Assembly (NCBI GenBank): GCA_030141605.1
Contig: JAQGDQ010000151.1
Location: 1-64,000 of the forward strand
Reading direction: 5' to 3'
Source: Tubiluchus corallicola
Taxonomy: Eukaryota; Animalia; Priapulida
Length of the DNA stretch: 64,000 nucleotides
The position numbers were made by a program, and so were the translations under genes. Shown here piece after piece: positions 1-64,000 of this stretch (position 1 is its first letter; the number at the start of each line of letters is the position of its first letter). A model generated the notes under the pieces. It searched no databases. It was not told the DNA's origin and saw only the letters and a program-made list of their open reading frames with translations.

Positions 1-413
1 GAAAAAAGTAACGTTGTTGATGACCTGAGCTTAAGACAAATTAATTAACCCCTAGTTACGCCAAGTTTGCATGCTTATCTTACAGACAAACAATTAAACA
101 GATAGTGCAATAATTATCAGTTTATACCTCATTTTCTTAAAAAAATTAACGTTTTGCCAATTTGGTAAATTTTATTACTTCTTATAATTATTATCTTTTG
201 ATATCATATAACTATGAATTGAATATTATTTTAAAACTATTCTAATATGTATGTGACGAAATCTAACATGCAATTATTATTCTTCAAATAAAATAATATG
301 TATCTATAACACTATAACACTATACACTAATAACTTATAAACTGCAAACTTGGCGTAACTAGGGGTTAATTAATTTGTCTTAAGCTCAGGTCATCAACAA
401 CGTTACTTTTTTC
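1..413. repeat. Perfect 71-bp inverted repeat (1-71 / 343-413) around an AT-rich spacer; MITE/foldback-like, may extend left of the window
   Basis: gaaaaaagtaacgttg...ccaagtttgca (1-71) is the exact reverse complement of tgcaaacttgg...cgttacttttttc (343-413). Confidence 0.85.
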
Positions 414-1749
414 ATGTTGTTTTACATAGATTTTGTTTTGGTTATAGAAAGTGCTCATTTTCGAATTGAATTAAATTTAATGCCTCGGAGGGACAAGGGA
501 TATTAATAGCATATCACATACAAAGTTGTAAAGAGTTAGTCCAAATTGAAGAACAATATTGGTAATGATGAATCTTAATGGTCACACAAATAAAAACGCA
601 CGCTTACAATGCGAAGTGTTTACAACAAAATTATGTTTGAGAGTTAGAAAATATAAAAAAGTATGACAAATATAACAGTCAATTAAAATGAAGAACTAAA
701 TTTATAAGACTTATTTGTAAACAACTGTAAGATTAAATAATATGAACAGATTGCTAAATTTTGAATGAATGTTGCTTTAGATAAAAATTAATTCAAGTAT
801 CATATAGATTCATATTAGGGAATTAAAGTTAATATTAGTATGTTGGTTTCTCATAGTATTTGACGAATTTCATAGAATAAATACATAACATATGATGTTC
901 AGACTGTACAGCTGGAGGAATTGCATTACATACATAAGACACAAGTTCTTTGTTTCCTAGGTATCTGTATACCATCTACTTGAACTTGTGTGATTATACC
1001 AGTGTATTTTCAAGTAAAGTGTCAAGAGTAACCTCTAATTGTCTTTAAACTAATTTTGCATGTTCAGATTTTTTGGTATGACAAAGAATAATCTTGTTTT
1101 ATGCACAATCTAGTGAATCTACTCACTACCCTTAATATCCTGAATTTATTTTTCGTTGGGGTTGTCTAAGAAAATGTTATGCTGTGGTGAATGTCAGAAC
1201 ACATATTTCAAAAGTAATAATTATATTTGGAAAAGTAAGATGTATGATGTCGCTACCAAGCCATACATATGAGTAACGCTAGGACATTAACTCAAGAAGT
1301 AATTCCTACTTTGATAACACATTATTGCATCAATCAAACACAAATTTTACTTTTCTTTGCAATCTATTGTCCAAAATTACCATCACAAACCACACATCCT
1401 TGAAGCAGACACGTTGACAAACAGACAGGCGCACATACAGCTAGACACATAGTTGACCTACACTTGGATCATTAGTTTGACTGTGAGAATGTACACATAA
1501 TAAATTTTGAGGCTCTAAAATGTAAGGGAAAAAAATAAAAAGAATTTGTTACCAGCCAAAACCAAGTTTACACCAGTGTGTCATTAATAAAGCTTTTTAC
1601 AAACAAAACACAGCAGAAAAAACAACAAATTATTTTACATGAAACAATCGAAAACAAGCTGTGCAAAATGTCAAAAACTGCATTTCCTACAAGCAGTGAA
1701 AGGTTTTTTACAGTCAATGCCAGCATTCGTCACCTCTTCCTCTCTGTTA

Positions 1750-2040
1750 TATAGTGACGGAAATATCTGATGTCGTCTGATCTAATGTGCCTCATTGCAC
1801 TATAAATACTTTCATTGCGCATATCTGGATCTCAATCCCAGTAATATCGCTTACTGGACAATGTATTATATCTAAGAGAATTGCAATAAAGCACTTCATG
1901 TCATGTTCATCTATTCCTGGGTCTGTCTTGCTCTTGAACAATTCATATCGTCTGCTTTCTTCAACCAAAAGTTCATAAAATTCATTGCTAAAGATTAGTT
2001 TAAAAAGTTCTTTCCCGAAAATTTGCGATGTTTGACTAAG
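1750..2040 (-). pseudogene. piggyBac (PGBD-like) transposase remnant
   Basis: Manual minus-strand translation gives ELFKLIFSNEFYELLVEESRRYELFKSKTDPGIDEHDMKCFIAILL, then after a frameshift KRYYWD*DPDMRNESIYSAMR. This matches the N-terminal blocks of piggyBac transposases. It contains stops and frameshifts and is not in the ORF track. Confidence 0.7.
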
Positions 2041-3348
2041 TTTGGCTCCAAAAACAACGGCTTGTAATTTAGAAACGGCTTATCCTTCCAGGCAGTTAAT
2101 TCATGCAGCCTCTCAGTTTCCAGCTGGTGATTTTCCATCTCCCTAGCCAGCCCGTTATCCAGTTCGCCACCAAGTCGTTTGCCTTGGCTCAGGACAACTT
2201 CAACTGGCTACACGCAACTGATTGTGTTTTACATGGATGTTTTATAAGAAATAAACAAGAACTCACCTCTAAGAAGATGCCGTCACTACACAGCTAAAAA
2301 AATGTGACTGCAGCAAAAGCCCCCAAATGCAAGTGGTAGATTGTTTTCTGCGCATTGCTGTCTCATTTTGTCTCGCCATTGTTCTTACGGGCATTGTGCT
2401 TCTTAAAAGTTTACATGAATATCCAAATAGATAATAGTATATGCCAATGTTTGCGTTAATTAATAACAAAATGCAACTACTCTGCTTCCTTACAAATCCG
2501 AATAACGACAAACCTGTAGCAACTGGCTGTTACAAATAAACAGCTTACTTGCATTCTATTATATATAGCTTTTAGATCTTCCTTTGTTAGATCTTAGTCT
2601 TGTCGCTTAAAGGAGCTTTCAATATGGTTGTTGGTGTCAAGCAATTTAATCTAGCATTGTATAATTATTTGTTTTTTTTCGTAGTTTTACAAACATGCAT
2701 TTTCTGAAAGTGTTTAAAACGAAGCCAGCCTTAGTCATGTGACCTAAGCTTTAGTAGTATACGCCACCTATCAATCACAGTTGTTCTTACAAGTAGTTAG
2801 ATTTTCTGTTGCCGCTATGCTAATCATGCCGTTTGGTGATACTTGCATTACTTTGTCTATTTTGTTACAATTTAACAGTCACTAGTTGTATTTTCAAGCG
2901 AAAGTTGTCACCAGTAAATGGAAGTCACCATCTACTTTAATAATTAGTTAATAGTTTAGTTAATTGGTTAGAATTGCTTCAAATCTCTAGAATCGTAAAG
3001 TAATAATATGTGCTTCAGTCTTCTTAAATCTAATTTTTTATTTTGTCTAAACCTTTAGCACGTTCTTAAAAACTTTTTGTGATCTGTTATTTTAATAAAT
3101 TTCAGGCCTATCGCACAGTTCAATACTGATTTTTGCCGTTTTTTTGCATGGACTGGGCGCATCCACAATGGTGATCACCTTCAATATGGTACCTGAATGG
3201 GATACAATTTAGGACCTCTATTTCCTAGCAAGAATGTCCTTTAAACAAACTCGTTTCACTTAAGCACCTCTACTTGTTTTTAACATACAAAATGGTTAAA
3301 AAAATCATATAGGTATTATACGAGATCAAAAAAAATAAACAAACTTAC

Positions 3349-3901
3349 CTACTCCGGGACGACAGTTTACGCTTCCCCAGTAAAGAAGTTTTTTTGGTCG
3401 AAATGGAAGCTCTGCCAGGAGTCTCTCCATACAAACAAATACGTCATCATCAACCTTCATGAAGTAAGTAAAGTTGTATCTTTCAATAGCCCATCCTATA
3501 ATCCACAGCAATCTACGTGCATTGTTTAAACCTGATGGGACTTCAGTGAATGTTAGATCACCGTAATGAAGTTGTTCATTTTTTAGTTTCTCCATGTGCA
3601 GGTAACTGATATTTTTACCTGAATTATCATATTGATCAGTAAAAAATCTGTAAGCAATATCTCGGTTCATGTGTGAACCATTCAGCCAGGTTTTTCTGAG
3701 ATTATTTCTTCTTGTAACTCTGTCTTTGAAAGCGCTGGCTATTGCTATAAAAACTGCATTATTACGCTGCCTTTTCACAATATTTATGTTATTTGAAATC
3801 TGTAAATTTTCTTCGGAATAGAAAAACAAAATAAAAGTGATGAAAAATATGTTTACAGTTAATAAGATGCGCAATCTGTCCTTTCCTTTAACATTCATCA
3901 T
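3349..3901 (-). CDS. First coding exon of a GT31 beta-1,3-galactosyltransferase-like type II membrane protein
   Basis: N-terminal TM segment (ILLTVNIFFITFILFFY) and motifs RRNNLRKTW, EQLHYGDL, YFMKVDDDVFV (DxD) and LYWG. The ORF runs into a canonical donor AG|GTAAGT at 3349/3348. Downstream exons were not located. Confidence 0.85.
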
Positions 3902-4869
3902 TGATAAAAGGAAAAACTGATTCCTCAGTATTTATTATAACTTACAGTCAATGAAGCACCACGAAAGAAAAAAAGTATTGCACTGCATCATTTTTTCAAC
4001 TACAACGGCAAGTATGAAAATGTAACAAGACAAACTCAAAGTATAGAGCACATGTTCCCAGCAAAAGCTAACCCTTTCTTTTGTCTTTCACCATAATACA
4101 GTCACGGTTTCAACGCATTTCTAATAATGTACCTGATTTTAATGATAATCGGGTCAACAACTAACCATCAGTTTACAAAGAACTTAATCGTGATCAAAAA
4201 ACTACTGTTTATATGATCTGCAATGCCTAGGCTGAATCGTAAAATAAACAATTGTTAGTTCACAAGCGTATTACGCAGGGAGGCGGTTATGGGCAGTTTT
4301 ATGAAGAAATTTTGAAATAATTGTTAAAGATGGCGGGTTTTCTTCCAATCAAAAATAGCATGCTGTTGCCAATCGTGTTCTGAGTCTATTTTTTCAGAAA
4401 TAATTTTTCTTCAACATGAACTTAACCTCATTTTAACCATCAGTATCATTTCTCTCTCTCTTCCTCATTTATGTTAAACACAGGACCCCGCCATATTGAA
4501 AAATGGAACTTTACAACTGATTTATAGGTTGCCGCCTCCTAAAATAGTTGTTCGTACATATTTTCTTAAAGGTTTTGCAAGTTCCTCGTGACACTTGAAT
4601 ACCAATTGTTCATTGATTTCTATTTGTGGCGTTAGTTTTATATTTAAACTCTGCATTTTGGGGTTCGTGGTTAGTTTCCAGGCTGTTGGTAGGTAAGACA
4701 GACTATCCTAACCAGTGTTCGTGATATTTGTTAGCTAGTGTGTTGTGGGTAATGGCATCTTTCATCAACTATTTCTTTAGTATTTTTATTTTTTCCAAGG
4801 ACTTTTTGTTTTTGTGATGTGAACATAACGATTTCTCGTCGCGTTGTTTTCTCGGATTCAGTCTGCATG

Positions 4870-5970
4870 CTTTCATGGCTGCAGTCAAAGAAGCTGCTTG
4901 CAAACTTCGTTCAGAATCGAATAGCAGAAATTCGCTAACAAACTGCAACAGAATTTCGTCATGTGCCAACAGAACTAAATCTAGCTGATTTAGGCACTAA
5001 GCATCCAGTGAAACCCCTAAATAAATTTTGGTTTCAAGGACCAGAATTTGTTCAGATTGAATCGTACTGGCCTGTACTCACTTGAACAAATAAATAAAGA
5101 AGTAAAACACGGAAGCTCAGTGCTTTTTGAAACGAGCTGCTTGGCAAAAACTGTACATCATACAGTACATGACTTGTCAGTTTTTGATATAAACGTATTT
5201 TCGTCTCTTACTCCGCTAATAAACGCAACATGTTGGCTCTATAGAGCAATAGATAGGTGGATGCATAGATCACTTGCAGCGGGTGCGCTTACGGCTGCTG
5301 AAGTTTACAACGTCTAGAATGGATAAAATATATTCAGCATGAAGAGTACTTTCTTCCAGAAGATTCCTTCAACTCTTTGCATCCGTCACTTCGCGAATTG
5401 CGAACGTTGCAGAGCGAACAGGTCTAGTCGGTTGCTTGAGTAGAGTGAAGAAAATCTGTCCAACACAAGGTGAAAATTTACCTATATTATTGCCCCAAAA
5501 CAGTTATTTCACTAAATTGCTAGTAAAACAGTTTCATTGCTCAAACTGCCATGTAGGAACTGCTCAACCCTCGCTTTACTGCTGCAAAGCTATTGGATTC
5601 CGGCAGGCAGAGCTCTTGTCGAAAACCTGCTCAATCGTTGTACTGTTTTCGCAAAATGGATGGCGGACCATATAAAATGTCTTCTATGGCAGATTTACCA
5701 CCTTACACGATTCCAATGATCAAACCCATTCACTCATATTGGGATAGACTATTTGGCCAAGATATGTACCATTGATTCTTGTAAGCCCAATCTCGAAAAG
5801 GTCTGTTTGTTTGTTTGTCTATTGGTCAGAGCCATTCACATTGAAGTGGTAACTGACTTGAAAATTGAACTTTCATTTTGGCTTTACGACGTTTCATTGC
5901 CCATCGTGGAACATCAAAAGCAATCATCCGTGACAATGCTAGCCACTTTCATCTCGCAAAGCAGTCGCTA
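4870..5970 (+). mobile_element. Degenerate BEL/Pao retrotransposon pol fragment (RNase H end to integrase)
   Basis: SWLQSKKLLANFVQNR, FRHVPTELNLADLG, PILLPQNSYFTKLLV..H...HVG, YWI, MADLP, LFVCLLVRAIHIEVV, in shifting frames. Confidence 0.85.
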
Positions 5971-6698
5971 TATCTTCTTTATGCAATGTTTAGACATGTT
6001 TAGTTTAGTTTAAGGTACGGCTGCGTCCTGTTCACAATAAAGATTTTTAAGCCAGCATATTTCTATTTTTAAAGATAATTTTCTCTCTAAGTGTCGAATC
6101 TAAGACTTTCTACAACTATTTAGATAATTATAGTGAATTAATAGTAGTTGTATAGTGCAATCACTTTAAGTAATAACTCTATAACTGCTGTCACTAGTCC
6201 CCAAAATTTAATATAGATGTTTTTAAAGCTGTATTGTGGTCCTTGGTTTTAATTTTTTCGCTGTAGTGAATCTGTAGTAGTGTGATATTAGAAGATGCAG
6301 AGATTGAATACTTCTGCTTGACATACACAGAAATTAAAATTGCAAACTTGTGTTCCATTTTTTCAGGTTTTGAGTTTTTATCAGTTTTTAAAACATTAAC
6401 AGGACTTTGAAAACTCGCTCTTTAATGATAACGCTGTTATTATACCTTACACATGTGTGTGCCACAATCTACAACAGAACCATTATACTTTGCATTAATA
6501 TACTAAAAACTTTATTTCATCAATAGCGCTTATCTGTGCTAGATAAGTGTCACAGAACTTGTGGAAAGCTTGTCATACTTAAAGAGAGTAATAAGTGTTG
6601 GCTTAAAAACTGAAAAGAAATTGTATACTGGTTATTAGGTCACCAGTATACAAACACAAATTTGAAAAAACTGTGAGTCTAACGAAGTCTAACGCTTA

Positions 6699-7360
6699 AT
6701 GAAGAGGATGTTGGAAAACAACATGCTGTCTATCAAGACAAAGTTTCAGGTGTACCAAGCCTGTGTACTGAGCACACTGTTGTACGGGAGCGAGAGCTGG
6801 ACTATGTATAGCCATCAAGAAAGCAGGCTCAATGCTTTCCACCTACGTTGCCTCAGAAGAATCCTGGGCAACTCATGGCATAAGCACATAACCAGTAAGG
6901 ATGTGCTAGCAAGAACTGGAATCCCTAGCATGTATGCCATACTCACCAACAGACGTCTGCGCTGGCCAGGCCATGTTTCCCGCATGCAGGACGGCAGATT
7001 GCCCAAGGACATTCTGTAGGGTGAGCTTGCTACTGGCTCCCGACCCACCCGGAGGCCACTGCTCCGCTACAAAGATGTATGTAAACAGGACCACAATGCA
7101 GGCGTTACACCAGCAAACTACGAGGCGCTTGCGGCAGATTGAAGCAACTGGAAATCTACTGCTAGGACAGCCATTAACAGAGCGGAGAAAACGAGGGAGA
7201 CGAAAAAGTGGACAGGTGGATAAAAGGATTTGCAGGCATCAGAAAGATGAACTACCTCACTTGTATGAAACAGCCTTCCAATGTGCAACCTGCAGCTGGA
7301 ACTGCTGCTCAAGGATCGGACTGCTCAGCCACAGTCGATGCTGCAGCTCTATCAATTTGA
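6699..7360 (+). mobile_element. 3' fragment of an RTE-clade LINE
   Basis: VYQACVLSTLLYGSESW, FHLRCLRRILG, RRLRWPGHVSRMQDGRLPKDIL*GEL and terminal CATC...SRIGLLSH zinc motif. Confidence 0.85.
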
Positions 7361-7409
7361 TCTTTAACTGACTCTCTTGGCACACAATCCATTGCCTTCC
7401 GAGACAGAA

Positions 7410-7739
7410 ACAACCAGTGTTTTTCATAAAATATGGAAGCTTGCAAATATATGTCGAACTACAGGCCTGTTTCATTGTTGTTATGCATATCTATGGTTTT
7501 AGAATGGGTAGTTTACAACAAATAGCAAAAATTACTTAATTGTGGCTAACAAAGTATTAATAGAATGTATTTTGGGCTTTAAAGCTGGTGATAGTACAGA
7601 TAATCAATCACTGCCAATTATGCATAAACTATACAGCAGTTTAGACAATGGAAACGAGATATGTTTTGTCTTCCTAGATATAAGCAAAGCAAAGTCTGGC
7701 ATGAGTTTTATTTGTTTAAATTACAATAGTGTGACGTAA
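7410..7739 (+). mobile_element. Degenerate CR1/L2-like LINE reverse transcriptase fragment
   Basis: NYRPVSLL (7457-7480), GFKAGDST.NQ, FVFLDISKA. Confidence 0.7.
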
Positions 7740-8100
7740 GTGTTCATCTAACAGAAGCACCGAGAAACGTGCAAAATAATTCAGAATCACGATAAATGGT
7801 AAATCAGAATTACCCAATAGTGATATGCCTATGTGGCCTACTAACAAATCTGTTACAGGCTTTGCACTGCATAACTTTGGTAGAATAGGTAGAACACACC
7901 AAATATGATAATATCACTACTGAAAGTATTTTAAATAGCACAAACATTCTGTGAGCATGGTGTCGCTGTAATTCTCTTATCTTTCCTGAAAATTATTCAA
8001 ACATTGTGTCACGACCCAAACCCGGATCCCAACCACTTGATATTAAATCCGAACTTTTTACCAAACACTCAAAGTTTAAACCAAAATACATATTAAATTT

Positions 8101-8924
8101 TCACAAATAATATTCTAGTTTTTTCTGTATAAAGACAATATCTTGACTTAATTCGTCTTCTCGCGGAGGTAACAAAGTTACTTCCATATACAGCATAGTT
8201 TCACCAATAAATGCCCGGATGTTCTCTAACTTTGTCATTATCGCCTCCTGGTTAACATGTTTCCCATCTGTAGTATGATATTCTGTTGTCATTGCATCAA
8301 TTGTTAGTTTATCAATGGGTATTGTTTTTAAAACATCAAGTTCTGCTCCTTCAATATCGAGTGACAAGTAGTCAATGTGATTGTGACCAATGGCTAACAT
8401 TATTGAGCAAAAGGAAAACACTGAACTGTGTGAGTTCTAACATTTTCAGTGCAGTTTAACTTTTTTATCCGTTTTCTATGAACAGGATCCGTGTTATTCT
8501 CTAACCCGCCTAACAACCCACACATTGTAAACCTTAGTCTTTCAGCCCTCTTACTAGGGCTTAAACAGGCATTGATAGAATAGGCATGCCGTTTCTCTTT
8601 TAGTAATTTATTAAACATTAGTGGGTTTGGTTCAATTAAGAGTCCTGTCCATCCGCGGTTCCTTTCAAAATACAAAGAATTGGAGATTACTCCATCTGCA
8701 GCACCACTTTCCACAAAAAAGCCTTTTCTCTTTTTTCTAAGTAGAATGTCTATAATCGTTGACTGAGACAGTTGTGAAGTATCATTTACTGGGCTTAAAT
8801 TAGATTTCCGTGATGGACCAATCAGCCATGAATTTTTAATGTGATTTACTAATACCTGGTCATCTTCAGCTATCCTACCATGTTGAACATCTAGTACAAT
8901 ATCAGAGCTAATAACTAAAAACAA
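8101..8924 (-). pseudogene. Protein Star-like / FkbM (Methyltransf_21) methyltransferase exon with a 1-nt frameshift near 8410
   Basis: GFFVESGAADG..SNSLYFERNRGWTGLLIEPNP and NACLS...VQCFPF continue in the adjacent frame as SIMLAIG...IDYLSLDIEGAELDVLKTIP. One extra T in the T-run restores a single frame. Confidence 0.8.
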
Positions 8925-11484
8925 AAGCGTACAATATTTGTTATTATCTTGGTTACGTCATCTTGAAAAACATTAATTATGCAAGCAGTTAATGCAAACA
9001 CAGCCACAGCATTAAATGCAACGTTAAATTGTTCACCACGAAATACTCTGTAAAATCGAAAAATGGACACAGTTTGATAAAATAACCCAGACTATTATTC
9101 AACATAACGGGAAAACACGAGTAATCTGCAAAGATGATAAATTTATGGAGCAGTCTTTTCTACCATGATAAAACCTCATTCCAAAACTCATCAATATGCT
9201 ACAAAGCAGTGATGATCTTTGTCGAACATGCATTCCACAAATCTTGTAAAACAATAAAGATTTAACTCGTTTTGATGAAAATGTGTGTCGCGATACGAGT
9301 CTTTTTGAAATATGGAAAATAGGTTGCACCAAAAATTAGTAAGCTTTCGTTTGTGATCAAGATATTTTATGAAACAATCAGTTACAGTTAAAGCATTACA
9401 AGTTGAAACATACTGAGAAACTGCGTTCAATGCAAAAGACAACGTGCAGCGTTATGTTTGAGCAGTACAACAGAAAACGGCATTCATCTTCATCAACACT
9501 GGAATCACTACAAACTCCATTTTCACGATTATAGGTGACCTTACGCATCTACCAGTTTCAACAGCCATTAGCAGTGTTGAAGAATTATCTTTAGTCAGCA
9601 AGTTCATCTTAGTAGTAAAGCTAAAACTTTACTACTGCCAAAAGTTGACAAGTGTAAAATTTCAATATTGATTACTGGTGTTCCTAGAGTACATAAAGAA
9701 GCCTACACAAAAATCCGTGTTAACGGGATTACAAAATGAAGCTGGTCAATGTACCAGACCTAAAACAAATGTTCATATGAGAAACTTTATGTAAGAATGG
9801 GAGCACAGAAGGTGAATTTCACATTAGTATGCAATGCAACGTTTACTGTCAAGAAACAACTGCGTTCTTGAGTCAAGTATCAGATATCTCTCCAGAATTC
9901 CCATCCATGTCTGATAAGGATAAGTTTATATTTTTAAAAAAAAGTGGAGATGTGGAAGTTAAGAAATTGTTGATTTACAAAGTTTAAGAATAAAATTTCA
10001 ACAATACGTGATTCTAAATTAAGAGGTACTACTATTAATTTATTATTAATGAAAACGATTAATGTGATATATAAGTAGATGAATTTGTTATAAATTGTGG
10101 TATTTTTTAATCAATTGCGTTTCAAAGAGCCCTGTATTTAAACCTGTAAGGACGTGTTCCTGGGTGCGCTGTTTATTTAAGTGTGTGATTTGTTAATTGT
10201 ATTTGTTTTCATGTTTTGTAAAATATAGACAAATTAACAGACAAACACGTGTATTGCGAACTGTAAAAATTGCTTGTACCTTCATACTGTGCTTTGAATT
10301 TTCTACCTGGTATTGTGCAGTCTACATCATAACTTTCTCTGAGCCAGCATACGTTGCAGCATCAGATGATGATAGCTGTGGCTGTGGTCGCCCACTTGGT
10401 GTGCTCAGGATAGGTACTATGGTGTTGTTTGTTCGATCCACAGTGTAAACAACTCCGAGTGGAGAACAAGCTGTTTGAAATGTTGACAAACAAATGTTAG
10501 CAACTGGAGGCTGTCCTGTCAGTAATTGCCTAAAAAATTGGACACTGGAAAAGTGATCATTCGCTTAACAGAATGCATACATTTCCTTCTAACAGCTTGT
10601 TGAGTGTTAACTTTAAACTTTGCTCTACAGATGAAGCAGACGGATGACCTGCTACTACTATGCCCCCAGGCTTACTCGCCTAGTTACGCAGATGTGGGAT
10701 TTGCCGTGGCTCTGCTTTCGGCTTGGGAGTAAAACACTCCTCATCTGTTGCTTCCATGGGTACTTACCATCTATTTTAATGCACTTGCATAACCCCCTCA
10801 ATCGCCCAGCTTCTGTAAGAGTCAAAATCAACCCACTGAAACAAATCTCTGTAATTTAGAAGTAACAAGTGGCACAAAGAAACACAAAAAGTTTGGACGC
10901 ATAAAAATACTCACCAAAACCTTTCAAGATATGCTATTCCGAGCAGACTATTCTAATAGGCAGTAGTTAATAAATTGCTCCACGTGATGAATTTTTACCG
11001 GGCTCCCACCTCCGATTTTGTTGATGAGCCCATTTGTGTCCCCTTGCATGTTATGTTCGTCTTTGTGTAAGAAGATATCATTTCGAAAGTTCTCTATGAG
11101 ACATTTAAAGATATTGACACACTCAAGTAATACCTTGTATCACAACTCGCCACATCACTAGAGACATCTCCACTTTGCATTTTTTTCAGATCAGAAAGGA
11201 GCAACACTATCATCGCCAATGTCTGTAGACTGTAATTGTTAGTGGGCTAGGTGATGTTCCGGAGTGGTAAACATTCATTTTCTCACCACCAAACGTTTGT
11301 ATATTTTAGCAAAGTATACTCAATGCATACATACACACTTGTGAGCAAAGTCTTCGGCAAGTGAGTTCAGCAAAGTGAGTTCACAAGTGAGTTCAGCAAA
11401 AAGTTTCGAAATTCGGCGAAATATTTTGCGGTAGCGACTCATCGCTTCCATATTTTTTGACCTGCCAGACGTTTAAAGAAAAAA

Positions 11485-12402
11485 ATGCGTCTTAAAATTT
11501 TTAGATTTACTTGGTTAGTGTTTGTGGTGCTTCTGATATTGTGCGTGTGCAAATACAAATTTGAAAGTAAAGGTTACTTCCGAAAAGTAAATATGTCGCA
11601 CATGTTGGCAACATATCAGGAGACAACAATATTTAAAATAGCAAAAGAAATAACAGCAAAAATCCTTTTAAGTCGTTTTGAACGAGATGCGCTATATCGA
11701 ACCCAGAAAATCAGCCATAGTGCTGTTATTACAGACAGGAAGGTTCTTTCCTACACTAAAGTTATCAGCTTTATTTCGTCAAAGAAAACATTTCCTTATA
11801 CAAGGTCGCTTTCTGTAGCAACTCAAACGTCTTGGGAGTACATGCATAATTTGCTGGATTTGGCTGAAATATTTGATGGACCAATATCTGCTGCCTTGTA
11901 CGTTCCAGGGGAAAGCTACGATTTTGCAATTGATAGAATTTTGCTGTACCGGAAATGCAATCGGCGATTTCTGAATTTAGTTACAGTCTCCCTCTTCTTT
12001 CCTTCACACAAAAAACCTTCAATTTCAGGAAACAAAACCGCATCCAAATCAACATGTTACGATATTATGCTGCCTCCTGTTAATGGTCCTGATATGTCTC
12101 AGTATGGGCCATATCCTGTAAACGTTGGTCGAAACACGGCTCGTCAGGCTGTTTATACGGAATACATTTTGCTGTTAGATGTGGAACTCAGGCCTACTCC
12201 AAACTTAGCAGAAAAGTTTTTCAAAATGTTAGATAGTTCATCTGTTTCTTGTGCCAATTCAGTGGGCTCCAAATTATCTTCATTCAGCAAAACTGTTTAC
12301 GTTATACCGCTATTTGAAGTAGCCCTTGATAAACGACTGCCAAACAACAAGTCAGAGTTGCTTGAGTTGCTCAAAAACGAGGAAGCGGTTGTATTTCATA
12401 AG
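11485..12402 (+). CDS. GT49 glycosyltransferase (B4GAT1/beta-1,4-glucuronyltransferase-like), coding exon 1
   Basis: N-terminal TM segment, then SVATQ, FDGPISAALY, YPVNVGRNTAR, ILLLDVEL (DxE), VYVIPLFEV, KSELL. Donor AAG|GTAATA at 12402/12403. Confidence 0.88.
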
Positions 12403-15400
12403 GTAATATACTCACTCTCAAGTTAACATACATACTCACTCTAGTGTTGTTTTACAATACTCTTATAATGTTTAAGCATAATTATAAACATAAATGTTAT
12501 GCATATTTTTTTAATCTCGTTTGGTGCAAAAACACTGGTGCCTTAAACAAACTGTGAAAGTCATGTATGAAGTTGTCGTTAAACACTTTGCAGAAAACGA
12601 ATGAACACCATATTACATATCTGCACAAAAACTGAAACACGTTTATTATACTAAATACACAGTAAAATACACAAGTAAAATGAAGATCACGACTGCTGCA
12701 CTGAGAGAGTGACAGAGAGACAGTGTGTAGCACGACTGCACTGCACTGATCACTAAGATTTAGACAGTGGCTAGAAGTGAAATCCAGCCAGTATATATAG
12801 GTAGAGAACTATGCAAAAACTTGGCTTCACATATCCCATTACAGTAAAAATAGGGGAGATCCAGTGAGTATGCATATTCACTGGACCGAGCAATTTTACT
12901 AAGGGTGAGTTTAACTAGTAAAATGTTAAAGTGACTAATCAATAGATGGCAGCACCTAAAATATACAGTTACAACTTTCACACAAACATCACATTTGTAT
13001 GTTTCTGGAAGACGATAACACATTCAGAAACCGTTTATCAAGGATACCTCAAAAACACCCAAAAACTTACTAGCAAAGCCCCGCAAAACTTTTTGCGGTA
13101 TCTATCTATTTCTATTTTTTGAATGTGTCTATTTCAAAGAATAATTGCATCATCATCATTTTCCTCATCACTCATTTTCAATTTCAACTAGGATGATGGT
13201 GAACAACATATAGGAACAAGACTTGCTTAATCGACCGACTTAATCGCATAATCATTAACGTTGAAAACAAAAACTCTTAGTCTATTAGGGTGCAACGCCA
13301 GCGTAATTTTCCCAACGTAAACTGCTATTTTCAAAACTGTTCGTTAAGATAGAGAAAAAAAAACGAACAGACAACACAAACTCTTAATACTGATTTAATA
13401 CCGAACTAATCAAAGATTTCAAAAACTGATAAAAAAGCTCATATAACAAATATATTCACTAACCTTGTGAAGTAATTACATTGATTAATTCTTAAAAGAA
13501 TTGAAAATTGAAGTAAAATTACAGATGTTCCCAATTAAGGTAACTAAAATGTCAATACTATACACGTACAGTTTGGCCTGTCAAGCTTTTAGGCTCAAAC
13601 TGTATGCATCAAAATTATTCTGTAATGTCATTTGCACATGTATATGCTGCATAAGAATCTTTTTTGTAATTTCTGGATAATATTGCTTTTATATATATAT
13701 ATATTTACTTCGGCGGAACATTATCTGTATTTTTATTATAACTGTAAGATGCAGTGTGGAAATAAATAAACTTTAAAAAATTAACTTAAAAAACAAACTT
13801 ATATACAACTTTGCTTTGATATTATCATTTTTTTTGTATTCTCGCACTTTAAATTTTATCAATGCACAAATAATTCTTACAAATCCAGTCTATTTGGTAC
13901 TCGCTCTACTCTTAAAGATCTGCGAAGTTTCGTTCACAAACGATGAGGCCTTTTTGCCAGGAGATGTGGTGATGCCACAATAGGAATAATTCCAGTCATT
14001 GAATCAATAATAGTCATTGAATGCAGCAGTTCGTGCATTATTTTTCATTTCAGTAGTCTAACATTGTCTACTAAATTTTTTGCTTACTTGAATACCAAAA
14101 TAAAAGTCTAATCCAGCAGTTTGAGGAAGGGGTTGAAGCCTTGCAGACCAGGAACTTGGGCCTATGCAGAGGTATTTTAGATATTGTGGTTTATCTGAAG
14201 TTTGTTCTGCATTTTGCACACTAGCAGCCGATAATAATTATGTACATCCATTTTGAAGTCAGACATTACTGAGGAATATGTGTAAAGCAAACAGTTTATA
14301 AGAATTTCTATTTAGAACTAACTGTTGCATGGGACATATTTTGTTTGGAGCCACAAATGAGCTGCTGTGTTTAGGTTATGACAAGGTATCTTTTATAAGA
14401 ATTAATTAATCAGGTTATAGATGTTTTGATAAGCAATTGTTTAAGCCGTTAGCGTTAATATTGTTTAATTCATATGTTAGTTTCGGTTTACAAACATTTT
14501 AAGTGCATGTTTAATCTATCATTTCTGACTTAATTATTTGCGCGCTATGCAGCAAGTAATCGTAGGCATTATGCAGGATAACGCCTGTTTTACCAATTCA
14601 TTTGGAAGAATTAGATTTATACGATAAACTAATAAAATTTAATCATGGTCCATTCAGTGCGCTTTTATTACTTGCTTTGTGCTAGCTTGTAAAACACAAG
14701 CGGCGGCACGTACCTAATATTAATAGGTGCTGCTTCAAAAAATTTCAGCTATTGTTTTAATACTGTGTAAAACGAACCAAATATATATTATTTTAATGTT
14801 ATAATTTACAATTGTAATTTAAATAAACAAACATACGAAATTTCATACACAAACTTGATAAAATCTTAAACAAAAAACATTTTTTGCTCACTAATAGCTT
14901 AAATTGTCGCAATTCAAGCTTGATCCACTCACGGTACTACAAACAACGAACTATGTGAGCGACAGCACTGCCAAACATTACGTTGCTGGAGTGCACTATG
15001 CTGGTTCCGTAGAGGTATAAAGAAGTAACTAAAGAAAAGGTATAATTTTAAATATCGATAATAACGTGTGAAAATAATGCAGTTCCACAATACCTATACA
15101 TGAGCCCCCACTGGAACTCAGTTCAACTTTAAGCCATACTACCATGGAAGGGCACCCATCGGAAAAAGAGTCGTATGTCTTGCTGAAATGCAATACAGCT
15201 TATAATAAAACTGCTTTTACTGTTTAGACAAAATTACGTGTTGCTTCACTTTGGAAGATCACGAGATCTGATTTACTCTAATGACTTGGTAGGTGCAGCT
15301 TGTAAGGCTTCTCACACATTCGTTAGGACTGTATTACTTAGCAACAGAAAGATGGGTTGTACAAATGGAATCTGAATTCAATTTTCTGCACTTTTCTACC

Positions 15401-16314
15401 CTTTTTTATTTTTTATTTTTAGTACGTGTTTTTGAAAAGCTAGATAGTATTTGGAGAGATGTTTAACTTTCTTCTAGGTTGTCATTCTTCTAAGCCGCAC
15501 TTGGTGGGGTGTGAGCATTGAGGAGATCCGCCAAATTGGCAAGACTAGCTGTGTTGTTAAGAGTGCACCACTTTTCTTAGTTTTTCCTTTTTCTATCACC
15601 ACAATTATTTATTCTGTGCATACTTGAATAGACATTAGTTCTTTGGCAAGGAATGGGTTAATTTTTAGCACACTATAAGAGAGTAAATTTGCAATAAAAA
15701 TTTTCCATAATGTTGCTTACCAGATCTAAATTGCATCAATTTTCCTTAAAGTGTCAAAATCCGGAATAATGGTATGACATTATTTCTCGAATATTCTCAA
15801 ATCAAGTAATGTGCCTTCCTCAACAAGCCTTGTGTGATCTCTTTCTCTTATAACTGTAGAGGCCTATTCCTGACCGACAGCGTGACTAACATGACTATAA
15901 GAGAGACATTCATCTCCGTCTTTCATGTTTTGTCATTTCTCGGTTTCATTTTCCGCAACTGTCATGCTCAAAAATGACTGATGCTGTCTAGCAGGACTTT
16001 TTGGCAGTAAGTGCCTGGTTATACTTGGGCTGATTTCCATGGAGTTTAATGTGAATATTTTAATTCTTGTATCCACTTGCTTTGGACACAACGGTAGCCC
16101 TAGTCAGCCTTGTGTCAGCCAAACGAAAATTTCTGATTCATTCAATTAGAACACTAAAATGGACTCTGAACTATCTGTTCTGTTTTGTTATTTAAATTAA
16201 TGAAGAAAAATAATCTTCTTATACAGTTCTTGACCACGCGTATTAAGATAAAATTCATCAATAATAAAATAATGTATTAGATTGCCTAATTTGTCTTACC
16301 TAAATTTCTTTTAG

Positions 16315-16441
16315 AAAAATTGTGAAAAATGCCACTTGATTCCTTATGAGAACCTGTGGATGATTGGTGGTACGGAAGAAGACCTTACAGAATTCTATAT
16401 AACAAAGTGGATTCCACCCTACTGGGAGCCAGTCTACATAG
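16315..16441 (+). CDS. GT49 glycosyltransferase, coding exon 2
   Basis: Acceptor tttcttttag| in phase 0 with exon 1 gives KNCEKCHLIPYENLW...WIPPYWEPVYIG, the GT49 CxxCH...WEPxYIG block. It ends at donor G|GTACTG. Not in the ORF track. Confidence 0.85.
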
Positions 16442-17658
16442 GTACTGAAATTCAGAATCGTATATATTTAGTACAGTTATAGCACCTGAATCGCATAAAG
16501 ATTTAATACCATGGGTCCAGTGGCGTCGTGCAATAGTAGGGGCTCGCCCCCCCCCAATTTTTTAGAAAATGTCAAAAATTTGAAGGGTGTCAGCGGCTCG
16601 TAATGAGACCAAAAAGATGTAAAATTGAGATAAAATGGGAATTCGTTTGAATTTCTTCAAATAGATGGCGTTGACGCAAATTTCACGCACGCGCCGTAGT
16701 TTCGCGACACCGCCACGTTTGAAATGCGTTTGCGACAAATTATTTAAATTTTCTGTGAAACTTTTGCCATTCTTTCGAGAGAGAAACATGAGAACTCGAC
16801 GGCAAACGGTAAGCAAATTTATTTCCGACTTTTTGACACACAATAGCGGGCCACCGCTCCATAAATGCGAACAGTATGAGCGTTTCGGTACAGTAGCCCA
16901 ATAATATTTTTTATCATTAAAGTTTGTCGCCGAGTTAAATTATTCTGACTGTTAATACGTGCCTGACCAGATGGTTTACCTGAAAGGCAGGATGTAGTTA
17001 AGAACGCTTCCGCGAGAAGACCATGCAAAATCGAAAAATTCCGGCACAAGGTTAGGTAAACCGATTCAGACCAAAGTTCGGGTATGAGGTCCACTAGTCA
17101 CTAGTATTCACTATGTGAATCCGCTTGGCTCAACTCCTCATAGTAGCAGAGGTACGGCATAGGCCGATTTTCATGAAAAAATGCCTATTTTTCGCTATTT
17201 TTTACTCATATTTGAAGAATTAGCCATGCAGCAACCACTGAGTTTTAATAGTTCTGATTCTGCACAGAACCCCCCTCTTTCGGCTCTACTGGAGGTCTTT
17301 AAGTTCGCATTATGCACAAGATGCAAATACTCAGTCATTTCAAAGTCTTATATCTCACCCACTGCGGGGGCGGGGACAAAAATATCGATATGTATGTGAA
17401 TAGAGCATCCCATCTCACTATGCTGCAGTGACAATTTCGATGGAGCGAATTTCCACCAGAGCAGTATTGTAAATGACCCCTGAAAGAGGCATAAATCAGG
17501 GTGAAAATATAGGTAACAACGTTCATCAGAAAGCTTCGTGTAGGTAAACATGAGTTGTCAAAATACTTCAAAACATCACAAATATTCATCTTTGGCAACT
17601 AGGGGCCTGTCCAGCAAATTGGCTAAACTACTGACAGGATTGGACTCCAGCATTCAAG

Positions 17659-17860
17659 ATGGCGGCCACTGCTGAACTAAAATGTTCGTTTTCTGGGCTG
17701 TTTACCAGCGTTAAATGCGGCATTGTGACTAGTTATCCGCACGAAATGAGTATTGTGAATCTATTAACCTGTACTAAAGACACTAGACCACATTTAGAGC
17801 GCTTCCATCTTCAAACAAATGAAATATCTACGGAATGGAAATTGCTTCTTGCAAGGACTG
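17659..17860 (+). other. Probable first exon of an uncharacterised, possibly DNA-transposon-derived, protein
   Basis: Strong start context caagATGGCG. MAATAELKCSF...CG...LLTCTKD.RPHL...EWKLLLARTG resembles N-termini I recall from invertebrate DNA-transposon proteins; family assignment is uncertain. Confidence 0.3.
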
Positions 17861-18950
17861 GAAAATGTTTTATGTACTGTTTATTTTCTATGCTTTGTAG
17901 ATGTTATGTACAGGTTATTACCTCGTTATTATTCATTGTCTTACATAGGCGTACAAACCAGGACACAAAGAAAATTGCCCTAAATCTGAGCGAATGCCCA
18001 AAAAATATGGGACAAACTTCCCCACAAAATATCATTTGTCCGGTGTTTTTTGACTGTAAAACATCGAAAATTTTTGTGCCATTGGCGCAATCATTCAATC
18101 GCACTATTATCAATTTTTTGTCAGAAGTATCGATTTTATGCCACAAATAAATTTTGGGCGAAGAAAAATTTTCTGAGCTAACTATCACCGCCATCCCCCT
18201 AGAAGCGGCCCATACGCTTATATTGTCTCATGTTTAGACAGTAAGATTTTCGCTTTATCACTTTCCCCATGATATATTTGTCTATATTTCTGTATCTATC
18301 TTCTAGTGCTAATCTACCTGCATCGATAATTCTTTCTCTATTATTTAGATATTATGGTATTGATTACCTGTACTACTCTTCAGTGATAGGATTATGCTGC
18401 TACAATAGGAACAGTATTTTGGACTTAGAGAAATTAATTCTGACTGAGTTTTGTAGTTTTTCATTTTTGTACTGATATTCATAATCTTTTATGTATAGCC
18501 ATGAAGCTTATTCATATAAAAAGTATAAAAAATTAATGGATTTCTATTTTATATGTGTATACCGAATGTGGTCAGATTTTTTCGCTAGCAATGACTCTCA
18601 ATCTTAACAATTGATACTTCTTTTATAATAGAGGGCTTATTGTTTATTCTTTCCTGGTATTCATTAGCGATTCAGTGTGTAGACAATGCCCTGAATCAGA
18701 GTCAGTCGGACTCGGTACTAGGGTCATGCATGATGTCCTGTCCTGAAATCCATCAGAAGAGACAATTATTTATATTTGTAGTCATATGAAAATTCCGACC
18801 TAACTAAACCAATTTAAGATGAAATTCGCAAATTTCTAGCAATTTCCATGGCAAAGGAATCTACTGCTACTAGGAAATTAGAGCACTAGTCACAGAAAAT
18901 GCAGGTTAAACGTGGCTAAATGTCTACTGTCATATATGACCTGAGCCAAG

Positions 18951-19344
18951 TGTTAAGGCCAGGGTGAACCTGACTTAATAAATTTTAATTTTGTAGCAAA
19001 GGTGGCTCCATCTAGTTAGAAAAAGTGTGGGCACTGACCTAGTTATGTTTGTCATTATGCTGTTCGGTTGAATTAGTGAACATGTCTTGTACAAGCTAGT
19101 GAAATTTTTCATTTAGATGTATGCCGCAACGATGTAAGTTTACTTCTATTAATTTTTATTTTTATTTTGATTTATTCATTGATTCATTATTCATTAACAA
19201 TCTAACTAAATTAGCCAATGTTAGTCACCTTTACCTTTCTATTTTTTGTTTTGAAATTTTGCAGAAATAAAGATCAGTGGTTTACATGAAATTCACCTGA
19301 GACTTTTGAAGATTTGTTATAAATTCCTCTCAGAGACACTAACA
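18951..19344 (+). repeat. 5' LTR of the BEL/Pao element
   Basis: tgttaaggccagggtgaacctgacttaata...cagagacactaaca; direct repeat of 28258-28603; contains AATAAA. Confidence 0.92.
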
Positions 19345-20062
19345 TTTATTTATCGGCAAAATATCTACATGAGAAGTGTGCTATGAATGCAATAAAACTA
19401 TTTCGCCAAGCTGGGACACGGGCCGCCATTGCGAGGCTTCAAGGTCGCACGTACACTCACCTGGTTTACCTTGCTGCAAGTTGGAATTATTGATCGCCGC
19501 CTAGAGAAGCCAACGCGGGGTCAACTAGAGAACTTCCTATCTTCCACCTTGCTGCTAAAGTTAACTACTGGACAGGCAAGAACTAAAATAATTATGAACT
19601 GAGTTAGATATTTCCCACTAAATATTAAAGTGAGAAATTAGTGAATGAACTCTGTGGTGAAAGCTGGGAAAACGATTTCAAACACTTGTTCAAATGTTTA
19701 CCTCACAGTTTATGGCCTATAATGTTATTGAATGCTTGCTCTTACGCCTATTATAGCTAGTTTTGTATTGATCAGCTGTTTTAATGTTGTTGTCCGCTTT
19801 AGTTATTCTGCAGTACGTGGCCCAGATAAAATTTCTCCTATCCATGTTAAACGTGTGAAAATACCGTTATACAGCAACAGATATACCGAAAAATAGGTTG
19901 ACAACTACAGTTACTAAATTGCACTTTCGTATAGGAGTTACAATATTTACTGGTGCACAATTACAGTTTGTAATTTTGAGTGTTGTACTTAATTTATGAT
20001 AATACTTCTCTTATTGATTTGCCAATAATTTTGCCAAATTATAGCAAATTAACAGGTACAAC

Positions 20063-23000
20063 ATGGATGATCTGGAAAAGAAAACTGTAAAAGAATTAAG
20101 AGAAATTCTCAAAGAAAAGGGGTTGTCCACGGCAGGCCTAAAAGAGCAGCTCATCTCACGCCTTAGAAATGCGATGGCCCAAGGAGAAAGTGACAGTGAG
20201 CAGGCAGCTTCTAGCCTTAAAAGTGCACGTAATGCTCAGAGTGTCAAGACAGTTGCTCATTCAGCTGCTTCATCTGCGTCAGTGCGGCTGGCAGCTGCCG
20301 AAGCCAAAAAACCATCCCTCCTGATACAAAGGCAAGCTTTGGTTGATCAAGCAAAGCTTGAAGAAGAGGAACTTAAGCTTGAACAAATGAAGAAAAATCT
20401 TGATTTAGAGAGGAAGCGGCTTGAGATTGACAGAAAGGTCCAAGAAGCAGAGGCACATGCTGCAATCTATGCTCAATTTGAGGAAGCACGCTCCAAGCGC
20501 AGCGACACCTTTGGTAAGGAAAAGGTCACTGACTGGGTAAATCGCGTTAAAGGCAAAGATAACGCAATATTGGATCAAGTATATGTAACTCTAGCTACTA
20601 ATGACACATATGCTAAGAGCGCTTTGGTATTAGCACAAACTCTTAAGGATAGTGGTACACGACGTAGTTTAGTCATTATGGTCACACAGAAGGGTGTATC
20701 ACCTGCTTTAGTTACTTTACTTCAGGATGTTTTTGACGAAGTTGAGGAAATTGAAGAATGGCGGAGTGGTGACAATGACGCAGTCCTCCTCCAGCAGCAC
20801 CCAGAATTAGAGGTTACATATTCGAAACTCTACTGCTGGTCTCTAACACGTTATAATAAAGGAGTGTTTATGGAATCTGATACTATTGTGTTACAAAATA
20901 TTGATGAACTTTTCCAAAATGAAGAGTTTGCAGCAGCTCCAGATGTGGGATGGCCAGATCTCTTTAATAGTGGAGTATTTGTCTTTAAACCTAGTATGGG
21001 TACATACAGACAATTGATATCCTTCGCTGCTTCACACTCCAGCTTTGATGGAGGTGATCAAGGCTTGCTCAATAAATTCTTTTCTTCCTGGACACGCCTT
21101 TCATTCGTTTATAACGTGACAACCGCCAGTACATACGGTTACTTTTTAACCCTGTCTGAGTTCAGGGACCGCTTGAAAGTTATTCACTTTATAGGTGACA
21201 TAAAGCCATGGCATTACAGCTATGACGAAAGAACTGGAGCTATTGTCTATTCATATGGGCAGGGATATGCGCATAAAGAAGAGTACGTAAGAAGATGGTG
21301 GAAAATCTTTTCCGTAAAAGTCAAACCTTTTCTTTCTAGTTATGCTCATGAAGAGGTCCTGCTATCCATGAACCCGCATGCAACTGAATATAAGCCAGAA
21401 CCAAAAGCTGAATTTGATTCAGTTGAAAGGGCTTCAGCTCCTAGATGTTATAGATGCTGTGACCCTCAGATGCATGCATACCCTGAAACAACACCAAGGT
21501 TTGATGTAAGACCACATCAAACATATAATGTAAGCAGTCCACAGATGGAAAGAACTCCGCTGATGATAAGGCAGCCTCATACCGGCACAGCGTCTCCATT
21601 AACTTACAATTTTCCATTACCAAGCATAGAATTACCAGTGTTTAATGGAAATGAGTTGGATTACACCCGCTTTATAAGAAGATTTGAAACGACAGTGGAG
21701 AACTACACTACTGACAGTGTTGCACGATTGGCACTATTGGTACAGTTCTGTAGTGAAAAAGTAAGAAAGTACATTGATTGTTGCCTTAACATGGAGCCAA
21801 ACATTGGATATGAACGAGCCAAACAAATGTTAAAAGAAAGATACGGTGATGAGTTTATTATAACGCAAGCTTGGATAAGGAAAATCACAGAGTTCAAGAT
21901 CATTAAGGCATCGGAACCAGAAGTGCTCAGGGATTATGCAGACACTCTAAGATGTTGTTTTAAATCTCTTGCTGCTATGGGTCACCTGGCTGAAATCAAC
22001 ACTCAGGGAAATTTGGCAAAAATTATTGACAAGCTCCCAGTGCACCAACATGCTACCTGGAGGAAAGAGGTGTATAAAATTCGTGCATCAGGCAAAGAAC
22101 CACGTATCACAGACGTTGTCAAATTTGTTGAGATGATAGCCAAAGTGGAGAATGACCATATATATCGAAGGAAGTCACAGGAGATACCAGAGCGTTCCAA
22201 AACAAAACTAAGGTATAATCCTGTGAGAAATTTTGCAAGTTCTAGCAGTCTTCCACAACGTGAAGATGTTGATCAAAGTCAACAGAAGCAATTTCCTTGC
22301 AAGTTGTGTGAACGGTTCCATTCACTTCAGGCATGTCCCAAGTTTAAGCACTTGTCAATAAGTGAACGACAGGAGATTGTAAAACAACACAGCTTGTGCT
22401 TTAATTGTCTTAAACCAAACCACACAAGCCGTGCTTGCAGATCAACAAGACGGTGTGATGTTTGTAAACGAAAACACTCCGTTTTCCTGCACCTTAGGTC
22501 AGAAGAGCAGTGTAAGAAGTTGCAGGGTGGTCAAAAGACTGAAGTGCCAAAGGCTCCCGTTCCAGTACCTTCTGTAAAAGAAGAAAGCACAACTCCACAT
22601 CAGCGCTTTGAAAAGCCAGGCTCAAATGCTCAAAGTGGATACATCGACATTGATGCTAATCCAGGAAAGGGTACAGCTTTGCCCATATTGCCAGTGTTGG
22701 TGAATATTCCCGGAAAGCAACCAATTAAGACATTAGCACTTTTAGATAACGGCTCTACCAACACATTTTGTTCTGAGAAACTGTACCAAGAGCTTGGCAT
22801 TAAAGGAAGAAATGATTTCCTGTCTTTGACAACACTTCAGGGAAAAGAATCTAAGACCCCTACCAAGATCGTTAGATTACAGGTCATGCCATGCGATGGA
22901 TCAAACTGCATCAATTTGCCAATTGTTTTTACTAGACCCTCATTAATGATGGATGCTGAATCTCTGCCAGATGTCAAACACATTGAAAGATGGCCTCACT

Positions 23001-23791
23001 TGCAAGATATTGACCTGCCATGTAAGGATAATCTTCACCTAGACTTAGGTCTACTAATTGGACAAGATAACCCCGATGCATTAGCTCCTATTGAGTTCAG
23101 ACGTGGACCTCTGAGTGCACCTTGGGCTACCAAAACGAGATTAGGTTGGACTTTGAATGGACCAGTTGGTTCTAATAAACGGAAAACCATCTGGTGTAAC
23201 TCTATTCAGACTGGTAGCGATGACCTGGAAGAACTAGTGGAGAGGTTTTGGAAGCTAGAATCTTATACAGATGAGACTAAATTTTCGATTGAAGATAAAA
23301 GGGCCTTAAAGATTTGGGAGGACTCTGCTGTTCTGATGCCAGATGGTCATTATCAAATGAATATCCCATTTAGGTCAGAGAACCCTCAACTGCCAGATAA
23401 TTTAGTCATGGCTGAAACACGTCTTGAGAATTTGCGCAAAAGGCTTCAACGAGACAAAGTTCTTCGTGAAAAGTATACACAAGAAATTACCACGCTGTTG
23501 GACAGTGGGCATGCTGAACCAGTCGAAAATAACGACATTGGAATACCCGGAAAGGTGTGGTATCTACCCCACTTTGCAGTTCACCAAGAATCTCGTCCAG
23601 AAAAAACCAGAGTTGTGTTTGATTGTCGAGCCAGTTTTGCAGGAACTACATTGAACAAGGTTGTTCTACAAGGACCTGACTTTACAAATAAGCTGCTGGG
23701 TGTATTGTTAAGATTCAGAGAAAATCCAATAGCAGTCACAGCAGATATACAGAAGATGTTTTATCAGGTGAGGATTCCTATGGTGGCCTGA
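20063..23791 (+). CDS. BEL/Pao Gag-Pol N-terminal polyprotein: SAP domain, coiled coil, glycogenin (GT8), PAM2-like motif, DUF1759-type Gag, 3 zinc knuckles, aspartic protease, start of RT
   Basis: SAP: LEKKTVKELREILKEKGLSTAGLKEQLISRL. GT8: VTLATND, SKLYCW, AAPDVGWPDLFNSGVFV, FDGGDQGLLN, HFIGDIKPW. Gag: LPVFNG...ERYG. Knuckles: CKLCERFHSLQAC, CFNCLKPNHTSRAC, CDVCKRKHSVFLH. Protease: ALLDNGS. RT: YLPH, RVVFD, ADIQKMF. The frame is lost near 23770 by a small deletion. Confidence 0.95.
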   Translation: MDDLEKKTVKELREILKEKGLSTAGLKEQLISRLRNAMAQGESDSEQAASSLKSARNAQSVKTVAHSAASSASVRLAAAEAKKPSLLIQRQALVDQAKLEEEELKLEQMKKNLDLERKRLEIDRKVQEAEAHAAIYAQFEEARSKRSDTFGKEKVTDWVNRVKGKDNAILDQVYVTLATNDTYAKSALVLAQTLKDSGTRRSLVIMVTQKGVSPALVTLLQDVFDEVEEIEEWRSGDNDAVLLQQHPELEVTYSKLYCWSLTRYNKGVFMESDTIVLQNIDELFQNEEFAAAPDVGWPDLFNSGVFVFKPSMGTYRQLISFAASHSSFDGGDQGLLNKFFSSWTRLSFVYNVTTASTYGYFLTLSEFRDRLKVIHFIGDIKPWHYSYDERTGAIVYSYGQGYAHKEEYVRRWWKIFSVKVKPFLSSYAHEEVLLSMNPHATEYKPEPKAEFDSVERASAPRCYRCCDPQMHAYPETTPRFDVRPHQTYNVSSPQMERTPLMIRQPHTGTASPLTYNFPLPSIELPVFNGNELDYTRFIRRFETTVENYTTDSVARLALLVQFCSEKVRKYIDCCLNMEPNIGYERAKQMLKERYGDEFIITQAWIRKITEFKIIKASEPEVLRDYADTLRCCFKSLAAMGHLAEINTQGNLAKIIDKLPVHQHATWRKEVYKIRASGKEPRITDVVKFVEMIAKVENDHIYRRKSQEIPERSKTKLRYNPVRNFASSSSLPQREDVDQSQQKQFPCKLCERFHSLQACPKFKHLSISERQEIVKQHSLCFNCLKPNHTSRACRSTRRCDVCKRKHSVFLHLRSEEQCKKLQGGQKTEVPKAPVPVPSVKEESTTPHQRFEKPGSNAQSGYIDIDANPGKGTALPILPVLVNIPGKQPIKTLALLDNGSTNTFCSEKLYQELGIKGRNDFLSLTTLQGKESKTPTKIVRLQVMPCDGSNCINLPIVFTRPSLMMDAESLPDVKHIERWPHLQDIDLPCKDNLHLDLGLLIGQDNPDALAPIEFRRGPLSAPWATKTRLGWTLNGPVGSNKRKTIWCNSIQTGSDDLEELVERFWKLESYTDETKFSIEDKRALKIWEDSAVLMPDGHYQMNIPFRSENPQLPDNLVMAETRLENLRKRLQRDKVLREKYTQEITTLLDSGHAEPVENNDIGIPGKVWYLPHFAVHQESRPEKTRVVFDCRASFAGTTLNKVVLQGPDFTNKLLGVLLRFRENPIAVTADIQKMFYQVRIPMVA
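20573..21335 (+). other. Captured glycogenin catalytic domain within Gag (about aa 171-424)
   Basis: Colinear with animal glycogenin-1 as I recall it, from DQAFVTLTTND (here DQVYVTLATND) to WWNIFTTNVLPLL (here WWKIFSVKVKPFL). Confidence 0.93.
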
Positions 23792-26750
23792 TGGGGATTT
23801 GGAAAAGACGCCTAAAGTTTACAGAATGACTGTACATGTATTTGGGGGTGTATGGTGTCCGAGCATAACCACCTTCTCACTTCAAAGAACCGCCAAGGAG
23901 AACCGCAGTTTGTATGAAGAATCGGTCATCCAGACAATTCTTAGGAACTTCTATGTAGACGATTGTTTGTCCTCCTTTAAGACGAATGAGGAAGCTATCC
24001 ATACTGTTCAACAGTTATTAGAGCTTCTGCATCTCGGCGGATTTCACTTGACCAAGTGGAGCAGCAATAGTAAACAGGTTATCCAGTCCATACCCCCAGA
24101 TGAAAGAGGAAAGCAGATCAAGGATCTAGATTTAGAAGCCAGCTCTTTACCCACTGAAAAGGTGCTCGGAATCTGCTGGAACATGGAAACTGACATGCTC
24201 ACCATCCAGATTAAAGACAAGATCAAGCCAGCAACCCGTCGAGGACTTCTGAGCTTACTGTCTTCAGTATATGATCCGCTTGGTATGTATATTGAATGCA
24301 AATATCCTTCAAGCTAAGCTACTATTCCAAGAAGAATGCCGGCAAGGCAAAGGCTGGGATGATGAACTTCAGCCTCAAGTAAGGAGACAGTGGACAAACT
24401 GGCTATCTGTGTTGCAGAATTTGCAAGCAGTTCAACTTGACCGCTGTTATACACCTTCACAGTTTGGAGATGTAGAGGTATACCAACTGCATCATTTTTC
24501 AGATGCCTCTGAAAAGGCATATGGAACTGTGACTTACCTTCGAATGACAAATTCATCTGGAGATGTATTATGCAGTTTCGTCATAAGCAAATCCCGTCTT
24601 GCGCCTTTAAGAGGTGGAATATCAATGCCTCGTCTGGAGCTTTCAGCTGCTGTGCTGTCAGCCAAGATAGATCACATGCTAAGGAAGGAATTCACCATAA
24701 AACTAGCTGAATCAGTTTTCTGGACCGATAGCACCATCACTTTGGGATACATAAACAATATATCCGCCCGATATAAAACATTTGTGTCAAATAGAGTGGC
24801 AATCATCCATGACTTGTCTTCACCACATCAGTGGCGTCATGTGCCTGGAAATGAAAACCCTGCCAATGATGCGTCTAGGGGTCTGCCTGCAGATAAACTT
24901 GTAGCTGATACACGTTGGCTGCATGGACCTTCCTTTTTGTATGAACCAGAAGCCAGCTGGCCATGTTTCAAAGTAGAAAGGGCAATAGAAATTTCTGATC
25001 CAGAACTAAAGAAAAATCAGTCACAGGCTTATGCAGCTGTTTGTCGACATGATGATGTTATAGACAAGCTGTACCAACATTACAGTTCTTTCTATCTTTC
25101 TACAGGCTAAAGAAAGCAGTGGCATGGTTGAAAATAACGACATTGGAATACCCGGAAAGGTGTGGTATCTACCCCACTTTGCAGTTCACCAAGAATCTCG
25201 TCCAGAAAAAACCAGAGTTGTGTTTGATTGTCGAGCCAGTTTTGCAGGAACTACATTGAACAAGGTTGTTCTACAAGGTCCTGATCTTACAAATAAGCTG
25301 CTGGGTGTATTGTTAAGATTCAGAGAAAATCCAATAGCAGTCACAGCAGATATACAGAAGATGTTTTATCAGGTGAGGGTGCCTCCTAAAGATCGGAATG
25401 TCCTGAGATTCCTATGGTGGCCTGATGGGGATTTGTTTACAGTTTAAGAATGACTATACATGTATTTGGGGGTGTATGGTGTCCGAGCATAGCCACCTTC
25501 TCACTCCAAAGAACCGCCAAGGAGAACCGCAGTTTGTATGAAGAATCGGTCGTCCAGACAATTCTTAGGAACTTCTATGTAGACGATTGTTTGTCCTCCT
25601 TTAAGACGAATGAGGAAGCTATTCATACTGTTCAGCAGTTATTAGAGCTTCTGCATCTTGGCGGATTTCACTTGACCAAGTGGAGCAGCAATAGTAAACA
25701 GGTTATCCAGTCCATAGCCCCAGATGAAAGAGGAAAGCAGATCAAGGATCTAGATTTAGAAGCCAGCTCTTTACCCACTGAAAAGGTGCTCGGAATCTGC
25801 TGGAACATGGAAACTGACATGTTCACCATCCAGATTAAAGACAAGATCAAGCCAGCAACCCGCCGAGGACTTCAGAGCTTACTGTCTTCAGTATATGATC
25901 CGCTTGGTATATTGAATCCAAATATCCTTCAAGCTAAGTTACTATTCCAAGAAGAATGCCGGCAAGGCAAAGGCTGGGATGATGAACTTCAGCCTCAAGT
26001 AAGGAGACAATGGATAAACTGGCTATCCGAGTTGCAGAATTTGCAAGCAGTTCAACTTGACCGCTGTTATACACCTTCACAGTTTGGAGATGTAGAGGTA
26101 TACCAACTACATCATTTTTTAGATGCCTCTGAAAAGGCATATGGAACTGTGACTTACCTTCGAATGACAAATTCATCTGGAGATGTATTATGCAGTTTCG
26201 TCATAAGCAAATCCCGTCTTGCGCCTTTAAGAGGTGGAATATCAATGCCTCGTCTGGAGCTTTCAGCTGCTGTGCTGTCAGCCAAGATAGATCACATGCT
26301 AAGGAAGGAATTCACCATAAAACTAACTGAATCAGTTTTCTGGATCGATAGCACCATCACTTTGGGATACATAAACAATGTATCCGCGCGATATAAAACA
26401 TTTGTGTCAAATAGAGTGGCAATCATCCATGACTTGTCTTCACCACATCAGTGGCGTCATGTGCCTGGAAATGAAAACCCTGCCAATGATGCGTCTAGGG
26501 GTCTGCCTGCAGATAAACTTGTAGCTGATACACGTTGGCTGCATGGACCTTCCTTTTTGTATGAACCAGAAGCCAGCTGGCCATGTTTCAAAGTAGAAAG
26601 GGCAATAGAAATTTCTGATCCAGAACTAAAGAAAAATCAGTCACAGGCTTATGCAGCTGTTTGTCGACATGATGATGTTATAGACAAGCTGTACCAACAT
26701 TACAGTTCTTTCTATCTTTCTACAGGCTAAAGAAAGCAGTGGCATGGTTG
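23525..26750 (+). repeat. Internal tandem duplication (~1.6 kb) of the RT-RNase H region: copy 1 ~23525-25130, copy 2 ~25130-26750
   Basis: Near-identical sequence and translations in both copies ([16 protein letters not shown]...YVDD...RLEL...YSSFYLSTG). Confidence 0.95.
25124..26730 (+). pseudogene. BEL/Pao RT and RNase H (copy 2, interrupted)
   Basis: ADIQKMF, LRFLW, NFYVDD, YDPLG, DASEKAYG, PRLEL, NPANDASRG; stop and frame break near 25445. Confidence 0.9.
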
Positions 26751-28166
26751 TTACGCTTGAAAGAGATCCTAAGAAATAGGCTTGGAAATCAACCAATCCA
26801 GCAAGCAAGATCCAACTTGACAGTAGAAGAACTGAAAGCCGCTGAGAATGCCATTATCAAGCACATCCAAAGATGTTACTTCTCTGAGGAATATGAAAGC
26901 TTGTCTATGGGACAACCGCTTCACAAAAGAAGTAAAATAGCTGCTTTAGATCCATACATCTCTACTGATGATACAATAAGAGTCGGTGGTCGACTCACTA
27001 GAGCATTTATCTGTGAGACTGCAAAGCATCCAGTGATTATTCCCAAGGATCACCAAGTTGCCACTTTGATTATTAGAAACTGTCATGAACAAAACGGCCA
27101 TGCCGGGCGAGAACACGTGGTGGCACTTATAAGGACTTCCTATTGGATTATTGGAATCAGGCCTCTAACTAAAAGAGTTCTTCGTGCCTGTCGCATTTGT
27201 CGTCGATTATTCGGGAAGTCGATGCAGCAAAAAATGTCTGATCTCCCAGTAGATCGCATCACGGGAGGTCGTGCCTTCAGCTCAGTTGGCATAGACTGTT
27301 TTGGTCCCTTTGAAGTGGTGAGAGGAAGAACAAGAGTAAAACGTTATGGTTGCATTTTTACCTGTGCCGCCATAAGAGCTGTGCATCTTGAAGTACTTGC
27401 CTCTATGGAGACTGATTCATTTATCCAAGCCTTGCACAGGTTCATTGCTAGCAGAGGTAAACCTGACATACTAAGATCTGACAGGGGAACTAACTTTACT
27501 GGTGCCGAAAAGGAACTACGGCAATCATTACAAGAGCTCGACCAAGAAAAGATCCACTGCAGCTTAAGACAGATGAACATCCAATGGATCTTCAATCCAC
27601 CCACAGCGTCACACTTTGGAGGGTTTTGGGAACGACTTATAAGATCCGTCAGGCGAATACTTGCGGGAGTGCTAAATCAACAGACAGTTGACGATGAGAG
27701 GTTAGCCACTCTCTTTTGTCTTGTAGAGTCCATACTAAACAGCAGACCACTTACAGTCACGTCAAGTGATTTCAGAGATGCCGAACCACTAACTCCGAAC
27801 CATCTGTTATTATTGCACTCCAACTCATTGTCAGCTCCTGGTATCTTCTCAATAGCTGACAGATACAAAAGAAAATGGCGCCAGACACAGTATGTTGCCG
27901 AACTTTTCTGGTCAAGATGGTATAAGGAATACCTTCCAACATTGCAATCCAGAACAAGATGGCTGAGAAAGCATAACAACTTGAAAGTTGGAGATGTAGT
28001 TCTCATTTGTGACAAAGTTCCCAGGAATCAGTGGGTTCTTGGATGTGTTGATGATGTTCATGCTAGTGATGATGGGATTATTCGATCTGTTACAGTAAAA
28101 GCCAGTAACAATGCTTCTTTAGTACGCCCCATTACTAAATTATGTTTAATTGAGAGCCTCGGATAG
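26739..28166 (+). CDS. BEL/Pao integrase plus DUF5641-type C-terminus (separated from RNase H by a frameshift)
   Basis: HHCC (HEQNGHAG...CRIC), DDE triad (GIDCFGP, SDRGTNF, FWERLI), LTPNHLL, FWSRWYKEYL, RPITKL. Confidence 0.92.
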   Translation: MAWLLRLKEILRNRLGNQPIQQARSNLTVEELKAAENAIIKHIQRCYFSEEYESLSMGQPLHKRSKIAALDPYISTDDTIRVGGRLTRAFICETAKHPVIIPKDHQVATLIIRNCHEQNGHAGREHVVALIRTSYWIIGIRPLTKRVLRACRICRRLFGKSMQQKMSDLPVDRITGGRAFSSVGIDCFGPFEVVRGRTRVKRYGCIFTCAAIRAVHLEVLASMETDSFIQALHRFIASRGKPDILRSDRGTNFTGAEKELRQSLQELDQEKIHCSLRQMNIQWIFNPPTASHFGGFWERLIRSVRRILAGVLNQQTVDDERLATLFCLVESILNSRPLTVTSSDFRDAEPLTPNHLLLLHSNSLSAPGIFSIADRYKRKWRQTQYVAELFWSRWYKEYLPTLQSRTRWLRKHNNLKVGDVVLICDKVPRNQWVLGCVDDVHASDDGIIRSVTVKASNNASLVRPITKLCLIESLG

Positions 28167-28247
28167 AAGCTCGTAGCAATATTTTTGTTATACTGTTTTG
28201 TTATAGGCATTATAAATAACTACTGTAAATGGAGTAAAACCCCATTT

Positions 28248-28257
28248 AAGGGGGGAG
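28248..28257 (+). promoter_or_regulatory. Polypurine tract of the BEL/Pao element
   Basis: aaggggggag directly abuts the TG of the 3' LTR. Confidence 0.85.
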
Positions 28258-28603
28258 TGTTAAGGCCAGTGTGAACCTGACTTAATAAATTTTAATTTTG
28301 TAGCGAAGGTGGCTCCATCTAGCTAGACAGTTTGAAGTGTGGGCATTGACCTAGTTACGTTTTTTCATTTATGCTGTGAACATGTGAGTGAACATGTGTC
28401 TTGTAGAAGCTAGTGAAATTTTCATTTAGATATATGCCGCAACGATGTAAGTTTACTTCTATTAATTTTTATTTTGATTTATTCATTGATATTTATGAAT
28501 GGACTAAACTATGTAACAATCTATCTAAATTAGCTTTCTATTTTTTTTGTTTAAAATGTTGCAGAAATAAAGATCAGTGGTTTATCTCTCAGAGACACTA
28601 ACA
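28258..28603 (+). repeat. 3' LTR of the BEL/Pao element
   Basis: tgttaaggccagtgtgaacctgac...cagagacactaaca. Confidence 0.92.
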
Positions 28604-29599
28604 CAGAGCATGTGGTTTAAAAACAAAAAAAAACCACTAGGTCATTCAAGTAATAAATTAAACAATTTGACTATGGTTATATAATGCAACCGCACATTCT
28701 ACATTATACTAGGCTTAGAATCATTAGAAAGAAAATAGTTGGGACAAAACCCAAAACATTGTAAGCTGATCAAACAAGTCTGGGTAAATGTATTACCAAT
28801 AATCTAAACAAGAAATTAACTTTACCTAACGTAATAAAATTAAAACGATCTAACAGTTACATTAGCTTGCATCTCAGTCAGTGGCATTAGAACAGTGCTG
28901 TTCCAAAGGTGTAGTGTGATGCTTCAGATCTTCCAAACTAAACTATATTACTCCCTCCGGTCAGTTTTATGAAAACTCAGCCATCACCGGTCCATGTGGT
29001 TCACTTTTTCATGTTTGCCATCTCCCTTGTATGTTTATAGATGCGAGCACTTAAACCCAACAAGGTTTGTAAATTCTGTTGTTGTTCTTGCTTCATCCTT
29101 TATCTCTCTTTCGTTCATTAACATATGGAGTGCAGTAAGTTGACTCAAAATTTTGTCCAATTTTTGGTCCTGAGTTCTATGGTTCTAACTTATACGGTTT
29201 CAATATGTGAAATAATATTCATGTCTTCTGATTGTTTATTAGCTGACCATAATGAGCTTTGTTTATCGTCTTGCTTTGGCATTTCTCATATTATTCAGTA
29301 CGAACGTATCATCAGTATCAAAAGCGTAAACACTCATAAGTAATAGCCGTAATACATGTAAAACACGACTCCAACTAGCTATCGCATAGTGCGAGAGGTA
29401 CAGTATCGCACTAGGTGAAGCACATGTCTGCCCGCTGTGCTGGCTCAAATCTGACTATCAGCAGTACTAATTAACAGTAGTCTTATTTCTTGAAGTACGG
29501 ACCTGTCTAATTATTTCACTCAAGCATAACAAAGACTGCAAAACAATGCGTACAGTCAGGGCTCCTTGATGCGATTCCTCTAGTCTAGTGAGTGATTTA

Positions 29600-31150
29600 C
29601 GGGATTACTCATCTAAAGAACAAGCTTGTGAATTGGTCTGTCATATACAAATTTGTGGTCCTTATTTCAACCTTACGTACAATGATCCTCTCCAGGATAA
29701 GCTTCTGTGACTCTTGGCATGGGCCAATGACATCGTGGCAGGGTTTCATCAACCTTTAGAACTGTCGCCAATACATAGGTTTCTTTAGCGCTGTATCCAG
29801 TTTTGCCTTTTTTGGAGTATAAGGAGGAATTTCTTATGTATAAGTAGGAATTTCTTATGTCAGGACTTTCAAAACTCGTTTGCAAGGAACTAAACTCGCC
29901 TCCATTGTCGGTGACGATACAAGTCTCTCAGAAAATGTCCAGGTGGTGGAGAAACAACATCTGCCTTTAGAGTAAGAATCTGACTCTACTCTACTGACAA
30001 AAGGCATTGCTTACATAAATTCACAGGATACACTATTTTCCTAGAAAGACGAGCTTTCCAAATACAACCACCCATGTGAGTCAGAGCATCTTTGTCTATA
30101 AATAGATCCAGTCGGCAGAGTGAACTACTTTTCTTCACTTGTGAAGTAGACCGCTTATTGCTTGAAAGGCTTGTGCCACTCCAAAAAAGCAAACTCCTCA
30201 GAAAATGCTTGCCTTTGTACAAAACCTAAATTTCCTTTTTCTGCCTCTCGCATTTCATCAACAGTGACTGGAACTTAGGTATTGCATATTGCATTTCTTT
30301 TAGTACTGCATTCTAACAGCTTTTTCTTTAAATGTAGGCATACTGCTATCGCTTTTTTAGCCTTGTACCAACTAGAAAACAAATTCAACTGGGATAGGAT
30401 ATCAGGCAATGCAACTGCTCGTGTTTTATGACTAGCTTTTCTAACCTTTTGGATCTAAGCCAGGAAAAGATTGACTAGGTAGTGGAGCTATGGCTTGAAG
30501 AATTGGAGGGCCTTTCTACTCAGCTCATTGTGCATCAATTCACTGGCTGTTGAACCTCGTGAAGCTATGTCAGCCGGATTGTCAGAAGTGCTAATATGCC
30601 TCCATTATATTGGGGATGTATGCTCTCTAATTTTTTCAACTCGGTTTGCCACATAGCATAGTGAAATCATTTAGATTCGTTGGAGATGTAGCCTAAGGCT
30701 ATATTGCTGTTTGACCAATAGTAGTGGTGCTTGACCAGATTATGAAAAAACTGGAGCTCCTCGTCCAGAAAAACACTATTTTTAACTGCTGTGGCGGCAG
30801 CAATGAGCTCTAATAGTAATAGTAATAGACTTCGTAAGGGCAACTCGAGATTTTGTCATTACTACGGATGTAGCAACCAATTATTAACTACACTCACCAT
30901 AACCACTCAAAAGCAGGTGTCGGAAAAATGGTGTAGTTCTACATACTTAACAGTGCCGTAATTCTGTGGCTTGTAACACCTGGGAATCTTAAGTTGCAAT
31001 CACGTCATTTCGCCACTTAGTCCATTGATGTCTAACATCATCATTTAGTGGCTCATCTCAGTCATGTCCATCATGGGATATATCTTGCAGATATTTTCGG
31101 CCAATATATATTAAAGGGGAAACTACGCCTAGACAATCAAAGAGAACTTA
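29600..31150 (-). mobile_element. Degenerate BEL/Pao pol fragment, minus strand
   Basis: Minus-strand ELHHFSD, VMTKSRVA, LELIAAATAV, WRHISTSDNPADIASRG, and the DUF5641-like VDETLPRCHWPMPRVTEAYPGED. Confidence 0.8.
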
Positions 31151-31227
31151 CTGCTGACAAGATTCCTCTCCAAGTAAGTGGTTTGTAACTGGTAAGAAAT
31201 ATTGCACACTATGGGAGAAATAGCAAA

Positions 31228-34200
31228 ATGTTGGAGAAAACTTCACTTTTGCAACGCTTGCTACCTATAACTACTCCTGAACTTTTTAAAGGTGACAGTG
31301 ACAAGTTAAAATTCTGCCTTTGGGAGGCAAGCTTCGAAAGCTTAATTTCACAAGTGCCTATTCCTGGTGAGATAAATTCACATCACATATGCCACTATTT
31401 GCCACTAGCTGGAGATGCACTGGGTGTTGTAGAACACTATAGGTATTTGCTGGGTGACCCAGTATCTGCTTACTATCAAGCTGGAGAAGAATTGCTTCAA
31501 CGCTATGGTTCAGAAAGCACAATCGCTGCTGAAATAAAGAGGAAAATTCTATACGAGCCCAGGTTGCCAATTGCTGATTTTTTTAAATGAGATGTTAGGA
31601 TTCAGCAATACAATGCTAGGGCTAAGTATTTTTAATTATCCATCTTATGTAATATATATATATATAAATTTCCATTATTGTGGATGAGTACTAAGTGGAA
31701 AAAGGAAGTAGCAAGTTATAAAGAGAATTATGGTTCAGCAATGCACCCTCAGTTTAAAGATCTTGTACAGTTTGTTAACAAACAGGCTAATACAGGTAAC
31801 CTTCCTGAGTACCTTGATAATGAAGATAATAAGAATGATAATCGAAAGGACAATGTACGTAAACAGTGCAAACTAGCTGGTTCTTACAGGTGCTCAGACA
31901 GTAGAGTTTTTAGTACCAGTGTTAACAAACTAGAGTTACCAAATACTGCTGTATGCAATGTAACTTTGTCTACTAATTTTACTCAGTCGTCTGTCTAACG
32001 TGGCCCAGTGTGTAACCAGAAACATGATCTGGAAGTACTTCTACTCAAGTTCGCTTCGTGTATGATGCTAGTGAGAAGAACAAAGCTGACGGTAAAAGCT
32101 TGAACAACCTAATACATGCTGGACCATATCTACTTACTAACCTGGTTGGAATTTTACTACGTTTTCGCCTTTTTGAAATCATCATGCTAGCAGACATTGA
32201 AGAAGCATTCCATCAAGCTTCACTAGTGGAAGAGACAGAGATACTGTCAGATTTCTATGGCTGAAAGATCCATCACAGCCTGATGGACAACATCAAGGTA
32301 TATTGCCTTACCAGACTTCCATTTAGTGTCAATGCATCTCCATTTTTACTACTAGCTACTATCACTTACAAGGAGAAGACCCTATGGAGATATTCCAGTC
32401 AGCAAAGAACATACAATATGGCAGCAATGAATTTACGCCAGTGGCTTTCAAATGATCTCAAGTTTAATGAAGCCTACCACAATGGGACCATCCACAAGGT
32501 ACTACAGTGAAAGTACTGAGAATTATTTGTGATGCTGCTAATAATGTAATAAGACTACAGTACAATTTCTACCACTAGAAGTGTATACCAGAAGACCAGC
32601 AATGTAACAGCTTGCTAGACTATATGATCCGCTTGGAATCTACCTGCCAGTAACCATCAAAGGAAAGATTTTGCTACACAGAAGTACGGTCTGGACGAGC
32701 CAGTTACAGTTACGGTTTTAGAGTGACAGAAATTAGAAGAAGAACTGAAAAACATTCCACAAATAACACTTCCATGCAGTGTCATCGTGGATAAACAAGT
32801 TCATGTTCAACTACTATGTCTCACAGATGCCAGTAAAGATGCAGGTGCATATATTCATCAACGTTTAGATAACCACGTTATATCCTCATTAACATTTGCG
32901 AAGTCTCAGGTAGCGACATTGAGAGTTAGTCAAACTCTACCATGGCTAGAACTAGAAGCCATGGGATGCAGGATGCTTCGATTTGTAGAAAAGCAGATTG
33001 ATCAACCATTGCTAGATAAACACTTATGGACAGAGTCACAAATTGTGCTCTGTTGGATTCACTCAACCAAAGTTTTACTACCCTATATAGAAAGACGCCG
33101 AAGTGAAATAATGTCTATGGATGATATCCAGTTTAGATACATCAACACTAAAGCCAATCCTGCTTATTGGGGCACATGCGGAATCTCAGCAAAGAAATTA
33201 TGTGAGTGCAACTGGATTTGTGGACCAGAATGGTTATCACTAGAGACTGAACAGTGGCCAAAATGGAGTACAAACACCAACATACAGTTGCCAAAGTTGA
33301 GTCATTCAAGAGAAACACTGACAGCTTTAGTTACAGTAATGGAGGAGAGACCTGCCGTTTACCCCTTTGGTATAGATGTTAATAACTTCAGCGACTATGA
33401 CTAGCTCTGAAGAGTAACCAGCTACTGCCAGAGATTCATGGGACAGGTGCCACAAAAAGAAGATACCAGAATCAATAATATCACTGCAGATAAGATGATT
33501 GAAGTACATACGATGTGGATTAAACAAGTTCAACAGGATTGCTTCTCAATCGAATTCAAGCTTCTACACCATGGCAAATTTAATCAACTGATAAAACAAC
33601 TAGGTCTCCACACTGACAAAGGTGTTTTATGCTGGGGGGGGGAAGCTTGCTAATGCAATCACCGATCAATCAATGTTTCCAATTCTGCTACCTAGATGTC
33701 ATTTTACAGAGCTAATCACCACAAAAGCTCACAGGAGAACCTTGCATTCTGGAGTTAAAGCTACTCTAGCTGAGATTTAACAAACAATATTGGATTCCAC
33801 AAGGTTATACAACAGTGTGGAAAACTTTGTCTAAGTGTCTCCTATGCCAAAAGAATCAAGGAGGAACATTCAAACCACCAAAATGGCTCAACTACCAATG
33901 GAACGTCTCTGCAGGGCACCGGCATTTTAATTTACAGGGATGGATTACATAGGACCAATGCTCATTCATGCCAAGCCAGGTGAATATCATGAGAAGAGAT
34001 GGGTAGCATTTTATGCACTTGCTTCACAACACGGGTGGTCCAGTTGGAAATTGTTCAGAATTAGTCAGCAAGGGCCACTGTTCAAGCAATATTTCGCTTC
34101 ATTAGCAGAAGAGGTTGTCCAGCAGTTATCCTGAGTGACAACACTACATATTTCAGGAAGACTGAAGCACTGCTGATGCAATATTTTGCATAACAACGAA

Positions 34201-34822
34201 TCCGCTAGAAATATATTCCCCAGAGGTCACGTGGCGTATGAGTGTCTTGTGGGAGTGATTAAGCAGGCCATGAAGAAAGCTCTGTGGAAAGCTACGTTAA
34301 ACAACAATGGACTGTAAACTCTCATAATGCAGATCAAAAGTCTGATGAACACTAGGCCACTGCTTAACATTTCATCGAGTCCTGAAGAACTCACAATGTT
34401 GACACCAGCTAACTTCATCATGCGTATGGGAAAACTAAGCATTTCTACAACGGACGAAGATGTTTTGGACGATGCAGATGGGCAACCGAAAGCTAGATCA
34501 GTTTTGGAGTGTATGGCATAAGCACTATCTACACTCATTGAGAAAAACCCACCAAGTGCACTTTCGATGGGAACGTGCAGAAATCCCAGGAAAACCTACA
34601 GTTGGAGAAGTTTCCCTGATTCAAGATGCTACTCCACGTGCAACATTGAAGATTGGAAAGATTTTAGACTTCCTACCTTCACAAGATGGCGAGGTGCGCT
34701 TTGTCAGCATCAAGCTCCCAACTGGTTATGTAACGAGAAGAGGGGTGAAAGATTTGGTTCCCTTAGAAACGAGTTTCGAGGCAGGTGAAACTAAAGACAC
34801 TACACAACTGTTGACATGCTGA
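31228..34822 (+). mobile_element. Degenerate BEL/Pao element(s): gag, RT, RNase H, integrase and DUF5641 remnants
   Basis: PELFKGD...FESLI; VYDAS...SLN..IHAGP...GILLRFR...ADIEEAF; TDASK, TLPWLEL, NPA; MDYIGP; LTPANF; FWSVWHKHYL...SQDGEVR. Many stops and frameshifts. Confidence 0.88.
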
Positions 34823-37388
34823 CGGCAGGATCTCGTTTTGAACGACCAAAAATCATAAAAAATACATTTAATTTACAATTAGATTAATAACCTGTAAAAC
34901 CGCTGTTACTGTAGTAGATATGGCTTCTATCTGTCTGTCACCTATTCTAAAAATGAGTTTAACTGAATAGTGAATGGTTGCTCTGGTTTGCTATATTCTG
35001 TACTACCAGTTGGCTTTTACAAGACATTATATGCAGACCTGTATTTCTGTGGGGACTTCTATATCAATAAACGTTTTAAGTATATTCTATTGTTATACAA
35101 TTTGCAAACATGACAATATTAAAATCAATAATTCCCCAATTGAAATCATTCAGGAAATATTATTTCAATTTGATATGATAATTCATTATAATAATATCAT
35201 AATTTATTATCGCACATTAATTTATAATAATATAATAATAATAAGAGCTTTATTTAAAATTGATAACACATTAACCATGCACCAGTTGTATCCAAAGTGG
35301 TCCACAAAGAATATGTGTACTGTACAGTATTATAAGATAAATTAATTAAGATCATTTGACCATACAAATCAAAAATAAAGCAAATTAATAAAAATACACT
35401 ATTTAAAATGCATAAAACAGAAATAAAGTAGCCTACACTTAATATATAAAAAGCTTAAACGTGACAATAAAGATAATAAAGAGAAATTAAGAACATATCA
35501 AAACTTTTTATAATCTACCCTGCAAAATTACATTTTAAAGTAATGTTTAATAAACATTGACCTTTATTACGAATAACTACCGCTATTACACTATTGATCA
35601 TCCAAACTATGATTTTCAAAATGCAACACTATTAATAACAGCCGCACTTTAATCCAATCACGACAAATTGGCATAGGGCCGAGAAAGGCTTTTCTTAAAG
35701 GAATCCATCCGACTTAATGCAACTTAAGACATCTGATTGAACAGCCAGCACTGTGTGTTTGGCAGATCTGGCAGTGTAGTGGAATGTTTAGTGGCAAGCT
35801 AAGCAGGTTTGACAACATGGTAATTTTATTTGTAAATATTTTTGGCAATAGATGCTATTGTTTTTAACATTTCAAAAATTTAGTATAGTGGTGAATTTCC
35901 CAGATCTGTCAGCCTGGTGAGCTTGGCAGCATGGCCGGTTAGCCAGAATGATGTCATGGCATTCTGGGTAAAGGTCTAGTGTATGGGACTTATATAGAAA
36001 TATACTACATTGTGACGGTGCATGGTGAAAGGCTGCTTGGCATAAAAAAGCTTCATGAAAGTTAGACATTTTCAAACCTGTCTGTATGAAAAATTTGCGA
36101 AAGATAAAAAATAGTTCACTTTTCATACAAGTTTGATGGAATTACTGTAAATGAGCACAATGACACCCTCTCTATACTCAATAATTAGACAGCACCCTGT
36201 TGAAAAACTTTGCCTATTTTTTCACAGGTAAGCCATCTGTAGAATAAGTTAAACTTGATTTGTGTGATATTGCTCCTTTAGTGGCCTCTGCATGTGCGAG
36301 AGCTGCCATAGGGTTATTAACATATATTTAAAAATTCGCTAACGTTTTTCTTCAAATGTGCTGAATAATGTTTTTTTCATGCATGCTGCTGGATGTTCAA
36401 AAAATTATCCAACTATGATGAATGCAAAATGCGAAACCATGTATCACTTCTGGATATTATGCAGAACCTTCTGGAATGCTATTCAAGTGACTATTGTGGG
36501 AATTGTGGAGGCCACTCCAGCGACCTATATGCTAGCCTATATCTAACTTACGCCAGTGAACCATACTTTCTAAAAGGTAATGAATGGGTAAGAAGCTGTT
36601 GAAAAAGTACAAACACTTTAGTTAATACACTAAGTCCTTGCTTAACAACGCTAATGCATTCCAGCAAACCACGGCATTTAACGGCGTTAAACGAAACCAA
36701 GACTTCCATAAAAAAATTATAAAGGAATTGAGATATGTGCCAGAGGTTAAAATCAGTGTGCTTTAAACATATAAATTGAATGTTTCATGGGTCAAATCAT
36801 ATTTCTACCGATTAATTTCTTTCTGCTTTCTTGAAATCACTGATCTTTCTTACCAATATTTAGCAGTTCAATTCAGTAGTTAAATCCTGCATTGTGAAAG
36901 CCAAGCCCTGTGGCAACCTTGAGATATTTTCATCTGGATACTCAGTCTGGTTGCTATAGGAACAGGTTGTGGCCAAAATTCTTTCAACTAAAGTTTGCAT
37001 TCGGATGCCAGAAGAATTGATCGTATTATGCTTGATACAAACGGCTAGCATTTAATAGTTAGTCATGAAAAAACACAATAATTGTACTGTTTTACATTAT
37101 TAGTGCATTTCAGAATAGAATAATGCAGCATGTACTGTTTTATTCAAATGTCGATCAAGTAAAAAATGACTTTAAGGATTGTTAAAGTTAAACATGCATC
37201 CCTAAGTGAGGGAACGGTGTCAAATGTTCAGCATCGTTAAAACGAAACGTCGCTAAGCAGGGAGCTGTTAGGCAAGGGGGGCTTACTTTCCTATAATACA
37301 GTGGCAATCGTGCACAATGTGTAAGACAATTTAATTTTTTCAATTTTTCCTCTTGATAGTGCAAGCAACAATACTCTAGTTTGGCGCT

Positions 37389-37715
37389 GGCGCTATTACA
37401 CTTTCGCACCTAGTTTTTTCTGGCCTATTATTTGTTTTCACGCCTGCAGGCCAGAAAACAGACCAACAGGCGTAATATACACCATATTCTCATAATATTA
37501 TTGGTTTATAGGCCTTACAATTCCAGATTAAAGTCATACATTACTTACCGTCACCAACACGCAAGAAACTCCACGTGAATAACTGTTTACACCACTCATG
37601 CGCAATCGCTCTCGCGCAGTGACGTCTGTGGCCCTTAACCGGTGTTTTTAGTTTCTTTGCATTATGATTATTATGGTGGCACCCATGGGAGTTTGTATAG
37701 TATTACAGTGTTCCC
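37389..37715. mobile_element. Truncated copy of the MITE at 38300-38970, in the opposite orientation
   Basis: Starts with the TIR ggcgctattacactttcgcacc and is a diverged reverse complement of ~38635-38970. Confidence 0.8.
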
Positions 37716-38023
37716 TCGCTACTTCAAAAATATTAATGTAAAATATTTATCGCGATATCTTCGCTGTTCGCTATAATAGCTTAGCCAGTCAATTTAATGA
37801 ATTGAGTCAACAATTTGAGACTCACAACAAAACCTTGAAGGCTCAAGCTTCTCAAATTTTTCATTAAAGGACTCACAGGTGCAACAAACATTAACTCAAC
37901 AAATCCAACATTTACCAAAATTTTCCGGCGAACCTAAACTGGCACTTTGAAATATCGAGATTGGATTGATAATATCGAACAATCTTTAAAGTTAACTCCG
38001 ACTTTATTAACTTCACGAGCTAC

Positions 38024-38236
38024 TGTGACGTGTTCTTATCTGTGGCTAACATTTTAATGTTTGGTCTTACTAAGATTTCCCTTATTATTTAAGCGGGCTC
38101 ACCACGAGGTAGAAGTTACGTAATGTGGGATTTGCTTTGTTCACATGGTTATCTAAACTGATGCTCATTTAATAAATGTTTGTTTTAGTATTCACTAATT
38201 ATTCAACTGTTGTGGCTGTATCTTGCAAACGTTACA
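38024..38236 (+). repeat. Gypsy 5' LTR
   Basis: tgtgacgtg...cgttaca; I see only 2 substitutions versus 42307-42519. Confidence 0.95.
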
Positions 38237-38251
38237 TGGTAGTACGGATGG
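38237..38251 (+). promoter_or_regulatory. Primer-binding site, degenerate tRNA-iMet type
   Basis: tggtagtacggatgg directly follows the LTR; compare TGGTAGCAGAGGATGG, the complement of the initiator tRNA-Met 3' end. Confidence 0.6.
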
Positions 38252-38299
38252 AAGTTATCGGCAAGTGCTTAACTACTGATACGCTGATAACATCACTTC

Positions 38300-38970
38300 G
38301 GTGCTATTACACTTTCGCACCGCCTAGCTTTTTCTAGGTTATTACTCGTTTCTAGGCTCGTACGTCATCATTCTATTATTCTTACGTCATCAGTGAGTGT
38401 TTCCGCTAATCTAATTGTAATTTAATCATATATTTAGGTATAATTACCAATAATTACGCTGTATTCACAGTTCTACACAGTATCGCCATCTTGTTTGTGT
38501 GTGTAGTCACGTGACGAATTTCGTACTAGTTTATGCATTATCAGGGCCTAGCTTAAAAGGCACGTGATACACTTTCATCTTAATTGCATTTACCAAATAA
38601 AGAAAAAACCTTTACTTTTATAATCTAATATGTGGGAACACTGTAATATGATACAAACTCCCGTGGCTGCAACCATAATAATCATAAATTATGCAAAAAA
38701 AACTAAAAACACAGGTTAAGGGCCACATACGTCACTGCGCGAGAGCGATTGCGCATTAGTGGTGTAAACACGGTTATTCACGTGGAGCTTTTTGCGTATT
38801 GACGGCGGTAAGTAATGTATGATTTTAATCTGGAATTATAAAGCGTAAAAAGCAATAATATTATGGGAATATGGTGTATATTACGCCTGTTGGTCTGCTT
38901 TCTGGCCTGCAGGCGTGAAAAGAACCAATAGGCCAGGAAAAGCTAGGCGGTGCGAAAGTGTAATAGCGCC
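38300..38970. mobile_element. Non-autonomous DNA transposon (MITE) with TIRs and 9-bp TSD, Merlin- or Mutator-like
   Basis: TIRs ggtgctattacactttcgcaccgcctagctttt / aaaagctaggcggtgcgaaagtgtaatagcgcc; TSD catcacttc at 38291-38299 and 38971-38979. Confidence 0.9.
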
Positions 38971-39026
38971 CATCACTTCTTTACGTAACGCCAAACTTTC
39001 TATCGGGAAGACTGTGGTAAGATAAA

Positions 39027-39260
39027 ATGGCTGACGGCGAAGGTCATGTTCAAGTTACTTCCCCGTATAGTGTTCTACCTGCACCACCTAGACTAGACCT
39101 GCATGGAAATTTAGCTGCGAATTGGCGAAAATTTCGTCGGGTGTGGGACAATTATGAGGTGGCTTTGAAGCTCAATGAAGCAAATGATGCTGTTAGAACA
39201 GCCACATTATTGACCGTTTTGGGTCCTGAGTGTGTGGAAATTTTTGATGGACTAGAATAG
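39027..39260 (+). pseudogene. Truncated Gypsy/Mag gag N-terminus
   Basis: PPRLDLHGNLAANWRKFRRVWDNY...ATLLTVLG is a typical Mag-lineage gag start; it is cut off by the inverted segment. Confidence 0.8.
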
Positions 39261-39265
39261 CAGAC

Positions 39266-39569
39266 AAAACAAACTTTTTTTAAATGAGCATCAGTTTAGA
39301 TAACCATGTAAACATAGCAAATCCCACATTACGTAACTTCTACCTCGTGGTGAGCCCGCTTAAATAATAAGGGAAATCTTAGTAAGACCAAACATTAAAA
39401 TGTTAGCCACAGATAAGAACACGTCACATCCTCTTCGTTTTAAAAGTAAGTAACGTAGACCAACTAAACTGAAAAACATCAATGTAGGCAGATATCAAGG
39501 TCACAAAATTAAAGGTCAACATCAAGGTTATTAATACTCAAACTAGGTAACATAATCATTAAGAAACTT
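39266..39569 (-). repeat. Inverted copy of the element's own 3' end (pol end, 3' UTR, PPT, most of the LTR)
   Basis: Reverse complement of ~42166-42468; the same terminal peptide KFLNDYVT appears on the minus strand. Confidence 0.92.
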
Positions 39570-42192
39570 GTTGTTCAACCATGTAGGCGACTTCCTTATA
39601 ACATGCGAGATAAATTTAAAGCTGAACTTGACAGACTCGAACAAAACAACATCATTGAACGTGTAGACCACCCTACTGACTGGGTTAACGCTTACACAAC
39701 TGCTACTAAACGTTCGGGCAGTATCAGAATCTGCTTGGATCCTAAACCACTGAATAAGGCTATCAGACGAGAAATCTACCATATTCCTACAATGGAGGAG
39801 CTTACTCCTAGACTGTGCAATGCGAAGCTCTTTTCTACTTTCGATGTGACGAGTGGGTTTCATCACATGAAGCTAGACGAAAAGACCAAAGATCTAACAA
39901 CATTTGATACTCCGTTCGGTAGATATCGTTATACTAGAGCTCCGTTTGGGATTTCGGCTTGGCCTGAGATTTTTCAGAAGAAAATGGATGAGCAAATACA
40001 AGGCCTAAAAGGAATAGAAGACTTCCACGATGCCGTACTAATTTATGGTTGTGGTGCTACCATTACAGAAGCCGGTGTTGACAATGACCACAAACTGAGA
40101 GCATTCTTTGAACGATGTCGTGAAAGAAATATAAAACTGAATCCAGATAAAAGTCAGATTTGACGTAGTGAAGTGCGATACCACGGGCATATTCTGAGTG
40201 CTAATGGTATTAAAGCTGACCCCGACAAGGTCGTAGGGGTGCAAAATATGCCAGCTCCAATCGATAAGACGGGAGTAAGAAGACTGTGTGGTTTTGTCAA
40301 TTACTTGGCAAAGTTTTTGCCTATGCTTTCTGAAGTCTTAAAACCTATTAGTAACCTAATGTCTGACAAAACAGAATTCAGATGGAACTCTGAACAAGAA
40401 GAGGCATTTGTACAGGTTAAAAAGCTCATAACTACGTCTCCCGTGCTCAGATATTACAACCCAGATGAAGAACTCACTCTGCAATGTGACAGCAGTCAGT
40501 CAGGCTTAGGTGCATGTCTAATGCAGAATGGTCAACCAGTTGCGTTCGCCTCTCGAACTTTGACTGCAACTGAACAGAACTATGCGCAACTTGAAAAGGA
40601 AATGCTGAGTCTAATTTTTGGTATTCAAAAGTTTGACCACTACTGCTACGCTCGTAAAGTAAAGCTGGAAACTGATCACAAGTCTCTAGAATCCATACTC
40701 AAGAAGAGCATACTTAGTGCTCCTAAGAGAATACAGCGCATGATGTTGGTGCTGCAGAACTACGATGTTGAAGTAGTATATAGGAAAGGAGCAACCATGC
40801 TGATGGCTGACACCTTGTCTCGTGCTTTTCTCCCCGAGACTGATGACATTGCTTTAGAATTTGAAACTGTACGTGCTTTGGAATACGTACCTGCTACTTT
40901 TAAAGATGAGAAACTTGAATTGCTCAAAGTGGCTACAGTGACCGATCCAGAGATGAAAGCTTTGCAATCTATGATTAGGTCTGGCTGGCCTTGCAAAGTA
41001 TCTGAGGTACAACCAGATCTACCGCAATATTTTAATTATAGAGATGAACTGGCAATAAATGAAGGTTTGATATTTAAAGCTGAGAGAATTGTATACCCAC
41101 CAAGCGAAAGGCTGTCTTTCATTAGAATGGTTCATGCTAGCCACATGGGAATACAAGGCTGCTTGCGAAGAGCACGTGAAGTTGTATTCAGGCCTCGGAT
41201 GAACGCTGATTTTGAATCTTACATTCAAAAGTGTGAAATCTGTAATGCATATCCACGGTCACAGCAAAAGGAGGAATTGATTCCACAAATTGCAACTCGA
41301 CCATGGCAGATTGTAGGAAGTGATCTGTGTGAGGTAAATAATACTGATTATCTCATAACTGTTGACTATTATTCCAACTTCTTTGAAATAGACAAGCTTG
41401 AATCAAAAGAAGCTAGAACATTCATAACAAAGTTGAAAGCACATTTTTCTCGGCATGGAATTACCAGAAATGCTCCGTTCTGATAATGTGCCATTTGATT
41501 CTCAAGAGTTTAAAACTTTTGCTAAAATTTATGGCTTCCAGCATTAAACTTCTTCACCGAGGTATCCAAAATCAAATGGCAAAGTTGAGAATGCTATCAA
41601 CACTGCTAAGCGTTTGATGAAGAAAGCGCTAGTTGCAAAAGAAGACCCATACTTGTCTCTATTGGCTTATAGAAATACACCAGCGGAAGGTCTTAATGCA
41701 TCACCAGCTCAACGATTGTTTGGAAGACGGACACGAACTACTCTACCAATGCCATCTTCCTTGCTAGAGCCGAAACTTGTGTCAAATACTAGAGAGAAAA
41801 TCATTGCTCAGAAGGATCGCCAAGCTACATATTACAACCAACAGGCGAAACCTTTGATTCAATTAATGGTTGGGGATGTTGTACGTATGGACCCTCTACG
41901 AAAAGGGAAGATGTGGGAGAAAGCTATAGTGATACGGAAGATTGGTGAAAGGTCTTACCTTGTAAAGACTGAAAGTGGAACCGTGTACAGAAGAAACAGA
42001 GTTCATCTGCGCAAGACGTCTGAGACTTATATAGATGAATCTGTATACTGCCCATACGACAACATGAGACAGAAACGAGACGTGATACCAGACAGACTTA
42101 ACGATAACAGACAGAGGAATGATAACGAGATTAGAACACGTTCTGGTAGGCGAATTCAGAGACCTAAGTTTCTTAATGATTATGTTACCTAG
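39570..42192 (+). pseudogene. Gypsy pol (RT, RNase H, integrase) with a stop near 40161 and a frameshift near 41466
   Basis: IRICLDPKPLN, TTFDTPFGRY..TRAPFG, FHDA (degenerate YxDD), QCDSSQSGLG, NYAQLEKE, TDHKSL, H.SHMG...CEIC, VDYYS, SNGKVE, TRSGR. Confidence 0.92.
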
Positions 42193-42306
42193 TTTGAGTA
42201 TTAATAACCTTGATGTTGACCTTTAATTTTGTGACCTTGATATCTGCCTATATTGATGTTTTTCAGTTTAGTTGGTCTACGTTACTTACTTTTAAAACGA
42301 AGAGGA

Positions 42307-42519
42307 TGTGACGTGTTCTTATCTGTGGCTAACATTTTAATGTTTGGTCTTACTAAGATTTCCCTTATTATTTAAGCGGGCTCACCACGAGGTAGAAGTT
42401 ACGTAATGTGGGATTTGCTTTGTTCACATGGTTATCTAAACTGATGCTCATTTAATAAACGTTTGTTTTAGTATTCACTAATTATTCAACTGTTGTGGCT
42501 GTATCTTGCAGACGTTACA
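42307..42519 (+). repeat. Gypsy 3' LTR
   Basis: Direct repeat of 38024-38236, followed by the TSD gctac. Confidence 0.95.
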
Positions 42520-44919
42520 GCTACCGCCTACAAACATTTTTTATTAGGAACTGTTACAGGCGCAGCTGCCCACTTTCTTAGTAAATATCCAAATCTTGAA
42601 ACTAGAACGGTGCAAGAATTAAGAAACGCTTTAAGAGATCTTTATGCAGATAGATTAGAGATTAATAAAGCTTTTATAGGATTAACTCGAGCCAGACAGC
42701 AAAAAGGAGAAGCAATTCAAGCCTTCGGAGATCGGATAATGAAATTAGCGCGTATTGCTAAATCGGAAGATGAAATTATACAACCGGCATTTCAATCATT
42801 TTTAGTCCAATTATTTACATTGGGTATACGCGGAGACCAAGTCAGACAATATTTACTTAGAGAGCCTCCCACAACTTTAGCGATAACCGAAGCAGCAAAT
42901 AGGGATGCTACCGTTGAAATGTGTCAATGTCTTCGATCTTGTTTCCCAGATAATTCCGAACCTATGGAAATTGATTTAATTTCACAAGAATTACCGGAGC
43001 ATTTGCAAGACATGACTTCAAATACGCTACGATTATTTGCAGATTCACTGCTACAACAAGGTCACGTTTTTAGTAATGTACAGAACTCAGTCCAGACGTT
43101 GAACAAGACAGTGGCTTCATTGACACAGTCAAACTCTCAGTCAAGACCAATCCGAGGACACCAATTCGTACCATCCGTTTTCAATAATAATAAGCGAAAA
43201 TTCGGAACAAATACGACTCGTTTTAACGATAATCGTTTGTCTAACAGACCCAACCCTCCATTTCAACGTAATTTTAATAACGGAAATTTACCTTCATGTA
43301 ACAATCGAATGAACTCAGATTTTAGATTTCGACCTCAAATAGACATAATAATTTTACTCCGCGCGCCCAACACAATCTCGTACAACACAATCCAGTTGTG
43401 CGTGTTACAGCTCGGGAAAGAGCCGAGCAATTTTCCAATGATTTATATGAAGATTTCGGCATATTGTTTTAAAAATGCAAATTAAATGTTGGTGTTCTTA
43501 TGTACATGTAAAGCCATAAAAATACCTGAAAGACTATACGCTTAATTCATATTAATTTTTTTATTTACAATCTACCGCATATTACATAATTTGACGACAA
43601 ATATTAACTATAAGAGCATCATAGCTTCAAATTTCTGTGAAGCGGAATTAATAATTCTTTGAAACAGAATTTTGTCAATTTTGAAATGGAAAATCGGAGG
43701 TGTCTACTTAAGCGTGCACTAAGAGCGCGCATTTGTACCTCTGCTAGGATCGGACGCCGACGAGGGATATCAGTAACAGCTTACAACAATCCATTGCTAA
43801 CAAAAACTAATCGGTAATTGCGATTACGAATCAGTGGTATCGTCCATCACTGCAACACAGAGACTGAGCAGAGTATGCAAGTTTTTGTACATTTTATTTA
43901 AAAACATTTATGACCAACCATAGTCCTGCTAATGCACTTTTGATGCCCGAGTACGTTGATAGCTGCAATCCATCGTTTAAAAGTGAATCATACTTCAGCA
44001 TGCTAACGCCACCTTGCTGAAAGAAAATACCACAACATCTTAGTTAGCAAATTCATAACTAACCTGATTCTAAGCTGCAGCATTTGTTTCAATAGCTTAA
44101 ATAGAGACTTGTAATTCATTTTTGGGTACTCAAAAGTAGTTTTTAAAGATACAGAATCAATAACAGTTATAAAATTTCTTATTTCATTCATTTTAAAGGA
44201 AAGAACAAGTCACTCAGTATGTTGGGTTTAAACTTAGAGAAACATAAAAAAAAATTTTGCAAGGAATGCTTATAAAGCTTCAATTTTGAAATGCACTACT
44301 TCTGAACAGAAATTGTCAGATGGCGATGGCTGCTGCCGTTCACTTGAAAATTGTAATAATAATTGGGAGACTTCGTGACTTTTCGTAAGCATCTCGTGGC
44401 TTTCTGTAAGCGCGCGCTGCGTAGATAAATTCAAACTTCAGCAGCTTACCTAATGTGCACGTAAAAATATTACAAAATCAGCTATGCAAGTTTTTCTAAA
44501 AACTTATTATACTTTTGGTGAAGTTAGCAGTGCGCTACTTTTTTCCAAGACGAATGACGTCATGGGAAGACGAATGAGTATTGAAAATGGGAGCACCCAA
44601 GCCGGAAATGATGGTGATTTTAAAGTGATTTTACTAGTTACACGAGGTGCTTATTCCAGTTTTATTACTAAATCCTTCTAACATTTTTCGTAAACATTGA
44701 AATAAACCTAACCTCCTAGAAGACGTGGCCTTTCTCTTAAGAAAGAAATAAGTTATACAGTTTATAGCTACCTGGAAATATAACAGAGTGCAGATAAATC
44801 ACATGTAACAAGCTTAGTTGGGATCTCGCAAAAGATTTTGCTCATAAGTGTCAATAATGCATGAATATCCTACATAATGTTAGTTTATTACCTAATGGCT
44901 TCTTCAGACAAAGAGACTC

Positions 44920-45062
44920 CTCTCTCACAACTTCTCTATGAGAGTAAACGTGTGAACGGTTTGGCAACTTCTCTCGCAACTTGTTGAACGGCTTGGCATT
45001 TTATCTCTTAACTTCCCTCGCAACTTGCTGCAACGCGTGAAAGGCTTGGCAACTTCTCTCTT
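44920..45062. repeat. Short imperfect tandem repeat (gaacggYttggcaacttctctcgcaactt)
   Basis: Three to four degenerate copies; resembles DNA-transposon subterminal repeats. Confidence 0.5.
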
Positions 45063-46025
45063 GCACACAGTTACTGCATGATCTAAAACAGTAATTGTTT
45101 ATGTTACAGTTAACAAACTTGCTTTATTAAATAACGAATTGGAAAAATATGTTATCTCTTAAATGGATGTTATCTCCACTTTTGCAACAAAATGTGACAA
45201 TATTTTCCTCTCTGGCTCCCTGGTAACAGGCATATAGCCCATTCAATGGTGGGCATTATAGGTATAATTAGAATTTGAAAGGTGTGTATTTTTAAGTTCT
45301 TTTTAACCCCCAAGTGCTGCACGAGGTTTGGAAGAATCCATTGTCTTTTAGTTTGAGAAATTACGCGACCGTTCTACGCGTTGTCATCACTCGCAATTCT
45401 TCTGTTGTAGACTGTAAGAGCAAGTTATATCTCTTAGTCTATTATCACCAAAAAAAGCAATAAGAAAAACTATATAGAAGTTCGTGCATTATTGAACATT
45501 AGCAGGTGCATCTAATAGCGTTTGTCATAGCACTCAGTTTTAACTGTGAAAATTGTGTTGCATGGTTTTGCTATGCTGCTGCACTGTTGGTGGGTGTTGC
45601 GGGTGTCGTTGTCATCATCATCACGATCCGCATGTGATTCGGCGGGTTGATGTCAAGTGGCATGGTAGGTGTGGTGAGTGTGCTGAGACAGTGTATTGTG
45701 GTGTCTTTGGTGTGGTATAGTGCAATTGGTTTTGTGTATATGGGTGGTGTGGTGTGGGAAATATGGTGTGGGTAAAGTGGCAGAGCGACAGGGTGTGAGG
45801 GGGTGGGTGGCGTGGTGTAGACTAGGGTGGTGTGGGTAGTGTTAGTGTATTGTGGTGTGTTACAGGTGGTGTGTTGTGAGTGGTGTTGGCGGAGTAGTGA
45901 GGGTATTGTGCTGGGTGTGGTATGGTAAGATATTGGCTTATGCGCAAAATGTTTTGCTGGATTGGCTAGTTACAATAATTACAGATGGTTTGTAATGAGT
46001 GCCGTCTGCAAACCAAAGCAAACAA

Positions 46026-46836
46026 ATGAACAAAAAATTTATAGTAATTTGGCTGACTGCTTGCACTAACTATTTTTGCTTTTTTGGTTGTAGTTGATGA
46101 TACAGCTTGTATCGAGTGATAAATACTAGCCAACAAGCATCAATTTGACATGTACACATCAAGGAATGATCTTTCTTTTCAATATGTCAAATGTCAAGAT
46201 TAAGATTTGTATCTCACAAAGGCCTAGAGCAGATCAGCACAATTACTCCTCTAGGTTTAAAAAAGGTTGCGAAAAATGCAATTTGACTGACTGTAGAAAC
46301 TGTATTATTTAGGATGTTTGCTTTATTTCTAGCAAGGAATTCCTCTTGCACTTTTCACTATCACCAAGAAGTGCATTTTCTGGTCTATAGTTTGGAACTT
46401 TGTGTTATTGACCGTTACTATGACAATGAGAAAAGGTTCAATTTTACATTTGAAATCTGTTTTGGCAACGTAGAACTTTCTTTTCATTCTCACGCTGAGC
46501 TACAACACAGCAATGGAACTAAATACTATGGACAAAAAATTTCAAATTTTCCAAAAGAATATTTTAATCATTACATGGGAAAGGAGTTTACTCACATCTA
46601 CAAGAAGCATGGTATTTTTGCACTAACCATGACACAAAAGTTATATGCTTTTGAATACTGGAAAACTTCTGTAAACGTAACAGTTGCCTGCATAGGAGAA
46701 ACTCATATTGTTGATGCTGGTGGTATCAATAAAGAAAAGGCCAAACAACATCCTTACATTGTTTCCGACGCATTTACGAAGAAGTCGAAGCTGTATGTTT
46801 GTCCTAGTGAGATATCACGATATTACACATGGACTT
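46026..46836 (+). pseudogene. PKD/REJ (polycystin-1-like) N-terminal exon, copy 1, frameshifted and truncated
   Basis: Homologous to 47650-48448; PKD-like ICFGN...FTHIYKKHGIFALTM...VNVTV; similarity stops after YYTW. Confidence 0.6.
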
Positions 46837-47649
46837 ATGTTGCCTATTTGTGTATTTAATTTTGAATTGATGAGATTTCTCGTTGAAAAATTTGTGCATT
46901 TGCTATATCTCAACCAGTTGTTCAGAGTCTCACGTGATTATCGCAAGAGCGAAAATCTTTGCAGTGGGCAAAAATATCGGCTAGTTCGATTCTCATTACT
47001 AAGTGTCTGGTGCGACCTAAGCTGGGTTTCTTATTGGCTAGGTAGGCTGTCGAAAAAAACAGGCTTCGACTCAGCTGAAATGGTGCGGCTCTGGGTTCTA
47101 GTCGTGGCACATGGTTTCAAGTTTGTGCGAAATGTTTTGCATGCTTTTTCAATGCTGCTGTACTAATGACGTTGATGTTGTAGGTGTCATAGTTATCAGC
47201 ATCATAACCCTCATGTTATGCGGTAGGTTTGATATGAAGTGGTATGGTTAGTGTGGTGATTGTGGGGGGACGGTGTATTGTGTTGATTGTAGTGTCGTAG
47301 GTGTGGTATGGTATGGTTGGTTTTGTGCATTGGGGCTGCTGACCAAGTGACCAATAGGTCTTTCGCTGGTCCTCAGCCGCAGTGAAATGTAAAAAATAAT
47401 TATGACGAATTTTAACTGCTATTGAGAAAATAAAATTGAATTGAATTGGTAGTGTGGTGTGGTTGAGGAGGTGCGGGTGTGTGGTATGCACAGAGTGGTA
47501 GAGCGACACGCTGAGGGAGATGTGATGTAGAGTAGTGAGGTGGGTGGGGCATGGTTTGGCCTGGTTTATGCGCAATTTTTTTGTGGGGTTTGGTTATTTA
47601 CAATAATTATGTGAAGGTTTCTAATGAATACCATCTACAAACCACAAAA

Positions 47650-48632
47650 ATGAGCAAAAAACTAATAGTAATTTGGTTGACTGCTGGCACTTTTTTGCTG
47701 CAATTAGTGGTATTACCTGTATCGAGTGATAAAAACTGGCTAACAGCCAACAATTTGACATGTACCTTTCAAGGAACTGAACATTCTTTTCAATATCTCA
47801 AAATTGATATCTGGATCCCACAAAGCTAGGGCACATTTATACGAGCTCTCATTTGCTCTAGCTTTAGTAAGAGGTTGGAAAAAATGCAAATTGATTGACT
47901 GTACAAACTATATGAACTTGTCTTCTTTTATTTGTTTTAGTTCTAACAAGGAATCCCTCTCGGATTTTTTATTTCAACCAAGAAGTGCATTTTCTGGTCT
48001 ATAGTTTGGAACTTTGTGTTATTGACCAGTACTATGACGATATTTACAACCCTAGGGATATTTGGTTTCAAATCAGCTACGGCGACGGAGAAGATTATTA
48101 TTTTTATCAGAGTGACCTAGAACGCATCAATGAAACAGAATACTATGGACAAAAGATTTCAAATTTTTCAAAAGAATATTTTTCTCATTACATGGGAAAG
48201 GAGTTTACTATTATCTATAAGGAGCATGGTAGTTTCGAACTAACTGTGATACAATACTTTGAAGTTTTCGAATTCTGGAAAACTTCTGTAAACGTAACAG
48301 TTACCTGCATAGGAGAAACTCATATTGTTGATGCTGGTGGTATCAATAAAGAACAGGCCAAACAACACCCTTACATTGTTTCCGACGCATTTACGATGAA
48401 GTCAACGCTGTATGTTTGTTCTAATGTGACATCACGATATTACACATGGAAATTGTATAATATACCTGAAGCTGGACAGAAGCGAATTCCTGTGGTATTG
48501 CAAGACTTTAACATTACCACGAATAACTCTTATATCACAATACCGGAATATACTTTACTACCTGGATTTTACATTGTCAATGTTACCATAACAGTGGAAA
48601 CAGACGTATTACAGGATTCAAGCGGAGACGAG
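47650..48632 (+). pseudogene. PKD/REJ (polycystin-1-like) N-terminal exon, copy 2: signal peptide, PKD-like domain and start of REJ, with two apparent frameshifts
   Basis: Signal peptide MSKKLIVIWLTAGTFLLQLVVLPVSS; ISYGDG...FTIIYKEHGSFELTV; YTWKLY...ITIPEYTLLPGFYIVNVTITV. Donor GAG|GTAACA at 48632/48633. Frame shifts near 47825 and 47975. Confidence 0.65.
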
Positions 48633-49834
48633 GTAACACTATTTTCAAACGTCTTTTTCATTATGAATAATATCTTATCGTATGTTCATGATGTTACTCC
48701 GCTTACCTACAATACCAACAACTTGTGTAACAGACGTTCGTCTGTTTTACACAAAAGTACCGTTTTACAATATTGTGCTCATCGTCATCTGGTGAACAAA
48801 TACGAATGATTATTTAAAAAATTATATGTATATTGTCTTTAGTGGGCTTTATCGTACAGCGTACTACTGCCATCTATCTATACTCTTATATTAATATTCT
48901 TGGTATCTTAATATATTTATATATATATAAGATTCGAGGCTACAGCCCGGACGAGGGCACCATTTGCGGCGATCTATACATCAAACGAAAGGTCTCCATC
49001 TAGTGTCGTGCCATTGATGGTTTATTTTTCGAATTGGGCCCACCGCAAGGAAGGGGAGGCGAAAAACCTCCAAAAATGGCCATTTTTTGGCCATTTTTTG
49101 CAAAAGTTATACGGCTCAGATGTAGAGAACGGGAACGGGCCGAGGGCGGTGCTGGGTATAGATAGATAGCCCGTTCAGCGATGGGTGTCATAGGCCTATT
49201 TAGAATTCGCGAGAGAGCCACGGGGTCCCGCAACGGGCGTTTTTCCGGACCCAACTTGCGATTTTTTCGAAATTTTGACCAAACAGCATGCGGTAAAAAC
49301 GTTCTAGCGTCACCCGGTGGGACTCTCGGAAGGAGATATACGGCTCTTTACAAAGAGGAAGGACAGGGCTACACGATGATGTGGGCTATATTTTAGGACA
49401 GGTCCACCGAGAGGAGTATCGACGAGTTAATTAGATGTTCTATTTTTCGCAATTTTCGCTTAGAAAACTGCTGACGCAAAGGCATTGTTGTGACGTCATC
49501 CATTGTATTCTGTCTATAATCTTATAGCTTTAATTCAGCAAGAAGCTGCTACAGGCTTTGCGTTAGTTAAACAAACTGTAGGCATGATGTTACGGGCTTT
49601 GCGTTATAAATGTGGACTAGGTAGGATGTCGCGTATTATTGATTGTACGTGGTTTTTTACGCAAAATCTTTTGCAGGGCCTTTGCTATTTATTATATTAT
49701 AGCACATAGTTTCAACTTTGTGAAAAATGTTTGGAATGGTTTTGTTGTAATGCTGTGCTGTTGGTGCTTGTGCTATAGGTGTCGTCATCATTGCCACCAC
49801 CATCATCATCATCATCAACATCATGATCACCACG

Positions 49835-50480
49835 TGAGGTGGTGGATTTGATGTGGTGTGGTGGTGGTGTGCTTTGTGTGTTGTGCTATGGATGGTGTGG
49901 TGGGGTGATAGGGTGTGTGGGGTGTGGTGTGGGTAGTGTGGTATGGTGCAGTGTGGTGTGATGTGGTGGAGCATTATGGTGTGGGTGGTGTGGTGTGGTG
50001 TGTGGGTGGTGCGGTGTGGTGCAGTGGTATGGTGTGGTGCAGTGTGGTGTGATGTGGTGGAGTTGTATGGTGTGGGTGGTGTGGTGTGTGTGTGGGTGGT
50101 GCGGTGTGCTGCAGTGGTATGGTGTGGTGTGATGTGGTGGAGTGGTATGGTGTGGGTGGTGTGGTGCAGTGTGGTGTTATGGTGTGGTGCTGTGCGGTGT
50201 GACGTGGTGGAGTATTATGGTGTGGGTGGTGTGATGTGTGGGTGGTGCAGTGGTATTGTGTGGTGCAGTCTGGTGGAGTGGTGTGGTGTGGTGCAGTGTG
50301 GTGTTAGGGTGTGGTGCTGTGCGGTGTGATGTGGTGGAGTATTATGGTGTGGGTGGTGTGTGGGTGGTGCAGTGGTATGGTGTGGTTCAGTGTGGTGTGA
50401 TGTGGTGGAGTGGTATGGTGTGGGTGGTGTGGTGTGTAGGTGGTATGGTGTGGTGCGGTGTGGTGGTATTGTGTGGTGGA
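49835..50480. repeat. (GTGGT)n / TGG-rich low-complexity repeat
   Basis: Degenerate gtggt pentamers; near copy at 51195-51985. Confidence 0.9.
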
Positions 50481-51194
50481 ACGGATCGAGGGAACGGGCC
50501 AAGGGGGCTGCTGGGTATGGATAGATAGCCCGTTCAGCGGTGGGTGTCATAGGCCTATTTAGAATTCGCGAGAGAGCCACGGGGTCCCGCAACGGGCGTT
50601 TTCCCGGACCCAACTTGCGATTTTTTCGAAATTTTGACCAACAGCATGCGGTAAAAACGTTCTAGCGTCGCCCGGTGGGACTCTCGGAAGGAGATATACG
50701 GCTCTTTACAAAGAGGAAGGACAGGGCTACACGATGATGTGGGCTATATTTTAGGACAGGTCCACCGAGAGGAGTATCGACGAGTTAATTAGATGTTCTA
50801 TTTTTCGCAATTTTCGCTTAGAAAACTGCTGACGCAAAGGCATTGTTGTGACGTCATCCTTTGTATTCTGTCTATAATCTTATAGCCTTAATTCAGCAAA
50901 AAGCTGCTACAGGCTTTGCGTTAGTTAAACAAACTGTAGGCATGACTTTACGGGCTTTGCGTTATAAATGTGGACTAGGTAGGATGTCGCGTATTATTGA
51001 TTATACGTGGTTTTTTACGCAAAATCTTTTGCAGGGCCTTTGCTATTTATTATATTATAGCACATAGTTTCAACTTTGTGAAAAATGTTTGGAATGGTTT
51101 TGTTGTAATGCTGTGCTGTTGGTGCTTGTGCTATAGGTGTCGTCATCGTTGCCACCACCATCATCATCATCATCAACATCATGATCACCACGTG

Positions 51195-51985
51195 AGGTGG
51201 TGGATTTGATGTGGTGTGGTGGTGGTGTGCTTTGTGTGTTGTGCTATGGATGGTGTGGTGGGGTGATAGGGTGTGTGGGGTGTGGTGTGGGTAGTGTGGT
51301 ATGGAGTGGGTGGCGTGGTGTGTGGGTGGGTGGGTGTTGTGGTGCAGTGTGGTGTTATGGTGTGGTGCAGTGTGGTGTGATGTGGTGGAGCATTATGGTG
51401 TGGGTGGTGTGGTGTGGTGTGTGGGTGGTGCGGTGTGGTGCAGTGGTATGGTGTGGTGGAGTTGTATGGTGTGGGTGGTGTGGTGTGTGTGTGGGTGGTG
51501 CGGTGTGCTGCAGTGGTATGGTGTGGTGTGATGTGGTGGAGTGGTATGGTGTGGGTGGTGTGGTGCAGTGTGGTGTTATGGTGTGGTGCTGTGCGGTGTG
51601 ATGTGGTGGAGTATTATGGTGTGGGTGGTGTGGTGTGTGGGTGGTGCAGTGGTATTGTGTGGTGCAGTCTGGTGGAGTGGTATGGTGTGGGTGGTGTGGT
51701 GTGGTGCAGTGTGGTGTTAGGGTGTGGTGTGGTGCAGTGTGGTGTTAGGGTGTGGTGTGGTGGAGTATTATGGTGTGGGTGGTGTGGTGTGGTGTATGGG
51801 TGGTGCAGTGGTATGGTGTGGTGCAGTGTGGTGTGGTGGAGTGGTATGGTGTGGGTGGTGTGGTGTGTAGGTGGTATGGTGTGGTGCAGTGTGGTGGTAT
51901 TGTGTGGTGCGATGAGGTGGAGTGGTATGGTGTGGTGCAGTGTGGTGTGATGAGGTGGAGTGGTGTGGTGTGGGTTGTGTGTTGA
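51195..51985. repeat. (GTGGT)n / TGG-rich low-complexity repeat
   Basis: Degenerate gtggt pentamers, preceded by a (CAT)n run. Confidence 0.9.
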
Positions 51986-54900
51986 TTTGTGCACAAAATT
52001 CTTTTTGTGGGGTTTGGCTAGTCTCTTATATTAATATTCTTGGTATCTTAATATATTTATTTATATATAAGATTCGAGGCTACAGCCCGGACGAGGGCAC
52101 CATTTGCGGCGATCTATATATCAAAAGAAAGGTCTCGATCTAGTGTCGTCTCATTGGGGGTTTATTTTTCGAATGGGGCCCACCGCGAGGAACGGGGGGG
52201 GGGCGAAAAACCTCCAAAAATGGCCATTTTTCGGCCGTTTTTTGCAAAAGTTATACGCCTGAGATGTAGAGAACGGGAACGGGCCGAGGGCGGTGCTGGG
52301 TATAGATAGATAGCCCGTTCAGCGATGGGTGTCATAGGCCTATTTAGAGTTCCCGAGAGGGCCACGGCGCCCCGCAACGGGCGTTTTCCCGGACCCAACT
52401 CGCGATTTTTTGGAAATTTTGATCAAACAGCATGCGGAAAAAACGTTCTAGCGGCGCCCGGTGGGACTCTCGAAAGGAGATATATAGCTCTTTAGAAAGA
52501 GGAAGAATGGGGCTACACGATGATGTGGGTTATATTTTAGGATAGGTCCACCGAGAGGAGTACTTGCGAGTTAATTAGATGTTCTATTTTCGGCAATTTT
52601 CACTTAGAAAATTGCTGACGCAAAGGCATTGTTGTGACGTCATCCATTGTACTCTACTCTGCTTATAACTTTAATTCAGCAAAAAGCTGCAGGCTTTGCG
52701 TTAGTTAAACAAACAGTAGGCAGGATATTACGGGCTTTGTGTTATAAATGAGGACTAGGTAGGATGTTCGCGTATTATTGATTACACGTGTATTTATACG
52801 CAAAATCTTTTGCGGGGCCTTTGCTAGTCTCTTATATTAATATTCTTGGTATATTATATATATATATATATATAAGATTCGAGGCTACAGCCCGGACGAG
52901 GGCACCATTTGCGGCGATCTATACATCAAACGAAAGGTCTCGATCTAGTGTCGTGCCATTGATGGTTTATTTTTCGAATCGGGCCCACCGGGAGGAGGGG
53001 GGGGCGAAAAACCTCCAAAAATGGCCCTTTTTCGGCCGTTTTTTGCAAAAGTTATACGGCTGAGATGTAGAGAACGGGAATGGGCCGAGGGTGGTGCTGG
53101 GTATGGATAGATAGCCCGTTCAGCGGTGGGTGTAGTAGGCATATTTAGAGTTCCCGAGAGGGCCACGGCGCCCCGCAACGGGCGTTTTCCCGGACCCAAC
53201 TCGCGATTTTTTGGAAATTTTGATCAAACAGCATGCGGAAAAAACGTTCTAGCGGCGCCCGGTGGGACTCTCGGAAGGAGATATGGGGCTCTTTAGAAAG
53301 AGGAAGGATGGGGCTACACGATGATGTGGGTTATATTTTAGGATAGGTCCACCGAGAGGAGTACTTGCGAGTTAATTAGATGTTCTATTTTCGGCAATTT
53401 TCACTTAGAAAATTGCTGACGCAAAGGCATTGTTGTGACGTCATCCATTGTACTCTACTCTGCTTATAACTTTAATTCAGCAAAAAGCTGCAGGCTTTGC
53501 GTTAGTTAAACAAACAGTAGGCAGGATATTACGGGCTTTGTGTTATAAATGAGGACTAGGTAGGATGTTCGCGTATTATTGATTACACGTGTATTTATAC
53601 GCAAAATCTTTTGCGGGGCCTTTGCTAGTCTCTTATATTAATATTCTTGGTATATATATTTATTTATTTATATATATATAAGATTCGAGGCTACAGCCCG
53701 GACGAGGGCACCATTTGCGGCGATCTATATATCAAAAGAAAAGTCTCGACCTAGTGTCGTCTCATTGGGGGTTTATTTTTCCAATCGGGCCCACCGGGAG
53801 GAACGGGGGGGGGCGAAAAACCTCAAAAAATGGCCCTTTTTCGGCCGTTTTTTGCAAAAGTTATACGGCTGAGATGTGGAGAACGGGAATGGGCCGAGGG
53901 TGATGCTGCGTATGGATAGATAGCCCGTTCAGCGGTGGGTGTAGTAGGCATATTTAGAATTCCCGAGAGGGCCACGGCGTCCCGTAACAGGCGTTTTCCC
54001 GGACCCAAGTCGAGATTTTTTTCGAAATTTTGACCAAACAGCCTGCGGAAAAAACGTTCTAGCGGCGCCCGGTGGGACTCTCGGAAGGAGATATATTGCT
54101 CTTTAGAAAGAGGAAGAACGGGGCTACACGATGATGTGGGCTATATGTTAGGGCAGGTCCACCGAGAGGAGTACCGATGAGTTAATTAGATGTTCTATTT
54201 TCGACAATTTTTGCTTAGAAAACTGTGGTGATGCATTCCATTGTGCTGACGTCATCCATTATTGCTTTTGGCTTTAATTCAGCAAAAAGCTGCTTTGCGT
54301 TAGTTAAACATACAGTAGGCACGAGTACAGGTTTTGCGTTAGGTAAGTAGGCAGGATGTTACGGGCTTTGTGTTATAAATGAGGATTAGGTAGAATGTTC
54401 GCGTATTATTGATTACACGTGTATTTATACACAAAATCTTTTGCGGGTCCTTTGCCATCCCTTATATTAATATTCTTGGTATATATATTTATTTATTTAT
54501 ATATATATATAAGATTCGAGGCTACAGCCCGGACGAGGGCACCATTTGCGGCGATCTATACATCAAACGAAAGGTCTCGATCTAGTAACTATTATTTTAC
54601 ATAAAGCTGCGCTCTAGTGCATAGCTTGTTTAAAACCTAGAATGAAGGCTTATTTTAGCACACAGAGACATCGTGTGTTTAGTGCACAGAACTAATTAGG
54701 TAATTAGGTTTTACAAAAATTTTTGTTTGAGTTGTCACGAACCCCGTCCTTTTAAGTTTAATAAAATTAATTGTAGCCCTTTTAGTGTAAAATCCAATAT
54801 CCAATGAACGCTTGACAGCTTTATTCAAAAACTGGTGGGATACGTCTTTTATGGTGAAACTGTCTCTTGTAAATGAGTCATCAATTTTCTCTAACTGTGG

Positions 54901-55249
54901 CATTGAATCTGAACTTATTTCTGAGGTTCCTTATTGGCCTGGTACTATTTGTGTTGGCCTTGATCTATTTGAATCACTAAGGCTGTCGGACTGGAACTTT
55001 GGTTCAAAAACTAATTCTGGTTCTTGTAAACATTCTTATGGTGGTTTTGTATTTTCTCTATCTAACATTCCAGAATTATCGTGATCTATTTCTGAATTTT
55101 GTGGTATGAGGAGTGGAATGATGAAGTATCACTTTGACTAATATCACCTGTAGGTTCGGGTATGTATTGGAGCGTAGGTTTGCATTTTGATTTATTATGC
55201 TTGTCACGAAATAGGGGGATACCCCATTCTTCAGATAGCACATAAACAA

Positions 55250-56950
55250 TCGGGATAAACAATTTTAAATTTTCCGGTCATGTTGTGGACCATTCTGAAA
55301 CTCATTAGTTAGTTTATTAGTTATAATAAAGTAAGGGGCCACGGTCTTTGCAACTTCATGGCTTCTTTTTCGTTGCGACTCGTTTTTTGAAGAAAAACAG
55401 GATCTCGTACTTTAAAATGTGAGATGTGCGTTTTCTTGTCTTAATGTTACTTATATGCAAGACAGTTTTTATGAACTAATTCCTCCAATTTTACCGGGTC
55501 CGTTCCGTAGTAGTTAGACCGTAGAATTAAAATATTATCTAAAGGTAGATCTGGGTGTCTTTTATAACATAAAAAGAGTGGAGTTTGCCCTGATACTGTA
55601 CTAGAAACGGTCCGCAAGGCATATAGATCATGTGGTATACTTAACCCAATCAGTTGATTTTTGCTGACATACGTAAGCCAATTGTTGTATTATAGACCAG
55701 GTAGTGCGTTCAACTTGGCCTTGGCTATGCAAATGATACGATTTCCGAATACCTGAGCCACTGAAAATTCTTTTAATAAGGACTTTAATAATTAATTATA
55801 AAATTGACTACCTTGGTCACTAAAAAAAATTTTACTGCCGTCATATCTTGCAAAATAATATTGGCAACAGTTCTGGCCAATTTGTCACTTAATGGAAAAG
55901 CTTCTATCTATAACAAATTTTTATATCCAGGCTGCCTTTCTGTAGAACTAAGATATCTAAACATACATGTTCAAATGACTTTGTAGCCAATAACGTTCCT
56001 TAAGGCGCTCATACGTCCACTTTGCAGAAGCATTGCCTGCAAATTTACTGTGAAAACCCCCAGTTAAAAGCAGGCAGAAGTGGCCAGACAAAAATTTTCC
56101 TGCTCTAGATCGATAGGATTGTGTTCTAACTTGTGTAAAGGTCCAAGGTCATCAATGTAAAATTTCTCTAATAATTCCTTTTCCTGCATCACAGTAGTAG
56201 TGGAGTTGAATAATGAATTATTTTAGCTAATTTAAGGTTTCCGAATTGCCATTGTTCGACAGTTGTTAAGTCTAAGGGTGGGGCTTCAAATTGATCTGGA
56301 GTATCCTTTTCTGGATCTGATTCCTCCTCAGCTTGAATGACTAAGTGGTCTAATGGATCCTTTTGATGAGTATATGTTGGCTTTGGAGCTGAAATGGTCT
56401 CCGTTATGCGCCAGTTTAATAGCGGATCCGTGCCTGTCCATATATTTTCCTCTATAGGTTTTACATCTCCAGTTGTATGGTATGTGAGTGCTTCTGTAGT
56501 TCCAGTTTGTTTTAAGCGGATGGGCATAACATGAATAACTTCTTTAGAGTTCCTGTTCTCTTTATAATTTAAAGTGTGTAAACTAATTTCAGATAAAATT
56601 TCCATATTTTTAAGTCCCTTTCTTAGTTCAAATGGGGTTTTTTGATCAATTAAACATTAATATTTTTGTTTCATATGTTTTACAAACTGACGTTAAAAGT
56701 CTCTAAATGATATGGAAATACTTCCTACATCTGGAAAGTCTGGAAGTCGACTTAGACAATCAGCTGCAATGTTATTTATGCCCATTTGGTAATAGGTGTT
56801 TATGTTATATTGTAATAATCCTACAACCCATCTCAAAAGTAGCTGATTTCTCAGCCTAGCCGTTGTAAAAAGACAAATTAAAGGGGCATGATCGGTATAA
56901 AGGTTTATATTAGGAGCATGATATAAGTATGTCTTAAATTTCATAAAACT
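55250..56950 (-). mobile_element. Degenerate Gypsy pol fragment (RNase H end and integrase), minus strand
   Basis: LYTDHAPL...LRWVVGLLQYN...N.AADCLSR; further along DDLGPL, YHLHSQGQVER, GQTPLFMLY.RHPDLPLD. Confidence 0.75.
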
Positions 56951-56999
56951 AGCTACTATGACGTACCCCCTTTTTAAAAGTGGGCCACAACCATTGGGA

Positions 57000-57250
57000 A
57001 TGATTCAATGTTTCTAGCATATCTTTTGGCATGACATTTGGGTCTAATGCGATCGTCTCAGAATTGGTATCATAGCAGATATAATGAGATGTACTCGGGC
57101 TTCTTATCACTATGCAATAAAAAATGTAAGGCATAATTGTAACAACCTTTGCAGAGAGAAAATAGCTAAAATAGCTAAGACCATATTGCTAACAACAGAT
57201 ATAGAAATCTGTTCAAAGCAGTCGATTTAATTAAAGGAAAAGCAAAAAAT
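57000..57250 (+). mobile_element. Short LINE ORF2 fragment
   Basis: IFWHDIW...GIIADIMRCTRASYHYAIK resembles the linker between endonuclease and RT in invertebrate LINEs. Confidence 0.5.
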
Positions 57251-57559
57251 GTCACAAATGCTGTAGAAAATTAAGTTCGCCAGTAGTAGTAGTAGCAGCA
57301 GCAGCAGTTGACCATTTATTTAGACAATATTCAACATAAACTATTACGCATACAATGTGACAATTTGTCGAGGAGATTGCCACACCTCTAAGGTTGCAGA
57401 CATGGCAGCCACCGGAAAAACAGAATACTCTACAAGAGTTACACATATAAAAGTTACCATTACGAGAGTTATCATGCTAAGTTACATTAATGTAGTTGGC
57501 ATACATAGCAGTCAGGCAGATTACATTAGTCATTATAAGAAGAGAGATAATGTTCTTTT

Positions 57560-58920
57560 AATTCTTTAACAATGCAACTTAAGCCATAATTCTTCCTGTT
57601 AAACAACTTAATATTACTGGGAAATTTATTGACCATATTAGGAACAGTGTATGTGAGAGACTGCTCAGCATATTTGGGTATTTTGGGGATATAATGCATC
57701 TGTAACTGTTGTCTTGTAAGATAAGAGTGGGCATTGAAGTTATAAACCATTGGCAATTTTTTATGGTACATTGGTAAAAACTCATTTATTTATTTATAAT
57801 AATATTTCACGATAGCAACAGAGTAAACATGTTTAATCTTTAGAACTTTTAACATTTTAAATATGGGATCTGTATGAGCATTGTATTTAGCCCAAGTCAT
57901 TACTCTTACAACTTTTTTGAGCGATTTTCTATTCTATTACACTTGGATCGTCACAAGAGTATTCCATAATTAATAGCGCAACTATATATTTTTATGCCAA
58001 GCATATATTTTTATTTTGGCCAAAAGAGGTAAGAAATGCTTTAGTCTATTAATTATTCCAAGGGCATTACAAATCTATTTATTTAAGACGTCTGTATGAG
58101 CAGACTATCCCCAGAAATATAAACGACATAACACGTTCGATTTCAATGTCACTAACTTCAACATCTAAGGCTGGTATCCATTTGTTTATATGAAAAATCA
58201 TATATTTTGTTTTAGTTATGTGTAAAGAAAGTTTTCCGATAACCATGTGTTAACTTTTTGCAATTCTTTGTTTATCAAGGCTTTTAACTGTTCATTGTCA
58301 CAGTTAACATTTGGGTTATGTACGACTGAAGTTGTAAGAAGTGACATATCATCTGCATATAATACATATTTAAAGTATTCTGAAGCATGTGTTATGTCAT
58401 TCAAATGAATAATAAATAAAAGTAGACCTAAAAGGGATCCGTGCAGGACACCTATATTTATTGGGAGAACATCAGATGAACATTTAGCATACACACCCAT
58501 ATTGCTTACAATTTCTTAAGTAACTTTCTAAAAATACTATTGCATGCTCTTCTAGGCCGTAATTTTTCAATTTATGAGGAAGAACATCATGATCTAACGT
58601 GTCAAAGGCTTTGGTTAAATCGAGAAATATCCCAACTGGGGCATTGTCAGACACCATAGCCTCTGACACTTCGTTTACAAATTCCAGCATTGCTAATTCT
58701 GTTGAGTGTTGCGGTCCAAAGCCATGCTGTGCTGAATATAACAGGTTATTACTTGAGAAATAGTCAAAAAGTTGATTCAAACATTATTCTTTCGAGGATC
58801 TTTGAAACAGCAGGCAAAATAGAGATCGGTCTATAGTTGCTAATTAATTGTTTTTCATCATATTTTATAAATGGGCATAATGTTTGCTAATTTTAGTGTA
58901 TCGGGAAAGGTCCCTAGACG
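57560..58920 (-). mobile_element. CR1/L2-like LINE RT remnant, minus strand
   Basis: NYRPISILPAVSKILE, QHGF..QHST, FLDLTKAFDTLDH, GVLHGSLLG.LLFIIHLND, LYADD. Confidence 0.88.
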
Positions 58921-60930
58921 AAGACATTTACTCAACAGCCTATGAACATCTAGGGGTTGCTATGAAAAAACATCAAGACTGGTTTGATGAAAACGATCTT
59001 TAAATTATCACTCTGATAGCATCCAAACACCATCTACTTAGAGCACACCAAAATGATCCCACATCGGAAGCGAAGAAGGTAGCATTCATACATAAACGCA
59101 ATGAGGTGCAAAGAAAACTCCGTAAAATGCAAGATACGTGGCTGTCAAGGAAAGCCAAAGAAATACAACACTACGCTGACACCAACAACTCAAAAAAGTT
59201 CTAGGATGCCCTCAAGTCCATCTACGGTCAACAACCATCTGGGACTTCACCACTCCTCAGCGCAGATGGAACGAAGTTGCTAACTGACAAGTCTGACATC
59301 CTAGAAAGATGGGCAGAACATTTCAACATCGTTCTGAACCGACCATCATCCATAAACGGAGAAGCAATAGACCAACTACCCCAAATGGAAATAAATGAAG
59401 ACCTAGATCAACCACCAAAGCACCAGGTGCTGATGGAATACGAGCTGAAATCTACAAGACGGGGGGGGGGGGCAGCAATGCTACAAGAACTTACCGACCT
59501 ATTCCAGCTGAGGTGGGAGCAAAGCAAACTTTCTTAAGACCGAGATGCTACAGTTGTTCACATTTACAAATGAAAAGGGAACAGGCAGTATTGTGACAAC
59601 CACAGAGGCATATTCTGCTGTCCATACTGGGTAAGATCCTGGCACGTGTCCTACTAAATCGACTGTTGTTGCACCTGTAGAAAGACCTTCTCCCAGAGAG
59701 CCAGTGTGGCTTCAGAGCATGCAGAGGAATGGTGGATATGATCTTTGCTGCAAGGCAACTTCAAGAGTAGTGCCAAGAACAGAACGTCAGCCTCTTCACA
59801 ACATCCATAGACCTCACCAAGGCTTTTGATACTGTCAGTAGGAATGGCCTCTGGAAGATCATGGAAAAATATGGATGTCCAAAGATGTTTATTGATATTG
59901 TGCGGCAGTTTCATGAAGGCATGATTGTCAGAGTCCTAGATGACGGAGACATGTCTGAAGCCTTTGAAGTAACAAATGGGGTAAAACAGGGCTGTGTACA
60001 GGGCTCCAACACTCTTCAGCATGATGTTCGCTGCCATGCTACATGATGCTTTTGAAAACACCCAGGATGGCAATAAGATTAAATACAGAACAGATGGCAG
60101 CCTCTTCAACTCCAGGCGCTTGCAAGCTACCACCAAGAGCCATGTAATCACAGTCAAAGACTTTCTTTGCTTAAGACTGTGCTCTCAGTGCCACCTCCCA
60201 AGAACAAATGCAAAGAGAGATGGAACACTTCGCATCAGACTGCAAGAACTACGGCCTAACAATCTCTACAAAGAAAACTGAAGTTATGTACCAGACGCCC
60301 CAACAGGTTCAGCCAAGGATCTTAGTGAATGGTCAAGAACTTATCTCTGTTGACAACTTCACATACTTGGGGAGCACCCTTACCACAGCTGCCAACCTCG
60401 ATACAGAAATCAACAACAGAATTGCCAAGGCTAGCGCTTTATTTGGAAGACTTCGCTCCAACCTATGGGACAGGAGAGACATCAGAACTACCACAAAAGT
60501 GAAGGTGTGTAGAGCTGTCGTCATCACCACTCTCCTCTATGCCAGTGAATCCTGGACATTATATACGAGACACGTAAAACAGCTTAACCACTTTCACATG
60601 GGCTGTCTGAGAAAAATCCTGCACATTAAGTGGCAGGACAAGGTGCCAGACACAGAGGTACTTAAAAGAGCTGACCTCCCCAGTATCCATACACTCCTAA
60701 AAACACAAGTTCGGTGGGCAGGACATGTGATTCGCATGCCAGATAATCACATACCAAAGAAGAAGCTCTATGGAGAACTTGTGGAGAATGCAAGGCATGT
60801 GACACGTGACACTGCCCAACAACAAATCAAAACACCCAGCCTCACCTGTGTCAAATGCCAAAAAAGTTTCCAGGCCAGAATTGGCCTAGTCAGTCACCTT
60901 CGAGCTCATCCCTGTCACTATCGTCATCTT
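58920..60930 (+). mobile_element. RTE-clade (BovB-like) LINE, 5'-truncated and degenerate
   Basis: KHQDWFDEND, ERWAEHF, LPESQCGFR, DLTKAFDTVSR, GVKQGC, FTYLGS, RWAGHVIRMPD, and terminal CVKC...RIGLVSHLRAH. Confidence 0.92.
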
Positions 60931-61179
60931 CGATTCGAAGTACTAACAACAAAAAAAAACAACAACAAATGGTACAGTCAAAACGCTATAGAAATGTTCA
61001 TGCACATAAATACGCAACCCTCCTTTCTTCCCACATGTACGCCCTTTGGCATAACATGAAAAGTCACGATTTTTCAATTGGTCAACTATTGTGGAGATCG
61101 CTAGCATTCATTAGAATTGAATGGCAAATTGTAGATTGTTCTAAAGAACAATGAAACAATCTTTTTACCTTGTAGAAGC

Positions 61180-62900
61180 TGTCGTTGATTCTAAAACTTT
61201 CTATAAGCGATGCGCGTAGTAGTTTCTAGATTGTTCTGGTGTTGTCAATTTACATTGATATATACGGCGGAGCTGTCCGCTCAAGATTATTCTCAAATCC
61301 TTAGATTCATACATTCTCGCATCTTTCCTATCACTTGCTGTGCATATTTTGAATTCCTTCATACTTTGTGTTGTAGAATTCTCACTCAATAAACCTATTT
61401 GATTTGAAAAAGTGTTTTCTTGTTTTCTCTACGAGCTGTCCGACAGAAGGAAACAACATTTTTTGGCGCAGTCGACAGGATCCTTGGTGACTCAGTGGAC
61501 AGTTCTTTATCCTAGCAAAGACGGCAGAGCAAATGGGCGAACTTATCAAGTTCCTCAGGCAGCAGGCGCAGCAGCACAAAGAAGATATGGATGGTATGAA
61601 GCGGCTGCTTTAGGCCTGAACTCTGGAAGATGATTCCAGTTCACTTCCACTTGCATCGGCACTTACAGCTGGTATTGATCCACCATTTGGTGCTTTTGAT
61701 CCAACTTCTGAACTGTGGCCTGACTACTGGTCAAGATTTGTACCTTCGTCGCGGCCAACACAGTGCCTGACTAATGCTAGGCTCAAGTTTTCCTGACAAA
61801 TCAGACTGCTGCCATCTACAGACAACTGGCGAATCTGGCTACTCAACATTCTTCATCCAAGGATATCAACGAACTGTCGATAGATGAAATTGTGGTTTTT
61901 ATGAAGGAACAGTTTGACCCGAAACTCTTCATTGTGCGAGAACGTTTCAAGTTCTGGAGTGACATGCAATGGAAGCCAGGCGAAACTCTTCAGGAGTTAG
62001 CAGCTCGCATATGCCAAGATGTTGCTACCTGTGATTTTTCTTCTAACAAACACCCACAAGATGAAGCTCTGAGGCAAATTCAACAACAAAGCTGTCTTGG
62101 AGGCTAGTTTCAAGATCAAGGACGAAGATCTGACTTTCGTCTGTGCTGTCCAAGTCGCTATCTAGGCTGAAGATGCGCCAAAGTTTGCCAAGGAAACTGT
62201 CTATAGTTCCAAGACCAGGCCCATCAACAAGTCAACCTGAACTAGAACAAGGGTAAATGAAGGAACCATCAGCAGTCAAATTCCACGGACACGGACACAA
62301 AGTGCTACCCGTTGTAGAAAGGCCCACAAAGTGACAGACTGTCCTACAAAGATGCTAACTGACATTTCTGTGACAAGAAAGGACATTTGGAGGCTGTTTG
62401 CATGAGGAAGCAACGACAGCAATGGGACCAGAAATCTGGGAATCACGAAAGCTGAGCTTGTCAAGACGATGACAAGGTGAAGTTCCTGAAGATTCTCCTA
62501 GTGTGGATGTCGAAGTCAACATCCAAGACCTACAGTCCAAGATGGAACTTGACACTGCAACAATGGGAAATTTCGTTTCAGTGCCTGTCTGGAAACAGCT
62601 AGGAAAGCCAAAGCTGGATGACACCAGACATCTCTACGAGTCTACCAGCAAGCACGACCTGCCAGTGCTGAGAACTTTCGTGGGCCAGACCAAGGATCCA
62701 AAGACTGGTAAACAAAGCTAAATTCCGTACATCGTCACCAAGATCCCTGACCTGAACCTGCTGGGACGAAACGCTATCCAGATTCTGTAATTTCTGTGGA
62801 CAATGCTCTAGGACTGAGAAGCATAGAGTCAAGACAAGAGCGAGGGTGTAAAAAAGTCACGTCCGAAGACCTCTGACACGTCTTATGCTTCTCTGCAACG
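61180..62900 (+). mobile_element. Gypsy (Mag-like) 5' remnant: putative LTR 61180-61458, PBS, gag and protease
   Basis: tgtcgt...aataaa...acaaca, then tggcgcagtcgacagga (tRNA-Ser-like PBS). Gag: FDPTSELWPDYW, FDPKLFIVRERFKFW...KPGET. Protease: MELDTA, NLLGR. Confidence 0.8.
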
Positions 62901-62904
62901 AGAT

Positions 62905-64000
62905 TGTTCAGTTGTTCATTTGATTTTATTATACTTACATGTGTAAACTATAGTTATTATCCTGACCGTTTTCTGTTTGCCAATATTGTGCCAACTCCAA
63001 AAGACAAGCGAGGCGACTTATCTAGTATTACTAATTATAACAGTATTACACTCTTCTCTCCCTTAGGGAAAATTTTTAGACTGGATTATTTTGTGTAAAT
63101 ATTGTGATCACTTGTATACCTCAGATTTAACGTTCGGGCTTAAGCCTAATGTGTCTACTACAATATGTACATGCGTGCTAAAAACTGTTGCTTATTACAT
63201 GACCAATAGTAGATGTGTTTACATTGCTTTTTTAGATGCCTCAAATGCTGATAATATTATGCTGAATGAAATTTTTTTCGCTTATTACCTTACGATTGAT
63301 TATAAATTTATATGCTGATCAAACAATGAATGTCTATCGAAAGGGGTGACCTCTGAAGCCTTCACGGTCACCAATGGAGTTAAACAAGGTGAAGTTTAGT
63401 CTCCAACATTATTCGGTATATATATTGATGGTTTCTTAATTTTAAAAGAATCATGTCATTGGGTGCAGGGTCGGCAAAACCTATATTACATTCAAAAGCT
63501 ATACAGACGACTTAACCCTATTAGGACCAAGTGTAAGCACATTACAAAAAATGCTTCTGATATGTGAAGAGCATGCCATACAATTTGATATTAATTTGGT
63601 TAATGTTCAAGGTACCAAAATTGCAGGTAAATGCATTAGATTCTCCAAACCAGGGGAACGCAATAAACTTTATCCTAGTGTATGGCTGGACAATACTCCT
63701 TTAACCTAGAAAAATAAAGCCACTCATTTATGTCACATAATTACATGTCATTTAACGGATGATACTGATATTCTTAGTAAATGTGGAAATTTCATTTACC
63801 ATGCCAATAGTATATTTGCCAACTTCTCATTTGCTTGTGCTAATTTAAAATGTAAACTACTTCAAACATATTATCTAGGATATTACGGTTGCCACAGTTG
63901 GAGGTGATTCGAAAATACATTTTATTGTTACTGCTTGGAACATTGCTATCTTTGTAAATTATGGAAACTGCCATATAGAGCTCGCACTTTTATTTTGCCC
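62905..64000 (+). mobile_element. Degenerate LINE RT fragment running off the window end
   Basis: IVPTPKDKRGDLS..NY..ITL, FGLK..VST, AFLDAS, NGVKQG..SPTLF.IYID, YTDD. Confidence 0.8.

Follow-up and report, generated by a model that had tools for sequence, protein, structure and literature searches.

We found a BEL/Pao retrotransposon with a long terminal repeat (LTR) at each end and a glycogenin domain inside its Gag, in a 64,000-nucleotide stretch of DNA from the priapulid Tubiluchus corallicola (contig JAQGDQ010000151.1, positions 1 to 64,000; hereafter the window). Glycogenin is the enzyme that primes glycogen. We see about an even chance that a multi-copy BEL/Pao family keeps this Gag glycogenin by selection, as a dimeric, probably active enzyme; by adding glucose to a tyrosine of its own, it would decorate the particle. 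The element in the window is composed of the following features.

18951..19344, + strand: 5' LTR (TG...CA, 394 bp); loose contig ends pile up at 18953 and 19344
20063..23791, + strand: Gag-Pol open reading frame (ORF), 1242 aa, with a premature end in reverse transcriptase (RT)
20069..20173, + strand: SAP domain, aa 3-37 (Pfam PF02037, E 3.3e-10)
20231..20554, + strand: native Gag coiled-coil region, aa 57-164 (blastp to the BEL/Pao Gags P0371, E 1e-6, and P0378, E 2e-5)
20573..21343, + strand: glycogenin catalytic domain, aa 171-427, intronless and in frame, with a 6-residue in-frame loop deletion
20873..20881, + strand: DxD site, E-S-D in the window copy and canonical in the dominant contigs of runs X1, X2 and X3
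21134..21136, + strand: Tyr358, aligned to the acceptor Tyr195 of human GYG1
21368..21391, + strand: native Gag linker motif MNPHATEY, directly 3' of the insert and also in the glycogenin-free Gags P0360 and P0371; we take it to resemble PAM2
21641..22072, + strand: Gag core (DUF1759, aa 527-670; Pfam, blastp)
22298..22492, + strand: three zinc knuckles (CCHC, CCHC, CCHH), read off the translation
22706..22930, + strand: aspartic protease (LLDNGS), aa 882-956 (Pfam)
23522..25130, + strand: RT-RNase H tandem copy A, with breaks near 23772, 24283 and 25100
25127..26750, + strand: RT-RNase H tandem copy B, with breaks near 25434-25446 and 26720
26676..28166, + strand: integrase (H2C2, rve, DUF5641), in its own separate frame
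28248..28257, + strand: polypurine tract, immediately 5' of the 3' LTR
28258..28603, + strand: 3' LTR (346 bp, 90.4% identical to the 5' LTR)

The ORF at 20063-23791 is free of stops over its 1242 codons in a single frame and encodes SAP, coiled coil, glycogenin, BEL/Pao Gag, zinc knuckles, protease and the start of RT, in the order given by a preliminary description of this DNA made from the letters alone. The Pfam search proposed there detected SAP, Glyco_transf_8 (aa 175-385, E 6.5e-18), DUF1759 and Pao-type domains, with the DUF1759 and aspartyl protease matches falling under the curated cut-offs. The retroelement part is supported by BEL/Pao relatives (blastp E 1e-96 to 1e-171), and the BEL/Pao order Gag-PR-RT-RH-INT is present (PF03564, PF05380, PF00665, PF18701) and colinear with P0378. 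Both LTR lengths (394 and 346 bp) lie within the BEL/Pao range of 0.2-1.2 kb. No tRNA-Arg or tRNA-Gly primer-binding site was recognised by eye in 19345-19400. The Pfam matches, the GYG1 alignment and the LTR pair agree with the earlier reading of a two-LTR BEL/Pao element with an in-frame glycogenin in Gag, and the whole fusion observation is confirmed.

The Gag domain aligns to residues 3-264 of human GYG1 (E 1.5e-79), so that it begins where glycogenin naturally begins and stops where the catalytic domain ends, and it contains no intron and no frame break. The bounds, the frame at both junctions and all of the glycogenin motifs described earlier are thus found in the alignment and translation. 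It shares about 50% identity with animal glycogenins and keeps the Asp104, Asn133, Asp160, Asp163, Gln164, Tyr195, His212 and Lys218 sites as well as both tyrosines of YxY; Tyr195 is the acceptor tyrosine in human glycogenin, according to PMC7046021. Judging from its sequence, it is a glycogenin catalytic domain and not a complete glycogenin. The C-terminal tail WExGxxDY, present in 295 of 385 retrieved glycogenins and described in PMC9287172 as binding glycogen synthase, is absent from the Gag domain, and because of this absence the domain is unlikely to bring in glycogen synthase by the usual route or to join its complex. The phylogeny with host glycogenins suggested earlier, a quick tree of 90 rows, placed the domain inside the animal clade (SH-aLRT 99) on the longest animal branch (0.96 versus a median of 0.24); this tree leaves the donor lineage unplaced, with neighbours supported at 81-86. 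The structure model of the domain reached a pLDDT of 89.9 and a TM of 0.92 to rabbit glycogenin. A two-copy model scored 0.51 (best control 0.00; pLDDT 82; 82% of contacts agreeing between runs), with the intact APDxGWPD loop (domain residues 123-130) as predicted interface. In calibration, 21 of 30 solved pairs attained the mark for two copies, as did 0 of 23 single chains and, among eukaryotic cases without a solved relative, only 1 of 7; the pass may therefore reflect the predictor's exposure to the solved glycogenin dimer.

Contigs from sequencing runs carry the same fusion. With at least 31 bases on each side, the 5' junction is bridged by an X1 contig (20117-20612) and an X3 contig (20101-20931), and the 3' junction by an X3 contig (20953-22134) and an X4 contig (21091-21706). 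X1 is nearly identical to the window in the flanks and is unlikely to be an independent source; X3 represents a second study, with host exons differing by 3-4% (41 of about 960 and 12 of about 400 bases). Both junctions are therefore spanned by contigs of two studies and do not result from misassembly, a concern raised in the preliminary description. In X1, seven contigs covering the N-terminus, glycogenin, Gag core and RT have depths of 517-630, and seven flank contigs have depths of 90-93 and 156-172. As a rough gauge only, X1 contig depth corresponds to about 6 copies per diploid genome (about 6 haploid equivalents), and X2 depth to about 5 haploid equivalents. The depth over glycogenin equals that over Gag core and RT, which speaks against the other possibility considered earlier, that the remaining copies lack the domain. 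The dominant contigs have the canonical DxD in X1, X2 and X3 and keep the Arg77 site. A deleted derivative, 12% diverged and with a depth of 89 in X1, already has glycogenin; it departs from the dominant letters (581 of 670 depth) at the DxD site, so that E-S-D could be a shared variant of older origin instead of private decay. Each run yielded a single contig of at least 80% likeness at four domain sites, so that no close host donor is evident. Run X5 contained next to nothing matching the window stretch. A second glycogenin-like repeat, more abundant, occurs in the same runs.

It is evident that the window copy itself is decayed, in several respects that had escaped the preliminary description. 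Its DxD is E-S-D and its Arg77 site is His, the Gag-Pol ORF stops soon after RT begins, where a gap of 29 bases lies near 23772, a stretch of 1.6 kb with RT-RNase H is present twice in tandem with both halves broken (30 substitutions in 1595 bases between copies A and B), and the LTRs are 90.4% identical (303 of 335 aligned bases). Target-site duplication is a feature of BEL/Pao elements; no clean one was found at the window element (flanks CCAAG versus CAGAG), and we read its loss as a later rearrangement of this copy and not as a family trait. The glycogenin domain lacks a 6-residue loop, a deletion that it shares with only 6 of the 239 animal host domains. Among the 40 of 309 differences listed between the window copy and run contigs, 13 are domain sites differing from the dominant contigs, and 10 of these are nonsynonymous, a share that matches the random expectation of 77%. 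Dating by LTR divergence was rejected because two values are in conflict: the LTRs differ from each other by 9.6%, but the internal region differs from the X1 contigs by 1.3% (35 of 2769 bases). A break before integrase is common to both tandem pol halves of the window copy, and autonomy of the family is unproven. Consequently, the functional Gag module proposed earlier could apply only to the dominant family form, not to the window copy with its lost DxD and broken pol; the earlier interpretation as a whole is partly supported.

It is probable that selection acts on the Gag glycogenin domain. We compared the window copy with 239 animal glycogenin domains: of the 76 columns conserved at 97% or above it retains 66, and of the 112 columns conserved at 50-97% it retains 49; uniform decay predicts 44 of the 76 (P 3e-8). 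Three of the 10 departures at near-invariant columns, DxD among them, are absent from the dominant run contigs, and 7 near-invariant residues differ even where contigs are visible, including the Pro-Ala right after the acceptor tyrosines. We rejected the open frame alone as proof of function, because the downstream Gag-Pol needs an open frame anyway; the alignment supports a site-specific conservation that exceeds this requirement. The conservation of core residues could mean selection only for folding inside an essential polyprotein, or could go back to the history, prior to capture, of a fast-evolving paralog in the host.

The latter history belongs to an explanation in which the domain is a tolerated passenger, a retrocopy of such a paralog in a permissive Gag linker, amplified a few times and conserved from before its capture. 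The small copy number and the random-like proportion of nonsynonymous differences would fit it, as would the statement in PMC5131818 that LTR-borne retrocopies are common in animals and often in frame. However, a neutral ratio is expected of any dead genomic copy after insertion, no second contig of at least 80% likeness appeared at the four domain sites, and the fusion is found both in the 12%-diverged derivative and in the second study; we regard a passenger as quite improbable. Still far less credible is an assembly artefact or a one-off insertion in one dead copy: the window element is indeed rearranged, with mismatched LTRs, no target-site duplication and a tandem pol duplication, but two studies bridge both junctions and the even depth extends across glycogenin, Gag core and RT.

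With regard to what the domain does, we lean slightly towards catalytic activity of the dominant family form, on the evidence of its residues. An unlikely alternative is a structural module for dimerisation or binding, which would cross-link Gag or pair with host glycogenin, with catalysis incidental. The intact loop at the predicted interface, the changed acceptor-arm residues and the possible occurrence of E-S-D in more than one lineage are consistent with it. Against this, the polar active-site residues Asn133, Asp160, Asp163, Gln164, His212 and Lys218, which have little obvious role in folding, are kept across the long branch, and DxD and the Arg77 site are kept in dominant contigs. Less likely again, by analogy with mimivirus R707 (PMC9614988), the domain might be a glucosyltransferase active on another acceptor, such as the rest of Gag or a host protein of silencing or restriction. 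In favour of this, the donor site has retained its residues, and changes have occurred beside the acceptor tyrosines and in a loop close by; but both YxY tyrosines are kept, the domain is far closer to true glycogenins than R707 is, and no target is known.

Our preferred reading, that the family keeps a self-glucosylating enzyme in Gag, begins with a capture that we infer to have occurred long ago, from spliced host glycogenin mRNA by template switching; the earlier claim of an mRNA-derived capture is upheld by the intronless fusion in several copies and in the second study. The domain lies in frame in a variable Gag linker, between two native Gag motifs, and selection would keep it as a dimeric enzyme whose own tyrosine becomes glucosylated, giving short glucose chains on the particle. 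This glucan coat might dock to host glycogen-binding proteins or granules. Because the domain lies N-terminal of the capsid core, display on the outer face may be imagined, though together with such docking it is rather doubtful. More speculative still, particles of the fusion, self-coated with glucose chains, might pass as nascent glycogen granules, the second glycogenin-like repeat being a sister lineage of an old, diversified strategy. If the preferred reading is true, a retrotransposon would be able to glycosylate proteins in a step of its own, and glycogen metabolism would be tied to the assembly of particles or to germline delivery. Small and confidently folded, the domain can be tested with a standard assay, so that the central claim is directly testable.

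We searched for the same fusion elsewhere. It was absent from the best 150 of 18,877 matches in 1.84 billion representative proteins (top score 280 bits, glycogenin alone), from the 120 listed of 214 long glycogenin matches, and from 31 matches to the whole Gag. None of 392 proteins matched both glycogenin and Gag or Pol, the N-terminal query having no match at the cut-off used, and ten glycogenin matches with an N-terminal extension contained no retroelement Pfam domain. Among 157 metagenome candidates one came up, a 25% GT8 match, and among 8 viral contigs none; the ESM Atlas gave no usable match. In line with the preliminary description, no glycogenin-Gag fusion or LTR retrotransposon with such cargo was found by title or abstract opening, subscription journals, Repbase and supplements being outside the scope.

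Finally, the element can be compared with known systems. It shares with BEL/Pao elements (Belpaoviridae; PMC8742986) the LTRs, polypurine tract, three-knuckle Gag, PR-RT-RH-INT order and Peptidase_A17/DUF1759/DUF5641, and its identity to relatives, among them the sea star protein P0388, is 36-40%. On the other hand, its Gag houses a 257-residue enzyme domain, and neither an enzyme domain nor SAP was found in the 4 related BEL/Pao Gags scanned. With animal glycogenin (GYG1, GT8) it has the fold, motifs, acceptor Tyr and predicted dimer in common, but the Gag domain is intronless, long-branched, embedded in Gag and without the linker or WExGxxDY tail. Mimivirus R707 is likewise a viral glycogenin-type enzyme with proposed glycosylation of virion proteins, and according to PMC9614988 it has DxD and Tyr yet no self-glucosylation; it is encoded by a gene of its own in a giant DNA virus and shares 26% identity with glycogenin, in contrast to a retroelement Gag fusion of about 50%. 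LTR-mediated retrocopies (PMC5131818) and crocodilian ERVs with KIT-ligand and nectin3 (PMC4299795) are also multi-copy, with intronless host coding sequence between LTRs and signs of purifying selection. Host-gene capture by LTR elements is thus known, usually as extra or replacing cargo, and in these two sources the cargo consists of extra ORFs or of chimeras with discontinuous elements. In the window element, by contrast, a metabolic enzyme lies within the capsid polyprotein as an internal, in-frame Gag domain, and every retroelement domain is retained.

The Gag-glycogenin fusion of this element is real and, as far as depth shows, family-wide. The preliminary description of one 1242-residue frame joining SAP, glycogenin, Gag and protease between two LTRs was borne out by translation, which met no stop in 20063-23791, and by Pfam. 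The element is BEL/Pao by the ICTV profile (PMC8742986, available text) and has a polypurine tract, and no primer-binding site was recognised in it. Its parts are as follows.

18951-19344 and 28258-28603: LTRs
20069-20173 (ORF residues 3-37): SAP domain
ORF residues 175-385: Glyco_transf_8
ORF residues 527-670: DUF1759
ORF residues 882-956: aspartic protease
downstream of the ORF: Peptidase_A17, integrase and DUF5641 (Pfam)

SAP was not found in any of the four related Gags scanned, and at this Gag N-terminus it is perhaps a second acquisition. The 5' LTR adjoins another high-copy repeat.

Human glycogenin-1 residues 3-264 align to ORF residues 171-427 (E 1.5e-79), and rabbit glycogenin superposes on the AlphaFold model of the domain (pLDDT 89.9) with a TM of 0.92. 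The coiled coil upstream matches glycogenin-free BEL/Pao Gags (P0371, P0378), and the LNPxAxxW-type motif 3' of the insert, followed by the Gag core, is the same in P0371 and a third such Gag, P0360. Two native Gag pieces thus flank the insert, and therefore the domain entered a variable linker of an ordinary Gag. As was noticed earlier and the human alignment confirms, it has no introns and ends where the catalytic domain ends. The C-terminal tail, present in 295 of 385 glycogenins retrieved and absent here, binds glycogen synthase according to the available part of PMC9287172. By analogy with LTR-mediated retroposition (PMC5131818, in part), we infer capture from a spliced mRNA by template switching.

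The stretch is present in four of six public runs (X1-X4), from two studies. Contigs spanning the 5' junction occur in X1 and X3; X3 and X4 have contigs that span the 3' junction. The flanks in X1 are nearly identical to those in the window, and this run is probably not an independent source, whereas X3 is independent because its host exons differ by 3-4%; thus misassembly does not explain the junctions. Seven X1 contigs along the element show depths of 517-630, equal for glycogenin, Gag core and RT, against 90-93 or 156-172 for seven flank contigs. Taken as a rough gauge, since contig depth is not copy number, this gives about six haploid equivalents in X1 and about five in X2; in X3 the element has 1.4-1.9 times the depth of the host-exon contigs. 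The LTR (18951-19344) is about sixty times deeper than the coding region, suggesting that solo LTRs or non-autonomous derivatives number in the hundreds. One deleted derivative (X1, X2) has the 5' untranslated region fused to the middle of glycogenin (window 19813 to 20779). Its divergence is about 12% (26 differences plus 19 gap letters in 218 bases), and yet it carries glycogenin, and therefore the capture predates the present copies.

The window copy itself is decayed. It reads E-S-D at DxD, where substitution of human Asp102 is a disease allele (PMC7046021, available text), and His at the Arg77 site. In X1, X2 and X3 the dominant contigs, which represent the commonest family form, have canonical residues at both, so that the proposed functional module could apply only to this form and not to the window copy, whose pol is also broken (a 29-base gap near 23772 and further breaks). 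The diverged derivative does not show the dominant letters at DxD either; E-S-D may thus go back to an older variant, or in the derivative the site may fall within a gap. Of the 40 differences listed (309 in total), 13 are sites in the domain where the window copy departs from the dominant contigs, and 10 of these 13 are nonsynonymous, the 77% expected at random. In addition, 1.6 kb of pol is duplicated in tandem; the two halves have 30 differences in 1595 bases and share a break before the integrase. The LTRs are only 90.4% alike and no target-site duplication was found at the element's flanks, although the interior differs from the contigs of X1 by only 1.3%; a later exchange of one LTR is the probable cause.

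The surroundings of the element contain the following.

3326-3931, minus: host exon, galactosyltransferase (PF01762)
8400-8957, minus: host exon, FkbM-type methyltransferase-like (by eye; no Pfam match)
11461-12426, plus: host exon, Glyco_transf_49
29700-31150, minus, and 32030-34420, plus: two more BEL/Pao remnants, decayed
39513-42192: Gypsy-type RT, RNase H and integrase, within 37400-43500
42472-43485: Gag-like ORF of the same Gypsy-type region
46287-46859 and 47916-48809: unassigned ORFs of duplicated 1.6-kb units, within 45700-54600
60175-61059: non-LTR retrotransposon RT C-terminus and C2H2 finger

The glycosyltransferase neighbourhood appears to be a coincidence. Direct and inverted repeats (160-300 bp, 98-99%) surround the Gypsy-type domains, and 45700-54600 also holds a GT-rich array with 0.8-kb repeats. 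Contigs of X2, X3 and X4 match the window only at 21041-21074 (the FDGGDQG stretch) and are unlike it on both sides; depth in this bin is raised in all four runs (if limited to the 34 bases, about 2400 in X1 and 490 in X3). These contigs possibly represent another glycogenin-like repeat that is more abundant, or a host gene family that has expanded.

An open frame through the domain is no proof of selection because Gag-Pol needs it. The domain is the longest animal branch (0.96 against a median of 0.24) in a quick tree of 90 rows, which places it within the animal clade (support 99) and places no donor, and its mean identity to 239 animal glycogenin domains is 47%, against 63% among them. On the other hand, 66 of 76 near-invariant columns are kept, against 44 expected under uniform decay (P 3e-8), an outcome that is the same for selection on fold or on catalysis and only partly excludes that these columns were conserved in a donor paralog that was lost or evolved fast; three of the ten lost residues are not lost in the dominant contigs. 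By alignment, the equivalents of Asp104, Asn133, Asp160, Asp163, Gln164, Tyr195, His212 and Lys218 are retained, which we take to be metal, donor and acceptor binding sites. At four domain sites, just one contig at least 80% alike occurs per run; this speaks against a close donor in the host. Judged from these sequences, the domain has probably been kept by selection.

As for its role, the preferred reading is that the domain is an active enzyme which glucosylates itself and lies on the N-terminal side of the capsid core. The corresponding part faces outward in retroviral and Ty3 capsids, and on this basis it would face outward on the particle. Pairing of two copies of the domain via the APDxGWPD loop was predicted with a score of 0.51 (best control 0.00; 82% contact agreement, pLDDT 82). 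Among solved pairs 21 of 30 reached the mark, and among single chains none of 23, though the prediction may be a memory of the solved glycogenin dimer. Gag multimerisation would hold many glycogenin domains close together, and self-glucosylation would cover the particle with short glucans. In humans the catalytic domain, once glucosylated, is sufficient to bind the glycogen-targeting protein PTG (PMC9287172, in part), and such binding could link the particle to glycogen-associated proteins even though the synthase tail is absent. Less probable alternatives are that the domain serves as a dimerisation module, that it is an enzyme acting on some other acceptor, like mimivirus R707 in the available text of PMC9614988, or that it is a tolerated passenger.

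No protein with both glycogenin and retroelement parts was found among the best 150 of 18,877 matches in 1.84 billion representatives; a fusion would far outscore the top match of 280 bits, so none is present among them, a negative limited by under-annotation of retroelement ORFs in protein sets. A literature search of titles and abstract starts found no published Gag-glycogenin fusion, though Repbase entries could include the family. The available part of a BEL/Pao survey (PMC3118150) mentions no extra Gag domain. The nearest known cases are mRNA captures under selection in crocodilian ERVs (PMC4299795, in part) and the viral glycogenin-like enzyme R707 of mimivirus (PMC9614988).
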